Assembly: GCA_965232285.1 (NCBI GenBank)
Contig: CBDDPL010000004.1
Span: forward strand, 1,623,893-1,687,892
DNA length: 64,000 bases
Source of the DNA: Denitrobaculum sp.
GTDB taxonomy: Bacteria > Pseudomonadota > Alphaproteobacteria > Kiloniellales > Kiloniellaceae
Direction of reading: 5' to 3'
Every line of letters starts with the position of its first letter. Positions within the stretch are counted from its first letter, which is position 1. Positions 1 to 64,000 of this stretch are shown one piece after another. Both the position numbers and the translations under genes were made by a program. Below the pieces are notes generated by a model that worked only from the letters and a program-made list of their open reading frames with translations, made no database searches and was not told the origin of the DNA.

Positions 1-1
1 G

Positions 2-673
2 GTGATCGCGACCATCCAGATGGGCATTCCCATCGCGCGGATCGAATTGCTCGACAAGCTGCAGGTTCAGGCCTGCAACGGTTACTCCGGGCTGGGGCTG
101 GCTGAGCAGCCGACCCTGTTCCTGGAGTTCCACGGTACGACCGCCGGCGCGACTGAACAGGCGCAGTTGGTGGGCGAGATCGCGGGCGAGTTCGGTGGCG
201 GTGACTTTCAGTGGACGGGACAGACGGAAGAGCGCAACAAGCTCTGGGAAGCACGCCATAACGCGGCCTATGCGGCCCAGTCCCTGCGTCCGGGCTGTCA
301 GCTCTGGGCGACCGATGTCTGCGTGCCCATTTCGCGCCTTGCGGACTGTATCATGGAGACCCAGGAAGACCTGGCGGAGAGTTACCTGACCGCGCCTCTC
401 GTGGGTCACGTCGGTGACGGCAATTTCCATCTTACCTTCCTGATCGATCCCGATAAGCCAGAGGAAATCGAAGAGGCGAACCGCATCAACGACCGGCTGG
501 TTATGCGGGCCCTGGCAATGGAAGGGACCTGTACCGGAGAACACGGCATCGGTAGTGGCAAGATGAAGTTCCTGCAGGCGGAGCACGGCGATGCCGTCGC
601 CGCCATGCGCACGCTGAAGCTCGCTTTCGATCCGCAGAACATTATGAACCCGGGCAAGGTTATCGCGCTCTGA
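2..673 (+). CDS. FAD-linked oxidase C-terminal fragment (GlcD / D-lactate dehydrogenase family); 5' end outside window
   Basis: ORF open at left edge. C-terminal blocks CTGEHGIGSGK and DPQNIMNPGKV are typical of the FAD-oxidase C domain. GC3-rich codons. Confidence 0.8.
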   Translation: MIATIQMGIPIARIELLDKLQVQACNGYSGLGLAEQPTLFLEFHGTTAGATEQAQLVGEIAGEFGGGDFQWTGQTEERNKLWEARHNAAYAAQSLRPGCQLWATDVCVPISRLADCIMETQEDLAESYLTAPLVGHVGDGNFHLTFLIDPDKPEEIEEANRINDRLVMRALAMEGTCTGEHGIGSGKMKFLQAEHGDAVAAMRTLKLAFDPQNIMNPGKVIAL

Positions 674-803
674 CCTGGCGCCTGACGCACTACAGCCTGC
701 CGCACTACAGATTGTAGCCGAAGCGCCGTTTCAGTCTCTTGGCGGCGCCTGTGCTATGTCTGTTCCCGTTTAAAGCGATCCGATCCCGGCGCATGAAATC
801 CTG

Positions 804-1355
804 TTGCCGGCAATCAATATCATACGTATACATATTTTGGCTAAACCGATCGAAGAGGGACCGGTGGGACTGCATAACCTCGAAAGCGACGGCTTTTTCG
901 ATATCGTCAATGAATTCTCGGAGCAGGTCGACCTGTCCCAGGCGCACGGCTGGCTGGACAATCTGCTGTCGCAATACGGCTCGCTTCCCAATGCACCCTG
1001 GTCGACGCAGGCCGAGCTGCTGGCGCATATGCTGTCGGCGGTGCGAGGGCTGCGCTTCTCCTTTGCCCGGCGCAATGCCATGCGCAAGCTGGAGGCGCTG
1101 AACCGGGTCATCGAACTCCACGCCGACCGTCGCCTGGGGATCTACATCGAGTATGTCGATATGGACAGCGTGGAACAGACCCTGAGTCGCTACACGGTCT
1201 GGAAGGGAACCCTGTTTGAAGTCCAGCTCGACCGAAACGTGGTCTGCTGGCATCCGGACAAGGAGTTTCTGCCGAAGGCGACCGGCCGAATCTATCGCAC
1301 GAAATACAGTGAATTGGGTAAGCGCCAGCGCATGCGCGATACCCGGCCCGGCTAA
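804..1355 (+). CDS. hypothetical protein
   Basis: 183-aa ORF with balanced composition and GC3-rich codons. The overlapping antisense ORF 705..1253 is R/Q-rich and judged a shadow. Start codon uncertain. Confidence 0.45.
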   Translation: MPAINIIRIHILAKPIEEGPVGLHNLESDGFFDIVNEFSEQVDLSQAHGWLDNLLSQYGSLPNAPWSTQAELLAHMLSAVRGLRFSFARRNAMRKLEALNRVIELHADRRLGIYIEYVDMDSVEQTLSRYTVWKGTLFEVQLDRNVVCWHPDKEFLPKATGRIYRTKYSELGKRQRMRDTRPG

Positions 1356-1406
1356 GTCATCGCGACTGCCGGGTCCGGATGCGGCCTTTCGGCATTCTGC
1401 AGGAGC

Positions 1407-1838
1407 TTACTTGACGTTAAAGATCGCCTGCTGGGTTTCTCCGGTGGTGCCCGGAATGCGAAGAACGAAGGTGCCCGGGCGGATCGTGACAAAGGAAATT
1501 TCGGCGCTGCCCTCGTCGTCGAACTCCAGGCTGTCAATACCAAGTGGACGGATTTCGATGTCGTTGATCACCACTTCGTTGACCCAGACGTTGCGGAAGA
1601 ATTCGGGACCACTGATGGCAATTTCCGCAGAGCCGTCCGCAATGAACTCAAGTGAGTAATACTGGCCCGACTCCAGCTCGTAGGGTGCTGCGGCCAGTGG
1701 TTTACCTGACGCCAGAGTGATCGGTGGCAGTTCCTTCTCCTTGCCAAGCAGGCCCGAGAAACCAAGGTCGTGGGCGCCTGAAACGGCCGGCGTAAGGATG
1801 AGACCGGCGAGTGCAAGGCCGAAAACTGCATGTTTCAT
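1407..1838 (-). CDS. secreted protein of unknown function
   Basis: N-terminal signal peptide MKHAVFGLALAGLILTPAVSGA followed by a beta-rich 120-aa domain. No family recognised. Confidence 0.7.
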   Translation of the reverse strand: MKHAVFGLALAGLILTPAVSGAHDLGFSGLLGKEKELPPITLASGKPLAAAPYELESGQYYSLEFIADGSAEIAISGPEFFRNVWVNEVVINDIEIRPLGIDSLEFDDEGSAEISFVTIRPGTFVLRIPGTTGETQQAIFNVK

Positions 1839-2034
1839 TGAGGCAAACTCCCGTCAGATTGATTGTTGTTTTGCGCCACGGTTCTTTATCGAGGACCGGC
1901 CGCCGGCTTGCGTCCCGCGTAGTCCCAAGCCCGTTGTGCCGGCGAGTCTGGGTGCCGAGGGGATATCTGTCTATTGTCAATAGGTTGTATGCCGCGGCTA
2001 GCCACTTGGCCAAAAGCTCGACTGCGATGCCTGC

Positions 2035-2769
2035 TCAGAGCAACCCCAGTCCCCGGAAACTACTTTCGCCCGCGCGGGTGACGATCAGGTGATCGTGCAG
2101 CTCGATGCCCATGCGGCCCGCGGTCTCGCGGATTTCCCGGGTCATGGCGATATCGCCGCTGGAGGGTGTGGCGTCGCCGGAAGGATGATTGTGCACCAGG
2201 ATCAGCGCACTGGCGGAAAGCTCGAGAGCGCGTTTGACGATTTCGCGGGGGTAGACCGGCGTATGATCGACTGTACCGCGCTGCTGTTCCTCGTCGGCGA
2301 TCAGTCGGTTCTTGCGGTCGAGGAAGAGAACGCGGAACTGCTCGATCGCCGAGCGCCCCATGATCATGCGGCAATAGCCGACCAGTGCGTTCCAGGACCC
2401 GATCACCGGCTGGTCGAGGATGTCTTCCCGGACCATGCGGTTGGCCGCTTCGGGCACCAGCGCAAGCACCGCAATGGAAGCATCGCCCATACCCGGAACC
2501 TGTTTCAGGTCGTGCGGTGTGGCGGAAAGCACGCCGGCCAGGCTCCCGAAGCGCGCGATCAGCTCCTTTGCGAGCGGTTTGGTGTCGCCGCGCGGCTTGG
2601 CTCCGAACAGGAGGAATTCGATGATTTCGTAGTCGCTCAGGGCGGATGCGCCCTGTTCCAGGATCCTCTGGCGCAGGCGTTCGCGGTGGCCGTGATAGTG
2701 CGGCTTGGATGCCGTGGGCTTTTCCGCGCTGCGGCCCGCCGCCTCATCCATTTGCCGCCGATCCCCCAA
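2035..2769 (-). CDS. radC: RadC-family JAB/MPN domain protein
   Basis: N-terminal HYHGHRERLRQR...DYEIIEFLLF region and C-terminal HNHPSGDATPS JAB motif. Confidence 0.9.
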   Translation of the reverse strand: MGDRRQMDEAAGRSAEKPTASKPHYHGHRERLRQRILEQGASALSDYEIIEFLLFGAKPRGDTKPLAKELIARFGSLAGVLSATPHDLKQVPGMGDASIAVLALVPEAANRMVREDILDQPVIGSWNALVGYCRMIMGRSAIEQFRVLFLDRKNRLIADEEQQRGTVDHTPVYPREIVKRALELSASALILVHNHPSGDATPSSGDIAMTREIRETAGRMGIELHDHLIVTRAGESSFRGLGLL

Positions 2770-2802
2770 AGCGCGACGCCGTCCTCTCCTTGGTGGCCTC
2801 TA

Positions 2803-3645
2803 TCAGTCCTCGAAAGGCGGAGCTGTCCAGCCTTTCGGTGACTTCGTGAAGATCTCATAGCCGTCCGCCGTCACGCCGAGCGAATGCTCGAACTGGGCGG
2901 AGAGGGAGCGGTCGTTGGTGACCGCCGTCCAGCCGTCCTTGAGGATCTTCACGTCGAGCCGGCCCGCGTTGATCATGGGCTCGATGGTGAAGAACATGCC
3001 TTCGCGCAGCCGGGTTCCGGTGCCGGGCCGGCCGTAGTGCAGCACCGACGGGGCTTCGTGGAAAACGCGGCCGAGACCGTGGCCGCAGAAGTCGCGGACC
3101 ACCGAGAAGCGGTTCTTTTCGGCGTAACTCTGAATGGCGTATCCGATGTCGCCTAATGTGGCGCCGGGCCGTACTACCTCGATCCCGCGCATCAGGCACT
3201 CATAGGTGACCTCTACCAGACGCTTGGCCTTGATGCTTGGTTTGCCGACGCAGAACATCCGGCTGGTATCGCCGTGCCAGCCGTCCAGGATGACGGTAAC
3301 GTCGATGTTGACGATGTCACCGTTGTGCAGCTTCTTGTCCGGGCTGGGAATGCCGTGACAGACCACGTGATTGACCGAGGTGCAGATCGACTTCGGAAAA
3401 CCGCGATAGTTCAGGGGCGCCGGAACCGCATTGTGTTCGAGGATGTAGTCATGGCACAGCTTGTCCAGGGCTTCCGTGGTGACACCCGGAACGACATGCG
3501 GTGTGATGAAGTCGAGCGTTTCCGCGGCCAGGCGGCCGGCTTTACGCATACCCTCGAAATCGGCGGCATCGTGGATCGTGATCCGCCGCTCCTCGGCACT
3601 CAAGGGGGGCGTTAGCTCGTCAGCGTCGGCTTGGCCGTATTGCAT
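2803..3645 (-). CDS. map: type I methionine aminopeptidase
   Basis: Metal-ligand blocks VCHGIP, GDIVNIDVT, DGWHGDTSRMF, CGHGLG and FTIEPM in canonical order. Confidence 0.95.
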   Translation of the reverse strand: MQYGQADADELTPPLSAEERRITIHDAADFEGMRKAGRLAAETLDFITPHVVPGVTTEALDKLCHDYILEHNAVPAPLNYRGFPKSICTSVNHVVCHGIPSPDKKLHNGDIVNIDVTVILDGWHGDTSRMFCVGKPSIKAKRLVEVTYECLMRGIEVVRPGATLGDIGYAIQSYAEKNRFSVVRDFCGHGLGRVFHEAPSVLHYGRPGTGTRLREGMFFTIEPMINAGRLDVKILKDGWTAVTNDRSLSAQFEHSLGVTADGYEIFTKSPKGWTAPPFED

Positions 3646-3826
3646 CTCTTTCGTCCTGCGGTTCCTTCTCGCGCGGGTCGTATATCTGCGCGAACTCTTT
3701 CAGACCTGTTACAGCCCGTTATATAGGCAGAAGTCTTAAACTTCCAGGAAGCGATCTCTTTTTCGCCTGTTACTCACGCTGCTCCCTTGTGGGAGACATC
3801 ATTGGTAAACCGGGCTCTCAGAATCA

Positions 3827-4552
3827 TTAAATGCGCAGGGGCAGGGCACGGTTCAAGACGATCTCCTCGGGACCGACCTTACAGTCGTAGCAGATGACCT
3901 CGACGCTGCGTTCGAGGGCACGGCGCAAGCCGGCCTCGTAGTTGGGATCAATATCGCCGGCGATTGTAACGCAGTGACTGTCAGCGCGCTGGACCAGAAA
4001 GAACATCACGGCACGGTGGCCCGCCTCCACTGCGTCGCCCAGTTCCTCCAGGTGCTTGGCGCCGCGGCTGGTCACGGAATCCGGAAACTCCGCCGCCTCC
4101 TCTCCGCGCTTCAGGGTGACGTTCTTGACCTCAACGTAGCAGGGAGGGGAGGGCGCTTCCGATGGGCCGCCGCTCGGACGGCCATCCAGCAGGATGTCGA
4201 TGCGGGAGTTCTTGCCGTAGCGCACCTCGCGTTTGAGTTCCGCATAGCCCGAGAGTTCGGGAACCTGCCCGGCGGTGATGGCCTCGGCGACGATGCCGTT
4301 CGGGTGCCCGGTGTTGATGCCAACGGGCTCGCCCGCAGCCGTCGCAATCTCCCAGGAGTATTTCAGCTTGCGTTTGGGATTGCGCGAAGGTGACAGCCAG
4401 ACCCGGGATCCGCCCTCCACGAGCCCCATCATGGAGCCCGGATTGGCGCAATGCGCGGTGACGATCTCGCCGCCTTCCAACTCCACGTCCGAGAGAAAGC
4501 GCTTGTAGCGCTTGATCAGGCGGCCGGGAATGAGCGGGTCCGGAAACTTCAT
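3827..4552 (-). CDS. sfsA: sugar fermentation stimulation protein SfsA
   Basis: N-terminus GRLIKRYKRFLSDVEL...TAHCANPGSM and central YVEVKNVTL block are typical of the SfsA family. Confidence 0.9.
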   Translation of the reverse strand: MKFPDPLIPGRLIKRYKRFLSDVELEGGEIVTAHCANPGSMMGLVEGGSRVWLSPSRNPKRKLKYSWEIATAAGEPVGINTGHPNGIVAEAITAGQVPELSGYAELKREVRYGKNSRIDILLDGRPSGGPSEAPSPPCYVEVKNVTLKRGEEAAEFPDSVTSRGAKHLEELGDAVEAGHRAVMFFLVQRADSHCVTIAGDIDPNYEAGLRRALERSVEVICYDCKVGPEEIVLNRALPLRI

Positions 4553-4805
4553 GGCGGAAACTCACGATTGCGGGGAAACGGAAGTGTCTCTACTGCGGCG
4601 CGGAAAAATAAATCCCACGGGCTGTAACCCGGTGCGATGGGGTATTTTCCTTATTCTCTGGTGATTTACAGGAAAAATCTGTGATGAGATAGAGTCTTAA
4701 GTTTTGTGAGATATATGTGGGGTGGCTTGCTTCGTGCCCGCGAAGTGCCCAACTTACTTTAATACGCCCTGTTTCTACCCGATTCGCCGACACCCTACCT
4801 TAAGA

Positions 4806-5363
4806 ATGAGTGCCCAAATGGCCCGCACCACTTCGCTTTTCCCCGCTCTGCCCGTGATGCTTGTTGTCGCGTTTGGGCTGGCGGCCTGTTCATCATTTCA
4901 GGAACAGTCCTATAAGCGGCCAGCCGCGCCGGCCTCGACCCTTACGTCCCCGCCTGGCGATGCCGGAAACGCGTCTGATGCCGCGACGTCTGGGCAGCGC
5001 CTGACGGTGCCTTCGACCTCGGGCACCTATCCTTACGGCACCGCGACGGAGGCGACAGAAGGCGCATCGGCCGATAGGGGCGAGTCCTACGTCCGGGGAC
5101 CGGACGGCTCAGTCTGGAAAGGCGCGCCGCGGGACACCGAAGCGCACAACGCCGATATCGAGGCCTGTTACCGCTATGCCGCCGCGCAGACGGCGAATGA
5201 CGCGCGGATCGAGCAGGATCGCCGTGCGGTCTATGGCGACGGCTTTAGCGATACCCAGAGCGTCGGGCTGCTGAATTCGAAGATCCGCAGCTATGACCAC
5301 GAGACCCGGCGGCGGTCCCTCTTTTCCAGTTGCATGCGCTCGAAGGGTTACGCAGCCCGCTGA
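4806..5363 (+). CDS. lipoprotein of unknown function
   Basis: Start moved to ATG 4806 inside ORF 4722..5363. Signal peptide with lipobox GLAAC. Low-complexity linker, then a Cys-containing C-terminal domain. Confidence 0.65.
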   Translation: MSAQMARTTSLFPALPVMLVVAFGLAACSSFQEQSYKRPAAPASTLTSPPGDAGNASDAATSGQRLTVPSTSGTYPYGTATEATEGASADRGESYVRGPDGSVWKGAPRDTEAHNADIEACYRYAAAQTANDARIEQDRRAVYGDGFSDTQSVGLLNSKIRSYDHETRRRSLFSSCMRSKGYAAR

Positions 5364-5485
5364 AGCCTTTCCCAGAGCCTTTCTCCAAGCCTTTGCCCTT
5401 GGCGCCCGGCGGCCGCGGTCTGTAAGATCGAAGCCGCCGTCGGCCTGACGGCGCAATCTCTCAATCGCCAAAGGGTCTCGCCTCT

Positions 5486-6247
5486 ATGTCGGCCGAGTCA
5501 GATCTCAATTCCAGCGTCACCGCCTGCCTTCTCATCATCGGTAACGAGATACTCTCGGGCCGGACGAAAGACGCAAACCTCGCGTTCCTGGGCGAAAAGC
5601 TGAATGAAGCCGGCGTACGCCTGATGGAGGCGCGAGTCGTTCCGGATATCGAGGACGTCATCGTCGAAACTCTGAACGGGGTGCGCGGCCGCTTCGACTA
5701 CGTCTTCACGACCGGCGGCATCGGACCGACCCATGACGACATCACTTCGGCTTGCGTGGCCAAAGCCTTCGGCGTCGCCTGGAGCCTGCACCCCGAGGCC
5801 CATGCCTTGCTCAAGGCCCACTATGCGGAGGGCGAGCTCAACGAGGCACGCCTGCGCATGGCGCATACGCCCGAGGGCGCTTCTCTGATCGAAAATCCGA
5901 TCAGCAAGGCGCCGGGGTTTCAGATGGGCAACGTCTTCGTCATGGCGGGCATCCCCAAGGTCATGCAGGCGATGTTCGAAAGCCTCAAGCCGCGTCTGAC
6001 CGGCGGCGCCCCGGTGCGAAGCGTGACCCTGGCGGTTTCCCTTCCCGAGGGCGTCATTGCCGCGGGCCTTGGAGCGGCCCAGGAGCAGTATCCGGATGTG
6101 GAGATGGGCAGCTATCCCTATCGCACTGGTGACCGCTTCGGCGTGCGCCTTGTCTTGCGATCCGTCGATGTTGCGCGTCTTGAAGCGGCCGTCGAGAAGG
6201 TTTCGGCTCAGGTTCGCGAACTGGGGGACGAGCCCCGGCGCGAGTAG
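5486..6247 (+). CDS. molybdopterin-binding (CinA N-terminal / MoCF_biosynth type) domain protein
   Basis: LLIIGNEILSGRTKDANLAFLG and TTGGIGPTHDDIT motifs. Confidence 0.8.
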   Translation: MSAESDLNSSVTACLLIIGNEILSGRTKDANLAFLGEKLNEAGVRLMEARVVPDIEDVIVETLNGVRGRFDYVFTTGGIGPTHDDITSACVAKAFGVAWSLHPEAHALLKAHYAEGELNEARLRMAHTPEGASLIENPISKAPGFQMGNVFVMAGIPKVMQAMFESLKPRLTGGAPVRSVTLAVSLPEGVIAAGLGAAQEQYPDVEMGSYPYRTGDRFGVRLVLRSVDVARLEAAVEKVSAQVRELGDEPRRE

Positions 6248-6286
6248 CGGCCCGCCGGGATTACCTGCTCGACTTACCCGCCCGGC

Positions 6287-6646
6287 TTACTCAAAAATCG
6301 ACAGCTTCAGGGGCATCTGCGTGCCCAGCCAGATGGCATGGTCCCTGTGGTCCGCCAGATGATCGCCCGTCTCTGTATGGGTGAAGATGGTCAGGCCGTC
6401 CCGGTTGAGTGCGAGCCAGGGCAGGATCTCACCCAGAAGCTCAGCGCTGTAGGCGACCTGGTAGCTGCCGGTCGGATGAGGACCGATCGGGTTGTCGTGC
6501 CAGCGTCCCATCTCGACGGTAAAACGCGCCTCGATCGCTTCGCGTAAATCCGCGGCGCGCGCCTTCGAGCCGGCGTCGTAGTAGACGTGCGAGTGATAGC
6601 CCGTGATTGACGAAATGCTCTTAGTTTTCTGGTCGTTATCGTTCAT
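6287..6646 (-). CDS. DOPA 4,5-dioxygenase (DODA, COG3805) family protein
   Basis: 119 aa. YHSHVYYD ... GPHP pattern recalled from this small family; call from memory of family motifs only. Confidence 0.6.
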   Translation of the reverse strand: MNDNDQKTKSISSITGYHSHVYYDAGSKARAADLREAIEARFTVEMGRWHDNPIGPHPTGSYQVAYSAELLGEILPWLALNRDGLTIFTHTETGDHLADHRDHAIWLGTQMPLKLSIFE

Positions 6647-6723
6647 TTTTCAGTTGATTCCTTTGGGCGGATCCACCGGCCTTTAACCCCTTGGCAAGAT
6701 CCGGCGCGTAGGCTTGAGATGTT

Positions 6724-6986
6724 ATACCAAGGGTCGACAATATTGCACCGCAGGGACAGTTTTCTGAGGTTTTCGGCCAGGAACGCGGGGCGAAGCGATG
6801 CGGTGCATCGGAAGCCGCGCGTGACGCAGTCCGAAAGCCTCAGAAAACTGCCGTTCCGGTTGTCTACAGGGACCTTCGGAGGGCGTCGAAAAGCCTAACC
6901 GATGTGCCGCATCGCCTGCGGCTCTTCTCCTACCCGAAGGTCCCTGGAGACAATCCCTGCGGTGCAATATTGTCGACCCTTGGTAT
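6724..6986 (+). repeat. 263-bp structured element with perfect 33-bp terminal inverted repeats enclosing two ~20-bp hairpins (MITE/RIME-like element or structured ncRNA)
   Basis: 6724-6756 is the exact reverse complement of 6954-6986. Stem A is 6757-6776/6831-6850 (20 bp, one G-U). Stem B is 6861-6879/6934-6952 (19 bp, one A-G). The 54-nt loops carry 17-nt complementary segments 6795-6811/6899-6915. Intergenic between DODA and PilZ genes. Confidence 0.75.
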
Positions 6987-7062
6987 TGGCAAGGATTTTC
7001 CACCGGAAGTGACGTCACTCCGGGCAACAGCTTTCTATATAGATACGGCAGATCGCAGATTC

Positions 7063-7392
7063 ATGACCAGAAAGACCAATCTCGGGCAAAAGGACGAACG
7101 GCGGCGGTTTCCGCGTGTGAGCACGTCGCTGTCTGTGAACCTCCAGGTCGAAGATGGTGAGCGCGTCACCTGCAGGGTGCTGGATGCTTCGGTCAGCGGC
7201 GTGAAGGTGACGGGAGACAAGGCTTTGCCGATTGGTTCCGACGTCACCTTGATTATGCCCGGATCCGTCCACTTCGGCGGCCGGATTGTGCGGCATCAGG
7301 GTGATACCATGGGGATCGAGTTTGCGCTGGCGCCGGAACGGGTTGCTGAAATGATCACCGACCTTCTGCCAGGCCTGCAGGCCATGCGGTAA
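7063..7392 (+). CDS. PilZ domain protein
   Basis: RRFPRV...DASVSGVKV...G motif set (RxxxR and D/NxSxxG) of c-di-GMP-binding PilZ domains. Start moved to ATG 7063 so that the CDS does not cross the inverted-repeat element. Confidence 0.8.
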   Translation: MTRKTNLGQKDERRRFPRVSTSLSVNLQVEDGERVTCRVLDASVSGVKVTGDKALPIGSDVTLIMPGSVHFGGRIVRHQGDTMGIEFALAPERVAEMITDLLPGLQAMR

Positions 7393-7463
7393 AGCGGGCG
7401 CTCATCCTACAAACGCACGATGTTCCTGTACCCGATGTTCCTGCAAAGGCTTGAGTCGGAAAA

Positions 7464-7497
7464 CGGGAGCCTACCAGATGGCGGCTCCCGCTTTTTC
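7464..7497 (+). terminator. rho-independent terminator after PilZ gene
   Basis: 8-bp GC stem CGGGAGCC/GGCTCCCG (7464-7471 / 7483-7490) followed by CTTTTT. Confidence 0.55.
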
Positions 7498-7908
7498 GCT
7501 TCTTGTTCCCGAGGTAAAGCCGTGCCAGTGATTTGCACTTTCAACTCAGCTTAACTTCGAATTCCGAACCCGGCCTTGAGCCTGACGCGCAACTCAATGT
7601 TGCACTGAGTGAATTGGACGACAGTCCTCCAGGAGTCGCCGCACAGGCACTGCGGCGGCTATTTCGTCACCGGTTTTCCAGTAACGCAGGGCAGTATACT
7701 GCGCTTTTTCCGGCTTCTTTGTCAATATACTTAAGATTGTAGAGGTCGTTGTTTACAATTTTTGGTAACCATTTTGTCATATTTCCCCGCGCGGATTGAT
7801 TGAAGAGAGCGGATGAAAGGGCCTGTTCCGGCTGGGCGAAGAGGTGCTAAAAACACAACCACCAAGATAACACAGAGCAAAATCTGTCAGGATGTGGTAG
7901 GGTTAACC

Positions 7909-8175
7909 ATGCTGACCTTGAATGAACTCGCAATTCATAAAGCCCGGCTCCTGAGGGGCGAGGGCGAACACGATGAAGCCAGGATCGCGGAGCTGGACCG
8001 CCTGATTATCGGACAGCATGCGGTTAATCTCGATGACGCGATCATAAAGCTCGAACTGGCGCGCGAGATGGCGCATACGCTCGATCATTCGGTGGATCGC
8101 GATTACAGAGAAATCGAGGAACTCGCGGAAATCGTTACCCTCATCGACGATGTCCTGCGCGTCTTGCGGCATTAA
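7909..8175 (+). CDS. small hypothetical protein (88 aa, helical)
   Basis: ATG 7909 inside ORF 7813..8175. Charged helical sequence, no recognised family. Confidence 0.4.
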   Translation: MLTLNELAIHKARLLRGEGEHDEARIAELDRLIIGQHAVNLDDAIIKLELAREMAHTLDHSVDRDYREIEELAEIVTLIDDVLRVLRH

Positions 8176-8314
8176 GGCTCAGTTTTTCTTTTAAATCAGT
8201 GCTTTGAGCTCGTTTTCTGAAGCCGGGTCTGGCTTTCTCACCGACAGCTTTACACGCTACCGCGAAGCTTTCACCATGGGACGTTGCTGAAGGCCCCTGG
8301 AGGGAGTGTCCTGT

Positions 8315-9022
8315 ATGAAGCTGGTTATCTTCGATGTCGACGACACCCTGGTGCGCAGCGGTTCCTATGAAGACGCGCTGTTCTGGCAGGCACTCACGGA
8401 GGTGCTGGGACTGGAGCGGGAGGTTTTCGACTGGGCCAACTTTACCCACATCACGGACAGCGGCATCACACGAGAGGTCTATCGCCGACAGTTGGCGCGC
8501 GATCCAGACGCGGACGCGCTGGCTGCTACGGAGCGCCACTTCGCCGGCTTGTGGCGCGATGTCTTGTCCGATGTGTCGCAGGAAGACGCGGAGGTTCCCG
8601 GCGCGCGTGCGCTGATGAATAGCCTCCTGGAGCATCCGCAGTGGCAGGTTGCGTTGGCGACCGGCGCCTGGGGGCATCCCGCGCGGGAGAAGCTGGCAGC
8701 CGCGGAAATCCCGCACGGGGATTTCTCTCTGGGCTGCGCCAACGATGCCGTCGCAAGAGAGGACATCATTGCCATTGCCTGGAAGCGGGCGCTCAAAGCG
8801 GCTGCTATCGAGGAGTTCGAGCGTGTCGTCTATGTCGGAGACGGTGCCTGGGATGTGAAGACCTGCATCAATCTCGATCTTCCCCTGGTCGGCATGGCCG
8901 TGAGGGAAGAGACCCACGTGCGACTGCGGTCGCTCGGCGTCAGCCACATCCTGAGAGACTATAAGGACACCGTGGCGGTTCTCGACGCACTGGAGGCCGC
9001 CACGCCGCCCGCCGGCGCCTGA
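8315..9022 (+). CDS. HAD-superfamily hydrolase
   Basis: Motif I KLVIFDVDDTLV at the N-terminus and YVGDGAWD motif IV near the C-terminus. Confidence 0.8.
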   Translation: MKLVIFDVDDTLVRSGSYEDALFWQALTEVLGLEREVFDWANFTHITDSGITREVYRRQLARDPDADALAATERHFAGLWRDVLSDVSQEDAEVPGARALMNSLLEHPQWQVALATGAWGHPAREKLAAAEIPHGDFSLGCANDAVAREDIIAIAWKRALKAAAIEEFERVVYVGDGAWDVKTCINLDLPLVGMAVREETHVRLRSLGVSHILRDYKDTVAVLDALEAATPPAGA

Positions 9023-9429
9023 AAGCTTTCACGAGGCCGTGAGATCGGCGGTGAGTGAGCGCTCAAGCGCGCCAGTGACCTTGCATCGGTCTAGTTAAAG
9101 GCCATCTATGGCAAACGGATCAAAAGACTTCGATCGGTTTTCGCTACGGATCGCATAAGAATGACGAGCCCGGGCGAGCTTTCGATGGGTGAACGGTAAA
9201 TAGAACAGAGGGTCCGAGACAGAATTCGCTGATCAGCTTTATTAACTGTTCTGCGCTTTGTTTCGGGGATTATGGCATCCTTTCGGCGTAAAACCGGACA
9301 AAAGGTGCTTTGGGTCTTCGTCTTGCTGAACAGTTGGCAAGCGAGCGCCCGGTCTGCCGTCAGAATTTAATTCTGTTTGGGGCCCAGCGGTTCTTCGTTA
9401 CTCTTGCTCTTCGTCAACACAGAAAACCG

Positions 9430-9984
9430 ATGACTATTCAGTACGAAATGACCGAAGCCGATCACAACCCGGTGAAGGCGGGCTTACCCGACATCCTCTC
9501 CCGGCTCTGGCGCTTTGCCATGGTCTTGTCGCATAATGAAGAGACGGCCGGCGATCTGGTGCAGGCGACCTGCCTGCGCGCTTTGCAGCGCTGCGAACAG
9601 TTCAAGGCGGGAACGCATCTCGACCGCTGGACTTTTTCGATTATGGCCTCACTTTGGAAGAATGAGCTGCGCGCGGAACGGATCCGGCGCGGCGGCGGTT
9701 TCGTCGATGCGGAAGAGGTTCTGGTCACTGACGGCGCGGAAAAAATAGAAACGAATATTTTGCTAAGTCAGGTGTTGACTGAGATACAGGCCTTACCCGA
9801 AGCGCAGAGAAGTACCGTGTTGCTGGTTTACGTGGAGGGGATGACCTACGCCGAAGCGGCGGAAACCCTTGAAGTGCCGATTGGTACCATCATGAGCAGG
9901 CTGGCGGCGGCCAGGCTCAAACTGGCTGCACTGAAACGCGCGGCCGACGGTGGATCCAAGCGGCGGGTGAAGACAGGACAATGA
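9430..9984 (+). CDS. ECF-type RNA polymerase sigma-70 factor
   Basis: Region 2 (AGDLVQATCLRALQ...FKAG..LDRW) and region 4 (LPEAQRSTVLLVYVEGMTYAEAAETLEVPIGTIMSRL). Start moved to ATG 9430. Confidence 0.9.
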   Translation: MTIQYEMTEADHNPVKAGLPDILSRLWRFAMVLSHNEETAGDLVQATCLRALQRCEQFKAGTHLDRWTFSIMASLWKNELRAERIRRGGGFVDAEEVLVTDGAEKIETNILLSQVLTEIQALPEAQRSTVLLVYVEGMTYAEAAETLEVPIGTIMSRLAAARLKLAALKRAADGGSKRRVKTGQ

Positions 9985-10862
9985 CGAGCGAATTGCAAGA
10001 CGGGACCATAAGCGACGAGATCCTGGTCGCCTACCTGGACGGAGAACTGCCCGAGGGTGAGCGGTCGCGCGTGGAGACTGCCCTCGAACGGGAGGAGGAG
10101 CTCCGCGACCGCCTGGCGCTGCTGGACGACGGTGCGCGCCCTTGGAAAGACGCCTTTGCCGGCCTTGTAGATCAGGCGCCGCTTGAAAAGCTGGAAGCCG
10201 GTCTGGCGGAAGCGGTCCGGCAGCAGGAAACCGAGCTGGCCGATAAAGCTGTGGCCGATAAAGCTATGGCCGAGACGGGGGTGATCCTCGGCGAACCGGC
10301 AAACGATCATGTCGCGACGCGCTGGTGGCGCCCGGCAATGGCGGCCTGTGTCGCCATTACCCTGCTGATCGGTTTCGCCGCCGGCTACGGCACCAACGAG
10401 GCGCAGAAGACGCAGGTGGCGGAGGCTGCACCCAGCGAGGCCGAAATCTGGCGCCAGGCAGTTGCCGACTATCAGGCACTCTATACGCGCGAAACCCTTT
10501 CCATTGCGCCGACGGATCCGGCGATCCACGCAGCCGGCCTGCAGCGGGTCTCGAAATCGCTCGGATTGCCTCTCCCCGTGGCGGTGTCCGAGGTCGGCGG
10601 ACTGGACTACAAGCGCGCACAGATCCTTAAGTTCGGCACGCAGCCGCTCGCGCAGCTCGCCTATCTCTACAAGGATGAGATTCCGGTCGCCTTTTGTATC
10701 GTAAGGCTGGACGAAGTCGATCGTGCCGCGGGCAATGAGGTCCGCAGCGGCCTGAACATCGTTCATTGGGCAAAGGACGGCTACAGCCTGATGCTGGTTG
10801 GAGATCTGCCCGTCGAAGAACTGAATGATTTCGCCCGTGAACTCGAAGGGCGGATGATCTGA
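9981..10862 (+). CDS. anti-sigma factor (single-pass membrane)
   Basis: ATGA overlap with the sigma gene. N-terminal LVAYLDGELPEGERSRVE anti-sigma motif. One central TM helix (WWRPAMAACVAITLLIGFAAGY). Periplasmic C-terminal domain. Confidence 0.7.
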   Translation: MTSELQDGTISDEILVAYLDGELPEGERSRVETALEREEELRDRLALLDDGARPWKDAFAGLVDQAPLEKLEAGLAEAVRQQETELADKAVADKAMAETGVILGEPANDHVATRWWRPAMAACVAITLLIGFAAGYGTNEAQKTQVAEAAPSEAEIWRQAVADYQALYTRETLSIAPTDPAIHAAGLQRVSKSLGLPLPVAVSEVGGLDYKRAQILKFGTQPLAQLAYLYKDEIPVAFCIVRLDEVDRAAGNEVRSGLNIVHWAKDGYSLMLVGDLPVEELNDFARELEGRMI

Positions 10863-11165
10863 CTGACGGATAAGGCGGCGACGGCCCGGGAAGTTCGGGT
10901 TACCTCGACGCCGCGGAGGCCGTTAAGATCTGACACGCAAGAGTCCCCGCTTGGCCGCATCGAATGATTTACTTGCCTTGAGATGGCGAGGGCACCCTGC
11001 GCCCTGTCTGACGCAAGATGCTGCCCGACGCAAGGTGCCCTGACGCAAGATACCCTGGCACTGAACCGGCTTGTATCCCCTGACCGGGACAGGGAAACCT
11101 TGATCCCCATAGCCCTCAGACCTGCGCTTTACCGAGTCAGCGCCTGTCTGAGGGTCTGTTGGAGA

Positions 11166-13256
11166 TCAGGCGGCGCGCAACCGGTTCAGGAACTGCTCCA
11201 ACTCCCGCCTCAGGATGTCGGACTGACCGGTCAGTTTGCCGACCACCTCGACCACCTCGACGGATGCCTGGCTGGACTGCTGCGCGGCGGTATTCACCTC
11301 GATGATGTTGCTGGAAACATCCTGCGTGCCGGTCGCGGTCTGCTGGATGTTCTCAGCAATGTCCCGCGTTGCCGCGTTCTGCTCCTCGACCGCCGAAGCA
11401 ACCGCCGTGGTCATCTCGCTGATCTTCGACATGGCCGTAACGACCTCTTCGATCTCGCTCACAGTTTTCTGCGTCGAGTCCTGCATGGTGCCGATCTGCT
11501 GGGAGATCTCCTCAGTTGCCTTCGCCGTCTGATTGGCCAGCGATTTGACCTCGGAGGCCACCACGGCGAAGCCTTTGCCAGCCTCGCCGGCCCGTGCGGC
11601 CTCGATCGTGGCATTGAGCGCCAGCAGGTTGGTCTGTTCCGCGATGTCGTTGATCAGGCTCACCACATCGCCGATCTTCTGGGCGCCCTCGGCGAGGCCC
11701 TTGACCGTCTCATTGGTGGATTCCGCCTGTCCCTTGCCGTTCGCCGAAACATCGGCGGCGTCGGCCACCTGGCGGGCAATCTCCTGAATGGAGTTGGAAA
11801 GTTCCTCCGCTGCAGAGGCCACGGTCTGGGCCGTCACCGTCGCTTCCTCCGACGCGCTGGCCACGGCTGAAGCCCGCGAGGTGGTCTGCTCGGAAGCGGC
11901 AGACAGAGTCTGGGCCGTGACTTTCATTTCATCAGCGGCGCCGGCCACTTCCTCAACCACGCCTTTCACGCTGGCTTCAAGGTCGTCGGCCATCTGAAGG
12001 GTGGCCTGACGCTTCTCTTCCTCGGCCCGCTGTTCGGCGCGGGCCTGTTCTTCCCGAAGACGATCCGCCTCGATGGCGTTTTCCTTGAAGACCTGCACGG
12101 CCGCTGCCATCTCACCGATTTCGTCAGTCCGTCCCCGGGCGGGGACCTCGGTGGAGGTGTCGCCCTCGGCCAGCCGGCCCATGGCATCCGTCATCCTGAC
12201 GATAGGCCTGGAGATGGCGCGTCCGGTCAGGACGGCAAGGAGGACGCCGAAGAGAATGGCAGCCACGGCTGCCACCTTGACGACCGTCACGGCAACCGCC
12301 ATCGCCTCGGTCGCCCGGGGACCCAGTTCGTCCTGCGCAGCCTTGTTGGAAAGTTTGATCTGTTCCATCTCGCCGGCAAGCTTGGGCCCGATCACGTCCA
12401 GAGAATCCCGGATGATGCCGTTGCGTTTGAAGATGACCTCGACGACCTCGCCGAAGGCAGATTTATAACCGCCCGCCAGTTCGACCAGTGTGCCTGCCAA
12501 CTGCCGGCGCTCCGGGTTCTGCAGTTGAGCCAGCATCTCCGTGGCGGAGGTCTCGAAATCCCTTAGCTCCTGGTTCGATCGATCGGCGCTGGACTGCTGG
12601 TTGTCGACCAGGAACCGGTTCGAATAGAGCCGTGCCAGCAGGAGATGGCGCAGGGTGATCCCCGCCCGATAGGCGCTTGTCGCGTCGTCATCTTCATAGG
12701 CGCTGGTCATGATCTTGGTTAAGGCTCGCTCTGACTTTGGCCCGATGGTGTTGAGTTGTGCCACCAGTTGGTTGCGCCGCCCGACGAGTTCGGTGACCTC
12801 TTCGAACGATGAGCGGTAGGTCGCGATCTGCTCAATGGCAGATTGGATAATCGTGAGATTCTCGCTGTCCTGGAACAGTTCCTCGGCACCCTGCGTGATT
12901 TCCTCGGTGGTCTGTGCCCGCTGACGGACCATCTCAGCCGCGTGATCGGAGTTTTTGAGGATGTAGTCCTTCACACCGAGGCGTGCCGATAGGAGGTTAG
13001 CCTGGATGCGGCCCAGTTGATTGGTCTGCCGTGCCAGCAGGCGATAGTCGCCGAACTGATCATTCGCACCCGAGAGCCCGAAATAGGCGACGCCGCAGAC
13101 AATCGACAAGAAGAGGAGCACGGCAAGGAAACCCAAACCGATCTTCTTGCCGACCTTCAGGTTTGTAAATGGGTTGCCGCGCAAGCGAGCAGGGCTCTGA
13201 GGGTCGTTGCTTTCGCCGGACAGATCCGACGCAGTGTCGACAATACTACCAGACAT
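11166..13256 (-). CDS. methyl-accepting chemotaxis protein
   Basis: Two TM helices flank a periplasmic sensor, then a HAMP region and the conserved signalling hairpin ([40 protein letters not shown]). ATG 13256 has a better RBS than TTG 13295. Confidence 0.9.
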
Positions 13257-13337
13257 AATTCTGTACCCCTTTTTTGGAAGTTGATTCGATTTCAAGCGTG
13301 TACTTTCGATGGACGCGTTGAATTCGCCGTTGGGGTG

Positions 13338-13489
13338 TAAAAATCAATTAAAATTCTAAACAATTAAATAAAAATACACTTGAAATATGTTTAAATAAAT
13401 AAAAATGAATATTATATTACTATATTCTGCATTTTAAGTAATAATTCTTTACCATAATTTATTTGTAAGATAAAAATTTATATTATATC
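13338..13489. other. extreme AT-rich tract (~150 bp, >85 % A+T by eye) upstream of the MCP gene
   Basis: Run of AAAATCAATTAAAATTCTAAACAATTAAATAAAAATA... in an otherwise 60-65 % GC context. Confidence 0.8.
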
Positions 13490-14170
13490 GCGTGGGTCAG
13501 TTAAGGTGGGTAAGGGAGGTTTTTAAAAACAATCGGAAATTGATGCATGTGCGGACTGATTACGCTTAAAATCGGCCAAAAATACTCTCTAAAAGAGAAA
13601 TTTACACATTAATTTCAGTATTAAGTAAGTGCTACCTGTGTGCTGAACGCTGCATGCGGGATCCGCTGATCTAGGCTAAAATGCCTATTTTTCTTGGTTA
13701 TTTGCTCAAAAACAGCCAATCAGCGCAGAAAATTGCGGCCGCGGAGGGGAGGTCGCTGTCTCTCGATTGGCTGGTGTTTTGCAATGCCTGATTGTTTGGG
13801 ATGATCGATCCGGGAAGGAATTTTGTGCCTGAAGCATTTTTTGGCTTTGTTCAATCAAAGAGTGTATTGAAAATTCTGACCCTCAGGCTGCGCGCACGGA
13901 CCTGGCTTTGCTGAATTGCCGCAGGGGTATATTCAGGGTGGGGTGTCACAGATCCGCGCCAAGAGCCTGAGGTTTGAACGGGCCTTGCGTTTGCCCTCTG
14001 CCGTTGGGTTGCCGCTGGTACGATGCCTGGCAGACCTTGAGGTGAAGCTTCCAGCAGTCTGCTTGCGGGGAGAGCCTTGAGCCGTCGCAGCTTGAAGCCC
14101 GATGTGACTGCCGGGACCGGACGTTTCACATCGGACAGGGAGCCGGCCGTCGTCGTAACACGGCAAAGAG

Positions 14171-14227
14171 TGGTGCCCGCTCCCGGACTCGAACCGGGAC
14201 GGCCTTACGGCCTCAAGATTTTAAGTC
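14171..14227 (-). repeat. 57-bp direct repeat = 3' portion of tRNA-Leu(TAA) (att-type island boundary)
   Basis: TGGTGCCCGCTCCCGGACTCGAACCGGGACGGCCTTACGGCCTCAAGATTTTAAGTC is identical to 20133-20189. Similarity stops inside the anticodon arm. Confidence 0.9.
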
Positions 14228-14841
14228 CAAGCGGCATAAAACACCATATAATGCGATCATTTGGTCAATAAAACGCAGTTTATGGTTGCTGCACGTATTA
14301 TTGTACAGTGAAATGAACAAGATAATATATCTGATGCGGTTCTAGGCGCAGAATGTGCCCTACGACTGACCCGCCCCCACGAACAGAGCCTTCCTGGCGA
14401 AGCCTGCTCTGCCGTAAAAGAACATCCCGTAGAGTAAGGCGCCGAGCGATCCAACCTAATGGCACATTCCTCAGCGCTTCGCCATAGTCAGAGCCAAGAA
14501 CTCTCAATCATTTTGCAACTGCCGTGCTACAAAGTACGGACTGATCCTTGCTTTTCCGGTCAGACCGTTTTCATGGCACGAAACTTGAGCTCTGACCTAG
14601 ATAAACCATAGCAAAGCCACCAACACACTAAGCATTGGCACGTCGGCACAACACTCTTAACGTCCAAGAGAACCCGAAGCTCTCCGTTAGAGACCGGGCA
14701 AACGACGACAGACTCATCATGCAAGAGTTCAACCCAGCGAATCCTCTTCAGAGCTCAGCCGGAACCGTCCAATCTGCCACTACGAGCAGAGCCACGCCTT
14801 AGTTTGGACCCCAGCAGCCTGCTAAGTTGTGCCCTCACAAA

Positions 14842-14880
14842 GCCTGACGTCCGTTTCCACCGGTAGACCGGACGTCAGGC
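14842..14880 (-). terminator. possible terminator hairpin downstream of the 15077..16033 gene
   Basis: 12-bp perfect stem GCCTGACGTCCG/CGGACGTCAGGC with a 15-nt loop. On the minus strand it is followed by TTTGTGAGG (weak U tract). Lies about 200 nt past the stop codon. Confidence 0.35.
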
Positions 14881-15076
14881 GACTAAGCACCGATGTTGGG
14901 CGGGAAGCGGTGGTGCTTGAACGAGAGCTGCCACATTGGCCCAGCCTAAGGCTAAACGCACCTACCAGTCAGCCGAGTTTATGTGACAACGTCCCGTCTC
15001 CTCCATGACGGCCTCTCCTGTCAGGTGAGGTAACTTTCGGGGCGCAAGTCAAGCTCAGCCCGCGCTTTGGAGTGTC

Positions 15077-16033
15077 TCAGGCGATGCCGGCCGCGTGGCC
15101 CCGCCTGATTTGATCGTCGGAATACGGCTGTTGCCCGTTCTCGTGCTTGATGATCGCTTTGATCATGCTGGGCCCTATTGCCCGTTCGCCGAAATCGAAT
15201 GTCTGACCGGCGCCGATGCCCATGGCGCGGCTGACCGCTTCGACGTAAGCCGCGGTTGGGTTTTCGGATGGCGGTGCCCAGCGGCTGATCATGCCGCGCA
15301 CCGTCCGTAGGCCATGTTTGCTCTGGTAGTTGCGCAGCACCCGGGCGAGCGCGCGCAGGCCCCAATGCGGCTCTTGGAAAACGCAAAACCTGTTTTCTCG
15401 CTTCTGGAACGGGGTCATTTGGTCGGACGTGGCTAAGCCCTGCCAGTCGTCGCCCTGTTCAATGTTGCCCGGATTGTGGTTGCGAATCCCTCGAGGCATC
15501 CGCTCGGTCACTTCGACGAAGGCGTCGCCCGGCGTCACCGCGCCTGCCAGCATTCCGGCGGTCAGCTCCTGATGGCCGCCGTAACATGCGACCTCGACCG
15601 CGAGACCGATATCGTCGCCCAGGTTGAAGTTCGGCGGCCGAACCAGACCAGTATGATTCCGATCCAGATAGTGGGCCAGTTCGTGCACGAACTTTGCCTC
15701 GCACAGGGTGCGCCATTTCAGGTTCTGTGGGTCGTCCGAAACCCTTTCGGCGATGTTCCGGTTGATCTCAATTCGGCGCGGATGGCGCGGATCGAATTGG
15801 GCGTAGATCATGAACTGCCCAAGCGGACCCAGATCGGTGAACGTGACGACAGGGTCTTGCGTGTTGTTCTCTAAGGCCGCTTGCACCGTGGCGTCTTGCA
15901 GCGGCATGCAACGGCCGAGTCCCTCCTGGACGCTCTGAAACTCAGGTTTGCTGAGGTTCTCGTTGAAGCCCTGAAGCGCGGCAACCGCGCCGGCAAATTC
16001 GGGGCTCACAGCCTTAAAAGGATCAATTCTCAT
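15077..16033 (-). CDS. HExxH metallopeptidase-like domain fused to a phage 'structural protein P5'-like cell-wall domain
   Basis: Start moved to ATG 16033; the upstream 132 codons of ORF 15077..16429 are R-rich. FVHELAHYL zinc motif. C-terminal RNHNPGNI...WQG...FCVF...WGLRALARVLRNY...TVRGMISRWAPPSENP block recalled from phage/prophage proteins. Confidence 0.7.
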   Translation of the reverse strand: MRIDPFKAVSPEFAGAVAALQGFNENLSKPEFQSVQEGLGRCMPLQDATVQAALENNTQDPVVTFTDLGPLGQFMIYAQFDPRHPRRIEINRNIAERVSDDPQNLKWRTLCEAKFVHELAHYLDRNHTGLVRPPNFNLGDDIGLAVEVACYGGHQELTAGMLAGAVTPGDAFVEVTERMPRGIRNHNPGNIEQGDDWQGLATSDQMTPFQKRENRFCVFQEPHWGLRALARVLRNYQSKHGLRTVRGMISRWAPPSENPTAAYVEAVSRAMGIGAGQTFDFGERAIGPSMIKAIIKHENGQQPYSDDQIRRGHAAGIA

Positions 16034-16152
16034 TCTTTTCAGCCCCCGTGCCTTAGCTATAGAACGAAAACCTTGCCTCGGTTGAAGCCAATGTGCAAGC
16101 ATAGCAGGAATATAAGAATGAAATAGCACGTTAAGGTGGGGAGGGCGCTTCG

Positions 16153-17736
16153 ATGCTAAGACTGGGGGAGTCCATCGGGGCTGGTATCGGCGGGCGCAGA
16201 CTGCGTTTGACCTGCGGTGCTTTTGGAATCTTGGTGCTCGGTGCGTGCTCCGGCCCAGTTGGTCTGAGCGTCGCCGACATCGAAGACAGCGAGAGCGCCA
16301 AATTCGCTGAACCGCCCTCCATCGCCAAGGCGCTGGCTTATGCCGACGCGGTCCGCTCGACGTACCGGTCGCGTATTTCCAACCAGATGTTGTTGCGTCA
16401 GGGTGTCGGGTTGGGCTCGATCGCCGCACTGGCTGGTTTGGGATTCATCGCCACGCGTGGCGGCTCGGCCGACCTAGCCTACGGCCTCGGCTCCGGAGTC
16501 GCGGGCGGCCTCGCGGCGACCCAACTGTTCACCAGCAACCGCGAACAATTTCTCTACGCCGCCGGTGCGGTGACCATCGGCTGCGCAATGAGCGCCGTTG
16601 CGCCCTTGCAGTCGGCCTCGGTGGCGCGGGATACCCTGAGGCGCGGTATCCTCGACCAACCCCTGATCAACGATATCAACGCGGTCGAGGGTATGATCGA
16701 GGCCATGAGTCAGGCGGGCGCCGAGTCGACCAACCTGGCGCGCAGCCGGGCCGCGGTCGCCAAGGCGCGCGAAGCCGTGGTGCGCGGCACTTCGGCCTTG
16801 CTGCGCCTCGATGGCGCGGGCGCCGACTTGGTCCGCGTCGTCGACGAGGTGCAGGACAAGATCACCACGGAAGTGATCGCGAACCAAGTCGATCTGGCTG
16901 CCTTCATTGGGTCGCTCGGCGCGACATTCGCGGTCCAGGTTCCGACGCCGAAGACGGCCGCCCCAGCGGCGGCGCCCGGGCTGATAGAAACTTCGCAGGC
17001 CGGTGCTCTAGAACTGGAAGCCGCGACCAAAGAACTGATCCGCAGAACCAGCGCGCTCGAAGCGGCGGCCGATTTCATCGAGGCCGCTGGCGCGTCGGTG
17101 TCGTTGACCGATTGTACCTTCGATCCGGATGCGGTGGGTGGAGGTTTCAGGCTCGACCCGTCCACGCCGCAGACCGTCGATGCCACCGCGCGCGACCAGA
17201 CCGTGAATTTCGCGCTGTCCGGTGGCCGACCGCCTTATCGCTTCAATTGGCTGGGCACCGCGCCGCCGGCCACGGTTGAGCCCGACTTGGAAACCGGGGC
17301 CGGCGACCTGGCGATTACCGTGCCCAAGGATACGCCATCGGGGACCTACGCTTTCCGGGTCGGCGACGTTGCATCGGCGGTCGCGTTTTCGCAGCTCGTC
17401 ATTCAGGGGCCGTCCGCCGCACCGCAGGCGCGGCTCCAAAACGGCGGTGCCACCGATTCCTGTGCTACGGATCCAAAAGGCATTGGCGAGGTCCAGAAAA
17501 CCTTGCGCGACGATTTCCGAAGCCAGGGCATGCGGGTGGATGTCACGACCGAGCGCGACGGGCAGACGGTCACCGAAAGCAAGGAAATTGGCGTCGATTG
17601 CAAGATGGGCCCCGTGACGCGCGCTGCTTTACAGGAGGCGTTGCGCAAAATCGGCACCACCCCAGCCGACGTGGCGGCGATGGACGACGACGCGTTGCTC
17701 GCGAAATACAAGGAACTCAAAGGTTTGGGTTCATAG
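16153..17736 (+). CDS. lipoprotein with glycine-zipper segment, Ig-like region and peptidoglycan-binding-like C-terminus
   Basis: GGAGGG RBS before ATG 16153. Lipobox LGAC. GxxxG-rich stretch GVGLGSIAALAGLGF...GLGSGVAGGLAA. C-terminal MGPVTRAALQEAL resembles the PG_binding_1 motif. Confidence 0.7.
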   Translation: MLRLGESIGAGIGGRRLRLTCGAFGILVLGACSGPVGLSVADIEDSESAKFAEPPSIAKALAYADAVRSTYRSRISNQMLLRQGVGLGSIAALAGLGFIATRGGSADLAYGLGSGVAGGLAATQLFTSNREQFLYAAGAVTIGCAMSAVAPLQSASVARDTLRRGILDQPLINDINAVEGMIEAMSQAGAESTNLARSRAAVAKAREAVVRGTSALLRLDGAGADLVRVVDEVQDKITTEVIANQVDLAAFIGSLGATFAVQVPTPKTAAPAAAPGLIETSQAGALELEAATKELIRRTSALEAAADFIEAAGASVSLTDCTFDPDAVGGGFRLDPSTPQTVDATARDQTVNFALSGGRPPYRFNWLGTAPPATVEPDLETGAGDLAITVPKDTPSGTYAFRVGDVASAVAFSQLVIQGPSAAPQARLQNGGATDSCATDPKGIGEVQKTLRDDFRSQGMRVDVTTERDGQTVTESKEIGVDCKMGPVTRAALQEALRKIGTTPADVAAMDDDALLAKYKELKGLGS

Positions 17737-17751
17737 CCGGAGGCGAGACCG

Positions 17752-19050
17752 ATGAATCAGCCGGCGCCCTGGGTGGTTTTCTTGGGTTTGGTCGTGCTGC
17801 CGTTTCTTGCCGGTTTTTGGCTGCCGGAGCAGGACGGTAATCTCGACAATGGCCGGATCGCCGCCTTCGCTTTGAGTTTCGCTAGTCTGCTCCTCGCGTT
17901 GGGGTTATGGGGACGGTCCTTGCGATCTGACGTGCTCGGCGTGCTGGTCGACGAGCGCAACCGCATCTCGCTCTCGCGGTTCCAGATCGTGCTCTGGACG
18001 CTCATTCTGCTGCCAGGTCTCAGCACTGCCTTGTTGGTCAACCTGGCGCGGTTTCTGCTCGCGCCCGATCAGCTCGACGGTTTGGCCGCCGAAGAACCGC
18101 TGAGCGGCGGTCCGCTCGATATCGTCATCGACTGGACGTTGGTACAGCTCGCTGCGATCAGCGTCGGGTCGCTCGTGGTTGCCCCGATGGCGCTGCGAGT
18201 CAAGGCGCAACAGCCCGCTGACGAGGCGCCGCTGGGCGTCACTGTCGCGGCCGGTATCGCCGCGCGCGACGCGCTGGAGAAGGTGTCGCTGTCGGATCTG
18301 TTTTTCGGTGAAGAGAATGCCAACAAGAACAGTCTCGACATCACCAGACTGCAAATGCTGGTACTGACCCTGATCCTATGGTCGGCCTATCTGGTGCTTT
18401 TGATCGGGGTGCTGAAGGACCCGGCTGAGCGGTTCATTGCGAGCTTTCCGGAATTCGACCAAACGACGCTTGCGCTCTTGCTGGCCAGCCACTCCGGCTA
18501 TCTCGCCGGCAAGGTGGCGCCGCGGCTCAATACGCCACGACCGTCGGCCGTCGCCCAGGCGCAGCTATTGCGGGTTCAACGGCAACTCGACGAGACCGCG
18601 GCGTGCTTGGCGGTGCTGCTTTCCGGCTCGCGCTCGACGACCGCCTTCGATGCCGAGGCCAGGCGGATATCGGCCCTGGTCGAGAGCATGACCAACGAAG
18701 TGGTCGATCTGCAGATCAAGCTTGCCGCGGGCGAAAACGTGCTCGATACCGTGACAGCCATTCGCGCGCGCGCCGATGTGGTTCGTGAAAACGTCGCGGC
18801 TTTGACCCAGCGCGTTGACCCTGACGATGTCGACGAGGCGGACGAATCACTGGTTCAGGAAGTACGCGATCTGATCCGCGCCCACAGCGACAGCGCGCAA
18901 CTGGGCACCGGACGGTGGTCGGCTGGCGACGACTTGGAGCTGGAAAGCGTGCTTAAATCCGAGCAACCTGATTTCACTCTGGACGATCTTCATCCGATCC
19001 AGTACCGGCGCCTCGAGGAGGCACGCGAACTGCTCGAAACACTATCCTAA
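17752..19050 (+). CDS. polytopic membrane protein with C-terminal coiled-coil cytoplasmic domain
   Basis: GGAGG RBS, 15 nt after the preceding stop codon. About six hydrophobic helices in the first 250 aa, then about 180 aa of heptad-like acidic helical sequence. No family recognised. Confidence 0.7.
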   Translation: MNQPAPWVVFLGLVVLPFLAGFWLPEQDGNLDNGRIAAFALSFASLLLALGLWGRSLRSDVLGVLVDERNRISLSRFQIVLWTLILLPGLSTALLVNLARFLLAPDQLDGLAAEEPLSGGPLDIVIDWTLVQLAAISVGSLVVAPMALRVKAQQPADEAPLGVTVAAGIAARDALEKVSLSDLFFGEENANKNSLDITRLQMLVLTLILWSAYLVLLIGVLKDPAERFIASFPEFDQTTLALLLASHSGYLAGKVAPRLNTPRPSAVAQAQLLRVQRQLDETAACLAVLLSGSRSTTAFDAEARRISALVESMTNEVVDLQIKLAAGENVLDTVTAIRARADVVRENVAALTQRVDPDDVDEADESLVQEVRDLIRAHSDSAQLGTGRWSAGDDLELESVLKSEQPDFTLDDLHPIQYRRLEEARELLETLS

Positions 19051-19373
19051 ATGTCCTGCCGCGACCGACATACCGATTCGATCACCGACCCTCGGGCGCG
19101 TAGATCGCGTGCCCGAGTCGCCGCCGCGGTATACAGCTCGTTGACCTGCACGTCGCCGACCTCGCGTGGGATGAAGAGGGTTTCCTGGTGAGTCTGGACA
19201 TCGGTGCCGCACATCACGTCGACCATCGGCGCGATCAGATTGAAGGTGATCGCCGGACGATTCTGTTCTTCGAGATAGGCTAGGTCGCCCTGCAGCCACT
19301 GGTCGCCGGCGACGAAGGCGTAGCTTTCCTTGGCCTTGACATGCCAGTCGGCCCAAAAGTCGCGGGCTTCCTG
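19047..19373 (-). pseudogene. phage portal protein N-terminal fragment (no start codon, truncated)
   Basis: Open frame between stop codons translates to QEARDFWADWHVKAKESYAFVAGDQWLQGDLAYLEEQNRPAITFNLIAPMVDVMCG... This matches the GDQW...L..EGRP..TFN.I.P.VD..G pattern remembered from portal proteins. Only about 100 codons are present. Confidence 0.4.
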
Positions 19374-19385
19374 TTACTACTGACG

Positions 19386-19700
19386 TCACTCCATCAGCTC
19401 GTCGATGGGCTCGAGGGGTACGCGGTCGTCGGCGGCCGCGCTAGCGGCTGCTGCTGTGTCGGCCGGGCGTTTCGCGCTATCCAGGCGTGTTGGCGCGTGC
19501 GGCTGGCGGCAGGTAATAGCGAATGGTGAGTGCGGGGGCGCAGAACCGCAAAGCTGTATCCGAGTGCTCTGGGCCTTGGTCAAACCCAGCTTGCAGGTGT
19601 TCTCTCGCTGGCTTTCATAGGCGAGACCAAAGCATACCCGGCATCCAACGCGCCCACTCAGATAGAGTTTGGCGCAGCGCTTGCAACAGTTCGGGCACAA
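19386..19700 (-). CDS. small zinc-ribbon protein, phage-associated type
   Basis: CPNCCKRCAKLYLSGRVGCRVCFGLAYESQRE: two CxxC pairs in the arrangement common in alphaproteobacterial prophage ORFs. Confidence 0.4.
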   Translation of the reverse strand: MCPNCCKRCAKLYLSGRVGCRVCFGLAYESQRENTCKLGLTKAQSTRIQLCGSAPPHSPFAITCRQPHAPTRLDSAKRPADTAAAASAAADDRVPLEPIDELME

Positions 19701-20132
19701 GAACCAGACACGCTCCCCGCCATAATTGCAGTGTGTCTACTCGAGCGGTGCAGTGGCGCGCACGTCGCATTTGGGTCACGATCTGCCAATTCCACCCCCT
19801 CGGCGGCTTGCCCGAAGCTGAGGCGAAGCGGACACAAACCGCTAGAAAGCCGGCATAGCCGACAGAATGTCACTTGTCGCGGGAAGGGCGGACGCGGCTT
19901 GGGGCGACCGGAATTTCGCTTAAGTGCTAGAATCGGAAGAACCTCCCCTTTTGGGCGGAGAAAAAAAGAGGAGCAAGTCACAAGTAACTACTTATGAGAC
20001 ATTAGCGGGTGTGACCACCTGAAGCTCGCCTATGTGGACCGCTTGGCCAGTGCCCGAGATCAGGTCTTCGAACCGCCAAAACTACCTGGCCGTTCAAGGT
20101 GTGAGCGCGACTTCAACGCTCCAACAATGAAA

Positions 20133-20219
20133 TGGTGCCCGCTCCCGGACTCGAACCGGGACGGCCTTACGGCCTCAAGATTTTAAGTCTTGTATGTCTA
20201 CCAATTCCATCAAGCGGGC
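20133..20219 (-). tRNA. tRNA-Leu (anticodon TAA)
   Basis: Reverse complement GCCCGCTTGATGGAATTGGTAGACATACAAGACTTAAAATCTTGAGGCCGTAAGGCCGTCCCGGTTCGAGTCCGGGAGCGGGCACCA folds as a cloverleaf. 7-bp acceptor stem, anticodon loop CTTAAAA, long variable arm, TTCGAGT T-loop, encoded CCA. Confidence 0.92.
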
Positions 20220-20381
20220 TGATGGCGGAATTCCCCATGGGTGCCGGACGTGTTTGACGGCAGGTCTTCTTGTGCCAAAGCGCTGTCGCCAGCGCAACGC
20301 CGATCTGTGTGGGTGGGATCTTTTCGCGGTCTTTGCGGGCAGCCTGGCGATGAAGCGTGCCTGTGGCTCCGGGGCTGGCGG

Positions 20382-20648
20382 TTAGTAACCGGGCGATGCG
20401 GCTTCTGTCGCCTGGTTGAAGGCTTCTCGTTTGAGATTCGGGTCTTTGACCTTAAGGCGGGAGCGGGGAGACGCCATGTGGCTTTCCTGCTCTGAGTCGA
20501 TCAAGTCGCGTGTATCCGCGAAGTCGATCGCAGTCTGGCTGGGGGCGGGCGATGTGACGTCGAGCGGGTCGAGGCCGTCGAGGTGATACCACAGCAGCGG
20601 AACCGCCAGGGGCACGGAGAGCGCGAAGGGCAGAATAAAGTCCCGCAT
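20382..20648 (-). CDS. small hypothetical membrane protein
   Basis: 88-aa ORF with an N-terminal hydrophobic helix (ILPFALSVPLAVPLLWY). No family recognised. Confidence 0.4.
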   Translation of the reverse strand: MRDFILPFALSVPLAVPLLWYHLDGLDPLDVTSPAPSQTAIDFADTRDLIDSEQESHMASPRSRLKVKDPNLKREAFNQATEAASPGY

Positions 20649-20801
20649 CTGAAGGCCCGGTCAATCACCCGTGAGATGAATCTGCTGTGGGAGGGTGCGC
20701 CGAACCCCTGCTTTCAGGACTTTGCCGCCCGGAAATCCTTAACGGGTGTGTCAAATGTCTGGCAGGCGTGCTTTTGCCCTCACGGCCGCCTGGCTTCGGC
20801 G

Positions 20802-21890
20802 TCAGCCGTCCGGCAGTTCCTTCGTCAGCCGCTGTAACAGTTTGAAGAGCAGCGGCGCGCAAACCACGATAATGAAAATCCGGACGATGTGGTGAGTCGC
20901 CACAAAGGCGCTGTCCAGGGAAAGCGACAGGGCAATCAGGCTCATTTCCGCAAGGCCGCCGGGCGCGAAGGCGAGGAAGAGAGCGACGAAGGACAGGCCG
21001 GTCAGGCTGTGCAGGCCCCAGGCGAAGAGCAGTGAGATGGCCACCAGGATGATCGTCGCGCCACTGGCTGCGGCGATGCAGCGGGCCACCAGGCCCATCT
21101 GGATGCCCGAAAAACGGCAGCCGATTGCCGCGCCGACCACCACTTGAGCAATTGCGACCAGTTCCAGGGGTGGATTTGCCTCGGTCCAGCCCACCAGATG
21201 GACGACAGCGCTCAAGATCATCGGGCCGACGACCGCGGCGGCCGGCAGGCGCAGGGCCTTGGCTGCGAAGTAGCCGGCAACCGCGCAGGCCGTGAGAACG
21301 GCCATATCGATCGGCGGGACCTCGAGCAGCGGCAGCCCGACGTTCGGCCTGATCGCAGGATCGTAGGCCAGCCAGAGCTGGAACAGGAAGGGCAGGGTCA
21401 TGATGACCGCCAGGATGCGCCAGGCATGGGTGAGAGAGATAACCCGGCTGTCGCCGCCCATTTCATCGCCGACCGCCACCATCTCCGAGAGGCCGCCGGG
21501 CATCGCCGAGAAATAGGCGCTGATGGGGTCATAGCGGCAGAGCCGGCGAAAGTAGAGAATGCCGATTACGCCAGAGACGATCACATAGAGCAGCAGCGCC
21601 GAGAGGCTGAGAGCCCAGTCGCCCAACTGTGCCAGGATTGCCGGTGAGAAACCGCTGCCCAGCATGATCCCGAGCACCACCACCATGACGCTGCGCAGCC
21701 AGTTCGGCATCGCCACGGGCAGCCCCAGCATGGCGCCGGCGGTAACGGCAAGCATGCTGCCGATCATCCAGGGCAGGGGGATGCCGATCTGAGTTGCCAG
21801 CCAGCCACCGAGACCGCCGAGTACCAGGGAGAGCGCCGTGGTCTTCAGGTTTGCCTTCTGTGGGGCTGCGGCTGTCTGGCTTGGGGGCAA
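20802..21890 (-). CDS. AbrB-family membrane protein (duplicated AbrB domain, COG3180)
   Basis: Ten or more TM helices, internally duplicated. Tentative TTG start at 21890 after an AAGG RBS. The R-rich upstream part of ORF 20802..22301 overlaps the HAD gene and is rejected. Confidence 0.7.
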   Translation of the reverse strand: MPPSQTAAAPQKANLKTTALSLVLGGLGGWLATQIGIPLPWMIGSMLAVTAGAMLGLPVAMPNWLRSVMVVVLGIMLGSGFSPAILAQLGDWALSLSALLLYVIVSGVIGILYFRRLCRYDPISAYFSAMPGGLSEMVAVGDEMGGDSRVISLTHAWRILAVIMTLPFLFQLWLAYDPAIRPNVGLPLLEVPPIDMAVLTACAVAGYFAAKALRLPAAAVVGPMILSAVVHLVGWTEANPPLELVAIAQVVVGAAIGCRFSGIQMGLVARCIAAASGATIILVAISLLFAWGLHSLTGLSFVALFLAFAPGGLAEMSLIALSLSLDSAFVATHHIVRIFIIVVCAPLLFKLLQRLTKELPDG

Positions 21891-21934
21891 AGGAGGCCTT
21901 TTTGTTTCGTTGCTGGCGAGAGGCGGCTTCTGAT

Positions 21935-22534
21935 TCAGGACAAGAATCTGTCGAGATCCCGTTTCAGACTCCGGGCGGTCGTAAAGTGAATGCCGTGCAG
22001 GCCAAGATCCTCTGCGGCCTCGACGTTTTTGGGCGTGTCGTCGATGAAGGCGGCGCGGTCGAGCGAAAGATCGTAGCGTTCGGCCAGAAGACGGAAAATC
22101 CTGTGGTCCGGCTTCTTCAGACCTTCTTCGCCCGAGACCAGGATACCTTCGAACCACTGAAGGAACGCGAAGCGTTCGCGCGCATGCGGGAAGGTCTCGG
22201 CCGAGAAGTTGGTCAGAGCGAAGAGCGGCACCTTGCGGGCCTTGAGGTCGGCCAGTACTTCGACCGTCTCCTCCAGCGCGCCGCCGAGCATCTCCGTCCA
22301 ACGCTCGAAGTAGGCCGCGATGAGATCGCGCTGCTCCGGATGCTGTTCGCTCAGGAGCGCAATCCCCTCGGCAAAACTTCGGCCCGCGTCCTGCTGTTCG
22401 TTCCAGTCGTGGGTGCAGATGCGGCCAAGGAAGTCCTCGACCTCCTGTTCGCTATCCAGCAGCTTGCGGTAAAGATAGCGCGGATTCCAGTCGATCAGGA
22501 CGCCGCCGAGATCGAAAATGACTGTTTTTTCCAT
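21935..22534 (-). CDS. HAD-superfamily hydrolase (subfamily IA)
   Basis: Motif I VIFDLGGVLIDW at the N-terminus (start ATG 22534), ALTNFS motif II, FIDDTPKNV motif IV. Confidence 0.85.
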   Translation of the reverse strand: MEKTVIFDLGGVLIDWNPRYLYRKLLDSEQEVEDFLGRICTHDWNEQQDAGRSFAEGIALLSEQHPEQRDLIAAYFERWTEMLGGALEETVEVLADLKARKVPLFALTNFSAETFPHARERFAFLQWFEGILVSGEEGLKKPDHRIFRLLAERYDLSLDRAAFIDDTPKNVEAAEDLGLHGIHFTTARSLKRDLDRFLS

Positions 22535-22563
22535 GGGACGGGAAGGACTCTCTTGGGGCGTGG

Positions 22564-23790
22564 TCAGGGTTTCATTTCGCGGATGTTGGGATGGCTGAGC
22601 TGCGCGACGAGCCTTTTCAGGAAGGTCTCGCAGGCGGCCAATTGATCGAGGGACACAAACTCGTCTGGCTTGTGCGCCTGTGCGACGGAACCAGGGCCGC
22701 AGATGATGGTCGGGATGTTCTGCCCCTGAAAAAAGCCGGCTTCCGTGCTGAAAGCGACTTTGGTTGTGGCATTGGCCTGGGCGCAGGTCTTCACCAGAGT
22801 GACCAACTCGCTGTCTTCGGCGAGGGTGAAGGCGGGATAGAAGCAGAGCTGCTCCCACGCGAAGCCGCAGTCCTCCTTGATCGCTTTCATGTCGGGCTCG
22901 ATCCGGGTTCGGGCGTGGGCTTCGACCTCCGCGAAGAGCGCCTCGACATCGTCCTGCGGCAGATTGCGGAACTCGAACTCGAAGCTGCAGTCCTTGGGCA
23001 CGATGTTAAGGGCGGTGCCGCCCTGGATGATGCCGACCTGGATCGTCGTATAGGGCACGTCGTAGTCGTGGTCGAAGGGGCCTTCCGCCGCCTTGCGCCG
23101 GGCCATCTCATCCAGATGGGTGATCAGGCGGGCCGCGGCTTGAACCGCGTTCACGCCCTGCGGCGCCAGGGAAGAATGGCACTCGAAGCCGCGCACATCA
23201 CAACGGTAACCGACGCCGCCCTTGTGGCCGGTGACCACCTGCATCTGGGTGGGCTCGCCGATAATGCAGGCCTGTGGCCGGATATCCTGTTCCTGCAGAA
23301 AGCGCATCAGGCGCTTGGCACCGCCGCAGTCGACTTCCTCGTCGAAAGAGATACAGATGTGGATCGGGATCTGCAGGTCAGCTTCTACGAAGCGAGGAAC
23401 CGCCGCCAGCACCATGCCGATGAAGCCCTTCATGTCGCAGCTTCCGCGACCGTAGAGGCGGCCGTCCTCGACCCGGGCGCGCCAGGGGTCGGAGCTCCAG
23501 TTCTGTCCGTCCACCGGTACCACGTCGCTATGCCCTGAAAGGGCGATGCCACCGCGGTCTTTCGGTCCGATGGTCGCATAGAGATTCGCCTTGTCGCCGT
23601 GCGCGTCGAAACTGAGCTCGGCCTCAATGCCGAAGCCGGCCAGATAGGCTTTCACGTCCTCGATCAGCTCGAGGTTGGAGTTGCGGCTGGTGGTGTCGAA
23701 AGCGATGAGGCGTTCGATCATCGCCAGGCTCTCCGGTGACACCTGAGCGGTGGCGCGATCGGGCTGGAGAGCATCGTCGGTGAGGAGCAT
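22564..23790 (-). CDS. M20-family deacylase (acetylornithine deacetylase ArgE type)
   Basis: LSGHSDVVPV, GRGSCDMKG and FDEEVDCGG metal-ligand blocks. Start taken at ATG 23790; ATG 23721 (MIERLIAF) is also possible. Confidence 0.85.
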   Translation of the reverse strand: MLLTDDALQPDRATAQVSPESLAMIERLIAFDTTSRNSNLELIEDVKAYLAGFGIEAELSFDAHGDKANLYATIGPKDRGGIALSGHSDVVPVDGQNWSSDPWRARVEDGRLYGRGSCDMKGFIGMVLAAVPRFVEADLQIPIHICISFDEEVDCGGAKRLMRFLQEQDIRPQACIIGEPTQMQVVTGHKGGVGYRCDVRGFECHSSLAPQGVNAVQAAARLITHLDEMARRKAAEGPFDHDYDVPYTTIQVGIIQGGTALNIVPKDCSFEFEFRNLPQDDVEALFAEVEAHARTRIEPDMKAIKEDCGFAWEQLCFYPAFTLAEDSELVTLVKTCAQANATTKVAFSTEAGFFQGQNIPTIICGPGSVAQAHKPDEFVSLDQLAACETFLKRLVAQLSHPNIREMKP

Positions 23791-23933
23791 GGAATGGCCT
23801 GGAACTGACACAAGGGGACTGGGCGAGAGATCTGAAAAGCATGTCAGAGCCGAGTTGGGAAAACCAGACCCATGGACGCGGGGCTGGCCTGCGTGGTGCG
23901 CGCCGCTCGCAGCTCCGGTCATCCCGCGCGCAG

Positions 23934-24905
23934 TCAGACTGCCGCGATGGGGTTTGGCGGGCGTGGTCCGCTGTCGGGATTGATCGGCGTGGCGGGGTAG
24001 GAAAAGGCCGCGACCTCCTCCTGGACCCAGGCGCGGAAGGCGCAGATCTTGGGCTGATCCGCGGTCTCTTCCGGCGTCACAAGGTAGTAGCTGAAGGGTG
24101 CAGGTATCACCGGACCGAAGGGGCAGATCAGCCGGCCGGCCGCCAGGTCGTCGCCGATCAGCGAGGTTCGGCCCAGGGCCACGCCATGGCCTTCGATGGC
24201 GGCCTGAATGACCATGCTGGAATGGCTGTAGGCCGGCCCGCGCTCCGGATCCACGCCCTCGGTGCCCGCGGCGCGCAGCCAGCCCTGCCAGTCGTTTGCG
24301 GAGGCATCGGTCCGGGCCATGTCTTCATGCAGCAGGATATGGTGACGAAGATCTTCGGCGCATTTTAGCGGCCGTTCGCTTTCCACCAGCCTTGGGCTGC
24401 AAACCGGAAAGATCCGGTCGCCCATCATGGGGTCGACCCGAAGCCCGGAATACTTTCCCGTGCCGTAGCGGATCGCCATGTCGAAGTCGTCCTGATCGAA
24501 GTCGACAATCTGGTCGTTGGCCGAAACCAGCACGTCGATGGCCGGGTTCTGCTCGCTGAAGCGGGGCAGGCGCGGCAGCAGCCACTTGGCGCCGAACGAG
24601 GGCAGCACGCTGATCTTGAGGTTGCCGGTCTTATCCTGGCCGCGCAGCCGCAAAGTCGCCCGGCCCATCATGTCGAAGGCGTCCCGCAACTCCGGAAAAT
24701 AGGCCTGGCCGGCGTCGGTGAGGAGGAGGCGGCGGTTCAGGCGTCGGAAAAGCTGGAGTCCGAGGTGGGCTTCCAGGCTTTTGATCTGGTGGCTGACTGC
24801 CGCCTGGGTCACGAAGAGCTCCTCGGCCGCCTTGGTGAAGGAGAGGTGACGGGCCGCAGCTTCGAAGGCGCGCAGCGCGTTGAGCGGTGGAAGTTTACGA
24901 ACCAT
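23934..24905 (-). CDS. LysR-family transcriptional regulator (GcvA subfamily)
   Basis: N-terminal LPPLNALRAFEAAARHLSFTKAAEELFVTQAAVSHQIKSLE helix-turn-helix. Confidence 0.9.
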   Translation of the reverse strand: MVRKLPPLNALRAFEAAARHLSFTKAAEELFVTQAAVSHQIKSLEAHLGLQLFRRLNRRLLLTDAGQAYFPELRDAFDMMGRATLRLRGQDKTGNLKISVLPSFGAKWLLPRLPRFSEQNPAIDVLVSANDQIVDFDQDDFDMAIRYGTGKYSGLRVDPMMGDRIFPVCSPRLVESERPLKCAEDLRHHILLHEDMARTDASANDWQGWLRAAGTEGVDPERGPAYSHSSMVIQAAIEGHGVALGRTSLIGDDLAAGRLICPFGPVIPAPFSYYLVTPEETADQPKICAFRAWVQEEVAAFSYPATPINPDSGPRPPNPIAAV

Positions 24906-25049
24906 GAATTCGGATAAATTTATCTAATCTGAAGCATCAGATAACATCGTTTGAACAACAACACAATAACTCATAAATTCGGACCATAGAAAAAGACGGA
25001 ATGCCCGGCCGGAAATCGGTCCCGCCGGACCTGCAAGAGGAGATGAGAG

Positions 25050-25292
25050 ATGACGAATTTTTCTTTGCACACGCACGAACGGCCCCTCGGGATCGCCCTG
25101 AAGAACCCGCTTGATTTTCTGCTTCTGGCGCCGCGCGTCCTCCTCTATGTCTTTAATATTCTGTTAGTTTGGCAGGAGCGCGCCACTGAACGCCACCATC
25201 TGGCCTCGCTCAGCGATAAACGTCTGCGGGATATCGGCTTGAGCCGGGCGGACATCGGAAGCGAGATCGCCAAACCCTTCTGGCGGGCGTGA
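25050..25292 (+). CDS. DUF1127 domain protein
   Basis: C-terminal LSDKRLRDIGLSRADI motif characteristic of DUF1127. Divergent from the LysR gene. Confidence 0.75.
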   Translation: MTNFSLHTHERPLGIALKNPLDFLLLAPRVLLYVFNILLVWQERATERHHLASLSDKRLRDIGLSRADIGSEIAKPFWRA

Positions 25293-25934
25293 CCGGACGC
25301 GTCGAAGCCGTGAAACAGCCGGCGGGGCAACCGCCCCGCCGATGACTCAAAAATTGTATCCATACATTATCCAGGTTAGGGCAAGTTCAAATCAGTTCCC
25401 TGCTTAACCGGCTTGCCCCGGCCTGCCTTCGGTGCTGCCGTTTCCGCCGAAAGTCTGATCATCCCCTTACCGCCGATCAGGCTGCCGCTCCCCAAAGCCA
25501 GGCGGAAACGTGCAGCCCTCTTTTTGCCGCCACCGCGCGTCAGTTCCTTCGCTTTTGACCGAGTTTTGTCACAGTCCCGCCGGACGCTCTTCCGCATTGG
25601 GGGCAGCGAGGCGGATTTGTCCTCTGGCTGCGAAGGCTATCCGGGTGAAGTCTGCTTTCCTGTGCACTGCCGCTGTAGGCTTTCGTGCGTTTGAGAGGCA
25701 GAAGGCGGTATGAGTTGTATAGACAAGCTCTAGACAAGCTCTGCAGCCGGTCCCGATTTCCAAATCACCGCGCCAATCGCGTGAGTGCGCCAGTCGGTTG
25801 AGACTGGGGCAGTTGAGCTGAGGCCAGTTGAGGTTGGGGCATTAGAGACTGGAGCCGGTCGCGATCGCGGTCAGTTGCGATCGCGGCGCGCTTCGTTGTA
25901 AGCCTTGCGCCAATCACCTTGCGGGAGACACAGC

Positions 25935-26327
25935 ATGGAACGCTTCACCGGCGGCTGCCTCTGCGGCGCGGTTCGGATCGTCGCCTCGGGCGCGCCCTAC
26001 CGGGTCGGCCTTTGCCACTGCCTCGACTGCCGTAAGCACCACGGCGCCCTCTTTCATGCCTCCGCGATCTTCCCGCAGGAGGCGGTGTCGGTGGAAGGGG
26101 AGACGCGTGACTACGCCGGGCGCTTCTTCTGTCCGCGCTGCGGCTCCTCGGTCTTTTCGCGCTCGGATGACGAGATTGAAGTGCACCTGGGCACGCTGGA
26201 TGCCCCCGACCAGTTGGCGCCGAGCTACGAGCTCTGGACGATCCGCCGCGAGTCCTGGTTGCCGCCCTTTCCGCTCAAGAAGAGCTACGAACACGATCGC
26301 GAGTCGGCGGAACGCTCTGAAGATTAA
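25935..26327 (+). CDS. GFA / CENP-V family protein
   Basis: GGCLCGAVR...CHCLDCRKHHGA...CPRCGS zinc-binding cysteine pattern. Start at ATG 25935. Confidence 0.85.
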   Translation: MERFTGGCLCGAVRIVASGAPYRVGLCHCLDCRKHHGALFHASAIFPQEAVSVEGETRDYAGRFFCPRCGSSVFSRSDDEIEVHLGTLDAPDQLAPSYELWTIRRESWLPPFPLKKSYEHDRESAERSED

Positions 26328-26336
26328 ACGGCAGCG

Positions 26337-27104
26337 TCAGACGATGAACTGCTCCTTCACGATCCGCTCCTCCAGGGAGTGTTCGGGATCGAACAGCAGA
26401 TGCAGGTCGACGGTGGTGTCCTCGTAGACCGAGACCTCCTTCACGTCGCGCACCTCGGTGTAGTCTGCGGTGGCGCTGACCGGGCGCTTGACCGGGTCAA
26501 CCACCTCGAAGGAGATGCGCGCGGTGTTCGGCAGCAGGGCGCCGCGCCAGCGCCGGGGACGGAAGGCACTGATCGGGGTGACCGCCAGCAGGGCGGCGCG
26601 AATGGGCACGATGGGCCCGTGGGCCGAGAGGTTGTAGGCGGTGCTGCCGGCCGGGGTGGCGACGATGATGCCGTCGCAGATCAACTCGGCCATGCGCTCG
26701 ATGTCATCGATCTTGATGTTCAGTTTGGCGGCCTGGCGGCTCTCGCGCAGCAGCGAGACCTCGTTGATGGCCAGCGCGTTGTGGCTCTGTCCCTCGACGG
26801 TGCGGGCGGTCATGCGCAAGGGGTGCAGGGTGGCCGTGCGGGCAGACACCACCCGCTCCAGCAGGCCGTCTTCCTCGTACTGGTTCATGAGGAAGCCGAC
26901 CGTGCCGCGGTTCATGCCGTAGATCGGCACGGCGCGTTCCAGGTGGGCGTGCAGGGTCTCCAGCATGAAGCCGTCGCCGCCCAGGGCGACGATGATGTCG
27001 GCCTCCTCCGGCGCGACGTGGCTGTAGCGCCGCTTCAGCCGTGCGAGCGCGTCATCGGCGTGATCGGTCCCGTTGGCGACGAAGGCGAGGCGGGGATCGC
27101 TCAC
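26337..27104 (-). CDS. nadK: NAD+ kinase
   Basis: [10 protein letters not shown] (GGDG motif), NRGTVGFL and [13 protein letters not shown] blocks. Confidence 0.9.
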
Positions 27105-27245
27105 GGTTTCCCTCTTGTCATGGCTGGACTCCTGCTCATCTGTCGTCCCTTGATCTGCGCGGCTTGTGATGAAACTTCATTTGCCAAAGATCTGATGTGA
27201 ATGCACTTTAACGCAAGAACAAACAATCTAACGCAAGAACAATCA

Positions 27246-27752
27246 ATGCGAACGGGAGAGGATATGTTTCGAACCTGCGTGACGGCCGCTGTTATGATCC
27301 TGGCGATGATCGCCGCGGCGGATGACAAAGCGGCCCGGGCGGAAGACCGCCATGCCGGCTACTACTATCCCGAACCCGGTTCGCGCGAAGTCTACAAGGC
27401 CCGCGCGCAGATCTTGCCCGGGGTCGGGCGCGCGCAGCGTATCGGCTTCGTCACCGGTATCACCAATGAAAAGCTGAAGAGCCCCTATCCGCCGGAGGCT
27501 GCCATCTTCGCCAAGGGGGAGCAGGCCGAAAAGCTGATCATCGTCGCCCTGCAGGACGAGCGCATCGACACGCTTTATCGTGCCCGCGCCATCTTCGCCA
27601 ATATGACCGCGGTTGCGCGTGTCCTGCCGGTGTTTCAGGAGTTCGGGGTACAGGACTGGTTCACCTTCTTCGATCTGGCCAAGATGCTGGGCTTCAAGCA
27701 GATCACCATCTCCAACGGGCGTGAGTTCGCGCACCAGGTGATGATCGAGTAG
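27246..27752 (+). CDS. secreted hypothetical protein
   Basis: Signal-like N-terminus (TAAVMILAMIAAADD...). Balanced composition, GC3-rich. Start ATG 27246 or 27264. Confidence 0.6.
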   Translation: MRTGEDMFRTCVTAAVMILAMIAAADDKAARAEDRHAGYYYPEPGSREVYKARAQILPGVGRAQRIGFVTGITNEKLKSPYPPEAAIFAKGEQAEKLIIVALQDERIDTLYRARAIFANMTAVARVLPVFQEFGVQDWFTFFDLAKMLGFKQITISNGREFAHQVMIE

Positions 27753-27801
27753 CGGGGTGGCTTCCGGTGCATAAGGTGATCCTATCTCTGACGAGCCTGT
27801 C

Positions 27802-28092
27802 ATGAGCGCGTCCGGCGCAGAGTCGTTCCTCGACCGCCCTGTTGCCCGCCTGACCGCGCTGGGCGTGGCGGGAGTCGTCATCGCCCTGTTGCTCTACATC
27901 AACCGTGCCGACCTGCTGCCCGGCGCCGAACCCGAGCTCTCGCCGGCCGAGGCGGCATATCGGGCCTGCGTCACGGAACGCCACGGCCAGATCGACGGCA
28001 TGATCGCGGAGGGCGTCGTGAACGAGTCCCAGGCCGCCAGCTTCAAGGCACGCGCGGAGGCCCTTTGCCGGGCGACGGCACCGGCAAACTAG
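27802..28092 (+). CDS. small membrane-anchored hypothetical protein
   Basis: One TM helix (LTALGVAGVVIALLLYI) and a helical tail with two Cys. The stop codon lies inside the first unit of the 31-bp tandem repeat. Confidence 0.5.
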   Translation: MSASGAESFLDRPVARLTALGVAGVVIALLLYINRADLLPGAEPELSPAEAAYRACVTERHGQIDGMIAEGVVNESQAASFKARAEALCRATAPAN

Positions 28093-28175
28093 AACGAGCC
28101 GGGCGACGGCACCGGCAAACTAGAACGAGCCGGGCGACGGCACCGGCAAACTAAAAACGCGCCGGGCGACGGCAC
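28068..28175. repeat. 31-bp tandem direct repeat, about 3.5 copies
   Basis: CCGGGCGACGGCACCGGCAAACTAGAACGAG at 28068-28098 and 28099-28129 (identical). A variant copy is at 28130-28160 and a partial copy at 28162-28175. Confidence 0.9.
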
Positions 28176-28211
28176 GTTGAAGCTAAGAATTCAAATCGAC
28201 GAGACGGAATC

Positions 28212-29333
28212 ATGACCGAGACCAGCGCTGTGCAGATCGAAACGGCCGAGGTGATCCTGCCCTGTAGCGACCTGCCGGCCACCATGGCCTTCTTCAACGA
28301 CCGGCTGGGTTTTCGTCTGGACGCCATCTTCCCGGCGGACGATCCTGCGACCGCGGTGATCTCCGGCCACGGCCTGCGCATTCGTCTCTCGCGCGGCGCC
28401 GAACTTGAGCCTGGTCAGGTCACTTTGCGCTGTGCCGACCCAAGGGCGGTGGCTGACGGCGAGACCGAGCTGACCGCACCCAACGGCACCCGCATCGAAC
28501 TGTTGGAGGCCGATCCGCCGCTGGCCCTGCCGCCGATCGACCAGTCCTTCTTGGTGACCAAACTGGATGGCAGCGGTGCCTGGGGCACCGGCCGCGCGGG
28601 CATGCAGTACCGCGACCTGATCCCGAACCGCCAGGGCGGCCGCTTCATCGCCTCCCACATCGCCATCCCCGACGGCGGCCTGGTGCCCGATATGGTGCAC
28701 TTCCACAAGGCGCGCTTTCAGATGATCTACTGCTACAAGGGCTGGGTGCATCTCTTGTATGAGGACCAGGGCCCTCAGTTCACCATGAAGGCCGGCGACT
28801 GCGTCCTGCAGCCGCCGGAGATCCGCCACCGCGTCCTGGAATGCTCCCCCGGCTTCGAGGTCATCGAAATCGGCTGCCCCGCCGATCACATGACCTGCAT
28901 CGATCATGACATGCCACTGCCGAACGGCAGGGTGGATCCGGATCGGGTCTTTAGCGGCCAGCGATTTGTGCGGCACCAGGCGGACAAGACGGCCTGGCAG
29001 GCGGGGCGTCTGGAAGGCGTCGAGGTTCGAGACATCGGCATCGCCGCCGCGACGGACGGTCTGGCGAGCGCGCAGGTCTGGCGGTTGGGGGAAGGCGTGA
29101 CCAGCGTGCCGGCGGTCAAGCATGCGGCGGAGTTTGTGTTCTACTTTGTGTTGGAGGGCTCGGTGACCCTGAAGGCCGAAGGGCAGGGGACGCAGGCTTT
29201 GGGGGCGGGGGATAGCTTCGTGATTCCGGAGGGGATGGTCTTCGGGATGGAAAGGGTGTCGGAGGATCTGGAGTTGCTGGAGGTGGCGTTACCGGCGGGG
29301 TATGGCTTTGAAATTGCTGACGTTTCGCTCTGA
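28212..29333 (+). CDS. cupin-domain protein with N-terminal glyoxalase/VOC-like fold
   Basis: N-terminal LPCSDLPATMAFFNDRLGFRLD (VOC-like). Two cupin-like beta-barrel segments (e.g. EFVFYFVLEGSVTL...GDSFVIPEG). Confidence 0.7.
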   Translation: MTETSAVQIETAEVILPCSDLPATMAFFNDRLGFRLDAIFPADDPATAVISGHGLRIRLSRGAELEPGQVTLRCADPRAVADGETELTAPNGTRIELLEADPPLALPPIDQSFLVTKLDGSGAWGTGRAGMQYRDLIPNRQGGRFIASHIAIPDGGLVPDMVHFHKARFQMIYCYKGWVHLLYEDQGPQFTMKAGDCVLQPPEIRHRVLECSPGFEVIEIGCPADHMTCIDHDMPLPNGRVDPDRVFSGQRFVRHQADKTAWQAGRLEGVEVRDIGIAAATDGLASAQVWRLGEGVTSVPAVKHAAEFVFYFVLEGSVTLKAEGQGTQALGAGDSFVIPEGMVFGMERVSEDLELLEVALPAGYGFEIADVSL

Positions 29334-29424
29334 ACAGGTTTTGGCGTCCCTCCAAAACACTAGCGCCATTACTCCGATCCAAGTCACCCTCCATCTTGAG
29401 TTTATCCTTTGGAGTTGCGCTTGG

Positions 29425-30723
29425 TTACTCCTTTTTTAGTCTGCTACTCACCCTGATCTCGATGCGACGCAGGTCCCGATTGTCAACATTCCGTTGCCTG
29501 GCCGCGATTTTGTAAGTCGTTGGCTGAAGCTGACCGGCGGAGTAGGGCACAATCGGAACTGTGCTGTACTCACCACCGAGTTGATTACGTAAGAAGTTGG
29601 CGGTGATTGCGGCGCGAGATAACCCCAACCCTGCGTTGTCACAGGCCCTCAATGATAATGATTTCTTTTTTTTGTTCAAACCCCTAGTGAGATGCTGGTT
29701 GAGATAGGGAACGAGATTGTGGTCCAGATCACTGGTACATTTCCATTTACCTCCGCTTTTGTACGGCAGGCCATCAGTATGACCAATTACTTCAATGACG
29801 GCTTGGGCGCCATTCTTTGTAATCTTTTTTATTTCATTAATAACAGCAGTCCTTCCCGCGACGCGTCGTTTCCCATCTAAGGACCAGCCGCTTATGAAGG
29901 TTCTCCGAAAGTCAGACGAGATTGAAGATTCGCTGCGTTGGAATGTGTATCCATCCTTGTCTGTTAGAAACAGCGATGTGGGCTGGTTAACTCTGGGAAT
30001 GCACTGCGCTGGATCTGGGCCGCAATTGGTTTTGTACTTGCCGAGTTCTACATCAGCTTTACCGGCCTCAGCCTTTGGGACGCAACCTGTCCGATCGTTG
30101 CCGCAGAGGTCGACAAATTCCTGAAGACGTTTTTCGAGATTCCGATGGTCTTCGAGCGACACGCAACCGTCGACCGTGGTGCCGCAAAGAAAGATGAACT
30201 CGTCCAGGTCATTTCTGACGGAATTGTGCTGTGAAATTTCTCTACAGTCATCCGGTGCGTTACCGCAGCGCTCAATAAATCGTTGGAGGAGGCCCTTAAG
30301 GTTTCGATAATCTTCCTCGGGCACACAGCCTTCCGTCGTCGGACCACAAAGAGAAATGAAATTGTCCAGTTCATTCTTCACTAAACTGTATCTTGGCAGT
30401 CCTACGCATTTGTCCGGTGTGCCGTCACAAAGTTTGTTGAAGATCTTGAGGGCAGCCGAAACACTGTCGTGTTCACTGCGTTCCACACATTCATCACCAT
30501 CTTTGCCGCATTTTTCAATCAAGTGGGCGAACTGCTCGATGCCTACGCACTTCTCTGGATCTTCGCCACAGGCTGCGCTGTATTGTTCCGCCAGCAATCC
30601 TTCGGTTGCCCAGACACTGCCGAGAAGGATTAGGCAGAAAAACAGAAAGAACAGGACAATTTCGCTCAGCGAAGTTGCAACGACATCCTCGTGATGACGT
30701 TTCTTAAAACGCCCTAGTCTCAT
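29425..30723 (-). CDS. MotB/OmpA-like protein: N-terminal TM helix with embedded Glu, eight C-x6-C repeats, C-terminal OmpA-type peptidoglycan-binding domain
   Basis: TM SLSEIVLFFLFFCLILL (Glu21). Repeats CGEDPEKC, CGKDGDEC, CDGTPDKC, CGPTTEGC, CGNAPDDC, CGTTVDGC, CGNDRTGC, CGPDPAQC. OmpA blocks VIGHTDGLPY, NAGLGLSRAAITANFL, DLRRIEIRV. Confidence 0.8.
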   Translation of the reverse strand: MRLGRFKKRHHEDVVATSLSEIVLFFLFFCLILLGSVWATEGLLAEQYSAACGEDPEKCVGIEQFAHLIEKCGKDGDECVERSEHDSVSAALKIFNKLCDGTPDKCVGLPRYSLVKNELDNFISLCGPTTEGCVPEEDYRNLKGLLQRFIERCGNAPDDCREISQHNSVRNDLDEFIFLCGTTVDGCVSLEDHRNLEKRLQEFVDLCGNDRTGCVPKAEAGKADVELGKYKTNCGPDPAQCIPRVNQPTSLFLTDKDGYTFQRSESSISSDFRRTFISGWSLDGKRRVAGRTAVINEIKKITKNGAQAVIEVIGHTDGLPYKSGGKWKCTSDLDHNLVPYLNQHLTRGLNKKKKSLSLRACDNAGLGLSRAAITANFLRNQLGGEYSTVPIVPYSAGQLQPTTYKIAARQRNVDNRDLRRIEIRVSSRLKKE

Positions 30724-32648
30724 GGTTCGTTCCTCAATCTAAGCCAACGGAGAAAACGCCGTGCTGCCCGCCCCAGCCGTGAGGAACGCTCGCTTTCCGC
30801 GCCATCCTTATTTTCTGCTTCTGTGAACACACGAAATTCTGACATCATCTTCTCAAGCGATGTACGCAGTTCGGCTAGATTGGCTGACAGGTCGGTTAAC
30901 TTGTCGCTGTGGACCTTTAGCCAATCTGGGTCGAATGCGGTGCCAGAGAGTTCTTGCGTGAGCCGACCGAAACCTTCGGTCACCAACTTCAGCGCTTCCT
31001 GGTTTGTGCCGAGGGCGTCGGAATACTTAGTAAACTCCTTGCTCAGGCGTTTTACGTCTTCGGCGTTCCCGCCAATCGCAGCATTGGTATCGCCGAAAGT
31101 CTTCACCAGTTCTTCGAGGCTTTGGTGGATCCGCCCGCTGTCTTCGGATATCCCGATGACTACCCGGTCGATAGCTCGCCCAAACTCGGCGTTGAATTCC
31201 TCGAAGGCGTTCGTGCCAATCTTCTCCGCCAAGTCCTGAAAACCGGAATCAACCCTGGTCCCACCGCTCTCGATGACATTGGTCAGGCTATCGATGGCTT
31301 GCTTGCTGTTCTCGCCGCCAGTCTCCAGGGTTGCCTTCAGGCGCAACAACTCGTTGCCAAGCTCACCTTTGCCGCTATCAATGGCGCCTTTGAGGTCGCT
31401 CAGTGAGGAGCCAGCGCCTTCTGTGTGATTGACGATCGTCTCCTGGAACCCGGTCAGCGCTGCCGCACTGCTCTGCGCGCCTTCGGTTATTGTATCGGCA
31501 AGTTCGCGCAGTTCGTCGGCAACAGCCTTCGCGCGCTCAAGTACCTCTTCGCGTCGTGTCCTTAGGGCCTCGCCGAGCGCCGTGATCTCCGCATCGACGC
31601 GCGCCAAGGCGAGCTTAGCCGCTTCTGCCATCTGCTTTGCGATCAGCTTCTGATCTATCTCGACGTTGGAAATTTCCTGCGCTTTGGTCTTCAAGTTGCC
31701 GGCCACTTCGCCAACAGCGTCCTTTATCACTTGGCCGGAACCGGAAACCGCTTTCTTTGTGTGGTGCACTGTGGTCCGGAAAGTTTTGACGCTTATTGAC
31801 AGCGTATGAAGTTCGGCGGTTGCCTTGTTAACATGCTCCCGGAGAGTGGCGATAATCTGCTCGTCGTCGACGTCCTCTTGGGCGGTGATTGAGAGAACAA
31901 GTACCTGACGAAGGAAGAGCGCAAAAACCGTTGATGAGAGGGCAATAGCATTCTGCATGACAACTGTCGACAGAGTGACACCGGCGAAACGGCCGGACTG
32001 ACTTAGCGCAAAAATCAGGCTTATCAGAGTCAGAATAAAGCCAAAAAAGTAAATCGAATCGGCCCATTTCCTCTGAGCCTCTGGTCCTTGGTTAGGAAAC
32101 AAAAGAAATATAGTGTGTATTACTTCAAATAAGATGTTTGTGCGGGGTAAGTAGCGATTTACAGGCTGTCGAAGTCGGCATATAGATAAATAGCTAAAAT
32201 ACAGTAAAACAAAAATCCCATTCGCAACCGTTACCCTAAATATATCTGATGTTATTATTTGTCCCTCGAAATGCCTTCTGAGCTTTTTATCGTCTAGTTT
32301 TTTTTGTTCATGAGGGTTTTTTAAGTCATCTGGTAAAGGTATGCCGGCATCGGAATACTTTTTTGTAAGTTCAAAATTCGTGAGATCCTTTTTGTCGATC
32401 TGCAACGCATTAAATGTAGAATAGATAGCTTCTGAAATCGGTTTCTGTTCAACTATGTCGGCATAGAAGATGCCAGATACTTGTGGTCCATCCGGATCGG
32501 TTGTTGCTGGTAGTTGAGCGTAAAAGTTGTATGTTGCGGCAAATCCAACAAAAATCATGAAAATCAGAGTGAGAACACACGCGGCGCCTGTACTCTCTCT
32601 GGGGGGGGCGTTTGCACCACTCACTGATGGTGAATCTAAAGCTGTCAC
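30720..32648 (-). CDS. MotA/ExbB/TolQ-like membrane protein with ~390-aa C-terminal coiled-coil tail (ZorA-like architecture)
   Basis: TM helices at about aa 22-43, 138-157, 171-185, 198-216 and 224-254. SIYFFGFILTLISLIFAL ... QNAIALSSTVFALFLRQV resembles the conserved helix pair of the MotA/ExbB channel. The tail is A/E/K/L/T-rich. ATGA overlap with the downstream gene. GTG start uncertain. Confidence 0.7.
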   Translation of the reverse strand: MTALDSPSVSGANAPPRESTGAACVLTLIFMIFVGFAATYNFYAQLPATTDPDGPQVSGIFYADIVEQKPISEAIYSTFNALQIDKKDLTNFELTKKYSDAGIPLPDDLKNPHEQKKLDDKKLRRHFEGQIITSDIFRVTVANGIFVLLYFSYLSICRLRQPVNRYLPRTNILFEVIHTIFLLFPNQGPEAQRKWADSIYFFGFILTLISLIFALSQSGRFAGVTLSTVVMQNAIALSSTVFALFLRQVLVLSITAQEDVDDEQIIATLREHVNKATAELHTLSISVKTFRTTVHHTKKAVSGSGQVIKDAVGEVAGNLKTKAQEISNVEIDQKLIAKQMAEAAKLALARVDAEITALGEALRTRREEVLERAKAVADELRELADTITEGAQSSAAALTGFQETIVNHTEGAGSSLSDLKGAIDSGKGELGNELLRLKATLETGGENSKQAIDSLTNVIESGGTRVDSGFQDLAEKIGTNAFEEFNAEFGRAIDRVVIGISEDSGRIHQSLEELVKTFGDTNAAIGGNAEDVKRLSKEFTKYSDALGTNQEALKLVTEGFGRLTQELSGTAFDPDWLKVHSDKLTDLSANLAELRTSLEKMMSEFRVFTEAENKDGAESERSSRLGRAARRFLRWLRLRNEP

Positions 32649-32952
32649 AGCGAAATAGCCAAAGTTGCATTTTAAGAAAGACAGGAACGCTAATGGCGAA
32701 TCGATGTGTTGGCAACCCCTTTTGCTTGAATATATTAGATTGGCAATATTCTATAAGTTGCTAAATTTAAGTTAGAACTGGCAAGTGAAGTTGATTGTTT
32801 GTGCCGCTGGCTGTCCTGACGACTTTGTAAGCTCTACGTTTTTCGATTTGCGGTAAACGGCTAAGCACGCTCTGATTTGCTACAATCTGGGATGTTGGAA
32901 TCTGCTCAGTCGGAATCTGCTGCCAAGTCGTCACAAAGATTCCTTGGGTCCT

Positions 32953-33208
32953 TAATTTTCTGATGTATAATTCATTGGCACGAAGATAATAAAATTAAAA
33001 ACTTTGGATAATTTTTTTATTTATTTTTTCATGAATAATAATTAAAACAATATATAATAAATTATTTAATTGTATTTCATAAAATTATTGAATTTTCCGA
33101 AATATTACATCTTAATAATTTGATTTGATGTGGATTTGACAGAATTTTACTAATTTTAAAGTAAATATATGTATTTTCGATAAATATAAATTTTAACAAA
33201 TTTTAATT
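32953..33208. other. extreme AT-rich tract (~250 bp, about 85-90 % A+T by eye)
   Basis: TTAATTTTCTGATGTATAATTC...AATAAAATTAAAAAC...TAAATATAAATTTTAACAAATTTTAATT. Lies upstream of the ZorA-like operon. Confidence 0.85.
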
Positions 33209-33340
33209 GCTGGCTTTCTTGTTTTTGCGATCTTTGCTTTTTTGACGTTCTTCATAGCTTTCGGCTAAATACAGCGCTAGCAGAAAGGGAGCTGCAATCA
33301 ACACCATCAACAAGAAGGGGTTGGCCAAAATACTCATCAT
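33203..33340 (-). CDS. possible 45-aa membrane peptide
   Basis: Not in the ORF track (<60 aa). ATGATG start preceded by GGAAGGATTGAGG. Translates to MMSILANPFLLMVLIAAPFLLALYLAESYEERQKSKDRKNKKASN: one TM helix plus a basic tail. Confidence 0.35.
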   Translation of the reverse strand: MMSILANPFLLMVLIAAPFLLALYLAESYEERQKSKDRKNKKASN

Positions 33341-33552
33341 CAACCTCAATCCTTCCGATCACCAAAGTTGTAGAAAACCAAACAGATGTACTTGTTGTTT
33401 GCTAACATCGCGTTAAGATTGTGCAAGATATTCGATATATATTTGAATCAATTTTTTGCTATTTTACTTATTATAAAATACCACGCTTAGCGTATTAGTA
33501 AATACGCTTCTGAATATTGTCCCAGAAAGAACACAACTCGCTTGAGTGGGTT

Positions 33553-33616
33553 GGGGTCCGGTCTTGTTTTGTGCATAAGCGGTGCTGAAAAATGAAGGAA
33601 ACAAGATCTGGCCCTA
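33553..33616. repeat. palindromic junction element, copy a
   Basis: Left arm GGGGTCCGGTCTTGTTTTGTGC, spacer with CTGAAAAA, diverged right arm GAAACAAGATCTGGCCC. Confidence 0.7.
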
Positions 33617-33651
33617 AATCTCTGTCAGAGTGAGCAGTCTTTCCCGGCTTA

Positions 33652-33957
33652 CTAGAAACCATCAAGCAGAACGAAGATCGGCAGGAAGATGGTCATCATA
33701 GCGCCCATGACGTATAAGCCGCCGATGTAGGTCCAGAAGAGGCGCGGATTTTTGCTTCTGTAAATCCAGGCGCCGCCCGATCCGGGAGACGCGAAACCGC
33801 GCTTGATGTCGCGCAGCCCAATGAAAATGACGGATACACCCAGCAGCACGGGGACGGGCAACGCCCAGATGGTCTTGAGGTAGAGAGGGAAGAACTCCTG
33901 CAACAGACAGCCGTAGGCCAGGGCCGCGCAAAAGGAGATGAGGAAAAACTTAAACAT
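33652..33957 (-). CDS. 101-aa three-TM membrane protein, copy 1
   Basis: MFKFFLISFCAALAYG...; three hydrophobic helices. About 94 % identical to the product of 39058..39363. Confidence 0.65.
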   Translation of the reverse strand: MFKFFLISFCAALAYGCLLQEFFPLYLKTIWALPVPVLLGVSVIFIGLRDIKRGFASPGSGGAWIYRSKNPRLFWTYIGGLYVMGAMMTIFLPIFVLLDGF

Positions 33958-34082
33958 GGCGGCGCTTCCCAGGGTTTAGACGGCTTGCAGCGGGGTGACT
34001 GTCGATCCGTGCAGCTTTGTCAGACCTTTGCGCAAAAGCCCTTCGAACGACTTCTTTACCGCATTGTCTTGAATTGTATGTG

Positions 34083-34176
34083 CCTGTGGGGTCAGGTCTT
34101 AAATTGTGCCTGTGGGGTCAGGTCTTAAATTATGCGCAAGCGAAGTTGAAAAAGCACAAAACAGGACCTGACCCTA
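34083..34176. repeat. palindromic junction element, copy b (left arm tandemly duplicated)
   Basis: 26-nt unit CCTGTGGGGTCAGGTCTTAAATT(G/A)TG x2 (34083-34134). Spacer AAGCGAAGTTGAAAAA. Right arm GCACAAAACAGGACCTGACCC (34154-34174). Confidence 0.8.
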
Positions 34177-34306
34177 GATCTCCATTCGCCACGCGCACGG
34201 ACCAGGGCTGGCTGCCGCCCTCCGCGAAGGATGTCGACGCGGTGCTGGCGGAGCACGCCAAGGCGACCGAAGCATAGCAGGGGGCGCCGGGTCCTGTGCT
34301 TGAGCG

Positions 34307-35026
34307 CTAAGTGAGTTGGCGTAAGGCCGACCTGCGCCGCCGCACGAAGCCGAGGCCCGCGAGACCGAAACCGAAGAGCGCCAGCGTGGCTGGTTCAGGC
34401 ACGGCGGCGATGTCAGGAATGTCGACGAAATCCGGCACCGAAGGATCAATTCTGACCTGCTGTAAGGCGAGTGTCGCGTTATCGTCCAGGTCGAACAGAA
34501 CGTTGTTAAAGTGGATGTCGAGAAAGCCGAGGCCGGGGGCCAATCCCGCCTGTTTCTGGCTGACGTCAAAACGCCAGGTCAGTATGCCGGCGTCAAGCAG
34601 CACAGGCCGATCAAAGATGTTGTCAGCGAATACAGAAACGTCGGGGGCGCCGCCATCGAGGCCGGTGAACAGCAGATCGCCATCCTCCCGTGGCCAAGTT
34701 ATTTCCGCATTGTTGCTCGTCGTCGCGAAGGTGAGCGTGATTTCCCAGGGATTTGGCGGGGGCGGAAAGCCGGGGAAGGGCGGGGGGCCAAAACCAGGAT
34801 CGCTCAACACGATGCGTGGGCCGAAAAGGATATCGATATCTGTCGTGGCGGTGCCAGTGGCATTGAGTGGAATAACGCCTGCACCTCCATTGACGTCGAT
34901 GCAGGTAGCGCTGCCGTCACAGGCAGCGACGGAAACATCGTCGGGGGTGAGAGTCAGCGCATGGGTTGCCGAGGCACCGCATAGCAGGAAGATGCTAGTA
35001 AAGCCTAATGCAAATAACCGTTTCAT
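34307..35026 (-). CDS. PEP-CTERM sorting-domain secreted protein
   Basis: Signal peptide MKRLFALGFTSIFLLCGASATHA (start ATG 35026). C-terminal VPEPATLALFGFGLAGLGFVRRRR = PEP motif + TM + basic tail. Confidence 0.8.
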   Translation of the reverse strand: MKRLFALGFTSIFLLCGASATHALTLTPDDVSVAACDGSATCIDVNGGAGVIPLNATGTATTDIDILFGPRIVLSDPGFGPPPFPGFPPPPNPWEITLTFATTSNNAEITWPREDGDLLFTGLDGGAPDVSVFADNIFDRPVLLDAGILTWRFDVSQKQAGLAPGLGFLDIHFNNVLFDLDDNATLALQQVRIDPSVPDFVDIPDIAAVPEPATLALFGFGLAGLGFVRRRRSALRQLT

Positions 35027-35270
35027 AATGTGAACCCTCCAGTTATTTGTTTGTAGGCTATTGATGCTTGCCGGCGCCGTCATTCCTCGAAATTCGAATA
35101 GGGCTATACAGGATTTTTGCAACGCTTTGGCGCAAGCGATGGGAGCCCGCGTGAATGAGCGGGACTATCCACAGGCGGAGCTTTGTTTCCGCGCTGCGGC
35201 CGCCATTGGAACGCGCAGGCGCCGATCAAGGATCTCTTCTGATCGAAACAAGCAGCGCAAGGAGCAGGAG

Positions 35271-35782
35271 TCCGCCGCCGGGTCCTGGAATGCTCCCCCG
35301 GCTTTGAGGTGATAGAGATCGGCTGCCCCGCCGACCACATAACCTGTATCGATCATGAGATGCCGTTGCCCAACGGCAGTGTGAACCCGGATCGGGTGTT
35401 CGATGGGCAACGCTTTGTGAGGCATGACGCGGACAAGGCGGTCTGGCAGGCGGGGCGTCTGGAAGGGGTCGAGGTAAGGGACATCGGGATTGCCGCGGCG
35501 ACCGACGGCCTGGCGAGCGCGCAGGTCTGGCGCTTAGGGCCGGGGGTGACTGCTGTGCCGGCGGTGAAGCATGCGGCGGAGTTTGTGTTCTATTTCCCGC
35601 TGGAGAGGACGGCGACTCTGGAAGCCGAAGGGCAGAGGGCGCGGGCCTTGGGCGTTGGTGATAGCTTCGTCATTCCGGACGGCATGGTCTTTGGAATCGA
35701 GTGTACGTCGGAGGATGTGGAACTGCTGGAGGTGGCGCTTCCGGCAGGTTACTCCTTCGATCCCGCCGACCCGCGGATCTGA
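35271..35782 (+). pseudogene. 5'-truncated paralogous copy of the 3' end of the cupin gene
   Basis: Collinear with 28822-29333. The product of ORF 35309..35782 is about 80 % identical to the C-terminal 157 aa of the 373-aa cupin protein. No N-terminal two thirds present. Confidence 0.75.
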
Positions 35783-35901
35783 GTTAAGTACTATCTCCCC
35801 TGATCTCATTGTCGGCTGTACGGGTTGAGTACTGTGTTCTGCGAACTGCGCAGGGCTTGGCGGCGATGCCTCATGCGGCTGGACGGACGCTTTAGGACTC
35901 T

Positions 35902-35942
35902 AAAGGGACGTGATGTTGCTGGGTTAAGTTTCACGTCCCTTT
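35902..35942. terminator. bidirectional terminator-like hairpin between cupin fragment and Hint-domain gene
   Basis: 12-bp stem AAAGGGACGTGA/TCACGTCCCTTT with a 17-nt loop. The A/T ends of the stem give short U tracts in both directions. Confidence 0.4.
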
Positions 35943-36062
35943 AACTCGTCAGGTTGATGACGCAGGATTCGTCCTTGTCCTCAATACCTTTTTCCTGCGT
36001 GCGTGCGTGCGTTTATAGGCCGCGAATTGAGCAGGATCCCCATTTTACATAATCGAAACTTG

Positions 36063-38276
36063 TTAGTGCAGCGTTGTTCCTTTGGAGTGGTTCTGCATCA
36101 CCGCTTCCCGCGTATTGGTTTCTCTGGTGTCACCTTGGTCGCGGATTACTGGTGAACCTTGATTGGGTGCAGTCTGCTGGTCGGGATCAGTGCTTCTGAG
36201 TGCTATGGGTTCATTCCGGGGCATGAGTTCCAGATTGGGCTTCAAGCGCAGTTGGAGCGACCCGTCCTCCAGCTGCAACGGCGGCGGCATGGTGGGGTGT
36301 ACAGCTTCCCATTCGCTTGCTTTGTAAATGTCCTCCAAAGAGGTGGCTGAGCGCGCCAGAACGAAGTCTTCGGGCTTGGGAAGGCTTTCGGAGAGCACCC
36401 ATACAAAGGGCATTATGATGCCGGTCTGTTTCCAGAGAGCATAGCCTTTATGCGGGCCGTCTTTGAGAATTTCGATCCCGGCGCTTTCCATGTACTCGCG
36501 CATGGAAAGGTGCTGGCCGTTCGGCATCATCCAACGGGTGCCAAAGCGTAGCATGGTCTTATCGCCGACGCGCTCGCTGCCCGTACTGTCCTCGTAAAGC
36601 TTGAAGGCCCAAAACTCCTCGTCATCGGGCGAGCCTACTTCACAGCCTGTGGTGGCGCGAACCAGGGTGCCGTCCTGACGCTGGATGACGCCATCGTCGC
36701 GCAAAATATCGATGATAGGGACGTGCTGACCCTCGTACTTGCCGCCCGCGCACCAGTAAACGTGGCCGGGCGTGACGAAAGTTCCGTGGAGATCAAGAAT
36801 GATCTTCGCCTCGTTGGTCATCGTCCGAGTAACGTTGCCGGGCTTGAGGTTGCCCTGAGCGTCGAAGGCGACAACCGTGTCGGTTGGTGTGATTTCTTCG
36901 ATGGCCTTCTGCCAGATATTAGCTCGCACCGCCGCCTCGTCATATAGCCCGTCCGGTCCCGGTCTGATCGAAGAGTCCAGCGGCCACATATCGATCATCG
37001 TACCGGCCGTGAAGCAGTGCGAAATAGGTATGATTTTGAGCTCATCACCGTCGGCGACAACGGTATACTCACCCTCTTTAAACTCCAACTCGTTTTCAGC
37101 GTAGGATTTATAAAGGTCGACGATATCGTCTAAAACAAGCGGGTTCCCACCATTCGCATTGTCTTGGAGCAGTTTAACCGCCCCTGCACCAAATTCTGCT
37201 CCTGCGTTGCCGCCGATCGTACCTCCGAGATAGGCGATCACGGCAAGTGTGGCTATCCCACCCGCTGTTGTCAGCGGTTCCGGCGCAGCCACTGCAAGGG
37301 CTGCCGCTGTGGCGACCCAAGTGCCGACTGCGGAACCAGCCAAATCCCCAAATGTACCGAATATGAGCTGTTCTGCGCCCGCCTCATTGCCGGCAACATA
37401 CAATTGCCGGGCCTCCTCGAAGGCAAAGGCCACGTGCAACACATCTCCTACAACCCCTGCCGCACTCAAGACGCGAGCGTTGCCTAGAATGTTGCCGAAT
37501 GTAGCCGGTGTTAAATTGAGATCTGCGATCCTATTTTCGAGTGCAAGATTCTCGAACCTTCTTACGGTAGAAAGCCTGCCGGCATAGCCTGTAACTTTTA
37601 AGCCGTCAAAGAGCCAGGCCGAGGCGAAAGTCTTGAAGTTATTAGCAACTGCGTTGTAACGGTCCGTTTCGCTAGTAAAGCCGTCACGAACTTCAATCCG
37701 GTCAATGCCGTTGATCTGATTAACGGCCGTATTATTCTTCAAAGTCTCGAGTTCAATTGACCGGAGATATGAACCTGTCCCCGCGCCCTCTGTGAGAACC
37801 ATAACATCGCCCGAAACATTCTCGGCGAAGCGTTGCGAAGAGATCCAACCCATGTCGCCGCGTTCACCCTTCCACCGCGGATCTTCCCCTTTCGACCAAT
37901 CCACACCCGTGATGACTTGCTTGTTGTCTTGCGACATTTGGATAGCGTCTTCGACGTCCGTGCTGTTTATAAACTGGCCGAGTTCGGTGTCGTCCAAGCG
38001 TTGAAACACAGTCGGATTAGTGTTCGCCAAGTCTCTGGCGGTTTTCCATGCCTCTGCTTCGTGGCCTCTTAGGCGCCTGTATGGGTTCGACCCCGCATAG
38101 AATAGCGGTGTTACACCGCTTGGGAGATCTACAGAGAGGTTGCGCACCGCCAGTTCGTAGAAGTTGCCGTCCAGGTAATCACCGGCGGCATTTGCGTCTC
38201 TTACGACGTCGAGCACTTCGCTCACAGTCGCCTTTGTCCAGTCAGGGATTCTGCCGCTGTAATCGAACTCCGCCAT
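36063..38276 (-). CDS. Hint (Hedgehog/intein-like) domain protein with glycine-zipper hydrophobic segment; polymorphic-toxin-like
   Basis: Hint N-terminal block HCFTAGTMIDMW (Cys421) and TPGHVYW block. aa 300-365 are G/A-rich and hydrophobic (GTFGDLAGSAVGTWVATAAALAVAAP...LGGTIGGNAGAEFGAGA). N- and C-terminal domains not recognised. Confidence 0.85.
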   Translation of the reverse strand: MAEFDYSGRIPDWTKATVSEVLDVVRDANAAGDYLDGNFYELAVRNLSVDLPSGVTPLFYAGSNPYRRLRGHEAEAWKTARDLANTNPTVFQRLDDTELGQFINSTDVEDAIQMSQDNKQVITGVDWSKGEDPRWKGERGDMGWISSQRFAENVSGDVMVLTEGAGTGSYLRSIELETLKNNTAVNQINGIDRIEVRDGFTSETDRYNAVANNFKTFASAWLFDGLKVTGYAGRLSTVRRFENLALENRIADLNLTPATFGNILGNARVLSAAGVVGDVLHVAFAFEEARQLYVAGNEAGAEQLIFGTFGDLAGSAVGTWVATAAALAVAAPEPLTTAGGIATLAVIAYLGGTIGGNAGAEFGAGAVKLLQDNANGGNPLVLDDIVDLYKSYAENELEFKEGEYTVVADGDELKIIPISHCFTAGTMIDMWPLDSSIRPGPDGLYDEAAVRANIWQKAIEEITPTDTVVAFDAQGNLKPGNVTRTMTNEAKIILDLHGTFVTPGHVYWCAGGKYEGQHVPIIDILRDDGVIQRQDGTLVRATTGCEVGSPDDEEFWAFKLYEDSTGSERVGDKTMLRFGTRWMMPNGQHLSMREYMESAGIEILKDGPHKGYALWKQTGIIMPFVWVLSESLPKPEDFVLARSATSLEDIYKASEWEAVHPTMPPPLQLEDGSLQLRLKPNLELMPRNEPIALRSTDPDQQTAPNQGSPVIRDQGDTRETNTREAVMQNHSKGTTLH

Positions 38277-38753
38277 TTAACTCTCATCTCCCTGGATGTA
38301 CTGTCCCTGATCCAAGGCGGCTTGGAACTGCTTTGAAAATTCCACCGTCGCCGTTTGTTTCTTGCCAAGTCGGGCACTTACCCAATTACGATTGAATTTG
38401 GTCAGCATGTCCGTCAGAAGCCTTACCGCGCGGTCTTGCTGTTCGCGACTGGTGAAGTGGTTGCCGAGCGCCGAGAGGCCGGAAAAGCGCCAGAACGCAA
38501 GCACCGGAGGATCGCCAGTTGGGTTTTCTTCCCGCCGAAACTCGTACGGCAGGCCGCCAGGTCCCCCGAATTCGATCGGATGCCCGTCAAGATGTAGGAC
38601 AAGGCAATGATACGTTCCGCTTGCGGAGCCGACACCAACCTGTTCCAGGTAGGTGTCGGGCTGATCCGTCGATATTCGATGCGAATCACGCTCGACCCAA
38701 AATTTAATACCGTCACGGGATGTATGGATAATGGGACCGAGCTTTGCGTTCAA
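38277..38753 (-). CDS. 158-aa hypothetical protein, translationally coupled upstream partner of the Hint protein
   Basis: Its stop TAA is immediately followed by the ATG of the 737-aa gene (TAAATG). No family recognised. Confidence 0.6.
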   Translation of the reverse strand: MNAKLGPIIHTSRDGIKFWVERDSHRISTDQPDTYLEQVGVGSASGTYHCLVLHLDGHPIEFGGPGGLPYEFRREENPTGDPPVLAFWRFSGLSALGNHFTSREQQDRAVRLLTDMLTKFNRNWVSARLGKKQTATVEFSKQFQAALDQGQYIQGDES

Positions 38754-38924
38754 CTTGCGACCTGCTTACATATGGTTGTGATATCTTCACGAGAATATCT
38801 ACATTAACGTTTGTTGTCACGCCTATCTTTTGGTGGATGAAAAATTCGTTGGTCGTTCAGAAGTCACCAAGGTCGAGACTTATTTTTGCATTTTTTGTAA
38901 TCTCGTTGACGCACAAAACACGAT

Positions 38925-39022
38925 CGAATCACCAGGGTCAGGTCTTGTCGAATCACCAGGGTCAGGTCTTGTATTGTGCGTGAACAGAGTTGAAAAAAGG
39001 CACGAAACAAGATCTAACCCTA
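38925..39022. repeat. palindromic junction element, copy c (left arm tandemly duplicated)
   Basis: 24-nt unit CGAATCACCAGGGTCAGGTCTTGT x2 (38925-38972). Spacer with GTTGAAAAAA. Right arm GCACGAAACAAGATCTAACCC (39000-39020). Confidence 0.8.
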
Positions 39023-39486
39023 AATCTCTGTCAGGCTGAGCGGTCTTTCCCAGCTTACTAGAAACCGTCGAGCAGAACGAAGATCGGCAGGAAGACGGTC
39101 ATTATAGCGCCCATGACGTATAAGCCGCCGATGTAAGTCCAGAAGAGGCGCGGATTTTTGCTTCTGTAAATCCAGGCACCGCCCGATCCGGGAGACGCGA
39201 AACCGCGCTTGAAGTCACGCAGCCCGATGAAAATGACGGATACACCCAGCAGCACGGGGACGGGCAACGCCCAGATGGTCTTGAGGTAGAGAGGGAAGAA
39301 TTCCTGCAACAGATAGCCATAGGCCAGGGCCGCGCAAAAGGCGATGAGGAAAAACTTAAACATGCCGGCGCTCCCCAGGGTTTAGACGGCTTGCAGCGGG
39401 GTGACTGTCGGTCCGCGCAGTTTTGTCAGACCTTTGCGCAAAAGCTCTTCGAAAGACTTCTTTACCGCATTGTCTTGAATTGTATG
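38958..39486. repeat. 0.53-kb direct repeat, copy 2 (contains 101-aa gene copy 2)
   Basis: Collinear with 33553-34080. Confidence 0.85.
39058..39363 (-). CDS. 101-aa three-TM membrane protein, copy 2
   Basis: Differs from copy 1 at about 6 of 101 residues. Confidence 0.65.
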   Translation of the reverse strand: MFKFFLIAFCAALAYGYLLQEFFPLYLKTIWALPVPVLLGVSVIFIGLRDFKRGFASPGSGGAWIYRSKNPRLFWTYIGGLYVMGAIMTVFLPIFVLLDGF

Positions 39487-39810
39487 GACTTTCCGGGCTT
39501 TCGCAGCGTTATTCCCTAGCAGCGCTTTCCTGTTAAATCGTAAAGAAGGCCCAGCGCGCTCTTCATGCCAAGCGACTTTCCCAGGGGCGGGCGGCGCAGG
39601 TGGATCAGGCGAAGTTCGCCGGGTGACCGGCGGTCTTTTGCGGCCCGCAAGCTGCGTCATCGGCGGCGGGCGCCGGGGGAGGTCGATGTCCGCGGAATTC
39701 TTTATGGCGAGGGTAAAGAAAAGCCGCGATTTAGCTGGACTGCAGCTACAACCCCACCCAGTTTGTTCTATCCATGGCCGTTCGGCCGTTGGCGCAGCAG
39801 GGTGAGGATC

Positions 39811-40953
39811 ATGACGCAATCAAAGGACTTCGGCTTCGGGACGCAGATCCGCAAATCCCCCTATTTCGATGCGACGCTCCGCTGGGGCGCCAAGGGCTTT
39901 TCGGTCTACAATCACATGTACATTCCCCGCGATTTCGGGGATCCGGAGCAGAACTTCTGGAACCTGGTGAATAACGCGATCCTCTGTGACGTGGCCGTGG
40001 AGCGGCAGGTCGAGATCACCGGGCCGGATGCGGCCGCCTTCACGCAGATGCTGACCCCGCGCGATCTGTCGAAAATGGCGGTCGGTCAGTGCAAATACGT
40101 GCTGATCGTAAATGCGGAGGGCGGCATCCTGAACGACCCGGTCCTGCTGCGTCTGGCGGAGAACCACTTCTGGATCTCCCTGGCCGACAGCGACATCCTG
40201 CTCTGGGCGCAGGGCGTGGCCGTGCATTCGGGGCTCGATGTCACCATCCGCGAACCCGATGTCTCGCCCCTGCAACTGCAGGGCCCGAAATCCGGCGAGG
40301 TGATGAAGGCGCTGTTCGGCGAGAGCATCATGGAGCTGCGGTATTACTGGCTCCGCGAGCTGGAACTGGATGGCATCCCGCTCATCGTGTCGCGTACGGG
40401 TTGGTCCAGTGAACTGGGCTACGAGCTTTACCTGCGGGACGGGTCGCGTGGCGATGAGCTGTGGGAAAAGATCATGGCGGCGGGGCAGGCCTTCGGCCTG
40501 AAGCCCGGCCATACCTCTTCGATCCGACGGATCGAGGGCGGCATGCTCTCCTATCACGCCGATGCGGATATCCATACCAACCCCTTCGAGCTCGGTCTCG
40601 ACCGGCTCGTCAACCTCGAGATGGAAGCCGACTTTATCGGAAAGGCCGCCCTGCGCCGCATCAAGGCGGAAGGCCTGCGCCGCAAGCAGGTGGGGCTGGT
40701 GATCGAGGGCGCGACGCTGAAGGGACCCAACACGCGATTCTGGAGCGTCACCAAAGCGGGCGCCTCGATCGGCAAGGTCACCTCCGCCGTCTATTCGCCC
40801 CGGCTGGAGCAGAACATTGCGCTGGCCATGCTGTCGGTTGAGTTCGCGGAGATCGGCACAGTGGTCGAGGTCGATACCGGATCCGGCACTGTCAGCGCCA
40901 GGATCGTCGAGCGACCTTTCTATGACCCGAAGAAGAAGCTCGCTATGGCCTGA
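39811..40953 (+). CDS. GcvT-family aminomethyltransferase, DmdA-like clade
   Basis: Start ATG 39811. RKSPYFDAT...GFSVYNHMYIPRDF...LCDVAVERQVEITGPDA...GQCKYVLIVNAEGGILNDPVLLRL..HFWISLADSD matches the block order remembered for DMSP demethylase-type GcvT homologues. Confidence 0.8.
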   Translation: MTQSKDFGFGTQIRKSPYFDATLRWGAKGFSVYNHMYIPRDFGDPEQNFWNLVNNAILCDVAVERQVEITGPDAAAFTQMLTPRDLSKMAVGQCKYVLIVNAEGGILNDPVLLRLAENHFWISLADSDILLWAQGVAVHSGLDVTIREPDVSPLQLQGPKSGEVMKALFGESIMELRYYWLRELELDGIPLIVSRTGWSSELGYELYLRDGSRGDELWEKIMAAGQAFGLKPGHTSSIRRIEGGMLSYHADADIHTNPFELGLDRLVNLEMEADFIGKAALRRIKAEGLRRKQVGLVIEGATLKGPNTRFWSVTKAGASIGKVTSAVYSPRLEQNIALAMLSVEFAEIGTVVEVDTGSGTVSARIVERPFYDPKKKLAMA

Positions 40954-41010
40954 TGGCGAAGTGCTAGGCCGCGCACAGGGGCTAGGCGAGGGTTGTGGGG
41001 AATGGCGGAA

Positions 41011-41075
41011 TCAAGCTTTAGTTTTGTGCGCGAAGGAGGTTGCCGAAAAAAATGCACAAAACAAGACCTGACCCC
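41011..41075. repeat. palindromic junction element, copy d (left arm degenerate)
   Basis: Right arm GCACAAAACAAGACCTGACCCC (41054-41075) is the exact reverse complement of the consensus left arm. Spacer GGAGGTTGCCGAAAAAAAT. Left arm reduced to TTTAGTTTTGTGCG. Confidence 0.7.
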
Positions 41076-41240
41076 AAAGCGCTGCGATGCTAAAGCGCCG
41101 CGACGACACGTTAGGTGCAAAATGTTTGAAAAGTACACAATATGCGATAATTTATTTTAATAAAAACAAATATGGCGCGCAGTTCGTGTTGCGAGTGAAG
41201 CAGGTTTCGTTGCACTGGACGAGCATGGGGAGTGTATTTT

Positions 41241-42236
41241 ATGGCACGCAAAAAACACTTAATGATTATTCATGGGCGATCCACCAAGCCGAGCGAGAAA
41301 GAAAAAAGACGTATTGTAAAACTGGCACTCATAAACGGTTTGAACCGCGTTGATCCCACTGCAGCTCAGAAAATCGGCAGGGGTGCGGACAAGGTCGAAT
41401 TCAGCTTTATTTATTATGGTGACCTGTCCAACCAACTCATCCTGGAACGAAATCCCGGCAAGTTGGAACGGTTAAAGGGTCAAGATCCCGACCACGGCGA
41501 TCAGCCTTGCGAAATCGACGGTTTCTACGATGTCGGCCTTAGGGCGTTGTTCAAACAAAAGAGTCACACGAAGGCGGCGTACAAGAAATTTCTGAAAGAG
41601 CATGATGATTTGAGGTTTCTCGACAACGCGGCCTCTGTCATCTCGTTTCTTGGCAACGTGGCTGGACTCTCTGACCGGGTTATTTCCACTGCAACGGCCG
41701 ACATGGGGGCTTACCTGCTCACGCGTCAGTGGGGCTCTGCAATTCGCGATCGTCTTCAGCGTCCGCTGAAAAAGGCACTCATGAAAAACGAAGACGTTTG
41801 CCTCGTTGCGCACAGCATGGGCTGTATTGTGTCCTATGATGTCCTTTGGAAATTCTCTCGTATGAGTGAGTATCGGGAGGTGCAGGACAAGGGCAATCCC
41901 GTCACGAAATGGTTGACGCTGGGTAATCCGCTCGGAGAACCAGGAGTACGCAAAAACCTATACGATTCTGACGAGCCTGAAGATGGGATGTACCCTAAGG
42001 GGATTATCAAGGACTGGATCAATCTCTCTGCGCAAGACGATTTCATTTGTCACGATGCGACCGTGAAGGATGACTTTAGAGCTATGAAGCGGGCAGGCTA
42101 TCTAAACCGAATCGTTGATAAAAAAATCTACAACTTTTGGCTTGGTGCCAAAGCGACAAACCCGCACAAATTTTACGGCTATCTCGATAACCCCGACGTT
42201 GCGCGAGAGATCGTCAATTGGATGAACTCACCGTAA
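41241..42236 (+). CDS. alpha/beta-hydrolase-fold protein (lipase/esterase-like)
   Basis: LMIIHGRS near the N-terminus and nucleophile elbow LVAHSMGC (GxSxG-type). Lower-GC gene preceded by an AT-rich leader. Confidence 0.65.
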   Translation: MARKKHLMIIHGRSTKPSEKEKRRIVKLALINGLNRVDPTAAQKIGRGADKVEFSFIYYGDLSNQLILERNPGKLERLKGQDPDHGDQPCEIDGFYDVGLRALFKQKSHTKAAYKKFLKEHDDLRFLDNAASVISFLGNVAGLSDRVISTATADMGAYLLTRQWGSAIRDRLQRPLKKALMKNEDVCLVAHSMGCIVSYDVLWKFSRMSEYREVQDKGNPVTKWLTLGNPLGEPGVRKNLYDSDEPEDGMYPKGIIKDWINLSAQDDFICHDATVKDDFRAMKRAGYLNRIVDKKIYNFWLGAKATNPHKFYGYLDNPDVAREIVNWMNSP

Positions 42237-42852
42237 TGGCCTGACACGCACCGCTGTGTTCAATGCAGAGGTCATAAGGCCAACTCGCCGAGGTCTAGTC
42301 CGGTTACCCCGCGAAAAGTAGGCCATCGGTCGAGTATGATGTCCCGTCAACTCACCTGTGTGGCCAGCTTTCCAACGATGGGCTCCGAGATCACAGGCGC
42401 TGCGGGTCATTTCAATACGGCGGCTTATTACCGGCTCGGTCTTAATCTTGAGGACGATTTCGGTCACAAGGATTTGGGCAAAGGCTATGTTTTCTGGTGA
42501 AACCGGAGAGCAGACCAGCAAGTCGCCATGTAAAGCCCGGTTTGATGGCTTTTGCGTCTTCGCTGAGTTCAAGGCTGAATCCAATGCATTGAGGCTGACT
42601 TAGAGGTATCGCCTTTGTCCGGCAGATTCGACGCCGAGATTTTCGGTGCGGACGACCAGGCTTAGGATGCAAGCTCGTTTGGTCGTGAAATGCTCTGCGT
42701 TCTGAGCCGCTATAGCTCCAGATGGCCGCTGCGTTCGGCTGAACAATCACCGCTTGAGAGAGTTGCTCGTCCAGGCTCTCAATAGCGCTGGCGTTCGCCA
42801 GAGCGATGCCCTATTTAACGGGCTTTCGGGCATGGCATGAAGGAACAACGCA

Positions 42853-43866
42853 ATGCGGGCGATACGCAGACGCCTTGGTAAACTGCTGAAGGGGAACGAG
42901 CCGGAAGTTGAGGAACAGGTCCCCGTACTGTCGGCGGAGGACAAGGCTCTCGTCAATGCGGCGTTGCGTTCGACGACCGCCGCCCATGCCATGCTCGGGG
43001 AACAGGGGCCATGCCGTCTTCCCGTGGATGAGATTCAGATCCCGCACCAGGAGATGTGGAAGCCGGGGGATGACGTCATTCTGAATTCGACCCAGGACAT
43101 CATCAAGGCGCTCGAAGACTACGACGAGCATGGCCTTTCCGATCACTCGGAAAAGACCCTCGATCGCGAGTTCATGGCGCGCTACCTCTATCAGACCAAT
43201 GTGCGCATCGCGAACCTGGCCGATGTTTTCCAGGCGCGTCTTCAGCCCGGCGCGACGATCCTGGAAATCGGGTCCTTCTTCGGGTCCTTTTCGCTCGCCC
43301 TGCAGCGCCTCGGCTATCAGGTTACGGCGATCGACCGCTATGATTCCTTCTTTGGGCGCTTCGACAAGCACGTCGCCATGATGGAGAAGGATGGCGTGCA
43401 GGTTATCAGAGCCAACCGGGAAAATGAGGACCGGATGGTTGCGGAGCTGCCACAGTTCGACGCGGTAATCACCATGGCGGTCGTCGAGCACATTCCCCAC
43501 ACGCCCAAGGGCTTCCTGGAGATGTGCAAGTCGAAGGTCAAGAGCGGGGGCTGGCTGGCGCTGGACACGCCGAACCTTCTGCGCCACTGGAACCGCGTGC
43601 ACCTCAGCCAGAACAAATCGATCTTCCAGGATATCGAATCTCAGTATTACTGTGAGCCGCCGTGGGAAGGGCACCACCGGGAGTTCACGCCGCAGGAAAT
43701 GGAATGGATGCTGGAGCAGATCGGCTGCAGCGAGATCGATCTGCAGCTTTTCGATTACAATCTGCTGCAGTTTCAGGCCATCGATAAACCGCATATCTCA
43801 GCGCTCGAAGGCATGATCAACGATCCCAACCTGGCCGATACCATCCTGGTGACCGGGCGCTGTTAA
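42853..43866 (+). CDS. class I SAM-dependent methyltransferase
   Basis: Motif I ILEIGSFFGSFSLALQRLG, acidic loop VTAIDRYD, post-I VITMAVVEHI. Confidence 0.8.
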   Translation: MRAIRRRLGKLLKGNEPEVEEQVPVLSAEDKALVNAALRSTTAAHAMLGEQGPCRLPVDEIQIPHQEMWKPGDDVILNSTQDIIKALEDYDEHGLSDHSEKTLDREFMARYLYQTNVRIANLADVFQARLQPGATILEIGSFFGSFSLALQRLGYQVTAIDRYDSFFGRFDKHVAMMEKDGVQVIRANRENEDRMVAELPQFDAVITMAVVEHIPHTPKGFLEMCKSKVKSGGWLALDTPNLLRHWNRVHLSQNKSIFQDIESQYYCEPPWEGHHREFTPQEMEWMLEQIGCSEIDLQLFDYNLLQFQAIDKPHISALEGMINDPNLADTILVTGRC

Positions 43867-44061
43867 GGCCGGGTTCTTTTCCGCCCTGACTGCGTTACGG
43901 CTTTTAACCGAACCGGTGGCATCCGATGCAGCGGCATCCGATGCACTGCGTCGTATGGCGAACCGCGCCTTGTCAGAACTGAAAACCCACCTGGTCAAAT
44001 GATTCCCTGCGGCCGGAATATGCTCTAGATTACCTGTCGCGACAACGACGGGAGGCTCAGC

Positions 44062-44898
44062 ATGAAAATCCAGCCCCTGACCAGTGCCCTCGGCGCCGAG
44101 ATTCTGGGCGCGGACGTCCGGCGCGCGGAGGACTTCGAGGCGATTTTCGCGGCCTTTGTGGAGCACTCGGTCATCGTGCTGCGCGATCAGGACTGTACGC
44201 CGGAGGAGCATCTGACCTTCGCGCGGCGGTTCGGGCCGGTCAACGTCAACCGTTTCTTCCGGCCGGTCGAAGGCCATCCGGAGATCGCGACGGTCCTGAA
44301 GGAGAAGGATCAGACGGAAGCCATCGGCGAGGGCTGGCATACCGATCATTCCTATGACGAGATGCCGGCCATGGGGTCGATCCTGCGGGCGATCGAGGTG
44401 CCGCCGGTCGGTGGGGATACGCTCTTTGTCTCTATGGCGGCGGCCTATGAAGCGCTCTCGCCGGCCTTGCGGCGCTTTCTCGACGGGCTGACGGCGGTTC
44501 ACTCCTCGCGCCATGTCTTCGGGGCTGCGATCCAGGATACGGAAGCCGCGACCAGCGGGCGGCTCGGCAATGCGGCGGCGGCGACCCAGGAAGCGCGGCA
44601 CCCGCTGGTCATCACCCATCCGCTGAGCGGCCGGCGCGGACTCTACGTGAACCCGGTCTTCACCACGCATATCGAGGAGCTTGCCCCCGACGAGTCGGAT
44701 GCAATCCTGGCCATGCTCTACGCGCATTGTCAGCAGCCGGAGTTCCACTGCCGCCTGCGCTGGCGGGCCGATGACATCGCCATCTGGGACAACCGCGCGA
44801 CCTGGCACAAAGCGGTCAACGACTACCACGGCCACCGCCGCCTGATGCACCGGGTGACCGTCGCGGGAGTGGCGCTCGCCGCTGCGCAGGCGGCCTGA
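44062..44898 (+). CDS. TauD/TfdA-family Fe(II)/2-oxoglutarate dioxygenase
   Basis: WHTDHSY (HxD iron ligands), GGDTLFVSM, WDNRATWH blocks. Confidence 0.9.
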   Translation: MKIQPLTSALGAEILGADVRRAEDFEAIFAAFVEHSVIVLRDQDCTPEEHLTFARRFGPVNVNRFFRPVEGHPEIATVLKEKDQTEAIGEGWHTDHSYDEMPAMGSILRAIEVPPVGGDTLFVSMAAAYEALSPALRRFLDGLTAVHSSRHVFGAAIQDTEAATSGRLGNAAAATQEARHPLVITHPLSGRRGLYVNPVFTTHIEELAPDESDAILAMLYAHCQQPEFHCRLRWRADDIAIWDNRATWHKAVNDYHGHRRLMHRVTVAGVALAAAQAA

Positions 44899-44914
44899 GG
44901 ACGGCGGACTGTTT

Positions 44915-45472
44915 ATGCGGATGATGCTTGCCGCGGGAAGCATGCTGGGCCTTCTCGCCGGCTGTGCTTTCTCCTTCCCGGATTATCCGCAGCGATGGGC
45001 GCCGCCCATGGCATCGACCGATGCCTGCACGCAGCTTACGGGGGTCTATCTGAACGCGGGTGAACGGGGTGACGACAGGTCGAACTGGGACCCTGAGTTG
45101 CGCGCCTTTCTGTTCGACAGGGGCGCTAAAGTCAAAGATCCGGAACGCATTGAGCTTGAATTCACCGACGAGGGCAAACTGCATGTCCGGGCTGTGGGAC
45201 CGTCAGGTCTTATTGCGGAAACCTGGCTCTCCGAGGCGGATTCAACATTGGCCTGCACCGGCGAAGGTGCCGAGATCAAGGCATATAGCGGCATTACCGA
45301 CACGCCCGGCAATCCGGTCGTGGGCTATGAGCATCATTCGAGATTACTGATAAAGGCCAGGGACGGCTCGCTGGTCGTCAAATCGGCCAGCGGCGCTTTC
45401 GGTCTGGTATACCTGTTCCTGCCTGCCGGAGCCAGTGAGCACGCCTGGTACCGTTTTCCCGCCGCTGAGTGA
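44915..45472 (+). CDS. lipoprotein of unknown function
   Basis: Signal peptide with lipobox LLAGC. Confidence 0.65.
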   Translation: MRMMLAAGSMLGLLAGCAFSFPDYPQRWAPPMASTDACTQLTGVYLNAGERGDDRSNWDPELRAFLFDRGAKVKDPERIELEFTDEGKLHVRAVGPSGLIAETWLSEADSTLACTGEGAEIKAYSGITDTPGNPVVGYEHHSRLLIKARDGSLVVKSASGAFGLVYLFLPAGASEHAWYRFPAAE

Positions 45473-45496
45473 CAGGCACCGGGCGGCGGGCCTGCT

Positions 45497-47572
45497 TCAG
45501 TGCTCCTTTCCGCGCTCCGCCTTGACCTTGGCCCGCGCATCCTCGATCTCGCGTTCGCGCAGGTAGTCATCGGTGGTGCGGGGGATCGGACGGTCGGCGG
45601 CCATGAATGGGCTGTCCGTGGCCTGGAACTGGGAGACCACGCGGCAGTCCTCGCACATCTTGATGCGCTCGATGGCTTCCGGGTTCTGGAACATGGAGTG
45701 CTTGTTGCCGAGCTTCTCGATGATCTTCTCGATCGAGCCCTTGGAGCCGAAGGGCTTGCCGCAGCTCACGCACTCGAAGGGTTCTTCCTCCTTCACCAGC
45801 TTGGCGTTGCGGGCCTCCGGCGTGAAGTTCATGCGCGGCTCCAGCGCCATGACGCTTTCCGGACAGGTCGCGACGCAGAGGCCGCACTGGATGCAGGCGG
45901 CCTCCTGAAAGCTGAGCTGCGGCTTGTCCGGGTTATCCACCAGTGCACCGGTGGGGCAGGTGCTGACGCAGGCCAGGCAGAGCGTGCAGTCCTCGGCATT
46001 GATCTCGACGGCGCCGAAGGGCGCGCCGGCCGGCAGGGGCAGAACGTCGATCGGGGCCGGGGCCTTGGCGTGCAGGTGCTCAATGGCCATGCGGGTGTTG
46101 GTGCGCTTGCCGCTCATCAACAGGAAGGACGCGGCCTCGGCCTGATCCCGTTTGCCCAGGCCGCCCAGTCGTGCGGCGAGCGCCTCCGGGTCGGTCTCGA
46201 CCAGCAGGTCGGTCCGTGCGCCGCCATATCCGAGGCCTTCCATCACCGCCTCTGCCATGCCGATCTGTGAGGCCAGGCCGGCCAGCTCGCCCTGCTGCTG
46301 GGGAGAGGCCAGCAACAGGACCTGGCTGGCGCCGTAGGCGTAGGCGGCCGAAAGGATGTCGAAGCCGACCTGGGTGACTTCGCTGACCGCGAAGGGAATG
46401 ACGTTGGCCGGCAGGCCGGCGCCGAAGCGTGCGACCAGCCCGATCAGGGGCGCGCCATGCTTTTCGTCGTGGAGCAGGAGCACGGGTGTTTCGCCACCTG
46501 CCGACCGATAGGTAGACAGCAAGGTGCGCAGGCGTTCGAGCAGGTCGAAGCTGCTGGGCGCCGCATAGCCGGCGGCACCGGTCGGGCAGACGGCACTGCA
46601 GGAGCCGCAGCCGGCGCAGACGAAGGGATCGAACTCAACGATATCTCCGGCCGACGTGATTGCGCCGGTGGGACAGACATCGAGGCAGCGGTTGCAGCCG
46701 GGTTTGCGGCTGCGTGAATGAGCGCAGAGGTCCGCGTCGAACTTCACATAGAGCGGCTTTTCGAACTCGCCGTTCATGTCGCTGAGTTCGAAGAGGGCGC
46801 GTTGCACGGCGGCCGGGTCGCCGGGATCGGGCCGGAAGTAGCCGTCGCGTTTTTCGTGTGCGGGAAAGAGCGGCGTGCCCCCGGTCAGGTCCAGGATCAG
46901 GTCGCACTTGGAGGAGGCGCCGTCGCGCGCGGCCTCGAAGGCCATGGCCCCGCGGGCCGAGACCACGCTGGGCGCATAGTCGTTCACCACGATCTCGAAG
47001 GCGCCGAAGTGGCCCTTTGCGGCGGCGACAGTGCCCTTGAAGATCGGCACATCCATCATGGCCGGCGGCATGACCTCGCCGGGGTTACTCAGCAGGACGG
47101 TGACATCGAGCCGGCCGGCAAGCTGGCGGGCGGCCTCGATGGCGGTTTCGTCACGGCCGTAAACCAGGCAGGCGCCCTCAGACTGCATGGGCAGGCCGGG
47201 GGCGGGCTGGACCGGCACGGCGGCTTCGGCGAGCAGCGCGGCGATCTTCGGGGTTGCCTTGCCGGCCTGGTCCGACCAGCCGGCGGTTTCACGGATGTTG
47301 ACGAAGCGCGCGTCGCCCTCGAAGCCGGCTTCTTCCAGGACCTCCTCGAAAAGCGGCGCCTCCTGGGTGCAGGCGATGGTGATGGCGTCGGCTTCTGCCG
47401 CGGCCTGCTGGACTGCTTCGATCTGGGCGCGGCAGAGCTGCGAGCTAATCTGCCCGGCATCACTCCGGCCGCAGGCAGCCGCCAGGGCGTCGCCCTTGAG
47501 CGGCATGGTGTTTTCGCAGTTGCAGACGAACAGGCGCTGTTCGTGTTTCGACGTCGGACCGCCGTTATCCAT
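45497..47572 (-). CDS. large multi-cluster 4Fe-4S ferredoxin-domain protein (formate dehydrogenase locus accessory)
   Basis: Several CxxCxxCxxxCP motifs (CNRCLDVCP, CAGCGSCSAVCP, CTLCLACVSTCP, CIQCGLCVATCP). Divergent from the DUF3305/DUF3306 genes. Confidence 0.85.
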   Translation of the reverse strand: MDNGGPTSKHEQRLFVCNCENTMPLKGDALAAACGRSDAGQISSQLCRAQIEAVQQAAAEADAITIACTQEAPLFEEVLEEAGFEGDARFVNIRETAGWSDQAGKATPKIAALLAEAAVPVQPAPGLPMQSEGACLVYGRDETAIEAARQLAGRLDVTVLLSNPGEVMPPAMMDVPIFKGTVAAAKGHFGAFEIVVNDYAPSVVSARGAMAFEAARDGASSKCDLILDLTGGTPLFPAHEKRDGYFRPDPGDPAAVQRALFELSDMNGEFEKPLYVKFDADLCAHSRSRKPGCNRCLDVCPTGAITSAGDIVEFDPFVCAGCGSCSAVCPTGAAGYAAPSSFDLLERLRTLLSTYRSAGGETPVLLLHDEKHGAPLIGLVARFGAGLPANVIPFAVSEVTQVGFDILSAAYAYGASQVLLLASPQQQGELAGLASQIGMAEAVMEGLGYGGARTDLLVETDPEALAARLGGLGKRDQAEAASFLLMSGKRTNTRMAIEHLHAKAPAPIDVLPLPAGAPFGAVEINAEDCTLCLACVSTCPTGALVDNPDKPQLSFQEAACIQCGLCVATCPESVMALEPRMNFTPEARNAKLVKEEEPFECVSCGKPFGSKGSIEKIIEKLGNKHSMFQNPEAIERIKMCEDCRVVSQFQATDSPFMAADRPIPRTTDDYLREREIEDARAKVKAERGKEH

Positions 47573-47913
47573 AAAAATGTCTCCTCGCCGTCCTGGCCTG
47601 AAGGCCCGCCGCGCTGGCGGGGCATGGGCTGCAGATGTCGTGCCTCACCATCTGGTTCCCCGGTCCGGTTTCCGCAATTCCCGGCTCGGATCCTCAAATG
47701 GCAAAGCGGCGTTGCCTGCCGCCGTTATCGACTATATTTCGAGCGCCCTGTGCGCGCAGTAAAACACAGAGCCGTCGTCGCCAAAACTCAATCTTGCGGA
47801 ATCTTTGCTGTTTTTGCCTTCAGTTAAGCGTTACTTGTTTTGGGAGGCGCTTTTGCCCAGATAGATAAAAACAACAGCATTCGGGCCTGAAAGGCCTTTG
47901 GACAGGCGGGAAT

Positions 47914-48447
47914 ATGGAAAAGGAAATCTCGATGCCGCTGGGCGTGGTGGTCGAGCGGCGGGCGATCGACAACCCCTGGCAGGACTATAGCTGGCGGCCG
48001 GTGGCGGTCATTCCGGGCGCGGCCCCGGTCGAGGCCTGGACCGAATTGAGCCGTGACGACGCCTCGGTGCGCTTTCACGCCGCGACCCTCCCGCTGGTGC
48101 TGCATCGTAAGGAAACCGAGGCCTACCGCCAGAATCTCTCGAACAATCCGCCGGTGGTCTATGTGGTCTTGGAGCCGGACACCCAGCCGGACGCGGTCTA
48201 TGAGTACAAGCCGGCTTCGGTGACGGTCTCGCCCTATGAGGCGCAGGACTCGCTCGATTCGGGCGAGGAGATCGTGGAGGGCGTGACCCTGCCTGATGGC
48301 ATGATTGCCTGGGTGCAGGCCTTTATTGACGCGCACCACGTGGACGAGCCCTTTAAGAAGCGCAAGCGCAAACGCTACGCGACCCATGACGTGGAATTCG
48401 GCAAACCGCCGCCGGTCGCCAGGAAGCGCGGCGGGGGAGGGCACTGA
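47914..48447 (+). CDS. DUF3305-like protein
   Basis: 177 aa. Position and N-terminal LGVVVERR..DNPW...WRPVAV pattern as remembered for DUF3305 next to FDH loci. Family assignment from memory. Confidence 0.6.
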   Translation: MEKEISMPLGVVVERRAIDNPWQDYSWRPVAVIPGAAPVEAWTELSRDDASVRFHAATLPLVLHRKETEAYRQNLSNNPPVVYVVLEPDTQPDAVYEYKPASVTVSPYEAQDSLDSGEEIVEGVTLPDGMIAWVQAFIDAHHVDEPFKKRKRKRYATHDVEFGKPPPVARKRGGGGH

Positions 48448-48448
48448 A

Positions 48449-49183
48449 GTGTCTGGCGACGAGGACAAGGGTGAAGGTTTCCTGCGCCGCTGGTCGCGCC
48501 GCAAAGGCACGCAGCCCAAGGCGGAAAGCTCAAAAGGCGACAGCGAGGCGCAGACGGCTCTGGCCGAGCCGGCCGCTGAAGCGCAACTGGAACTGCCGCC
48601 GGAGGCGCCGGTCCGCGGCCGCATGATCACCACGGCGCCCGGCGAGGTGGAAGCAGCGGGCGCGCCGGAAGAGGAAACCGAAGTCGACGAGGCTGACCTG
48701 CCCGATGTGGAGAGCCTGGAGGCGGATTCGGATTTCACACCCTTCCTAAAGAAAGGTGTGTCGGAACAGCTTCAGCGCCGCGCCCTGCGGAAGCTCTGGC
48801 TGTCGGATCCGGTGCTGGCCAATGTGGACGGCCTGCTGGATTACGGCGAGGATTTTACCGACGCGGCCATGGTGGTGGCGGACATGAAGACCGCCTATAC
48901 GGTCGGCCGCGGCATGGTGCCGCCCCCCGAGGAAGAACTGCCCGAGGAGGGGACGGAAGAAGAGGCGGTGCCGGAGGCCGCAGCTTCTGAGGTTGACGAT
49001 CCGGGAGCTGCCGATCCGGAGGCTGCCGACTCAAAGATCGCCGGGCCGGAGCAAGCGGTGTCGGATGCGGAAATCTCCGATGAGGACGAATCGGATTCGC
49101 CCGTCGCGTCGAAAGACGAAGCGATTGAGCCCGCGGAGACGACGCCGGGTGGCCGAAATGTGGCAGACCGATCCGAAACTTAA
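48449..49183 (+). CDS. DUF3306-like protein
   Basis: GTG 48449 lies 1 nt after the preceding stop codon. N-terminal GFLRRWSRRK motif and acidic low-complexity body. Confidence 0.55.
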   Translation: MSGDEDKGEGFLRRWSRRKGTQPKAESSKGDSEAQTALAEPAAEAQLELPPEAPVRGRMITTAPGEVEAAGAPEEETEVDEADLPDVESLEADSDFTPFLKKGVSEQLQRRALRKLWLSDPVLANVDGLLDYGEDFTDAAMVVADMKTAYTVGRGMVPPPEEELPEEGTEEEAVPEAAASEVDDPGAADPEAADSKIAGPEQAVSDAEISDEDESDSPVASKDEAIEPAETTPGGRNVADRSET

Positions 49184-49449
49184 TACCGCAAATAATACTC
49201 ACTCTTAACAACCCGTTTGTGTGCTGAATAATGCATGCAAAAACCGCCCGAAAAATCTTTCTAAAACTGCAGGTACTTTTTGCGGCGCACCTATGGCTAT
49301 TGCTGGCATTTAGTATGGAATTTTTGCGGCGCACAAATTTCATTGAGATTTTGTTCGCATCGCGTCACAGCAAAGTGTTGAGACCGAATTGGGAAGTTGT
49401 CATACTCTGAACACATCAAGAATAAGAAAGCATAGGGGCGCTCCCCGGA

Positions 49450-50067
49450 ATGGTTCATCCATCCGCAGTGTCAAAGACAGAAACCTTATCCGAAGAAGAT
49501 CTTCTTCGGGCTCAGATGTATCGCTTCCTGGCGCGCCTCCTGGCCGCGCCGCCGGATGCGGGCACGCTTGAGGTTGTATCGCGTCTGAAAGGCGATGATA
49601 CGGACCTTGGGCGGGGCCTGAGCACCTGTGCGCTTCTCGCTGGAAAAACCTCGGTTGCCGATGCCGAGCGTGAATACAATGCACTCTTTATCGGATTGGG
49701 ACGCGGGGAGCTGGTGCCCTTCGGTTCCTACTATCTGGCAGGTTTCCTGAACGAGAAGCCGCTCGCCAAACTGCGCCAGCACATGATTCAGCTTCAGATG
49801 GCCCGGGCGGATGAGGTATCCGAACCGGAAGATCATATCGCCTCGCTCTGTGAGATGATGGCGGGCATGATCGACGGCCTCTATGGCGGTGAGGATAATC
49901 TGCACGGACAGCAGGCGTTCTTCGAAGCGCACCTCGCCTCTTGGGCGCCGCAGTTCTTCCAGGATCTGGAAGGCGCCGAATCTTCGAAGCTCTACGCCCC
50001 GATCGGTACCGTCGGACGCGTATTCATGGAAATCGAGTCGACTGCGTTCAAGATGGTCGTCGATTGA
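49450..50067 (+). CDS. TorD/DmsD-family redox-enzyme maturation chaperone
   Basis: LLRAQMYRFLARLL...EYNALFIG...PFGSYY motifs. Confidence 0.8.
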   Translation: MVHPSAVSKTETLSEEDLLRAQMYRFLARLLAAPPDAGTLEVVSRLKGDDTDLGRGLSTCALLAGKTSVADAEREYNALFIGLGRGELVPFGSYYLAGFLNEKPLAKLRQHMIQLQMARADEVSEPEDHIASLCEMMAGMIDGLYGGEDNLHGQQAFFEAHLASWAPQFFQDLEGAESSKLYAPIGTVGRVFMEIESTAFKMVVD

Positions 50068-50252
50068 GGTAACATACTGATTTAACAGGGCAATTGTTTT
50101 ATCAGGGCAAGAAAAGCATAGCGGTGGTTCGGTTCCCCAAATTGCGGAGAGGGGGATCGGGCGAAAGCGGCGGGAAGTGGAATCCTGACGCTCGAGCGAT
50201 GCTTTGATTGCCGAACCGTGCCGCGTGCCGGCACAAACGAGAGGTGGATCCA

Positions 50253-50450
50253 ATGAAAGAGGAACGGGCTCAGAAAACGGCCAAGCGCCGTGATTTCCTG
50301 AAGCTTGCCGGCCTCGGTGTTGTTTCGGCGGGGGCCGGTTTGGCCGTCACGTCGAAAGACGCCGAGGCGGCGGAGGCATCGTCTGCGGGCGGTGCCGACT
50401 ATCGCGAGACCGAGCACGTCAAGACGTACTACGACCTCGCGCGCTTCTAA
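50253..50450 (+). CDS. small Tat-signal protein, 'formate dehydrogenase region TAT target' family
   Basis: KRRDFLKLAG twin-arginine signal and C-terminal YRETEHVKTYY, which fits the family motif Y-[HRK]-x-[TS]-x-H-[IV]-x-x-[YF]-Y. Confidence 0.8.
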   Translation: MKEERAQKTAKRRDFLKLAGLGVVSAGAGLAVTSKDAEAAEASSAGGADYRETEHVKTYYDLARF

Positions 50451-50520
50451 GCGACTTTCCACCAGACATTCTGATTTCGCCCGGTTGGGCAACCTGCCGG
50501 GATTCGAGTGGGAGAGAAAT

Positions 50521-53394
50521 ATGCTCAGGAAAAAAGTAAACGGAGCGTCGCGGAGCCCGCGCCTTTCGAAGGCCCTGTCCGGCATGACCGGCGGCGCCAT
50601 CGATCGCCGTACCTTCTTGCGGCGTTCCGGTTTGACCGCAGGCGGCCTCGCGGCCGCGGGTGCGGTTACCGGCGGTATGGTCAAGAAAGCCGAAGCCCAG
50701 GGGGCCGGCACCGCTGCCAAGATGGACATCGTGAAGTCGGTCTGCACGCACTGCTCGGTCGGCTGTACGGTTCTGGCCGAAGTGTCCAACGGCGTCTGGG
50801 TCGGCCAGGAGCCCGGCTTCGACAGCCCCTTCAACCTCGGTGCTCACTGCGCCAAGGGCGCTTCGGTGCGCGAGCACGCTCACGGCGAGCGGCGCCTGAA
50901 GTACCCGATGAAGCTGGTCGACGGCGAGTGGAAGAAGCTTAGCTGGGACGACGCCGTCAACGAGATTGGCGACAAGATGCTGTCGATCCGCCAGGAGTCG
51001 GGTCCCGACGCGGCCTACTGGCTGGGTTCGGCGAAGCACAACAACGAACAGGCCTATCTGTTCCGTAAGTTCGCCGCCTTCTGGGGCACGAACAACGTCG
51101 ACCACCAGGCGCGTATCTGTCACTCGACCACGGTCGCGGGTGTTGCCAACACCTGGGGCTACGGTGCGATGACCAACAGCTACAACGACATCCACAAGAG
51201 CCGGGCTATCTTCCTGATCGGCGGTAACCCGGCCGAAGCGCATCCGGTGTCGCTGTTGCATCTTCTGAAAGCCAAGGAAGAGAACAACGCGCCGCTGATC
51301 GTCTGTGATCCGCGCTTTACGCGCACCGCCGCGCACGCTGACGAGTTCGTCCGCATGCGTCCTGGCACGGACGTGGCCCTGATCTGGGGTATCCTCTGGC
51401 ACCTCTTCGACAACGAATGGGAAGACAAGGAATTCATTCGCCAGCGCGTCTGGGGCATGGATCAGATCAAGACCGAAGTCGCCAAGTGGAATCCGGAAGA
51501 GACCGAGCGGGTCACCGGCGTTCCCGGCTCGCAGCTCAAGCGCGTCGCGCGCCTGATGGCGAACAACCGTCCGGGCACCGTGATCTGGTGCATGGGCGGT
51601 ACCCAGCACACCAACGGCAACAACAACACCCGGGCTTACTGCATCCTGCAGCTCGCGCTGGGCAACATGGGCACCTCCGGCGGCGGCACCAACATCTTCC
51701 GCGGCCACGACAACGTTCAGGGTGCCACCGACCTTGGCGTGCTCTGCCACACCCTGCCGGGCTACTACGGCATCAAGGCCGGTTCCTGGAAGCACTGGTC
51801 ACGTGTCTGGGATGTCGACTACGACTACATGCTCGGTCAGTTCCAGGACGAGAAGCTGATGCAGACCGCCGGTATGCCGGTGTCGCGCTGGATCGACGGC
51901 GTTCTGGAAGACAAGGCCAACATGGATCAGCCGGACAACGTCCGCGCCATGGTCTTCTGGGGGCATGCACCGAACTCGCAGACCCGTATGACCGAAATGA
52001 AGACGGCGATGGAGAAGCTCGACCTGCTGGTCGTGATCGATCCCTACCCGACCGTTTCGGCCATCCTGCACGACCGCAAGGACGGTGCCTATCTGCTGCC
52101 GGCCTGTACCCAGTTCGAGACCTACGGTTCGGTGACGGCCTCCAACCGTTCGATCCAGTGGCGCGACAAGGTGGTCGAGCCGCTGTTCGAGTCCAAGACC
52201 GACCATGAGATCATGTATCTCCTGGCCGAGAAGTTCGGCTTCGCCGACCAGATGTTCAAGAACATCAAAGTCGAGGGCAAAGAGCCGCTGATCGAAGACA
52301 TCACCCGCGAGTTCAACAAGGGGATGTGGACGATCGGTTATACCGGACAGTCGCCGGAACGCCTGCGCAAGCACATGGCGAACCAGCACACCTTCGACCG
52401 CACCACACTGCAGGCGGTCGGCGGTCCCTGCGACGGCGAGTACTACGGCCTGCCCTGGCCGTCATGGGGTACGGCGGAAATGGGGCATCCCGGCACGCCG
52501 AACCTCTATGATCCCTCCAAGCCGGTGGCCGAAGGCGGCCTCTGCTTCCGCGCCCGCTTCGGCGTGGAGCGGGAAGGCGAGAACCTCCTCGCCGAGGGCT
52601 CCTATCCGGTCGGTTCGGAGATCAAGGACGGCTATCCCGAGTTCACCATGGCCATGCTCAAGAAACTGGGCTGGGATGGCGATCTCACGGATGACGAGCG
52701 CGCTTCGATCGAAGCCGTGGCCGGCGACAAGACCAACTGGAAGACCGACCTTTCCGGCGGTATCCAGCGGGTCGCCATCAAGCATGGCTGTGCACCCTTC
52801 GGCAATGCCAAGGCGCGGGCCGTGGTCTGGAACTTCCCGGATCCGATCCCGCTCCACCGCGAGCCGCTCTACACGCCACGCCGCGATCTGGTCGAAGACT
52901 ATCCGACCTACGAAGATCGCAAGATGTATCGTCTGCCGACCATGTATGCGTCGATCCAGAAGAAGGACTTCTCGAGCGACTTCCCGACCATTCTGACCTC
53001 CGGTCGTCTGGTCGAGTACGAGGGCGGCGGCGACGAGAGCCGTTCCAACCCCTGGCTTGCTGAGCTTCAGCAGGACATGTTCGTGGAGATCAATCCCTTC
53101 GATGCGAACTCAGCCGGGGTCCGCGACGGTGCCATGGTCTGGGTCCATTCGCCGGAAGGCTCCAAGGTCAAGGTCATGGCCATGGTGACAGAGCGGGTTG
53201 GACGCGGCGTAGCCTTTATGCCCTTCCACTTCGGTGGTCACCTGGAAGGTGAGGACAGAAGGTACCGCTATCCGAAGGGCGCCGATCCCTATGTGCTCGG
53301 TGAATCCTCGAACACCGCGCAGACCTACGGGTATGACTCGGTGACCAACATGCAAGAAACCAAGGCGACGCTCTGCCGCATTGAGCTGGCGTAA
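50521..53394 (+). CDS. formate dehydrogenase catalytic (alpha) subunit, molybdopterin oxidoreductase, Tat-exported, Cys-type
   Basis: Tat signal DRRTFLRRSGL. N-terminal CTHCSVGC...C Fe-S motif. Active-site block HQARICHSTTVAG with Cys where E. coli FdnG has selenocysteine. Confidence 0.95.
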   Translation: MLRKKVNGASRSPRLSKALSGMTGGAIDRRTFLRRSGLTAGGLAAAGAVTGGMVKKAEAQGAGTAAKMDIVKSVCTHCSVGCTVLAEVSNGVWVGQEPGFDSPFNLGAHCAKGASVREHAHGERRLKYPMKLVDGEWKKLSWDDAVNEIGDKMLSIRQESGPDAAYWLGSAKHNNEQAYLFRKFAAFWGTNNVDHQARICHSTTVAGVANTWGYGAMTNSYNDIHKSRAIFLIGGNPAEAHPVSLLHLLKAKEENNAPLIVCDPRFTRTAAHADEFVRMRPGTDVALIWGILWHLFDNEWEDKEFIRQRVWGMDQIKTEVAKWNPEETERVTGVPGSQLKRVARLMANNRPGTVIWCMGGTQHTNGNNNTRAYCILQLALGNMGTSGGGTNIFRGHDNVQGATDLGVLCHTLPGYYGIKAGSWKHWSRVWDVDYDYMLGQFQDEKLMQTAGMPVSRWIDGVLEDKANMDQPDNVRAMVFWGHAPNSQTRMTEMKTAMEKLDLLVVIDPYPTVSAILHDRKDGAYLLPACTQFETYGSVTASNRSIQWRDKVVEPLFESKTDHEIMYLLAEKFGFADQMFKNIKVEGKEPLIEDITREFNKGMWTIGYTGQSPERLRKHMANQHTFDRTTLQAVGGPCDGEYYGLPWPSWGTAEMGHPGTPNLYDPSKPVAEGGLCFRARFGVEREGENLLAEGSYPVGSEIKDGYPEFTMAMLKKLGWDGDLTDDERASIEAVAGDKTNWKTDLSGGIQRVAIKHGCAPFGNAKARAVVWNFPDPIPLHREPLYTPRRDLVEDYPTYEDRKMYRLPTMYASIQKKDFSSDFPTILTSGRLVEYEGGGDESRSNPWLAELQQDMFVEINPFDANSAGVRDGAMVWVHSPEGSKVKVMAMVTERVGRGVAFMPFHFGGHLEGEDRRYRYPKGADPYVLGESSNTAQTYGYDSVTNMQETKATLCRIELA

Positions 53395-53408
53395 GGAGGA
53401 ACTGAGAA

Positions 53409-54005
53409 ATGGCAAGAATGAAGTTTCTTTGTGATGCCGAACGCTGCATTGAATGCAACGCCTGTGTCACGGCTTGTAAGAACGAGCATGAGGTTCCCTG
53501 GGGCGTAAACCGCCGCCGCGTCGTCACCATCAATGACGGCAAACCCGGCGAGCGCTCCATCTCGGTGGCCTGCATGCACTGTTCGGACGCGCCTTGCATG
53601 GCCGTCTGTCCGGTGGACTGCTTCTATCAGAGCGAAGAGGGCGTGGTTCTCCACTCCAAGGACCTCTGCATCGGTTGCGGCTACTGCTTCTACGCCTGTC
53701 CTTTCGGCGCGCCGCAGTATCCGCAGGCTGGCAACTTCGGTTCCCGCGGCAAGATGGACAAGTGCACCTTCTGCAACGGCGGCCCGGAGAACAACCACAG
53801 CGAAACCGAGTTCCAGAAGTATGGCCGGAACCGTCTCGCCGAGGGCAAGCTTCCGCTCTGCGCCGAGATGTGCTCGACGAAGGCCCTGCTTGCCGGTGAC
53901 GGTGACACGGTCTCGGACATCTATCGCGAGCGCGTCGTCGCCCGCGGCTTCGGGTCCGGAGCCTGGGGCTGGGGTACGGCGTACCAGGCGAAGACCGGCG
54001 GTTGA
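53409..54005 (+). CDS. formate dehydrogenase iron-sulfur (beta) subunit
   Basis: AAGGAGGA RBS. CIECNACVTAC, CMHCSDAPC, CIGCGYCFYACP, CTFC cluster motifs. Confidence 0.9.
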   Translation: MARMKFLCDAERCIECNACVTACKNEHEVPWGVNRRRVVTINDGKPGERSISVACMHCSDAPCMAVCPVDCFYQSEEGVVLHSKDLCIGCGYCFYACPFGAPQYPQAGNFGSRGKMDKCTFCNGGPENNHSETEFQKYGRNRLAEGKLPLCAEMCSTKALLAGDGDTVSDIYRERVVARGFGSGAWGWGTAYQAKTGG

Positions 54006-54034
54006 TACCCGCGCGGAACAGTCTGTGAGTTTGG

Positions 54035-54064
54035 GGGGCGGCCTTTTTGCCGCCCCTCTTTATA
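54035..54064 (+). terminator. rho-independent terminator or attenuator after the FDH beta gene
   Basis: Stem GGGGCGGC/GCCGCCCC with a 6-nt loop, followed by TCTTTATA. Confidence 0.5.
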
Positions 54065-54245
54065 CCAAGGGTCACTCTCAACGCTCCTTGGTATCGAAGT
54101 GCCCGAATCTGCCGCGGAGCTATCGGGACGTTGGTCCCCGCAATGACGACGGGCTGGTTCGGACGACAGAGTGCGGTCGTTCTTGACAGTGACGATCAAG
54201 GGCGAGAATCGCCCTCTAACGATTTGAAGTGAGAGGGATTGAGCG

Positions 54246-54452
54246 TTGAAAAAGACGAAACAGTCTCGACGCGATTTCATAACTTTCGGCGGCTCCCTTC
54301 TGTTGGGCCTGTCCCTGGCGGCCTGCCGAAAAGAGGAGCAGGGCCGGGCCCTTCGCTATGAAAAGGGAACCTATCTGGGGCCGGCGGACGAGAGCCTGTC
54401 CGAGGAGGATCTGATGGAGTTGCGTCAGCGCGCATCGCATCAGAGGCAGTAA
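54246..54452 (+). CDS. 68-aa Tat-signal lipoprotein, unknown function
   Basis: TTG start after a GAGAGGG RBS. SRRDFITFGG twin-arginine motif followed by lipobox LAAC. Confidence 0.5.
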   Translation: MKKTKQSRRDFITFGGSLLLGLSLAACRKEEQGRALRYEKGTYLGPADESLSEEDLMELRQRASHQRQ

Positions 54453-54551
54453 AGCGACAGCCGTTTTCTGTTGGCGGCGTGGCGGGCGCCGCTTGCGAAA
54501 GCGGTCAAGCAAAACAAGAGATCATGCAGTTCATGCATTGGAAGGGTGACC

Positions 54552-55685
54552 ATGTCTATCTTTAGGCGGATGATGAGGGGATTGATCCCCGCGATTCTGG
54601 TGCTGGCGGCAGTCTACGGAGCGGTCTCCATCGGGGGCGGGCTCTGGCTGACCGATCGTCCGGCGGTAGCGCAGAGCGCGCCGGAAAGTGGCCCGGCAAA
54701 TCCCGCGGCCGGTAAGGTCGACGGCTTCGTGCCCGGCAATACCCTGGGCAACAACAGCGATACGGAACTCTGGCGGGCGATCCGCCGCGGCGTGGAGGGC
54801 AATGTCTCCGGTGCCGGCGGCCATAACGGTCAGCTTATCCAGTCGGAAGGCGACAACTGGCGGGCGGTGCGCAACGGTCCGGTCTCCAAATACGGCGTCT
54901 GGGGCATGCTGGGCGTGATCGCGCTGCTCGCGATCTTCTTCGCGATCCGCGGCCGCATCAAGATCGACGCCGGCCGCTCGAACCAGACGATCCAGCGCTT
55001 CAACGCGGTGGAGCGCTTCGCCCACTGGCTGATGGCCGGCTCCTTCATCATTCTCGGCCTGACCGGTTTGAACCTGCTCTATGGCCGATACTTCCTGCCT
55101 GACGTCATCGGCAAGCCGGCCTTCGCCGCCCTGACGGCTTGGGGGAAGTACGCGCATAACTATCTGGCCTTTGCCTTCATGGCCGGCCTGGTGCTGAGCT
55201 TCGTCCTCTGGATCGTGCACAACATCCCCAATCGCACGGATCTCAACTGGCTGCTTAAGGGTGGGGGGCTGTTTTCCAAGCACAGTCATCCGCCGGCCGA
55301 AAAATTCAACGCCGGACAGAAGATCCTCTTCTGGCTGGTGATGCTGGGTGGCTTCTCGGTCAGCCTTTCGGGCATTTCGCTGCTGTTCCCGATGGAGCTG
55401 CCGCTCTTCGCCAAGACCTTCGCATTCCTGAACGTCTTCGGTTTGGGTCTCCCGACCGAGCTGACCATGATGCAGGAGACACAGCTTGCGCAGCTCTGGC
55501 ATGCTGTGGTCAGTCTGGTGCTGATGATCGTGATCGTCGGGCATATCTATATCGGCTCGGTCGGTATGGAAGGGGCCTTCGATGCCATGGGCAGCGGTGA
55601 TGTGGATCTCAACTGGGCCAAGGAGCACCACGGTCTCTGGGTGAAGAAGACCCTGGGGTCGAGTTCCACCGACGGGAGTCCCTGA
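54552..55685 (+). CDS. formate dehydrogenase cytochrome b (gamma) subunit with extended periplasmic N-terminal region
   Basis: ERFAHWLMAGSFIILGLTGL and later His-containing TM helices are typical of FdnI-type cytochrome b. Start ATG 54552. Confidence 0.85.
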   Translation: MSIFRRMMRGLIPAILVLAAVYGAVSIGGGLWLTDRPAVAQSAPESGPANPAAGKVDGFVPGNTLGNNSDTELWRAIRRGVEGNVSGAGGHNGQLIQSEGDNWRAVRNGPVSKYGVWGMLGVIALLAIFFAIRGRIKIDAGRSNQTIQRFNAVERFAHWLMAGSFIILGLTGLNLLYGRYFLPDVIGKPAFAALTAWGKYAHNYLAFAFMAGLVLSFVLWIVHNIPNRTDLNWLLKGGGLFSKHSHPPAEKFNAGQKILFWLVMLGGFSVSLSGISLLFPMELPLFAKTFAFLNVFGLGLPTELTMMQETQLAQLWHAVVSLVLMIVIVGHIYIGSVGMEGAFDAMGSGDVDLNWAKEHHGLWVKKTLGSSSTDGSP

Positions 55686-55686
55686 C

Positions 55687-56088
55687 GTGACCGAAACAGC
55701 CGTAAGGCGTCTGGCGGGCCTGCGGGTTCTGCCAGCGCTGCTGCTGGGCCTGGCCGTCATCTCCCTGGGTGGTGCGGCCTGGGCTCAGAAGCGGACGCTG
55801 TCGGAAGCCTCGGCGCAGGTTGCAGAAAGCTTCGATGTCGAGGTGCTGCGCAGTGCCGAGATTACACTGGCCGATGGCACGCCCGCCTATGAACTGGTGG
55901 TGATGAACAAGGGCGGCGCCTTCAACGAAGCCTTTCAGGTGACCCGCCTGCTGGTCGATCCGGCCAGCGGCGAGCTGATCCCGCGCTTCCGGCACGGTGA
56001 ATCCGGGGCCAGTATCTCCGGCGCGCCGCGCTACAGCCCGGGGCGGGATGGGGCGGACTCGATGATGCGCCGCGACAGCTTGAGGTGA
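55687..56088 (+). CDS. secreted hypothetical protein (PepSY-like?)
   Basis: GTG 55687 lies 1 nt after the preceding stop codon. Signal peptide ...GGAAWAQ. Small beta-rich domain. Confidence 0.5.
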   Translation: MTETAVRRLAGLRVLPALLLGLAVISLGGAAWAQKRTLSEASAQVAESFDVEVLRSAEITLADGTPAYELVVMNKGGAFNEAFQVTRLLVDPASGELIPRFRHGESGASISGAPRYSPGRDGADSMMRRDSLR

Positions 56089-56092
56089 CGGC

Positions 56093-57463
56093 TTGAGACA
56101 GCGTTTCCTTCCGGCGATCGCCATGCTCCTGGCCTCTTTGTTCGCCGCGGCTTCGGCGCGCGCCGATCTCTCCGGTCACGGCGGCCCGGTGAACGGCCTG
56201 GCCATCTCCGCCGACGGCAAGGCGGTCCTCACCGCGGGCTTCGACTACAGCGTCATCCTTTGGGATCTGGAGAGCGAAAGCGAGCGCCAGCGCCTGGACG
56301 GCCATGACGCGGCGGTCAATGCGGTCGCGTTTCTGCCCGACGGCCGCCGGGCGCTCTCGGCCAGCGACGATCAGGTGGTGATCCTCTGGGATCTGGGGAC
56401 GGGGCAGGAACTGCGCCGCTTCGAGGGACATGAGGGCAAGGTGGTCGATCTCGCGGTTTCGCTGGACGGCCGCTACGCCGCTTCGGCCTCCTGGGACCGG
56501 ACGGTCAGGGTCTGGGATTTGGGTGCGGAGGAGGGGGGCGAGCGCTTCCTTCTGCAGCACCGCACGCCGGTCAATGCGGTCGCCTTCCTGGCGGATAAGG
56601 GGGAGCTGGTGACCGGCGCCGGCGATGGCACGCTGCGGATCTGGGAGCTGGAGCGAGGCAATCTGAAACAGCAGATGCCGGAGCATGACTTCGGCGTCTC
56701 CGCCATTGCCGTTGCCGCCGACGGCCGCCACGCGGTGAGCGCTTCGGCGGATGAGACCCTGCGTTATTGGGATATGGAGACGGGCGAGGAGATCGCGGTT
56801 CTGCGCGGCCACGAGGGCGCCGTGCTGGCGACCGCCATCTCCCGGGACGGCCGTTTCGCGGCTTCCGGCGGCACGGATGGCAGGCTGCGTATCTGGCGCC
56901 TGGACAGTGAGTTCTATTCGCCGCAGGACTTTGCCTACAAGGGGGTGGTCTGGTCCCTGGCCTTTGCGCCCGACGCCGGTCTGTTGATTTCCGCCGGTGC
57001 GGATTCCCTGGCGCGCGTCTGGCAACTGGATGAAGAGGGCCGGCAGCGCGAGGCCGCGGAGCAGGTGGCGTCTGCGCAGGTCGCGGAACCGGAGTACGAT
57101 CCGGACCTGCCGGGCGCCTGGCAGTTCCGCAAATGCGCGATCTGCCACAGCCTGACCCCGGGCGATGACCACAAAGCCGGGCCGTCGCTCTACGGTCTCT
57201 TCGGCCGCCGGGTCGGAACCGTCGAGGGCTACAGTTATTCTCCGGCGCTGCGTGGTGGCGATCTGGTCTGGGATGAGGAGAGCGTCGACGCCCTGTTCCG
57301 TCTGGGCCCGGACGTGGTGACCCCAGGCAGCAAGATGCCGCTGCAGCGCATTCCCAAGGATGAGGATCGCGCGGAACTGATCGAGTTCCTGAAGCGCGCG
57401 GCCGGTTATCATGAAGGGGCGGTGCGGGGCGGGCAGGGCGCCCCTGCGAAACAGGCGAACTGA
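56093..57463 (+). CDS. periplasmic WD40-repeat protein fused to a C-terminal class I cytochrome c domain
   Basis: Signal peptide. Repeated GH.G.V..LA.S.DG....SAS.D.T.R.WD units (about 7-8). C-terminal CAICHS haem-binding motif with downstream GSKMP Met ligand. Confidence 0.85.
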   Translation: MRQRFLPAIAMLLASLFAAASARADLSGHGGPVNGLAISADGKAVLTAGFDYSVILWDLESESERQRLDGHDAAVNAVAFLPDGRRALSASDDQVVILWDLGTGQELRRFEGHEGKVVDLAVSLDGRYAASASWDRTVRVWDLGAEEGGERFLLQHRTPVNAVAFLADKGELVTGAGDGTLRIWELERGNLKQQMPEHDFGVSAIAVAADGRHAVSASADETLRYWDMETGEEIAVLRGHEGAVLATAISRDGRFAASGGTDGRLRIWRLDSEFYSPQDFAYKGVVWSLAFAPDAGLLISAGADSLARVWQLDEEGRQREAAEQVASAQVAEPEYDPDLPGAWQFRKCAICHSLTPGDDHKAGPSLYGLFGRRVGTVEGYSYSPALRGGDLVWDEESVDALFRLGPDVVTPGSKMPLQRIPKDEDRAELIEFLKRAAGYHEGAVRGGQGAPAKQAN

Positions 57464-57553
57464 GGGCCGTCGGGCCCGACTTGTGAATGAGACTCAAAGC
57501 TTTGCAGTTGGATTTCTGCAATCTAAAATAGGTAGTTAGGAGGAGTGCTTGAG

Positions 57554-57682
57554 ATGAAGGCTTTCTTGGCGAGTGTGGTGGCCGCGGCCGTGATTTCCAT
57601 CGGCGCCGCGGTGGTTTTGGACATGTGGGACTTCTCCGCAGAAAACGCCAATCAGTCCCAGAACGGCTCCGTGCGTCTTTAG
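57554..57682 (+). CDS. possible 42-aa membrane peptide
   Basis: Not in the ORF track. Strong TAGGAGGAG RBS 7 nt upstream of ATG. Translates to MKAFLASVVAAAVISIGAAVVLDMWDFSAENANQSQNGSVRL. Confidence 0.45.
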   Translation: MKAFLASVVAAAVISIGAAVVLDMWDFSAENANQSQNGSVRL

Positions 57683-57708
57683 CGTTTTATAGTCGGAGAA
57701 AAGTAAGC

Positions 57709-58308
57709 TCAGGCTGCCTCCAAGCAGCCGAGCAGCAACAGGGCAGCCTCCTTCGAGGCTTGCGTCAGGTCATCCGCCTCGCCGAGCGGATGGAGCGCCT
57801 CGACGTTAAAGTAAATCCCCATCAAGCCGGCCGCCACGGCCGCGACCCGTGAGGTCCCGGCCTTCGGCAGTTCCTCGGCGATCACTGCGGTAAGCTGCGA
57901 GAGAAAATCGTCCCGCCAGGCGCGCATGCGCTGCGCCAGTTCGAGATCTTCCCCGGAAGCGGCGATCAGCGCGTTGGAGACCTGAACGACCTGCGGGTCG
58001 AAGCTGTCCGGATCGAAGAGCCAGTCGATCAGGCGGCGCAGCCGGTTACTGCGGGGGAGTTCGCCGATCAGTTCGGCCAAGCTGTCACGGTTGTTGGCCA
58101 GGAAGCGCGTCACGAGCGCTTCCAGCAGTTCCTCCCGATTGCCGACGTTGTGGCGGATCAGGGCACGGGCCAGACCTGCCTGTTCGGCGGTCTTGGCCAG
58201 GGTGGCGCCCTCGATGCCGTAGCGGGCGACGCAGGCTTCGAAGGCATCGAGGATCTGCTCGCGGCGCTCGGCCTTTACGATCGGTCGGGACAGGGTCTTC
58301 ATCCTCAT
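57709..58308 (-). CDS. TetR-family transcriptional regulator
   Basis: N-terminal HTH (RREQILDAFEACVARYGIEGATLAKTAEQAGLARALIRHNVGNREELL). Confidence 0.9.
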   Translation of the reverse strand: MRMKTLSRPIVKAERREQILDAFEACVARYGIEGATLAKTAEQAGLARALIRHNVGNREELLEALVTRFLANNRDSLAELIGELPRSNRLRRLIDWLFDPDSFDPQVVQVSNALIAASGEDLELAQRMRAWRDDFLSQLTAVIAEELPKAGTSRVAAVAAGLMGIYFNVEALHPLGEADDLTQASKEAALLLLGCLEAA

Positions 58309-58312
58309 TTTT

Positions 58313-58371
58313 AATTATCAATCTTGACAATCAAGATAAGGAATGCCAGTTGATTGTCAAGATTGATAATT
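58313..58371. promoter_or_regulatory. TetR operator / divergent promoter region: perfect 22-bp inverted repeat
   Basis: AATTATCAATCTTGACAATCAA (58313-58334) and its exact reverse complement (58350-58371), separated by 15 bp. Each arm carries a TTGACA hexamer facing outward toward one of the two divergent genes. Confidence 0.6.
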
Positions 58372-58383
58372 TTGGTGGACAAG

Positions 58384-59310
58384 ATGGAAGCGCTGTTATC
58401 ACCCATCAGCACGGGCCGGCTGGAGTGGCTGGAAGTCCTGATTGACGACTGGTTCTTCGTTGTCGCGCTGGGCTTTCTCGCCCTGGAATTTCTGCGCTAC
58501 GGACTGCGCAAAGAGCTGAGCTGGAGCCTGTTGGGCGACAGTGTGACGAATTTCGTCACGCTGATCTTTTATCTCGTCTTGACGATTTTCATCTTCGGCA
58601 GCTTTTACGTCATCGCCTTCTATGGCGCCTATCACTTCGCTCTCTTCGAGATCGAGATCAACTGGGTGACGGTGGGGATCTGCATCGTCCTGGCGGATCT
58701 CGCCTACTACTGGGAGCACCGCTTTCTGCACCGGGTGAACTTCGCCTGGGCGACCCATACGGTGCACCATTCCTCGCCCTTCTTTAACATCTCCGTGGCT
58801 TACCGCTTCGGGCCGCTGGACGCCTTCTGGCCGGTCTTCTTTCACCTGCCGCTGCTTTTGCTGGGCTTTCATCCCATCGTGGTGCTGTTTGCGGAGGTGA
58901 TGGTTCAGCTCTATCAGACCCTGCTGCATACGGAAGCGGTCAAAAAGCTGCCGCGCCCGATCGAGTGGATCATGAATACCCCGTCCCACCACCGGGTGCA
59001 CCACGGCTCCAACCCTGCCTATCTGGATAAGAACTACGCCGGCGTCTTCATTATCTGGGATCGGATGTTCGGGACCTTTGCCGAGGAGAAGGAAGAGGTG
59101 GTTTACGGACTGGTGACCCCGATCAATTCGATCAACCCCTTCGTCGCCTTTCTGCACGGCTTCACCCGGCTGGGCAGGGATCTCCTGCAGGCGAGGGGCC
59201 TGGGGCACAGGCTGGGCCTGCTCTTCGGTCCGCCGGGATGGCAGCCCCGTGCCGTCGAAAGGACCGGGAGACTGGAGAGCGGAGAGGAAGCGCGACATGC
59301 CAAGCAATAG
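58384..59310 (+). CDS. fatty acid hydroxylase / sterol desaturase family membrane protein
   Basis: Histidine boxes HRFLH, HTVHH and HHRVHH. Multiple TM helices. Start ATG 58384. Confidence 0.85.
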   Translation: MEALLSPISTGRLEWLEVLIDDWFFVVALGFLALEFLRYGLRKELSWSLLGDSVTNFVTLIFYLVLTIFIFGSFYVIAFYGAYHFALFEIEINWVTVGICIVLADLAYYWEHRFLHRVNFAWATHTVHHSSPFFNISVAYRFGPLDAFWPVFFHLPLLLLGFHPIVVLFAEVMVQLYQTLLHTEAVKKLPRPIEWIMNTPSHHRVHHGSNPAYLDKNYAGVFIIWDRMFGTFAEEKEEVVYGLVTPINSINPFVAFLHGFTRLGRDLLQARGLGHRLGLLFGPPGWQPRAVERTGRLESGEEARHAKQ

Positions 59311-59788
59311 ACATCGTTTCTTTGCCGTCGTCGCGACGGCCGCCATCACCTTCAGCGGGGCCTGGCTGGCGAGCCAGGTTCCCCTCTCGGAAAGCTCGAC
59401 GGCGGCGGTTGCCGAAGCCCCGGACAGTCTGGAGGGCCTTTCCGTGCGGATCACGGGCCTGCGCAACGCCTCGGGGCGGGTGATCGTAATCGTTTTCGAC
59501 GAGGAAACGGCCTTCGAGGCCTTCGACGATCACGGGGCGGCCGGTTATCAGGAAATCGATGCTTCGACAACGCCTCTGGATGTCGCTTTTCCGGAGCTCA
59601 AGGCGGGCCCTTACGCCGTGACGGTCTTCCATGACGAGAATGGTGACCGCGACTGGAACCTGGAAGGTGATATCCCGCTTGAGGGCTATGCAATCTCGGG
59701 TGCAATCGATGCTTACGATGACCCGGGGTTCCGCCAGGCGGCGGTGGCGGCCGGGGCAGTGCGGTTAAATCTGCATTACTTACAATAG
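59297..59788 (+). CDS. DUF2141-like secreted protein
   Basis: Signal peptide, then ITGLRNASGRVIVIVFDEE..F pattern remembered for DUF2141. Overlaps the preceding gene by 14 nt. Confidence 0.65.
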   Translation: MPSNRHRFFAVVATAAITFSGAWLASQVPLSESSTAAVAEAPDSLEGLSVRITGLRNASGRVIVIVFDEETAFEAFDDHGAAGYQEIDASTTPLDVAFPELKAGPYAVTVFHDENGDRDWNLEGDIPLEGYAISGAIDAYDDPGFRQAAVAAGAVRLNLHYLQ

Positions 59789-60026
59789 CTCTGAAGTTCC
59801 AGATCTAACCCCCTGGCAATCAAGCGCTTTTGCCCGGCTTTCCGCCAGGCAGATGCCGGCTTGTTATGGTTACGAGGGGCTTAAAATAAAAATTAGTAAA
59901 ATCAGTTGATTAACACTTCGATAATCGATTCTTGAGACAGTGGTAACCGTGGGTGACACCCGCTGAACAGACAAGGTTCGCGCGCGCCTCCGCAGGCTGG
60001 GCGGTGGCGCAGAGTTCTGCGCGAAG

Positions 60027-62828
60027 GTGTCGGCGGGACGACAGCAGGAGGTTACCATTTCTCTCGTTCATAACGATTCGACCGGCTATGTCTGTAAATG
60101 CGCCGGTTGCAGCGGCGGCGTCGCATCGGACCCCTTCGACTCCGGCAGTGCCGCGGGCCCGGTCGGCAACAAGCCGGTGTGGGATCTCGCTCAGATCACC
60201 AGCAATCTGACCCGCTCCAACGCCGAATGGTCCGGCGCGACCGTTTCCTACAGCTTCTTCAACTCAGCACCGGCTGGTTACAACACCGAGGCCGCCGGTT
60301 TCTCGAAATTTAGTGCCGCGCAGCGCACGGTCGCGCGTGAAGCGATGCAGCTCTGGGATGATGTGGCGGCGATCTCTTTCGTCGAGACCAGCGGCGCCAG
60401 CGGCGATATCCGCTTCGCCAATACGACCACGGGTCCGGGTGTTGCCTGGGCTTACTATCCCGGCGGCGGCCGGGGCGGCGACGTCTGGGTCAATCCTAAC
60501 TACTATCACAACGGTCAGCTCAACCCGGACGACTACGGTTACCTGACCATGATCCACGAGGTGGGGCATGCGCTCGGGCTGAGCCATCCCGGCGATTACA
60601 ACGCCGGCTCGGGCAATCCCATCACCTATGCCAATTCAGCCGAATATGCCCAGGATACCCGCGAATTCACGGTGATGTCCTACTTTAGCGCCGGCTATAG
60701 CGGCGCCGACCATGTCAATGGCGGCAGCAAGTTCGGCGCGACGCCCCTGCTGCATGATATCGCGGCGATCCAGAGCATCTACGGCGTCGATACCACGACC
60801 CGGACCGGGGATACGGTTTACGGCTTCAACTCCAACGCCGGGCGGGCTGCTTTCGATTTCACCATCAACAGCACACCGGTGGTGGCGATCTGGGATGCCG
60901 GCGGCAACGATACGCTGGATTTCTCCGGCTACAAGGCCTACTACGCCACCGCGACGATCGATCTGAACGAGGGTGCGTTCAGTGATACGCCGAACATGAC
61001 CAACAACATTGCCATCGCCTATGGCGCGCAGATCGAGAACGCGATCGGCGGCGCCTGGCATGACCGGCTCATCGGTAATGCGTTGGATAACTACCTGAAT
61101 GGCTATAACGGCGAGGATACGCTCTGGGGCAACGCCGGGAACGATTATCTGCAAGGCGGGGCGGGCAATGACTCCATCGTCGGCGGCAGCGGCACCGATA
61201 CCGCCGTTTTCGAGGGCTTGCGTAAAGACTACTGGATCACCATTGACGGTGTGAACGTCGCGACGGTTCGCTATCAAGGCAGGAATTCTTCCTATGCAGG
61301 CACGGACCGGGTCGCGGCCGATGTCGAGAGTTTCGCCTTTGCCGACGGGACCTGGGCGGTGGGCAGTTTGCCCGGTAACGTCGTGCCGGATCTCTACATC
61401 CAGGCGAGATCCAAAGGCAGCAACCTCTATGGGGGCGCCGGCAACGACACCCTGATGGGGCTTGGCGGCAATGACAATCTTTATGGTGGTGACGGCAGCG
61501 ACCTCCTGAACGCAAGGGAAGGCAATAACCGGGCGTATGGCGGCAACGGCAACGATCTCTTGATGAGCCGTGGTGGCCGGGACACCCTCTATGGCGATGC
61601 CGGCAGTGATTTCATCAGCACGGGTGGCGGTGACGACTGGGCCTACGGCGGCAGCGGCAACGATTACATCAATGCCGGCAGTGGCAATGACCGGGCCTAT
61701 GGCGGCAGCGGCGACGACACTCTGGTCGGCGGTGGTGGCAACGACTCGCTCTATGGCGAAGACAGTAACGACTTCCTGAACGCCGGCGGGGGCAATGACT
61801 TCGTGGACGGCGGCGACGGTAACGATGTGATTTTCACCGGCAGTGGTAACGACCGGATCTCCGGCGGTAATGGCGACGACTTCATCTTCGCCGGCGGCGG
61901 CAACGATGTGATCAGCAGCGGCGAAGGCACCAATACCATCTTTGCCGGCAGCGGCGACGACAGGTTCTACGGCGGCAACGGCCGAGATGTTGTCTTCGCC
62001 GGCGGCGGTGCGGATCGGGTTTACAGCGGCAACGACAACGACGTTGTTTTTGCCGGCGGCAATGATGACCGGGTTTATGCAGGCTATGGTGACGACACGG
62101 TTTTCGGTTCTGGCGGCCGGGACACGATCGATGGCAGTGTCGGGAACGACTACCTGCATGGCGGCGGAGGCGAGGACCGGATCGACGGTGGTGCCGGTAA
62201 CGACACTCTGATCGGCGGCGGCGGCCGCGACCGCCTGTCCGGCGGGGCCGGCGACGATACCTACGTGATCGACCGGCTGGACATCATTTCGGAGAACTTC
62301 GGACAGGGCAATGACACGGTCGAAGTGGGTTTCAGTTACAGCCTGAATAACAATTTTGAGAACCTGACGCTGACCGGTGCCGGCAACATCAGCGGCACCG
62401 GCAACGCGGCGGACAATGTTCTGACCGGTAATGCGGGCAGCAACTTCCTCTCGGGCGGTAGCGGCAGTGATACGCTGATCGGCGGACTGGGCAACGATGT
62501 CCTGAGCGGCGGATCCGAAGCGGATGTGTTCTTCTTCAGCCTGCTGGTCAATCCGGGTATCGATACCGTCACCGACTTCAACCGCAGCGAAGACGTTCTG
62601 CGCTTTTCGGATGTGCTCGACGGTCCGGGCAACGATGTCGCGGATCTTGACGCGGCTTTGTTTGGCGGCGGGGGCAGCATCTACAATCATGGTGCCGGCG
62701 GCGATGTCTGGGTTAACTTCTCGGGTGGCACCCTGGTGCTGAGCGGCCTGGGCAGCGGCGCGGCGGGCGTGGTCGGCTCCATTGGCGATCTTGTTGACGA
62801 TCCTGCAAACCAGATCTCCGTCGTCTAG
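60027..62828 (+). CDS. serralysin-type (M10B) zinc metalloprotease with long RTX calcium-binding repeat region
   Basis: HEVGHALGLSHPGDY zinc site and Met-turn FTVMSYF. Dozens of GGxGxD nonapeptide repeats over aa 340-800. Start codon (GTG 60027) uncertain. Confidence 0.9.
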   Translation: MSAGRQQEVTISLVHNDSTGYVCKCAGCSGGVASDPFDSGSAAGPVGNKPVWDLAQITSNLTRSNAEWSGATVSYSFFNSAPAGYNTEAAGFSKFSAAQRTVAREAMQLWDDVAAISFVETSGASGDIRFANTTTGPGVAWAYYPGGGRGGDVWVNPNYYHNGQLNPDDYGYLTMIHEVGHALGLSHPGDYNAGSGNPITYANSAEYAQDTREFTVMSYFSAGYSGADHVNGGSKFGATPLLHDIAAIQSIYGVDTTTRTGDTVYGFNSNAGRAAFDFTINSTPVVAIWDAGGNDTLDFSGYKAYYATATIDLNEGAFSDTPNMTNNIAIAYGAQIENAIGGAWHDRLIGNALDNYLNGYNGEDTLWGNAGNDYLQGGAGNDSIVGGSGTDTAVFEGLRKDYWITIDGVNVATVRYQGRNSSYAGTDRVAADVESFAFADGTWAVGSLPGNVVPDLYIQARSKGSNLYGGAGNDTLMGLGGNDNLYGGDGSDLLNAREGNNRAYGGNGNDLLMSRGGRDTLYGDAGSDFISTGGGDDWAYGGSGNDYINAGSGNDRAYGGSGDDTLVGGGGNDSLYGEDSNDFLNAGGGNDFVDGGDGNDVIFTGSGNDRISGGNGDDFIFAGGGNDVISSGEGTNTIFAGSGDDRFYGGNGRDVVFAGGGADRVYSGNDNDVVFAGGNDDRVYAGYGDDTVFGSGGRDTIDGSVGNDYLHGGGGEDRIDGGAGNDTLIGGGGRDRLSGGAGDDTYVIDRLDIISENFGQGNDTVEVGFSYSLNNNFENLTLTGAGNISGTGNAADNVLTGNAGSNFLSGGSGSDTLIGGLGNDVLSGGSEADVFFFSLLVNPGIDTVTDFNRSEDVLRFSDVLDGPGNDVADLDAALFGGGGSIYNHGAGGDVWVNFSGGTLVLSGLGSGAAGVVGSIGDLVDDPANQISVV

Positions 62829-63437
62829 ACCGGATCGTCTTCGGACAGAAACACCTCAGGCAACCGCCTGAGGCGGAGGTCTCTCGCCCGAAGGCGACAT
62901 GGCATCGCCTTGTGGTGTCCGGCGCGCTTAGCTGCTGATGGAAGGCGGCGGTTACAGGCTGATCACAGCGGCGCTCAACGCAGGCTGTTCTCCGAAGGGT
63001 TGTTAACCACGAAGACTCGACGGCTTCGCACTGGTTGATTGGAAAAATACTTTAAATTCCATAGGGTTGATATTGAAACGCGAAACGGCGTCGATAAATC
63101 TTCTTTGGCGTGTATATTCGCCTTTATTTTGTCATATATGTATAATTGCATCGGCGACGAAAGATTTTCCCATTAATAGTTGCAAACTACCTTAAATCCG
63201 CCTAATTTTTCTGAAAAAGTGCAAATCGGCGTCATCAGATCAGATCTGTGGAGCCTGCAGGTAGCGCGGTTTTCCTGGAATTTTCGGTCTCAACCCCTTC
63301 CGGCAGAGCTTTCAATCGAATTGAGGACGGCGACACGGTCGAGCCGCCGGCTTTGATTCTTGTTAGTGGCCGTGTTTGCACTCTTTGAGGGTGGCTAGGT
63401 GGGCCGCCCGATGTAGGCGTTAAGGAATTTGGTGATT

Positions 63438-64000: not shown

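Follow-up and report, generated by a model that had tools for sequence, protein, structure and literature searches.

Pairs of a multi-helix inner-membrane protein and a peptidoglycan-anchored partner, the arrangement also predicted for the locus described here, are known from Zorya (ZorAB), MotAB and Tol-Pal, and in Zorya the peptidoglycan anchoring can serve phage sensing. Wall-degrading effectors of type VI secretion systems are as a rule made without signal peptides and countered by periplasmic immunity proteins, which are often lipoproteins; lipoproteins and membrane proteins are also the classic factors of superinfection exclusion. Phage lysis cassettes gave rise to type 10 secretion systems, with examples in Serratia (ChiWXYZ; PMC4259817) and Yersinia entomophaga (PMC10847048). 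Two enzyme domains are relevant as well: that of the Enc34 endolysin, which is muralytic by experiment (PMC8943055), and Tox-MPTase3, first defined as a polymorphic-toxin domain with the signature K, HExxH, F[DE] (Zhang et al. 2012, PMC3482391), where it forms the C-terminal tip behind RHS, PVC and other trafficking regions (PMC3482391).

The window, a 64,000-nt stretch of a contig from the alphaproteobacterium Denitrobaculum sp., holds an island of 5.96 kb flanked by a perfect 57-nt direct repeat (14171-14227 and 20133-20189) that duplicates the 3′ part of a tRNA-Leu(TAA) gene (20133-20219, minus strand; ARAGORN, 57.1 bits with Rfam). The proximal copy is the 3′ end of the tRNA gene itself and the distal, att-like copy forms one island boundary, so that the tRNA-Leu island proposed in an earlier, sequence-only reading of this DNA proves to be real. 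That reading had also delimited three genes, all borne out as intact ORFs: A (15077-16033, minus strand; ATG start, 318 aa; a candidate bifunctional peptidoglycan hydrolase), B (16153-17736, plus strand, 527 aa; a predicted lipoprotein) and C (17752-19050, plus strand, 432 aa; a predicted inner-membrane protein). Abutting the 3′ end of C is what remains of a P22-like phage portal gene, truncated to its N-terminal part (19050-19373, minus strand; PF16510, E 6e-17; phrog_156, E 3e-14). By tblastn it matches portal genes annotated in Rhizobium and Paracoccus phages, and its presence identifies the island as a prophage in decay. A, B and C have stayed intact in an island whose other content is destroyed, a point in favour of the reading preferred below. 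The divergent A-B intergenic region (16034-16152), presumed to hold the promoters, measures 119 nt, practically the 120 bp first given; it returned no match in a sigma-70 consensus search and no motif shared among the six loci compared. B and C are separated by 15 nt and each is preceded by a GGAGG-type ribosome-binding site, again as first described. A longer, 450-aa version of A from a GTG start was rejected, being Arg-rich, overlapping B on the opposite strand and unmatched by the N-termini of homologues. In GC3 the three genes are the same as host genes.

Gene A encodes no signal peptide and no hydrophobic segment on inspection of its sequence. Its N-terminal domain (residues 1-172; 15518-16033, minus strand) is a zincin, a divergent Tox-MPTase3, whose HELAH motif (residues 117-121; 15671-15685, minus strand) supplies H117-E118-x-x-H121; K114, the HExxH residues and E147 are conserved, and the invariant columns of the A family in this domain are H117, E118, H121, G143 and E147. 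The Tox-MPTase3 model PF15639 gives the window's A only 11.9 bits, under the Pfam threshold, and matches 10 of 12 aligned relatives (best E 2.5e-21). The ImmA/IrrE-like spacing suggested at first for this motif did not hold up, and ImmA/IrrE identity was discarded, because Peptidase_M78 is not matched and most relatives match Tox-MPTase3. The C-terminal domain (residues 177-315; 15089-15505, minus strand) has the lysozyme fold of the PHA02564 / Enc34-ORF39 / PM2-P5 type and carries the RGIRNHNPGNI...RWAPPSENP...HENG signature. Both this signature and the HExxH stood in the earlier reading, which ascribed the former to phage proteins annotated as "structural protein P5"; this is correct, the domain being that of PM2 P5 and the Enc34 endolysin (PMC9502842). 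It matches PDB 7q47 (E 2e-20 with the single sequence, 1.5e-32 with the profile) and the endolysin family phrog_873 (E 4.7e-55), and W252, Y263 and E298 (E298 at 15140-15142, minus strand), invariant in the A family, align to W79/Y95/E131 of Enc34 (PMC8943055, PMC9502842). We expect glycosidase activity from this domain, probably that of an N-acetylglucosaminidase (PMC8943055). Full-length relatives of 310-384 aa have the same two domains. A is best seen as a candidate two-domain muralytic enzyme, a zincin peptidase joined to an Enc34/P5-type glycosidase, the latter with its catalytic residues intact.

Gene B, to judge from its predicted features, encodes a lipoprotein of the periplasm that combines long helices and an Ig-like domain with an end of the peptidoglycan-binding type. 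The features, all on the plus strand, are a signal peptide with the lipobox VLGAC ending at Cys32 (16246-16248), a helical bundle with glycine-rich helices (residues 57-313; 16321-17091), in line with the glycine-zipper segment seen earlier, an Ig-like sandwich (residues 333-418; 17149-17406) and a PG_binding_1-like end (residues 444-523; 17482-17721). Relatives number 280 representatives at E ≤ 1e-3. B proteins range from 467 to 623 aa with three domains; Cys32 is kept almost without exception, and C144 and C321 are invariant. The AF2 model, a confident one (pLDDT 83.3), gave Ig domains as its only Foldseek matches. The lipoprotein character, the Ig-like region and the peptidoglycan-binding-like C-terminus, as first described, all find support at the family level; for the C-terminus, PF01471 is matched by 11 of 54 members and the B profile finds weak matches to peptidoglycan-binding domains in the PDB. 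On the other side, the peptidoglycan-binding motif is degenerate in both the B and the C of the window.

Gene C is organized, likewise on the plus strand, into a membrane domain (residues 1-257; 17752-18522) with the motifs DERNRISLSRFQ..LW, LSDLF.GEE.N..LD..R.QML and SH.GYLAGK, a helical stalk (residues 258-360; 18523-18831) and a degenerate PG_binding_1-like end (residues 361-432; 18832-19047). The sequence-only reading saw six transmembrane helices and a cytoplasmic coiled-coil domain, and here we depart from it on both counts. Five segments are clearly hydrophobic and one is weak; this "TM6" has an unfavourable insertion energy of +7.0 (family median +5.4), leaving probably five spanning helices, and loops 2 and 4 are K/R-rich in a positive-inside analysis of 70 members. 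The 177-aa tail is acidic and helical (33 D+E versus 19 K+R), and its end is homologous to that of B (hhalign 96.6%, E 7e-10), which places the tail probably in the periplasm rather than the cytoplasm; PF01471 is matched by 3 of 43 C members. Judged by this distant homology and by a simple scale of hydrophobicity, C most likely crosses the membrane five times and extends a helical stalk into the periplasm.

Long forms of C were found at 13 loci in alphaproteobacteria, gammaproteobacteria and metagenomes, and wherever the contig is long enough to check, all three families occur together; a lack of co-occurrence elsewhere would have spoken against a module. A, B and long C adjoin one another in the window and at L001, L003, L004, L005, L007, L008, L012, L013, L028 and L030, and C-A is seen at the contig end of L029. 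There are two gene orders: A<>B-C, which is divergent, and B-C-A, in which the genes are colinear and 0-20 nt apart. The three proteins diverge in a correlated way (r 0.77-0.87 between their identity matrices; Mantel p about 5e-4). None of about 60 short, tailless C forms has A or B alongside; the extra C-terminal part is found only where A and B adjoin. A scan of 185,579 species genomes for two short peptide patterns turned up the full module in only five, a lower bound. Neither B nor C has a family above noise in Pfam, NCBIfam, PADLOC or PHROG, in line with the initial failure to recognise one, and no PADLOC model matches A, B or C. By these comparisons, A-B-C is a genuine, conserved three-gene module, previously undescribed.

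The prophage remnant raises the question of whether the genes are simply phage cargo, a moron that arrived with the P22-like prophage and blocks incoming phages at the envelope, or lysis or entry genes merely not yet decayed. The truncated portal gene next door in a tRNA-bounded island would fit, as would the frequency of the glycosidase domain of A among phage endolysins and ejection proteins and the match of a lipoprotein and a membrane protein to the classic exclusion factors. Against this, tblastn found no relative of B or C in 50,697 phage genomes, nor did C have any among 2.9 million viral contigs, which, with the lack of a PHROG family, also speaks against their being ordinary prophage structural or tail proteins; no phage record covers 80% or more of A, hence the fused architecture is absent from phages searched; and the flanks examined at the other module loci contain no phage genes. 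That all three ORFs stay intact between loci whose proteins share 21-55% pairwise identity speaks for selection rather than slow decay, and it is not obvious what a wall hydrolase would do in superinfection exclusion. We consider a prophage origin of this kind improbable.

The neighbourhoods vary. L003 is flanked by a DUF4365 / Argonaute-associated nuclease-like gene and a methylase, L005 by Trypco2 and Tn7-like TniB/TniQ, L012 by a caspase and PP2C, L008 by a PDC-M68A-like HNH gene close to a tRNA-Ser and L013 by an HNH gene; L004 and L007 have housekeeping neighbours. No conserved cargo gene, sensor or regulator stands beside the module at the loci examined. Such mobile-element and defence-type neighbours are compatible with a role in conflict and prove nothing. 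The housekeeping neighbours of two loci would fit an accessory system of wall remodelling or envelope tethering, in which B and C are wall-anchored scaffolds controlling the hydrolase in growth, division or stress, with a logic comparable to Tol-Pal or FtsEX-EnvC and no conflict role. The peptidoglycan-binding-type ends and long periplasmic helices of both proteins, the host-like GC3 and the core-like look of the short stand-alone C in some Pseudomonas speak for it, but A lacks the export signal of regulated housekeeping hydrolases, its zincin comes from a toxin family, the window's copy lies within a tRNA-bounded prophage remnant and the distribution is patchy, so we hold such a role to be unlikely, if somewhat less so than a phage-borne moron.

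The main rival reading, itself rather unlikely in our estimate, makes A an interbacterial toxin, brought into the competitors' periplasm by an unlinked secretion system (e.g. type VI), with B, perhaps also C, as periplasmic immunity proteins neutralising incoming A at the wall. The polymorphic-toxin family of the zincin (PMC3482391) agrees with this, and so do the missing signal peptide of A beside the lipobox of B, as in type VI effector-immunity pairs, the tight linkage and correlated divergence of the genes, and their sporadic occurrence on islands. Yet VgrG, Hcp, PAAR, Rhs, adaptor and other delivery genes are absent from the flanks of every locus examined; A has no N-terminal trafficking domain and bears its zincin at the N-terminus, not as a C-terminal toxin tip; known immunity proteins are small and single-domain, unlike the three-domain B and the polytopic C; and the strict tie of C's C-terminal extension to A and B is left unexplained.

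The reading we prefer, tentatively and at somewhat short of even chances, is that A, B and C are a self-contained, horizontally moved envelope-breaching module with the logic of a lysis cassette, probably used in conflict. The unit would probably breach the cell envelope on command, its two wall-anchored partners controlling how the wall-degrading enzyme is applied. C would cross the inner membrane five times and project its stalk to the wall, B would reach the wall from the outer membrane, and the two would thus bracket the peptidoglycan layer. A would be harmless in the cytoplasm until the membrane domain of C passes it across or the membrane is breached, after which B and C may position it on the wall; each layer of the envelope would thus be addressed by one protein. 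Since the C model is poor (pLDDT 51) and C shows no resemblance to holins, the gating role is one that we infer purely. Such a layer-by-layer logic would be that of a holin-endolysin-spanin cassette or type 10 secretion system, though the parts are unrelated to theirs and much larger. The sporadic distribution and the mobile or defence-type neighbourhoods make conflict the most likely role, perhaps suicidal early lysis upon phage attack, or an assault on competitors in which A or the contents of the cell are set free.

Compared with described systems, the module resembles the type VI pairs Tae/Tai and Tge/Tgi in that a signal-peptide-less hydrolase gene adjoins a periplasmic lipoprotein gene on variable islands; it differs in having no linked delivery genes, large multidomain envelope proteins as immunity candidates and a polytopic membrane protein as obligatory third member. 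The zincin of A belongs with Tox-MPTase3 by transitive homology, shares its K, HExxH and downstream acidic residue and is, like it, mainly alphaproteobacterial; unlike in the toxins, it makes up the N-terminal half of a short, glycosidase-fused protein without a trafficking domain. With wall-anchored sensors and tethers such as Zorya, MotAB and Tol-Pal there is no sequence similarity (none of the PADLOC Zor models matched), no ion-channel motifs were recognised, and the effector is a wall hydrolase rather than a nuclease. The C-terminal domain of A is homologous to Enc34 ORF39 and corticovirus PM2 P5 (PHA02564; 7q47), with the Trp/Tyr/Glu triad conserved, whereas the phage enzymes have transmembrane anchors or sit in virion proteins and A is an anchorless, chromosomal protein with an N-terminal zincin and two dedicated partner genes. 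Set beside lysis cassettes (holin, endolysin or endopeptidase, i-spanin, o-spanin) and type 10 systems, the module stands apart in its two-enzyme fusion, in the peptidoglycan-binding-type domains of both B and C, in their want of phage homologues and in the absence of linked cargo genes; C, with 432 aa, about five transmembrane helices and conserved polar motifs, is unlike a holin or i-spanin, and B, with 527 aa in a helical bundle, Ig-like domain and peptidoglycan-binding end, is about ten times larger than an o-spanin. What it shares with them is the plan: tightly clustered genes with one component per envelope layer, namely a muralytic enzyme that lacks a signal peptide, an inner-membrane protein whose helical part probably lies in the periplasm, and an outer-membrane-type lipoprotein.

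The three genes proposed by the sequence-only reading were recovered by open-reading-frame calls on the window. They are A, a candidate wall hydrolase of 318 aa counted from its ATG (15077-16033, minus strand), B, a predicted lipoprotein of 527 aa (16153-17736, plus strand), and C, a predicted inner-membrane protein of 432 aa (17752-19050, plus strand). A and B are divergent and 119 nt apart, while B and C are spaced by 15 nt and each of these two is preceded by a GGAGG-type ribosome-binding site. A longer A of 450 aa with a GTG start was rejected, as its Arg-rich extension overlaps B on the opposite strand and has no counterpart, and the homologues all start at the ATG position. We checked co-occurrence with custom profiles, made separately for each half of A and for the B and C proteins, at loci with relatives of C (given L numbers below, from public genomes, sequencing runs and metagenomes), and the combination of three families indeed recurs elsewhere: in 11 loci, the window among them, the three genes stand side by side. 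The others come from a public run (L001), Pelagibius marinus (L003 and L006, one and the same locus), a metagenome contig of 820 kb on which B is in two pieces (L004), L005, a Rhodospirillaceae MAG (L007), Dongia (L008), a Pseudomonadota MAG (L012), the gammaproteobacterium Dokdonella (L013) and metagenomes (L028 and L030). C and A also stand together at a contig end in L029, and in L027, which has a long C, the contig does not extend far enough for the neighbour check. The order is divergent, with A facing away from B-C, in the window, L001, L003, L004, L005, L007 and L008, and colinear and almost gapless, as B-C-A, in L012, L013, L028, L029 and L030. Linkage that is kept through such rearrangement is strong evidence for a functional unit. 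When 10 loci are compared pairwise, identities lie between 21 and 55% and are correlated between the A, B and C proteins (r 0.77-0.87, Mantel p ~5e-4), indicating that the three genes have long travelled together. Relatives of C form two classes, long forms of ~400-480 aa that carry a C-terminal 170 residues and short forms of ~280-330 aa that end after the membrane domain, and neither A nor B was found beside C at any of ~60 short-C loci. At the checked loci, the B and long-form C families appear as obligate companions of a wall hydrolase of toxin type.

The C-terminal domain of A matches the endolysin ORF39 of phage Enc34 (PDB 7q47) with E 2e-20, or E 1.5e-32 when a family profile is used, and A matches phrog_873 with E 4.7e-55 in addition to PHROG endolysin, tape-measure and injection-transglycosylase families. 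The proposed likeness to “structural protein P5” was borne out, this being P5 of the corticovirus PM2, a homologue of the Enc34 enzyme (PMC9502842). Experiments showed the Enc34 domain to be muralytic, and an N-acetylglucosaminidase activity was argued for it (PMC8943055); Trp79, Tyr95 and Glu131 are its proposed catalytic triad (PMC8943055, PMC9502842). These residues align to W252, Y263 and E298 of A (the chain index of the alignment being offset by one), all three of which are invariant in 12 full-length A relatives. In a search of 50,697 phage genomes, matches to A were confined to residues 141-309 and included endolysins of Mu-like Pseudomonas phages, among others; the fused two-domain architecture was absent from this set. 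A, in which neither a signal peptide nor a hydrophobic segment was found, represents a new architecture joining two known domains, and is predicted to be a wall hydrolase with two catalytic domains that lacks an export signal.

The other half of A (residues 1-172) contains K114, the H117-E-L-A-H121 motif and E147, which fits the published Tox-MPTase3 signature of K, HExxH and F[DE] (PMC3482391), the window copy reading A-V-E where most relatives read A-F-E. Window A itself scores 11.9 bits against the Tox-MPTase3 model PF15639, below the Pfam cut-off of 25; its homology to this zincin domain of polymorphic toxins is transitive, as the threshold is passed by 10 of the 12 aligned full-length relatives (best E 2.5e-21) in an alignment of 36-41% identity. 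The earlier assignment of this half to an ImmA/IrrE-like peptidase is rejected, since Peptidase_M78 gave no match to A at E<=1 or to the 12 relatives at E<=0.01. In polymorphic toxins Tox-MPTase3 forms the C-terminal tip behind an N-terminal trafficking or RHS region, whereas in A it is N-terminal, in a protein of 318 aa that has no trafficking region. The module suggests the cell wall as a substrate class for this uncharacterised toxin domain. The main rival explanation, to which we give a low probability, takes its start from this half: A, bearing a polymorphic-toxin domain, would be the toxin of a toxin-immunity set. Type VI wall effectors typically lack a signal peptide and are countered by lipoprotein immunity proteins, a pairing that A and B resemble. 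However, type VI effectors are linked to vgrG, hcp, PAAR or adaptor genes or have an N-terminal targeting motif, neither of which was found for A in the flanks examined; no delivery genes are linked to the module, B and C are unlike known immunity proteins, and the obligatory extension of long-form C would have no role in the scheme. If the module were such a set after all, its immunity architecture would be unusual.

For B, a word-indexed search matched only B itself, and an exhaustive search gave 280 representative relatives at E<=1e-3, with 110 at E<=1e-10. The lipobox (VLGAC with Cys32 in the window, ALSGC in L001) has a nearly invariant Cys among 54 relatives, in which Cys144 and Cys321 are invariant, fitting the oxidising periplasm. 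A confident AlphaFold model (pLDDT 83.3, pTM 0.60) places after the signal peptide a bundle of long helices at 57-313, including glycine-rich ones and with single helices of up to 52 residues, followed by an Ig-like sandwich at 333-418 and an alpha/beta end at 444-523. Fold searches of this model against PDB and BFVD returned Ig-domain matches only, with none for the helical bundle. The glycine-rich helices were considered as membrane spans and rejected on insertion energies of +4.4 to +5.7. PF01471 does not match window B and matches 11 of the 54 family members (best E 7.6e-7), and the family profile weakly matches the peptidoglycan-binding domains of 7rum, 4xxt, 4lpq, 1lbu and SltB3 at the same columns. 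The end of B is accordingly described as PG_binding_1-like with predicted peptidoglycan binding, and B as a whole as a putative lipoprotein, its processing being predicted, with a wall-binding-type end. In L004 (6278-7845, minus strand), B is split between its helical and Ig-like parts into two overlapping ORFs of 340 and 182 aa, either by a frameshift or because the protein naturally comes as two.

C had been read as a six-TM protein with a cytoplasmic coiled coil, and neither point is supported. On the Hessa scale the sixth hydrophobic stretch comes out as unfavourable for insertion, at +7.0 (family median +5.4, none below +2), against medians of -0.6 to +2.6 for the other five. In a comparison of 70 members, Lys and Arg abound in loops 2 and 4 but not in the odd-numbered loops 1, 3 and 5, so that the even-numbered pair is expected to face the cytoplasm. 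Most long forms end in ~75 residues with the pattern V..VQ..L...GY.V..TG..D..T..AI..L...G; PF01471 is matched by 3 of 43 members (best E 8.8e-4), the window copy being degenerate, and in hhalign the tail pairs with the end domain of B at a probability of 96.6% (E 7e-10). Against PDB, the tail profile is not significant (7rum, E 0.74), and the profiles of B, C and the C tail gave only coiled-coil noise and weak peptidoglycan-binding-domain matches. Loop charge, the energy of the sixth stretch and the homology of the tail to B together argue for five spans with the N-terminus in and the C-terminus out, and disfavour a cytoplasmic tail. C thus probably has a periplasmic helical stalk that ends in a peptidoglycan-binding-type domain. 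An AlphaFold model of C from 6 sequences was poor (pLDDT 50.9). The membrane domain itself, with S73, L74, Q78, W82, Q201, S246, Y250 and K254 invariant in 43 diverse members, also occurs as short stand-alone proteins in Pseudomonas, Ktedonobacteria, Acidobacteria, Desulfovibrionaceae, Caulobacter and others. This uncharacterised stand-alone family, which has no Pfam model, was seen in Pseudomonas (L002, L009-L011, L014 and L016), Ktedonobacteria (L015, L018 and L019) and many metagenome loci; in several Pseudomonas species its synteny is conserved and it looks like a core gene. Conserved neighbourhoods of short C were found within Pseudomonas only and so give no clue to function.

In the window, the module lies in an island flanked by a tRNA-Leu(TAA) gene (20133-20219, minus strand), the only Rfam match. 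The 3′ 57 nt of this tRNA are duplicated perfectly at 14171-14227, and the repeat pair is the footprint of an integrase-mediated insertion of ~5.96 kb. No integrase is left in the island, and no long credible ORF was found in the 850 nt left of A or in the 1.08 kb right of C. A stop-free minus-strand frame at 19050-19373 translates into ~85 residues from the N-terminus of a P22-like portal protein (PF16510, E 6e-17; phrog_156, E 3e-14) and matches annotated portal genes of Rhizobium and Paracoccus phages in tblastn. Since this homology stops less than 70 nt from the C stop codon, the portal gene was apparently truncated by the module or by a deletion, and the fragment, together with the lack of other long ORFs, marks the island as a prophage remnant with only A, B and C intact. 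That the module is itself a prophage exclusion factor or relic is, in our estimate, very unlikely: it sits beside a portal fragment here, yet B and C have no homologues in the 50,697 phage genomes and C had no match in a viral contig scan. GC3 of A, B and C (0.74-0.77) is at the level of host genes; in public DNA runs the island has the same depth as its flanks and shows no excision joints, and no plasmid matched it at the DNA level. Next to the portal fragment, a 116-aa stop-free frame (19389-19736, minus strand) with a zinc-ribbon-like CPNCC...CRVC...LAYESQRE motif was unmatched in Pfam, PHROG and phage searches and is possibly a further remnant gene. Just outside the island, a non-coding stretch at 13296-14170 separates the distal att repeat from a chemoreceptor gene on the minus strand (11166-13295); its GC is ~38-45% against 60% for the window, and it may be regulatory or a trace left by an older insertion. 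Regulatory scans of the region found no sigma-70 consensus match and no excess of terminator-like sites over shuffled sequence, and six divergent A-B intergenic regions share no motif. The only transcript-like trace is a 236-nt contig at 16106-16312, covering the ribosome-binding site and 5′ end of B, from a run guessed as RNA. The remaining runs with this species label are eukaryote-type poly-A libraries in which not one read falls on the region, which suggests that the label refers to a eukaryotic host or a mixed sample.

Besides A, B and C themselves, no neighbour is conserved across the loci examined. The window copy has a decayed prophage at a tRNA, L003 a DUF4365 protein resembling Argonaute-associated nucleases and a methylase, L012 a caspase and a PP2C, L008 an HNH protein matching the candidate defence model PDC-M68A beside tRNA-Ser, and L004 and L007 housekeeping genes. 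In Dokdonella (L013) the A homologue is followed by a DUF5675 gene (7378-7809, plus strand), not seen at other loci, along with an HNH protein. In L005, the stretches 6038-9754 (plus strand) and 9843-14003 (minus strand) together contain, directly downstream of the A homologue, a Trypco2-domain gene and a gene for a 1,131-aa TPR-like-repeat protein, then Tn7-like TniQ/TniB genes; this set resembles a conflict system of its own carried by a transposon. By inspection, the mix is compatible with accessory conflict genes. An accessory wall-remodelling or tethering system would accommodate housekeeping neighbours and two wall-binding-type ends, and we find it quite unlikely; the sporadic and island-borne distribution makes a role in conflict the most likely use.

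We therefore tentatively read the whole as a controlled envelope-breaching cassette used in conflict, a reading that we hold at somewhat less than even confidence. B and C would bracket the peptidoglycan, one from each membrane; A would have no access to its substrate before C, or damage to the membrane, gave it passage, and B and C would then hold it on the wall. The outcome might be suicidal lysis upon infection or release of a lytic enzyme. In a narrower, unlikely version, the module would be an abortive-infection system, where wall-anchored B in the outer membrane and C in the inner membrane sense phage damage to the envelope or peptidoglycan, admit A stored in the cytoplasm and lyse the cell before progeny mature. 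PADLOC-DB 2.0 gave no match for A, B or C at E<=1.

Whichever reading applies, B (280 representative clusters) and C are sizeable families without annotation, as no model in Pfam, NCBIfam, PHROG or PADLOC covers either; no solved structure matched them by sequence, and literature searches turned up neither the fused hydrolase nor the module. Long-form C moreover sits within a wider stand-alone membrane-protein family. At 4 kb, the cassette is small enough to be cloned and tested. Should it prove to serve controlled lysis or defence, bacteria would have an envelope-breaching system without detectable homology to phage holins and spanins, in which peptidoglycan anchoring is newly used as a control element. 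Holins usually have fewer than 150 aa and 1-4 TM segments, whereas C has 432 aa, five hydrophobic helices and no PHROG or Pfam match. In spanin pairs, the i-spanin is N-in with a periplasmic coiled coil and the o-spanin a small lipoprotein, the two being joined via their C-termini. Set against this arrangement, C has a probable periplasmic helical stalk, B is a predicted lipoprotein and their C-terminal domains are mutually homologous, but their sizes and sequences are unlike those of spanins. A muralytic enzyme without a signal peptide, as predicted for A, is a feature shared with lysis cassettes and type 10 secretion; these lie in a phage lysis region or beside secreted cargo genes, while B and C had no phage homologues in the sets searched and the module has no conserved neighbour across the loci examined. 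Type 10 secretion systems derive from phage lysis cassettes, with one protein per layer of the envelope (PMC4259817, PMC10847048). Using larger, unrelated proteins without phage homologues, the module would repeat this same one-protein-per-layer logic of phage lysis cassettes and type 10 secretion.

What the first reader, a model, noticed from the sequence alone, without database searches (positions are those of the whole stretch)
29425..32648. Orphan ZorA/ZorB-like (MotA/MotB-type) stator pair with long coiled-coil tail and no recognisable effector
Two minus-strand genes are translationally coupled by an ATGA overlap at 30720-30723. The 642-aa upstream product has an N-terminal TM helix, a ~100-aa loop, and then a TM bundle. 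The last two helices of that bundle (SIYFFGFILTLISLIFAL ... QNAIALSSTVFALFLRQV) follow the pattern of the MotA/ExbB/TolQ proton-channel family. A ~390-aa A/E/K/L/T-rich helical tail follows. The 432-aa downstream product has one TM helix with a membrane-embedded acidic residue (SLSEIVLFF, Glu21 where MotB/ExbD carry Asp). It ends in an OmpA/MotB peptidoglycan-binding domain (VIGHTDGLPY, NAGLGLSRAAITANFL, RRIEIRV). An ion-channel subunit with a very long cytoplasmic tail plus a PG-anchored partner is the architecture of ZorA/ZorB in Zorya anti-phage systems. Here nothing resembling ZorC/ZorD/ZorE (helicase, nuclease, HNH) follows; the operon ends against a convergent cupin gene. No flagellar, Tol-Pal or TonB genes are nearby. 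The pair sits in visibly lower-GC DNA behind an extreme AT tract. It could be a minimal two-gene Zorya-like envelope sensor with an unknown or remote effector, or a different stator-driven machine.
Basis: partly seen in the sequence, partly recalled or inferred. Interest (0 to 1): 0.85.

Follow-up and report, generated by a model that had tools for sequence, protein, structure and literature searches.

The report
Orphan Zorya-like membrane motor gene pair
Two overlapping genes in a foreign-looking DNA segment encode a membrane protein with a long inner tail and a cell-wall-anchored partner; they are a stripped-down member of a large, unnamed family that distantly resembles the Zorya anti-phage motor and usually travels with a nuclease gene.

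Summary
Both minus-strand ORFs exist (A, 642 aa, 30720-32648; B, 432 aa, 29425-30723) and overlap by ATGA. A has four TM helices and a ~395-aa helical tail. B has one TM helix with a Glu and an OmpA/MotB-like C-terminus.

Remote evidence still points one way:
- Two AlphaFold models have TolQ/ExbB or type II ZorA as their best PDB matches.
- One family member hits ZorA2 models across its TM domain.
- The tails hit ZorA tail models.
- B relatives hit OmpA, PomB, TssL and ZorB.

A belongs to a large unnamed family (2817 clusters at 50% identity). Its usual form in alphaproteobacteria is a four-gene operon, X-Y-A-B. A thermonuclease gene sat next to it in 7 of 10 loci and an HNH-type nuclease in one more. 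It often lies on rhizobial plasmids or beside Gabija, HipA or transposases.

The window pair is a rare AB-only form. It has no X, Y or nuclease, and it sits in a ~6 kb low-GC segment bracketed by a duplicated cupin gene half.

Verdict: a new variant of the Zorya/5:2-motor kind. Motor function and defence role are inferred, not shown.

The parts
30720..32648 (-). Gene A: 642-aa inner-membrane protein. It has four TM helices, a ~90-aa loop between TM1 and TM2, and a ~395-aa helical cytoplasmic tail. It is a ZorA-like subunit of an unnamed family.
   Evidence: ORF. TM scan. AF2 model with pLDDT 72. Scores 31 bits, E=9e-6 at Z=1e6, against a family HMM built without it or its close relatives. Foldseek top hits are TolQ/ExbB. 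Tail hits to ZorA models.
31893..32243 (-). Conserved TM2-TM3-TM4 core of A (about residues 136-252). Family-invariant residues are Y150, D197, Y200, G203, F204, T207, L208, L211, A236, T240 and R247. T207 and T240 lie 33 residues apart on the TM3/TM4 hairpin.
   Evidence: Alignments A3 and A5. The hhalign register puts YYMGFLFTL on TolQ PYIGLFGTV and AIATTIAGI on ALIATAIGL.
30720..31892 (-). Helical tail of A (about residues 253-642).
   Evidence: NCBIfam ZorA_1 5.9e-7 (A residues 432-606 on profile positions 392-566) and PADLOC ZorA1 4.5e-5. A family profile hits the ZorA tail of 8qyd_A at 3.2e-6, but also apolipoproteins and chemoreceptors.
32601..32608 (-). G8/C8 homopolymer inside codons 13-16 of gene A.
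   Evidence: It is the only G or C run of 7 or more in the 64 kb window.
29425..30723 (-). Gene B: 432-aa bitopic protein. It has a short cytoplasmic N-terminus (RHHEDVV), a TM helix with Glu21, a Cys-loop repeat stalk and an OmpA/MotB-like C-terminal domain.
   Evidence: ORF. TM scan. Homologues. Family-level OmpA hits in 13 of 16 members, best 3.4e-7. PDB profile hits to the TssL PG-binding domain (9.5e-4) and PomB (0.012).
30001..30570 (-). Periplasmic stalk of B: eight CGxxxxxC loops, mostly 27 aa apart (residues 52-241).
   Evidence: The same repeat occurs in P0003 (9 units) and P0004 (12 units). Other B relatives have a coiled coil in its place.
29425..29985 (-). OmpA/MotB-like domain of B (about residues 247-432), with GHTD, DNAGLGLSRA and RRIEIRV motifs.
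29303..35263 (.). ~6 kb low-GC segment that carries the pair. It is bracketed by a direct repeat of the cupin gene 3' half (28814-29302 and 35264-35751, 81.6% identity).

Best explanation
A and B most likely assemble into an inner-membrane complex of the ZorAB/MotAB type. A ring of A subunits would surround the TM helices of a B dimer. B would be fixed to the peptidoglycan through its OmpA-like domain at the end of a long, disulfide-rich periplasmic stalk. Ion flow past the invariant Glu21 of B and the invariant Thr207/Thr240 of A would drive, or gate, movement of A and its ~395-residue cytoplasmic helical tail.

Shown:
- the gene pair and its coupling;
- the topology and the conserved residues;
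- membership of a large family;
- that family's usual X-Y-A-B-plus-thermonuclease layout, and its placement among mobile and defence genes.

Inferred:
- the 5:2-type assembly, the ion conduction and the rotation;
- that the family acts in phage or mobile-element defence, with the nuclease as effector.

In this genome the pair is a horizontally acquired AB-only derivative. It would act as an envelope-linked sensor/transducer with no effector in cis. It may signal through its tail to something encoded elsewhere, or act on its own.
For: Pair and conservation:
- ATGA overlap and conserved A-B adjacency in every relative examined.
- Glu is invariant in 29 of 29 B relatives. It sits where MotB, TolR and ExbD carry Asp, 3-4 residues into the TM helix.
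- B C-terminal domain: Pfam OmpA in 13 of 16 relatives; PDB hits to TssL-PGBD and PomB; ZorB1 at 2.5e-7 for L011 B; rhizobial relatives are annotated 'OmpA family protein'.

A fold:
- The window A model has TolQ/ExbB as its top 13 Foldseek hits out of 350,542 chains (E 0.07-0.9).
- The high-confidence family model (pLDDT 88) has type II ZorA 8vvi_C as top hit (E 0.015, prob 1.00, TM 0.60 on the target). MotA and PomA are also in the list.

A sequence:
- Family member L027 A hits PADLOC ZorA2 across its TM region (9e-6, residues 48-261 on profile 18-233).
- The tails hit ZorA models 3 orders of magnitude better than the next family in NCBIfam, Rad50 at 8.4e-4; the margin over LmuB in PADLOC was smaller, 4.5e-5 against 2e-3.
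- hhalign picks the expected register, though not significantly.

Defence reading of the family:
- An orthologous thermonuclease lies next to X-Y-A-B in 7 of 10 loci, and an HNH/GmrSD_C nuclease in 1.
- Gabija, Shango, HipA, CHAT and transposases are neighbours.

Foreign origin of the window pair: GC3 0.53-0.55 against 0.83, and the bracketing cupin repeat.
Against: - No Pfam MotA_ExbB or OmpA hit for the window proteins.
- NCBIfam ZorA scores 28 bits against a cut-off of 190, and only in the tail.
- hhalign against a 16-sequence ExbB/TolQ/MotA alignment gives P=0.057, probability 1%.
- The family HMM gives ~0 bits for E. coli TolQ, ExbB and MotA.
- All Foldseek E-values are above 0.01, with low TM-scores on the query.
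- The tail profile also hits apolipoproteins and chemoreceptors, so part of the ZorA tail signal is compositional.
- Glu replaces the Asp that the Zorya structure paper calls universally conserved (PMC11946911).
- A has four TM helices, not the three of ZorA, and lacks its membrane-proximal cytoplasmic domain.
- The window and the AB-only loci hold no nuclease, X or Y, and the window has no defence genes nearby.
- No experiment bears on any of this.
Confidence: 0.55

Rival explanations
1. Decaying remnant. The pair is what is left of a five-gene nuclease-X-Y-A-B system after X, Y and the nuclease were lost during or after horizontal transfer, and it no longer does anything useful.
For: - X, Y and the nuclease are absent from the whole window.
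- The pair lies in a mosaic low-GC segment with duplicated gene fragments and short repeats, and no mobility genes.
- A G8 tract sits in the 5' end of A.
- There is no clear RBS at the A start.
Against: - Both ORFs are intact and keep every family-invariant residue.
- The AB-only layout recurs in five independent loci: window, L001, L002, L010 and L011. These share a distinct A signature (KWADSIYFFGFILTL, QNAIALSSTV). That argues for a stable two-gene form rather than repeated decay.
- The B stalk repeat is regular and conserved in P0003 and P0004.
Confidence: 0.15
2. Passive envelope tether or scaffold, not a motor. B anchors to peptidoglycan. A is a membrane-embedded coiled-coil protein that organises or senses the envelope without ion-driven movement. 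The resemblance to stators would then be convergence of small helical hairpins.
For: - No significant sequence or profile link between the A TM core and MotA/ExbB/TolQ.
- Foldseek E-values are not significant.
- The long B stalk is unlike ZorB. Stalks are 100-250 aa of coiled coil or Cys loops.
- One relative, L027 B, has no OmpA-like domain.
Against: - A membrane-buried invariant Glu in B (29 of 29) and invariant polar Thr residues in the two adjacent A helices are hard to explain without ion or proton chemistry.
- The best structural matches in the whole PDB for two independent models are all 5:2 motor subunits.
- L027 A shows a ZorA2 TM-region hit.
Confidence: 0.2
3. A is a chemoreceptor-like signalling protein, as some database annotations of its homologues say ('methyl-accepting chemotaxis protein').
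For: - JGI and PGAP give this name to some A homologues.
- The family tail profile hits the chemoreceptor cytoplasmic domain 2ch7 at 2e-6.
- The ZorA tail itself is reported to resemble the chemosensory core unit (PMC11946911).
Against: - No Pfam MCPsignal or HAMP hit at E<=1 for A.
- No periplasmic ligand-binding domain in most family members.
- No che genes nearby.
- The obligate partner is an OmpA-like protein.
- The tail hits are shared with apolipoproteins and designed helical bundles.
Confidence: 0.03

Closest known systems
Zorya ZorA/ZorB (types I-III), the anti-phage 5:2 motor (PMC11946911)
   Same: - The two genes are adjacent and coupled.
- The A-type subunit has a TM hairpin carrying Thr/Ser, followed directly by a very long cytoplasmic helical tail.
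- The B-type subunit has a single TM helix with an acidic residue and a peptidoglycan-binding OmpA-like domain.
- Relatives sit with nucleases and in defence islands.
- The best Foldseek hit of the family model is type II ZorA.
- Best PADLOC hits of family members include ZorA models (top for the window A, L011 A, L002 A and L027 A) and ZorB for L011 B; P0002's best was LmuB, and the window B, L010 A and L010 B had none.
   Different: - No MotA_ExbB Pfam domain, and far below the NCBIfam ZorA cut-off.
- Four TM helices instead of three, and no membrane-proximal cytoplasmic domain.
- Glu instead of the Asp described as universal.
- B carries a 100-250-aa stalk, whereas the ZorB PG-binding domain starts right after the TM helix.
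- Partners are X, Y and a thermonuclease, not ZorC/D, ZorE or ZorF/G.
- The window pair has no partners at all.
MotA/ExbB/TolQ with MotB/ExbD/TolR (Pfam PF01618 with PF00691 or PF02472)
   Same: - The spacing of two conserved Thr residues on adjacent TM helices is 33 residues, as for TolQ T145/T178 and ExbB T148/T181 (the residue numbers are from my own knowledge; the sequences are).
- The acidic residue lies near the cytoplasmic end of the B helix.
- The GHTD..PY, N..L...RA and RR.E motifs are shared with MotB.
- TolQ and ExbB are the top Foldseek hits for the window A model.
   Different: - Not detectable by HMM or HMM-HMM comparison.
- No flagellar, TonB or Tol-Pal context.
- A long tail is present.
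- The acidic residue is Glu.
T6SS TssL (long form) and other OmpA-like anchors
   Same: The best PDB profile hit of the B C-terminal domain is the TssL PG-binding domain (9.5e-4). NCBIfam type_VI_ompA gives a weak hit for a relative.
   Different: B lacks the cytoplasmic DotU domain of TssL. There are no T6SS genes nearby.

Membership tests
MotA/ExbB/TolQ proton channel family (Pfam PF01618) | Significant match to the MotA_ExbB profile | tested here: not met
   No hit at E<=1 for the window A or for the relative L007 A at E<=0.1, and no precomputed Pfam domain for any A-family hit. hhalign of the family core against a 16-sequence ExbB/TolQ/MotA alignment gives P=0.057, probability 1%. E. coli TolQ, ExbB and MotA score ~0 bits on the family HMM.
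MotA/ExbB/TolQ proton channel family (Pfam PF01618) | Fold of the TM hairpin region like solved 5:2 A subunits | tested here: inconclusive
   Window A model: the top 13 PDB hits are TolQ/ExbB, but E is 0.07-0.9 and TM-scores are 0.14-0.31. Family model (pLDDT 88): top hit is ZorA 8vvi_C at E 0.015, prob 1.00, TM 0.60 on the target; MotA and PomA have E>0.6.
MotA/ExbB/TolQ proton channel family (Pfam PF01618) | Conserved polar Thr/Ser on the two helices that line the B-subunit acidic residue | tested here: met
   T207 and T240 are invariant or nearly so in alignments of 15-145 sequences. The hhalign register places them on TolQ T145/T178. Whether they face Glu21 was not tested.
5:2 ion-driven rotary motors | A5B2 stoichiometry and ion-driven rotation | not testable with these tools
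   Only single-chain structure prediction was available, and there is no experiment.
Zorya (ZorA) | Match to ZorA models above the curated cut-off, covering the TM domain | tested here: not met
   NCBIfam ZorA_1 scores 28.1 bits against a cut-off of 190, tail only. PADLOC ZorA1 at 4.5e-5, tail only. A TM-region ZorA2 hit was seen only for the relative L027 A (9e-6).
Zorya (ZorB) | Conserved Asp in the TM helix | tested here: not met
   The position holds Glu in 29 of 29 B-family proteins.
Zorya (ZorB) | C-terminal OmpA-like peptidoglycan-binding domain | tested here: met
   Met at family level: 13 of 16 relatives hit PF00691 (best 3.4e-7), with hits to PomB, TssL-PGBD and ZorB1. The window B itself gives no Pfam or PADLOC hit, but it keeps all 16 invariant columns of the domain alignment.
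Zorya (system) | Adjacent effector genes ZorC/ZorD, ZorE or ZorF/ZorG | tested here: not met
   None is in the window. Relatives carry X, Y and a thermonuclease, none of which hits PADLOC Zor models.
Unnamed X-Y-A-B family (this work) | A core with the D-x-x-Y-x-x-G-F-x-x-T-L ... S-T ... R signature, next to a B with a TM Glu | tested here: met
   The window A scores 31.3 bits (E 9e-6 at Z=1e6) on an HMM built without the window-like subfamily. The family has 2817 clusters at 50% identity with E<=1e-3. For B.
Unnamed X-Y-A-B family (this work) | Upstream X (~450-500 aa polytopic) and Y (~260-280 aa) genes, plus an adjacent nuclease | tested here: not met
   tblastn of X, Y, SNase and HNH proteins against the window finds nothing.

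The most novel reading that the evidence does not exclude
The pair represents a fourth, undescribed branch of ion-driven envelope motors. It would use a membrane Glu instead of Asp and a four-helix A subunit. Its full form (thermonuclease-X-Y-A-B, common on rhizobial plasmids) would be a new Zorya-like anti-phage or anti-plasmid system. The AB-only form seen here would be a free-standing envelope sensor whose tail recruits effectors encoded elsewhere, such as the neighbouring Shango or ABC/vWA modules seen in L011 and L001.
Probability: 0.3. Interest if true: 0.8.

Novelty: new variant of a known kind. Interest (0 to 1): 0.62.

Why it matters
Zorya is one of the few defence systems that couple the cell envelope to cytoplasmic effectors through a rotary motor. 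Only three effector sets are known for it.

The family found here is large (2817 clusters at 50% identity). It is absent from Pfam (2025), NCBIfam (2026) and PADLOC (2023). In public records its members are called 'hypothetical', 'OmpA family' or, wrongly, 'methyl-accepting chemotaxis protein'.

If it is a motor, three things follow:
- It shows that the ZorAB design tolerates Glu for Asp, a fourth TM helix and a long periplasmic stalk.
- It pairs that design with a different effector, a thermonuclease.
- It offers a natural two-gene minimal form in which to ask what the tail does without a cis effector.

If it is not a motor, the invariant buried Glu and Thr residues still mark an unstudied membrane machine that is common in plant-associated alphaproteobacteria.

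Tried and rejected
- Pfam, NCBIfam and PADLOC on the window proteins gave no domain-level hit.
- PDB sequence search with small and large A-core profiles found no MotA/ExbB/TolQ. One ZorA (8vvn_C) appeared at E 0.54 once the tail was trimmed.
- phmmer of L027 A against the PDB found nothing relevant.
- hhalign against E. coli TolQ+ExbB or MotA alone gave spurious short matches. Against a 16-sequence alignment built from plasmid ExbB/TolQ genes, it gave the right register but was not significant.
- A viral-contig scan found no family member. A control scan with TolQ/ExbB was also empty, so that collection says little.
- A plasmid tblastn with the A N-terminal 300 aa gave no match.
- Source organism: exact-sequence look-ups returned no names, and the look-up of encoding contigs found neither P0001 nor B. 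Only 'a 6.9 Mb contig in NCBI/ENA' is known. An alphaproteobacterium is inferred from the relatives.
- X of L001 (490 aa) is not detectably related to X of the four-gene operons.
- The chemoreceptor reading was rejected: no MCPsignal or HAMP domain and no che genes.
- A T6SS TssL reading of B was rejected: no DotU domain and no T6SS genes.
- No literature on Zorya-like variants of this kind was found.


Full report
**1. Observation**

Both ORFs are there as described. A lies at 30720-32648(-), is 642 aa and has a GTG start. B lies at 29425-30723(-) and is 432 aa. They overlap by ATGA.

A has four hydrophobic helices, at about residues 20-42, 136-157, 198-216 and 229-252. About 395 residues follow that AlphaFold and DSSP call helical. 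B has one TM helix (22-40) with Glu21 at its cytoplasmic end.

The pair is compositionally foreign. GC is 0.50-0.51 against 0.60 for the window, and GC3 is 0.53-0.55 against 0.83 for the adjacent cupin gene.

It lies in a ~6 kb segment bracketed by a direct repeat of the 3' half of the cupin gene (28814-29302 and 35264-35751, 81.6% identity). The segment also holds an extreme AT tract, a 101-aa TM ORF inside a second 528-bp repeat, and a PEP-CTERM gene. No integrase, defence gene, flagellar gene, Tol-Pal gene or TonB gene is nearby.

The public annotation starts A at Met231 and so removes all TM helices (P0001). The N-terminal region including TM1 is conserved in the one close homologue (36% identity over residues 26-608), so the long ORF is right.

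**2. Direct family tests**

Pfam gives no MotA_ExbB hit for A and no OmpA hit for B at E<=1. NCBIfam and PADLOC give only ZorA hits confined to the tail: 28 bits against a cut-off of 190, and E 4.5e-5.

**3. Relatives of B**

B has 16 relatives in 5.8 billion clusters. They share three features:
- the N-terminal motif (R/H)ED(I/V)V..S.SE(I/V).LFFLFF;
- a variable middle, either Cys loops or a coiled coil;
- a C-terminal domain with the motifs EVIGHTD, DN.GLG..RA and RRRIEIR.

Thirteen of the 16 C-terminal domains hit Pfam OmpA, the best at 3.4e-7. The domain profile finds the TssL PG-binding domain (9.5e-4) and PomB (0.012) in the PDB. L011 B hits ZorB1 at 2.5e-7. Rhizobial plasmid homologues are annotated 'OmpA family protein'. 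The motifs line up with E. coli MotB (GHTDDFPY, NWELSADRA, NRRISL).

The TM Glu is invariant in 29 of 29 B-family proteins examined. This includes one relative, L027 B, whose C-terminal domain is not OmpA-like.

The window B stalk is eight CGxxxxxC loops, mostly at a 27-residue period.

**4. Relatives of A**

By word-seeded search A has a single true homologue. It is P0002, encoded next to the B homologue P0004.

A profile of the TM2-TM4 core shows that A belongs to a very large family. An exhaustive HMMER scan finds 2817 clusters (50% identity) at E<=1e-3 and 1930 at E<=1e-10. None of the hits for which precomputed Pfam results were shown carries a domain.

An HMM built without the window-like sequences still scores the window A at 31 bits (E 9e-6 for a million sequences). 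E. coli TolQ, ExbB and MotA score about zero on it.

Family-invariant residues are a Tyr in TM2, D..Y..GF..TL in TM3, and A...T......R in TM4.

**5. Is A a MotA/ExbB/ZorA-type subunit?**

The sequence evidence is weak:
- hhalign against my own 16-sequence ExbB/TolQ/MotA alignment finds the register expected by eye. YYMGFLFTL falls on PYIGLFGTV and AIATTIAGI on ALIATAIGL, so the two invariant Thr residues fall on TolQ T145/T178. But P is 0.057.
- A tail-trimmed profile finds one ZorA chain (8vvn_C) with TM4 aligned to ZorA TM3, at E 0.54.

The structural evidence is concordant but also weak:
- The window A model (residues 1-330, pLDDT 72) has TolQ or ExbB chains as its 13 best hits among 350,542 PDB chains, at E 0.07-0.9.
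- A confident model of a typical member (P0074, pLDDT 88) has type II ZorA from Sulfuricurvum as its best hit (E 0.015, probability 1.00, TM 0.60 on the target). MotA and PomA follow further down.

There is one bridge. L027 A is a clear family member (55 bits). It hits three PADLOC ZorA2 models across its TM region, the best at 9e-6 with residues 48-261 on profile positions 18-233.

The tails of several members hit ZorA tail models. In NCBIfam the window A's ZorA hit was 3 orders of magnitude better than the next family, but in PADLOC the margins were smaller, and for P0002 LmuB scored better than ZorA. The tail profile also hits apolipoproteins and chemoreceptors, so part of this signal is compositional.

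I judge a distant ZorA/MotA-type relationship likely (about 0.7) but not demonstrated.

**6. Context in relatives**

The common form is a four-gene operon with overlapping genes:
- X, ~450-500 aa, polytopic with coiled coils;
- Y, ~260-280 aa, with one TM helix;
- A;
- B.

It is seen in Mesorhizobium, Rhizobium, Chthonobacter, Sinorhizobium, Microvirga and metagenomes.

A thermonuclease gene lies immediately beside the operon in 7 of 10 loci. These nucleases are orthologous to one another (41-62% identity). An eighth locus has a GmrSD_C/HNH nuclease instead.

Neighbours include Gabija (GajA 3e-272, GajB 4e-203), HipAB, a CHAT protein, DUF4041 and IS elements. Many loci are on conjugative or mobilizable rhizobial plasmids.

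X and Y hit nothing in Pfam, NCBIfam or PADLOC.

**7. The window-like subfamily**

The subfamily carries the A signature KWADSIYFFGFILTL / QNAIALSSTV and is rare:
- 185,579 species genomes yielded three loci;
- the JGI metagenome collection (241 million records) yielded no further AB-only locus, its single hit being the four-gene locus L027;
- Logan assemblies yielded one locus.

In this subfamily the pair stands without X, Y or a nuclease. The settings are:
- alone among metabolic genes in Aestuariicoccus;
- between transposases, a serine recombinase and a tyrosine integrase in a Paracoccaceae MAG;
- directly downstream of a complete Shango system in a Rhizobiaceae MAG (SngA 2e-88, SngB 3e-172, SngC 5e-241);
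- downstream of a vWA protein, an ABC-type ATPase (PADLOC mad3, 7e-31) and a TM protein in L001.

The AB-only form is therefore recurrent, not a one-off deletion.

**8. Mechanism**

The best-supported reading is a ZorAB-like complex. A subunits would surround a B dimer. B would be fixed to the wall through its OmpA-like domain on a long stalk. Ions would pass Glu21 and Thr207/Thr240. The A tail would act as the cytoplasmic output.

In the full systems the thermonuclease is the natural effector candidate. X and Y are unknown accessory membrane parts. In this window the output partner, if any, is not in cis.

All steps beyond gene content, topology and conservation are inference.

**9. Differences from known systems**

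- Glu replaces the Asp that the Zorya structure paper calls universally conserved (PMC11946911).
- A has four TM helices rather than three, and no membrane-proximal cytoplasmic domain.
- B has a 100-250-residue stalk.
- The accessory genes are different.

The library of papers holds nothing on Zorya-like variants of this kind.

**10. Verdict**

The finding is best filed as a new variant of the Zorya/5:2-motor kind, and as a reduced, horizontally acquired member of a large unnamed family.

Most of the interest lies in that family (nuclease-X-Y-A-B) and in the invariant Glu. The window pair itself is an intact but effector-less offshoot.

Noticed in passing
window 32601-32608: A G8 run (C8 on the coding strand) lies inside codons 13-16 of gene A. 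It is the only G or C homopolymer of 7 or more in the 64 kb window, and could be a slipped-strand on/off switch.
   Followed up: partly
window 30720-32648: The public annotation (NCBI/ENA protein P0001, 412 aa) starts gene A at Met231 and so cuts off all four TM helices. Conservation of TM1 in P0002 shows the longer ORF is the real one.
   Followed up: yes
window 28814-29302 and 35264-35751: The 3' half of the cupin gene is repeated at 81.6% identity, leaving a truncated 157-aa cupin ORF at 35309-35782. The two copies bracket the ~6 kb low-GC segment that carries the pair. This looks like the scar of an insertion, but no integrase is present.
   Followed up: partly
window 33554-34080 and 38959-39486; short copies at 34089, 34115 and 41054 (inverted): A 528-bp repeat (92.8% identity) carries a 101-aa two-to-three-TM ORF with no Pfam hit. 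It is edged by GGGTCAGGTCTT-type short repeats that recur in direct and inverted orientation, which is MITE-like.
   Followed up: no
window 28067-28191: Four tandem copies of a 31-bp unit (GCCGGGCGACGGCACCGGCAAACTAGAACGA) lie just upstream of the cupin gene.
   Followed up: no
window 30001-30570 (B residues 52-241): Eight CGxxxxxC loops, mostly 27 aa apart, form the periplasmic stalk of B. P0003 has 9 units and P0004 has 12. All other B relatives have a coiled coil in this place.
   Followed up: partly
window 34307-35122 and 36063-38276: A PEP-CTERM protein (271 aa) and a 737-aa protein with a Hint-like CFTAGT motif but no Pfam hit lie next to the segment. Neither is linked to the pair in relatives.
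   Followed up: no
L028 (pRL11 of Rhizobium johnstonii 3841) 3063-8218; also L006, L007, L029-L032: A conserved module of thermonuclease plus X, Y, A and B occurs on rhizobial plasmids and chromosomes. A is annotated 'hypothetical' or 'methyl-accepting chemotaxis protein', and one X is annotated 'DMT family transporter'.
   Followed up: partly
L011 3298-12010; L027 1383-12940: A complete Shango system (SngABC) lies directly upstream of an AB pair in L011. In L027, a GmrSD_C/HNH nuclease, an X-Y-A-B operon, a resolvase and Gabija (GajAB) lie side by side.
   Followed up: partly
L027 6021-6953: This B homologue keeps the TM helix with the invariant Glu, but its C-terminal domain has none of the OmpA-like motifs. 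The anchor domain therefore appears to be exchangeable.
   Followed up: no

Follow-up and report, generated by a model that had tools for sequence, protein, structure and literature searches.

The locus described here lies in a 64,000-nucleotide stretch of a Denitrobaculum sp. contig (the window, meaning the whole of the DNA analysed) and comprises a 158-aa ORF and a 737-aa ORF. The two ORFs abut at 38276/38277, the end of the first, GAGAGTTAA, being followed directly by ATGGCG. A first-pass annotation had proposed translational coupling through TAAATG, a junction that is indeed present, and all of the ORFs and motifs that it listed were found where it had placed them. The 737-aa gene has a Shine-Dalgarno-like GGAG upstream of its own start codon and a terminator-like hairpin ~120 nt past its stop codon (Table 1), and as previously annotated there is no ORF downstream of it on the same strand. 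The locus is flanked by a 530-nt direct repeat. The earlier statement that the protein shows no conventional export marker also holds, as neither a signal peptide nor any RTX, Rhs, PAAR or T6SS/T7SS family was detected in its 737 aa, and HemolysinCabind (RTX nonapeptide repeats) gave no match to it. RTX, HlyC and T1SS genes are absent from the 64-kb window.

Table 1. Positions of the genes, predicted domains and sequence features at the locus, numbered along the window.
Feature	Position	Strand	Remarks
737-aa modular protein ORF	36063..38276	(-)	ARC-like head, hydrophobic hairpin module, Hint N-half, conserved CTD, tail
158-aa ORF, TTG start	38277..38753	(-)	abuts the 737-aa putative toxin gene; candidate cognate immunity gene
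Predicted ADP-ribosyl cyclase (CD38/ARC)-like toxin domain, aa 1-~215	37632..38276	(-)	from profile comparison with PDB
E175 codon	37752-37754	(-)	invariant in the head family; aligns with the IELPRL catalytic-Glu motif
Central module, aa ~255-400	37077..37514	(-)	common to long family members with differing heads
Hint/BIL N-terminal half, aa 421-543	36648..37016	(-)	invariant residues; block A and block B
Block A Cys421 codon	37014-37016	(-)	lies in HCFTAGTMIDMW (nt 37019-36984)
TPGHVYW, aa 502-508	36773-36753	(-)	block B T502-P-G-H505 at 36762-36773
Conserved ~150-aa CTD, aa 544-700	36177..36647	(-)	position where inteins carry an insert or split site
Polar tail, aa 701-737	36066..36176	(-)	low model confidence, poor conservation
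Hairpin, 12-bp stem	35902..35942	(-)	terminator-like without a T run; read from the sequence

The N-terminal head and its coupled partner

The N-terminal ~290 aa had been described as an unrecognised domain, a description that no longer applies, since the head is ARC/CD38-like by profile comparison. Head profile A7 matched Tac1 (9ouf) at 1.3e-7, Pantoea ARCtox (9ro8) at 3.7e-7, the Aplysia cyclase at 6.8e-5 over 160 residues and CD38 at ~3e-3, and Tac1 and ARCtox were still the top matches (6.6e-4 and 1.3e-3) of a reduced profile made from the query and its two closest relatives. The homology is seen at the profile level only: the query searched alone gave no ARC match, and the curated ARC model PF02267 did not match the 737-aa protein, while one relative (P0057) reached 18.7 bits on it against a cut-off of 25 bits. 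E175 aligns with the Glu of YELPNL in the Aplysia cyclase, the catalytic position of that enzyme and of CD38. In 9ouf and 9ro8 its counterpart is the Glu of IELPRL, which is catalytic in ARC toxins; such toxins act by depleting NAD(P)+, and neighbouring immunity proteins neutralise them (PMC12356396, PMC12605009). Judging from these alignments, the query head is a probable NAD(P)+-degrading antibacterial toxin domain.

The 158-aa protein had no match in Pfam, PADLOC or PDB. A single relative of it could be detected, the ORF immediately upstream of the family gene at locus L009 (BLASTP 2e-6, phmmer 8e-7), and L009 is the sole locus whose toxin head is homologous to that of the query. Tightly coupled upstream ORFs that co-vary with the type of head are the norm in the family. 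Both observations strengthen the earlier view of the 158-aa ORF as a meaningful partner, and make it a candidate immunity-like partner of the ARC-like head.

The central module consists of two G/A-rich hydrophobic helices with a PEPxTT loop between them; AGVVGDV stands before this pair and NGxPLxxDD after it. The G/A-rich 'glycine zipper' segment pointed out previously is real, with Kyte-Doolittle peaks at aa 267-287, 311-332 and 334-359 and, over aa 295-360, 16 [GAS]xxx[GAS] motifs. The module recurs behind different heads (P0033, P0042, P0057, P0063, P0064, P0119 and L009), and across the family hydrophobic segments accompany heads that act in the cytoplasm (ARC, AHH) and are mostly absent with TseH, lysozyme and Tlde1 heads. 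The helical hairpin would probably aid passage of the toxin across the inner membrane of the target. The central module also has a weak match to a PHROG tape-measure family (3.7e-4), which is probably compositional.

A conserved C-terminal module carrying half of a Hint domain

An exhaustive search recovered 636 representative relatives, all matching aa ~419-700 only (the C-module, which starts at Cys421), and a further 227 were found with the C-module alone. The most conserved part of the family is aa 544-700 (57% mean column identity), while the N-termini of 75 genes fall into 53 clusters. The heads include TseH, Tlde1/YkuD, phage lysozyme, M91, DUF6973, AHH nuclease and Mbeg1/lipase-like domains, and the recognisable toxin domains are N-terminal in every case. 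The label 'polymorphic-toxin-like' given to the protein is therefore apt as regards the many unrelated toxin domains and the sharp junctions, but the polarity is reversed, the variable part being N-terminal. The first-pass annotation had named invariant C-termini as evidence against its own reading, and since aa 544-700 are the most conserved part of the family, this is what the relatives display. That reading, in which the Hint domain of a classical polymorphic toxin autoproteolytically frees a variable C-terminal toxin at aa ~550-737, has in its favour the Cys and TxxH motifs that precede a ~190-aa region of unknown fold. It is extremely improbable given the conservation of that region in hundreds of relatives with varying N-termini, the N-terminal location of all recognisable toxin domains, and the lack of a C-terminal His-Asn cleavage motif anywhere in the 737-aa protein.

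The residues expected of a Hint domain are strictly kept. C421, T502, P503 and H505 do not vary across an alignment of 70 members, and in a wider set, orphans included, the Cys is found in 278 of 278 sequences and the block B Thr and His in 302 of 302; because of this invariance the Hint-like features cannot be put down to chance. Nevertheless, Hint-type Pfam and NCBIfam models did not match the 737-aa protein even at E<=1. They miss it because the aa 421-545 segment is the N-terminal half of a Hint domain only. Consistent with this, Pfam Hint-type models match the relatives at model positions ~1-65 only, starting at the Cys, and the N-half profile matched only the first half of BIL2 in the PDB (E 0.035). 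Of the Hint domain annotated at nt ~36642-37016 (aa 421-545), the Hint-related character of Cys421 and TPGH thus stands, but the domain is a half. A profile of the whole C-module found no match in the PDB; nor did the CTD profile among PDB sequences, where nothing Hint-like appeared, and a Foldseek search with the CTD returned no significant match. A Rhodobacter-type Hint_2 surface protein was considered and rejected, as PF13403 (Hint_2) does not match the 737-aa protein and gives weak, partial matches in 4 of 70 relatives (best 3.7e-4, model positions 2-47 only).

The complementary Hint half on giant RTX genes

In 25 of 80 related loci, blocks F and G of a Hint domain ("YNFEV..HTYIADGxRVHN") are encoded at the 5' end of a neighbouring giant RTX gene, with HMM matches of 1e-12 to 1e-21 at the 25 distinct loci. 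This C-piece occupies aa ~30-120 of RTX ORFs of 1350-2500 aa, a HlyC-type acyltransferase gene usually intervenes between the family gene and the RTX gene, and T1SS ABC and MFP genes lie nearby at four loci (L007, L037, L065 and L075). In KLH11, three family genes share a single locus with one RTX gene that carries blocks F/G. The C-piece alone matches PT-HINT at positions 107-133 of 137 and Intein_splicing at positions 133-155 of 155, and is thus complementary to the N-half. In one MAG (locus L071) the parts are fused into a single 911-aa ORF made up of head, N-half, CTD and blocks F/G, the CTD lying between both Hint halves; this is the only case of blocks F/G in cis. The curated PT-HINT cut-off of 27.7 bits is reached only after the C-piece has been added, in the insert-free L071 sequence (30.0 bits, N-half alone 0 bits) as well as in the joined halves of the split locus L067 (28.3 bits, N-half alone 12.9 bits). 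A profile of the reconstituted domain matched BIL2 (6tmm/6y75) over the whole domain at 6e-8, compared with 0.035 over half the domain for the N-halves alone, the Mtu RecA mini-intein at 2.6e-4 and the Cth BIL 2lwy at 3.7e-4. Fewer than half of the C-pieces have T directly after the His-Asn, the others having K, Q, D, E, M or R there, and the Ser at +2 is invariant. Since there is no conserved nucleophile at +1, canonical splicing is not assured.

About half of all family loci are orphans. No C-piece occurs within 10 kb downstream of the four closest C-module relatives of the query (L001, L005, L006 and L007), and both the C-piece HMM and a motif search found no blocks-F/G piece in the 64-kb window. 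The family gene of L007 comes immediately after a giant RTX-ABC-MFP-HlyC cluster, in which the N-terminus of the RTX protein lies off the locus. The absence of an adjacent C-piece at most loci and throughout the clade of the query could mean that the N-half and the CTD form a self-contained unit resembling the Hedgehog 'Hog' domain, which would cleave at Cys421 in cis with no need of an RTX partner and set the N-terminal toxin free, perhaps carrying an adduct that the CTD selects. The catalytic Cys, Thr and His are conserved, and the AlphaFold2 model of the N-half and CTD, made with no partner, is compact and confident over aa 429-649 (pLDDT >90 to aa ~649), its top Foldseek match being the Hedgehog autoprocessing domain 1at0 (E 0.064, 169 aligned columns). 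However, this score is not significant and the RMSD is ~20 A, the matches to 1at0, Npu DnaE and BIL2 all being weak (E 0.06-1.8, TM <0.3). By sequence models the C-module contains no more of a Hint domain than its first half, the CTD profile has no Hint-like match, and the C-module of an orphan can be identical to that of an RTX-linked copy. Moreover, L071 possesses the CTD alongside genuine blocks F/G, and since both coexist there the CTD does not replace them. We regard such a cis-acting unit as rather unlikely.

Another possibility is that orphans are an undeployed reservoir, comparable to orphan CdiA-CT or Rhs cassettes, and that the C-module serves as a homology handle by which heads and immunity genes are swapped into an RTX-linked locus. 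C-modules that are 99.4-99.8% identical at the nucleotide level are indeed found on unrelated heads within one genome (Ahrensia L041; Thioclava L040, RTX-linked, versus the orphan L042), resolvase and transposase-like genes occur near several family loci, and the 530-nt direct repeat brackets the query locus. Yet identity between many paralogous C-modules of the same genome is no more than 40-85%, a divergence too great for them to recombine efficiently. In addition, the orphans are intact ORFs that have a start codon of their own, GGAG, a coupled partner and a terminator-like hairpin, and all catalytic residues are perfectly conserved in them. We find it distinctly unlikely that recombination is the explanation, and it would in any case be compatible with a split Hint domain acting at the protein level rather than exclusive of it.

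A proposed split-Hint toxin system and its relation to known systems

Taken together, we think it somewhat probable that the 737-aa protein is an orphan warhead of a T1SS/RTX-linked polymorphic toxin system with a split Hint domain and a polarity opposite to the classical one, and that the family is a large, unannotated group of modular antibacterial toxins of marine Alphaproteobacteria. The presence of the F/G half on RTX genes suggests a previously undescribed way to attach interchangeable toxin heads to a secreted carrier. More tentatively, the split BIL-type domain may be a coupling device at the protein level, by which warheads scattered over the genome, each accompanied by an upstream immunity gene, dock on the C-piece of an RTX protein and, through trans-splicing or concerted trans-cleavage, are loaded onto that carrier or released with it for T1SS; the gene in the window would then be a warhead with a CD38-like NADase. 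In such a scheme, the toxin head would be joined at C421 to the Hint N-half and the ~150-aa insert domain, and the missing C-piece, ending in His-Asn, would be supplied by giant RTX proteins, a kind of type I secretion substrate. The two halves would associate like a split intein, Cys421 would form a thioester and the terminal Asn would cyclise, so that the head is either ligated onto the RTX carrier or cleaved together with it. The head would leave the cell with the carrier via T1SS, one carrier could serve several heads bearing the same C-module, and the upstream 158-aa gene would encode the cognate immunity protein. Catalysis in trans, the export route, toxicity and immunity are in this way predicted from sequence, whereas the architecture, the family, the complementarity of the Hint halves, the co-variation of partner and head and the profile-level ARC homology are observed. 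Against the scheme stand the lack of a C-piece in the window and next to the closest relatives, the large share of orphans, the unconserved +1 residue, the weak Foldseek similarity to Hint folds and the restriction of the ARC homology to profile level. It also counts against it that the N-half and CTD are confidently folded alone by AlphaFold2, unlike typical isolated split-intein halves, and that T1SS normally exports unfolded substrates.

The C-module might instead be a recognition domain for another export machine, such as a bacteria-killing T4SS or a T6SS adaptor, or a non-RTX T1SS signal, with the Hint chemistry only releasing the toxin after delivery. Xanthomonas X-Tfe effectors have a variable N-terminal antibacterial head, a conserved C-terminal XVIPCD and an upstream immunity gene, an arrangement that the query family mirrors. 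TseH and Tlde1 heads are known T6SS effector domains, the L007 gene directly follows ABC, MFP and HlyC genes, and the sole outside relative of the query head is encoded on a Gloeothece plasmid, where a gene for a T4SS coupling protein adjoins it. Across the 80 loci, however, no T4SS or T6SS genes recur as neighbours, whereas RTX, HlyC and T1SS genes do, and no family member is present on any of 72,556 plasmids. Blocks F/G at the start of adjacent RTX genes would also be left unexplained, and we consider this a very unlikely alternative.

If the split-Hint reading is true, nature would for the first time be seen to employ a split Hint or intein domain outside housekeeping genes. It would also be a new answer to a general question of bacterial warfare, how many interchangeable toxins are fixed on one delivery device, through a polymorphic toxin system assembled post-translationally and with a polarity opposite to all described ones. 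It would give a function to the abundant giant RTX exoproteins that dominate Roseobacter-group exoproteomes, add type I secretion to the delivery routes of polymorphic antibacterial toxins in the ocean, and offer hundreds of natural split-Hint pairs and a 150-aa accessory domain to protein-ligation technology. The newly recognised CD38-like NADase toxins would extend to Alphaproteobacteria, in a new architecture and with a new candidate immunity family. Even without trans-splicing, the reversed-polarity family is of use for annotation, as it comprises hundreds of clusters of which nearly all are annotated 'hypothetical'.

With Tac1 (9OUF) and ARCtox (9RO8) the query shares the core motif S..[FY]A..VSG[DE]V...IEL..L....V, including the catalytic Glu, and Pantoea ARCtox likewise combines TM helices with an ARC domain. 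In those toxins, however, ARC sits C-terminal to LXG, PAAR or CdiA trafficking domains and the immunity genes (Imm74 or another) are downstream, whereas in the query the putative NADase is at the extreme N-terminus and an unrelated partner gene is upstream. Classical PT-HINT polymorphic toxins (PF07591) resemble the family in that a Hint-type domain joins an exchangeable toxin to a conserved scaffold, toxins are of many types, immunity-like genes lie alongside, a genome carries several copies and recombination boundaries are sharp; PT-HINT is also the model that the C-piece and the reconstituted domains match best. The query family differs in that the toxin is N-terminal, the conserved module C-terminal and the immunity-like gene upstream, that the junction residue is the first Cys of the Hint domain and not the last Asn, and that the Hint domain is split between two genes; RTX/T1SS is not among the HINT-associated routes in the survey of Zhang et al. 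2012 (PMC3482391).

Among solved structures, the reconstituted domain is best matched by BIL domains (Tetrahymena BUBL BIL2 and Clostridium thermocellum BIL 2lwy). BILs are found in secreted or hypervariable bacterial proteins, often lack the +1 nucleophile, and favour cleavage or non-canonical ligation. Those known are contiguous, unlike the domain described here, and to our knowledge none has been reported to be split or to carry the insert domain of the query family. The Hedgehog Hog domain likewise has its cargo N-terminal to the Hint Cys1 and extra C-terminal sequence after the Hint core, but its Hint domain is complete, the extra region follows the fold rather than interrupting it, and the match to 1at0 is not significant.

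The secreted 2,164-aa RTX protein YP_168868 of R. pomeroyi has a contiguous intein-like domain, NNCFVAG...YNFEVEDFHTYIADGNRVHN, and exoproteomics recovered no peptides from its residues 149-372 (Christie-Oleza & Armengaud 2010, PMC2953401). By MS the Hint region is thus missing from the secreted protein, which lends indirect support to the trans activity predicted here. The block A (NNCFVAG) and block F/G (YNFEVEDFHTYIADGNRVHN) motifs are the same as those considered here and are likewise N-terminal on a giant T1SS RTX protein of the same bacterial group. Its domain, in contrast, is ~170 aa long, without the CTD and in one polypeptide with the RTX part, and no toxin head or immunity gene was noted for it (PMC2953401). 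In naturally split inteins and 'fractured genes' such as cyanobacterial DnaE (Dassa et al. 2009, PMC2677866), the Hint halves are on separate genes as well, split at the canonical insert site and often with another gene between them, and Cys1, TxxH and the terminal His-Asn are conserved. Unlike in these, the +1 residue of the query family is not a conserved nucleophile and activity is predicted, the hosts are toxins and an RTX exoprotein rather than replication enzymes, there are many N-exteins per C-half, and the N-half carries an extra conserved 150-aa domain.

The putative toxin operon and its surroundings

A 737-aa protein (the query) and a 158-aa protein had been described in the first-pass annotation as a translationally coupled pair in which a Hint domain would release a C-terminal toxin (aa ~550-737). 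The sequence observation is real, but the mechanism is inverted. The TAA and ATG of the two ORFs indeed abut, Cys421 lies in HCFTAGTMIDMW and TPGHVYW at aa 502-508, and the Gly/Ala-rich hydrophobic stretch is borne out by a hydropathy profile that peaks at aa 267-287, at 311-332 and at 334-359 and by 16 small-xxx-small motifs. It is also correct that no same-strand ORF follows, the 3′ side of the 737-aa gene holding on that strand only a hairpin with a 12-bp stem. Neither protein has a significant family in Pfam, NCBIfam, PADLOC or PHROGs, PADLOC, NCBIfam and plasmid searches returned nothing for either, and no Hint model in Pfam or NCBIfam matched the 737-aa protein even at E<=1.

Features of the toxin operon and its surroundings in the window
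Feature	Position	Strand	Description
Overlapping gene pair	29425-32648	minus	642 aa + 432 aa; neither with a Pfam family
Low-G+C tract	32650-33540		~900 nt, ~25% G+C in a ~60% G+C genome; between second 101-aa ORF and 642-aa ORF
Direct repeat	33530-34056; 38945-39466		~530 nt, 94-95% identity
Tandem repeats	33554-33592; 34089-34153; 38935-38997		~26 nt, core AAGACCTGACCC
101-aa ORF	33652-33957; 39058-39363		three TM; one in each direct repeat copy
PEP-CTERM gene	34307-35122	minus	271-aa sorting-signal protein (PF07589, 1.2e-7)
737-aa ORF	36063-38276	minus	modular toxin-like protein
158-aa ORF	38277-38753	minus	TTG start, directly upstream of 737-aa ORF
Aminomethyltransferase gene	39565-40953	plus	GCV_T family, DmdA-like; adjoins the direct repeat

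The operon lies with the PEP-CTERM gene and a cupin gene in a 4.9-kb segment, and since this segment is bracketed by the direct repeats, a duplication or insertion event is suggested. The 101-aa ORF has only three members in a collection of 15 billion proteins, and the tandem repeats at the edges of the large repeat may represent a REP-like element or act as binding sites. The overlapping genes may form a MotAB/Zorya-like membrane pair: the 642-aa protein combines TM helices at its N-terminus with a long coiled coil and a weak PADLOC match to the ZorA tail (4.5e-5), and the 432-aa protein has an N-terminal TM helix, ~8 Cys-containing repeats of ~33 aa and an OmpA/MotB-like C-terminal end. The PEP-CTERM protein is weakly similar to the flocculation protein PepA. 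Besides the DmdA-like aminomethyltransferase gene of the window, DMSP-related genes are found in related loci, in keeping with an origin in marine Alphaproteobacteria.

Conserved C-terminal module and exchangeable heads

A word-indexed homologue search with the full-length query returned only the query, probably because the Gly/Ala-rich segment swamped the candidates. By exhaustive HMMER search 636 representative proteins were matched, 503 of them below 1e-10; in the best 150 of the 636 the top-scoring stretch falls within aa ~419-700, starts in most at or near His420-Cys421 (a few reach upstream to aa 262-293) and is C-terminal in proteins 350-720 aa long. With aa 400-737 as input, 227 further proteins were found in Roseibium, Roseovarius, Leisingera, Phaeobacter, Epibacterium, Erythrobacter, Mesorhizobium and many MAGs, nearly all annotated as 'hypothetical'. 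C421, F422, T502, P503 and H505 are invariant in a 70-member alignment, and the wider set of 304 sequences keeps the Cys in 278/278 and the Thr/His in 302/302. Conservation in the 70-member alignment extends to ~aa 690, and the C-terminal region is therefore not a variable toxin: aa ~419-700 (the C-module), conserved in hundreds of relatives, is the family core, and it is the N-termini of the homologues that vary. The C-terminal-toxin model of the first-pass annotation is thus barely credible.

The comparison covered 80 distinct loci of marine Alphaproteobacteria, taken from reference genomes and from MAGs (Rhodobacterales, Stappiaceae, Cohaesibacter, Ahrensia, Minwuia, Pelagibius, Aureimonas and others); in 75 genes of these loci, the regions N-terminal to the Cys (the heads) fall into 53 clusters. 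The heads that can be recognised are of classical antibacterial effector types, namely TseH, Tlde1/YkuD, phage lysozyme, Peptidase_M91, DUF6973, an AHH nuclease (24.0 bits, cut-off 22.3) and an Mbeg1/lipase-like domain. In the same genome, C-modules 99.4-99.8% identical at the DNA level sit on unrelated heads (L041.0 and L041.1 in Ahrensia, L040 and L042 in Thioclava). A recombination cassette could leave such a pattern too, although we consider this improbable; judged from its sequences, the family is modular and shows polymorphic-toxin behaviour with the polarity reversed.

Long members with different heads have in common a module at aa ~255-400, made up of AGVVGDV, two Gly/Ala-rich helices with a PEPxTT loop between them, and NGxPLxxDD. 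Hydrophobic segments accompany heads acting in the cytoplasm (ARC, AHH nuclease) and are missing in 6/7 TseH, lysozyme and Tlde1 members; from this small sample, and taking the TM helices in PAAR-TM-ARC toxins as a model, we infer that the module may help to cross the target's inner membrane. A PHROG tape-measure match to aa 205-390 (3.7e-4) was treated as compositional.

The ADP-ribosyl cyclase-like head and its upstream partner

The query N-domain alone gave nothing in a homologue search and no ADP-ribosyl cyclase (ARC) match in the PDB, where the only match, a designed duplicated HisF half-barrel, was rejected as due to chance (per-domain E ~3). It has distant relatives with the same C-module, namely L009 (28% identity, 380 aa, E 4e-24), P0064 and P0057. 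A five-sequence profile (A7) matched 9OUF (1.3e-7), 9RO8 (3.7e-7), Aplysia ADP-ribosyl cyclase (6.8e-5, ~160 residues) and CD38 (~3e-3), and with the query and its two closest relatives only (A10) 9OUF and 9RO8 still came top (6.6e-4 and 1.3e-3). These are Tac1 and Pantoea ARCtox, for which experiments have shown that they kill bacteria by depleting NAD(P)+ and that immunity proteins encoded next to them neutralise them (PMC12356396, PMC12605009). In the alignment, the invariant E175 (SIELETL) falls on the Glu of IELPRL/VELPRL, and owing to this and the profile matches the query head is most likely a CD38-like NADase. The structure model of aa 1-420 has a mean pLDDT of 52, and its Foldseek output is meaningless and supports no fold claim. 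On the conjugative plasmid NC_014534.1 of Gloeothece verrucosa, the gene of a free-standing relative of the head (L084, 181067-181915) sits 3′ of one for a T4SS coupling protein; its product, a 282-aa 'hypothetical protein', has the ARC-like catalytic core in common with the query's head (46% identity across 59 aa; E 5e-13 in pairwise comparison).

Most family genes are preceded, at a spacing of -25 to +20 nt, by a tightly coupled ORF encoding 100-250 aa, which L005 has in three paralogous copies. The family of this ORF co-varies with the kind of head: upstream clusters 4, 3 and 6 accompany head clusters 0, 3 and 8, respectively. The one detectable relative of the 158-aa protein (phmmer 8e-7; BLASTP 2e-6, full length) is encoded directly upstream of L009, and since L009 is the only locus with a head homologous to the query's, the 158-aa ORF occurs as a cognate immunity gene would be expected to. 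With no match in Pfam, PADLOC or the PDB, where its profile gave nothing meaningful, the protein is by these searches a new family.

A conserved ORF of ~70 aa (H.PE....LYGIEV.D, many ending in ...LN) lies 4-5 nt downstream of 12 family genes, whatever their head (L003, L014 at 10541-10756, L016, L018, L020 with two copies, L024, L028, L029, L030, L033, L035, L046); it is found in loci without HlyC/RTX genes and is missing in the window's toxin locus.

Half a Hint domain and its complement on RTX genes

In relatives, the Pfam models Hint, Hom_end_hint, Vint and Hint_2 match from the Cys over model positions ~1-65 only; as far as sequence can tell, the Hint segment is half a domain with its catalytic residues intact, and in related loci adjacent RTX genes carry the complementary half. 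When the neighbours in the 80 loci were clustered, 14 loci had a HlyC-family acyltransferase gene immediately 3′ of the family gene and 18 had giant RTX ORFs (1350-2500 aa), several of these with T1SS ABC and MFP genes. At residues ~30-120 these ORFs have the near-invariant (K/R)VYNFEV..H(T/N)Y(I/V)A(D/G)G(I/V)RVHN-x-S. Taken alone, this C-piece matches the closing positions of two models, 107-133 of 137 in PT-HINT and 133-155 of 155 in Intein_splicing. Its HMM located it at 25 distinct loci with E values from 1e-12 to 1e-21, nearly always in the same orientation as the family gene and a few hundred nt beyond it. The piece is strongly conserved, and the loci are not mutually independent. The reading of the ~70-aa ORF as a degenerate C-piece ('LYGIEV', 'VYRIEL') found no support (no HMM match, hhalign probability 7%). 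L040, L056 and L028 encode between family and RTX genes, instead of a HlyC-type acyltransferase, a protein of ~177 aa with weak GNAT similarity (PF00583, E 0.0096), at L040 16 nt downstream of the family gene.

At the MAG locus L071 both halves are fused in a single 911-aa ORF comprising head, CFLAGT...TPGH, the C-terminal domain (CTD), linker and KIYNFEVAQYHNYNADGIHVHN|DS. Without the insert it scores 30.0 bits against PT-HINT (positions 9-130 of 137, cut-off 27.7), the N-half alone giving nothing; joining the split locus L067 gives 28.3 bits, against 12.9 for its N-half. A profile of 10 joined pairs matches the whole domain of BIL2, a bacterial intein-like (BIL) domain (6tmm/6y75, 6e-8), the Mtu RecA mini-intein (2.6e-4) and a C. 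thermocellum BIL (3.7e-4), whereas N-halves alone reach 0.035 over the first half of the domain only. These tests place the CTD (aa 544-700, ~150 aa) where inteins have their insert or split site. The whole C-module profile has no PDB match because it joins half a domain to a CTD that itself has no sequence match and no significant fold match (profile against PDB; Foldseek).

A novel reading, to which we give somewhat less than even odds, is that a split BIL assembles polymorphic toxins post-translationally. The two Hint halves would associate as split inteins do, Cys421 would form a thioester and the terminal Asn would cyclise, and the head would be ligated to the RTX carrier, or cleaved together with it, and exported via the T1SS. 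Splicing is weakened by the +1 residue after the C-piece Asn, which is not a conserved nucleophile, and the split-intein model by the prediction that N-half and CTD fold alone: the AlphaFold model of aa 429-649 is confident (pLDDT >90), its best, weak Foldseek matches being Hedgehog, Npu DnaE and BIL2. A self-sufficient Hog-like unit processing in cis would fit such a fold but seems unlikely. The proposed export has its own weak points, since the T1SS exports unfolded chains and no carrier or T1SS gene lies within the 64-kb window, where HMM and motif found no C-piece either. The query's C-module clade (L001, L005, L006, L007; 57-69% identity) has no adjacent C-piece, although the family gene of L007 nonetheless follows an RTX-ABC-MFP-HlyC cluster. 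Orphans like the query gene may use a carrier encoded elsewhere, because the C-module of orphan L042 is 99.8% identical to that of RTX-linked L040 and because a single KLH11 locus combines three family genes with one carrier. The complete genomes of Roseibium sp. Sym1 (CP114786) and Algirhabdus (NZ_CP173029) have family genes as orphans only. A different export route appears highly improbable.

In Ruegeria pomeroyi, exoproteomics found a secreted 2,164-aa RTX protein, YP_168868, with a predicted contiguous intein from '...NNCFVAG' to 'YNFEVEDFHTYIADGNRVHN' (end at residue 359) and with peptides throughout except at residues 149-372 (PMC2953401). The same block A and F/G motifs are present as in the query family, but in an unsplit form lacking the CTD, and the peptide gap is consistent with in vivo excision of the Hint region. 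This 2010 note (PMC2953401) was the sole match in the literature searched on split BIL, RTX-Hint and reversed polymorphic toxins, in which no description of the family was found. BIL/PT-HINT domains, split inteins, RTX/T1SS, ARC toxins and polymorphic toxins are all known parts; what is undescribed in the literature searched is their combination, in which an exchangeable toxin at the N-terminus goes together with a split Hint that has a domain inserted, a candidate immunity gene upstream and a giant RTX protein as partner.
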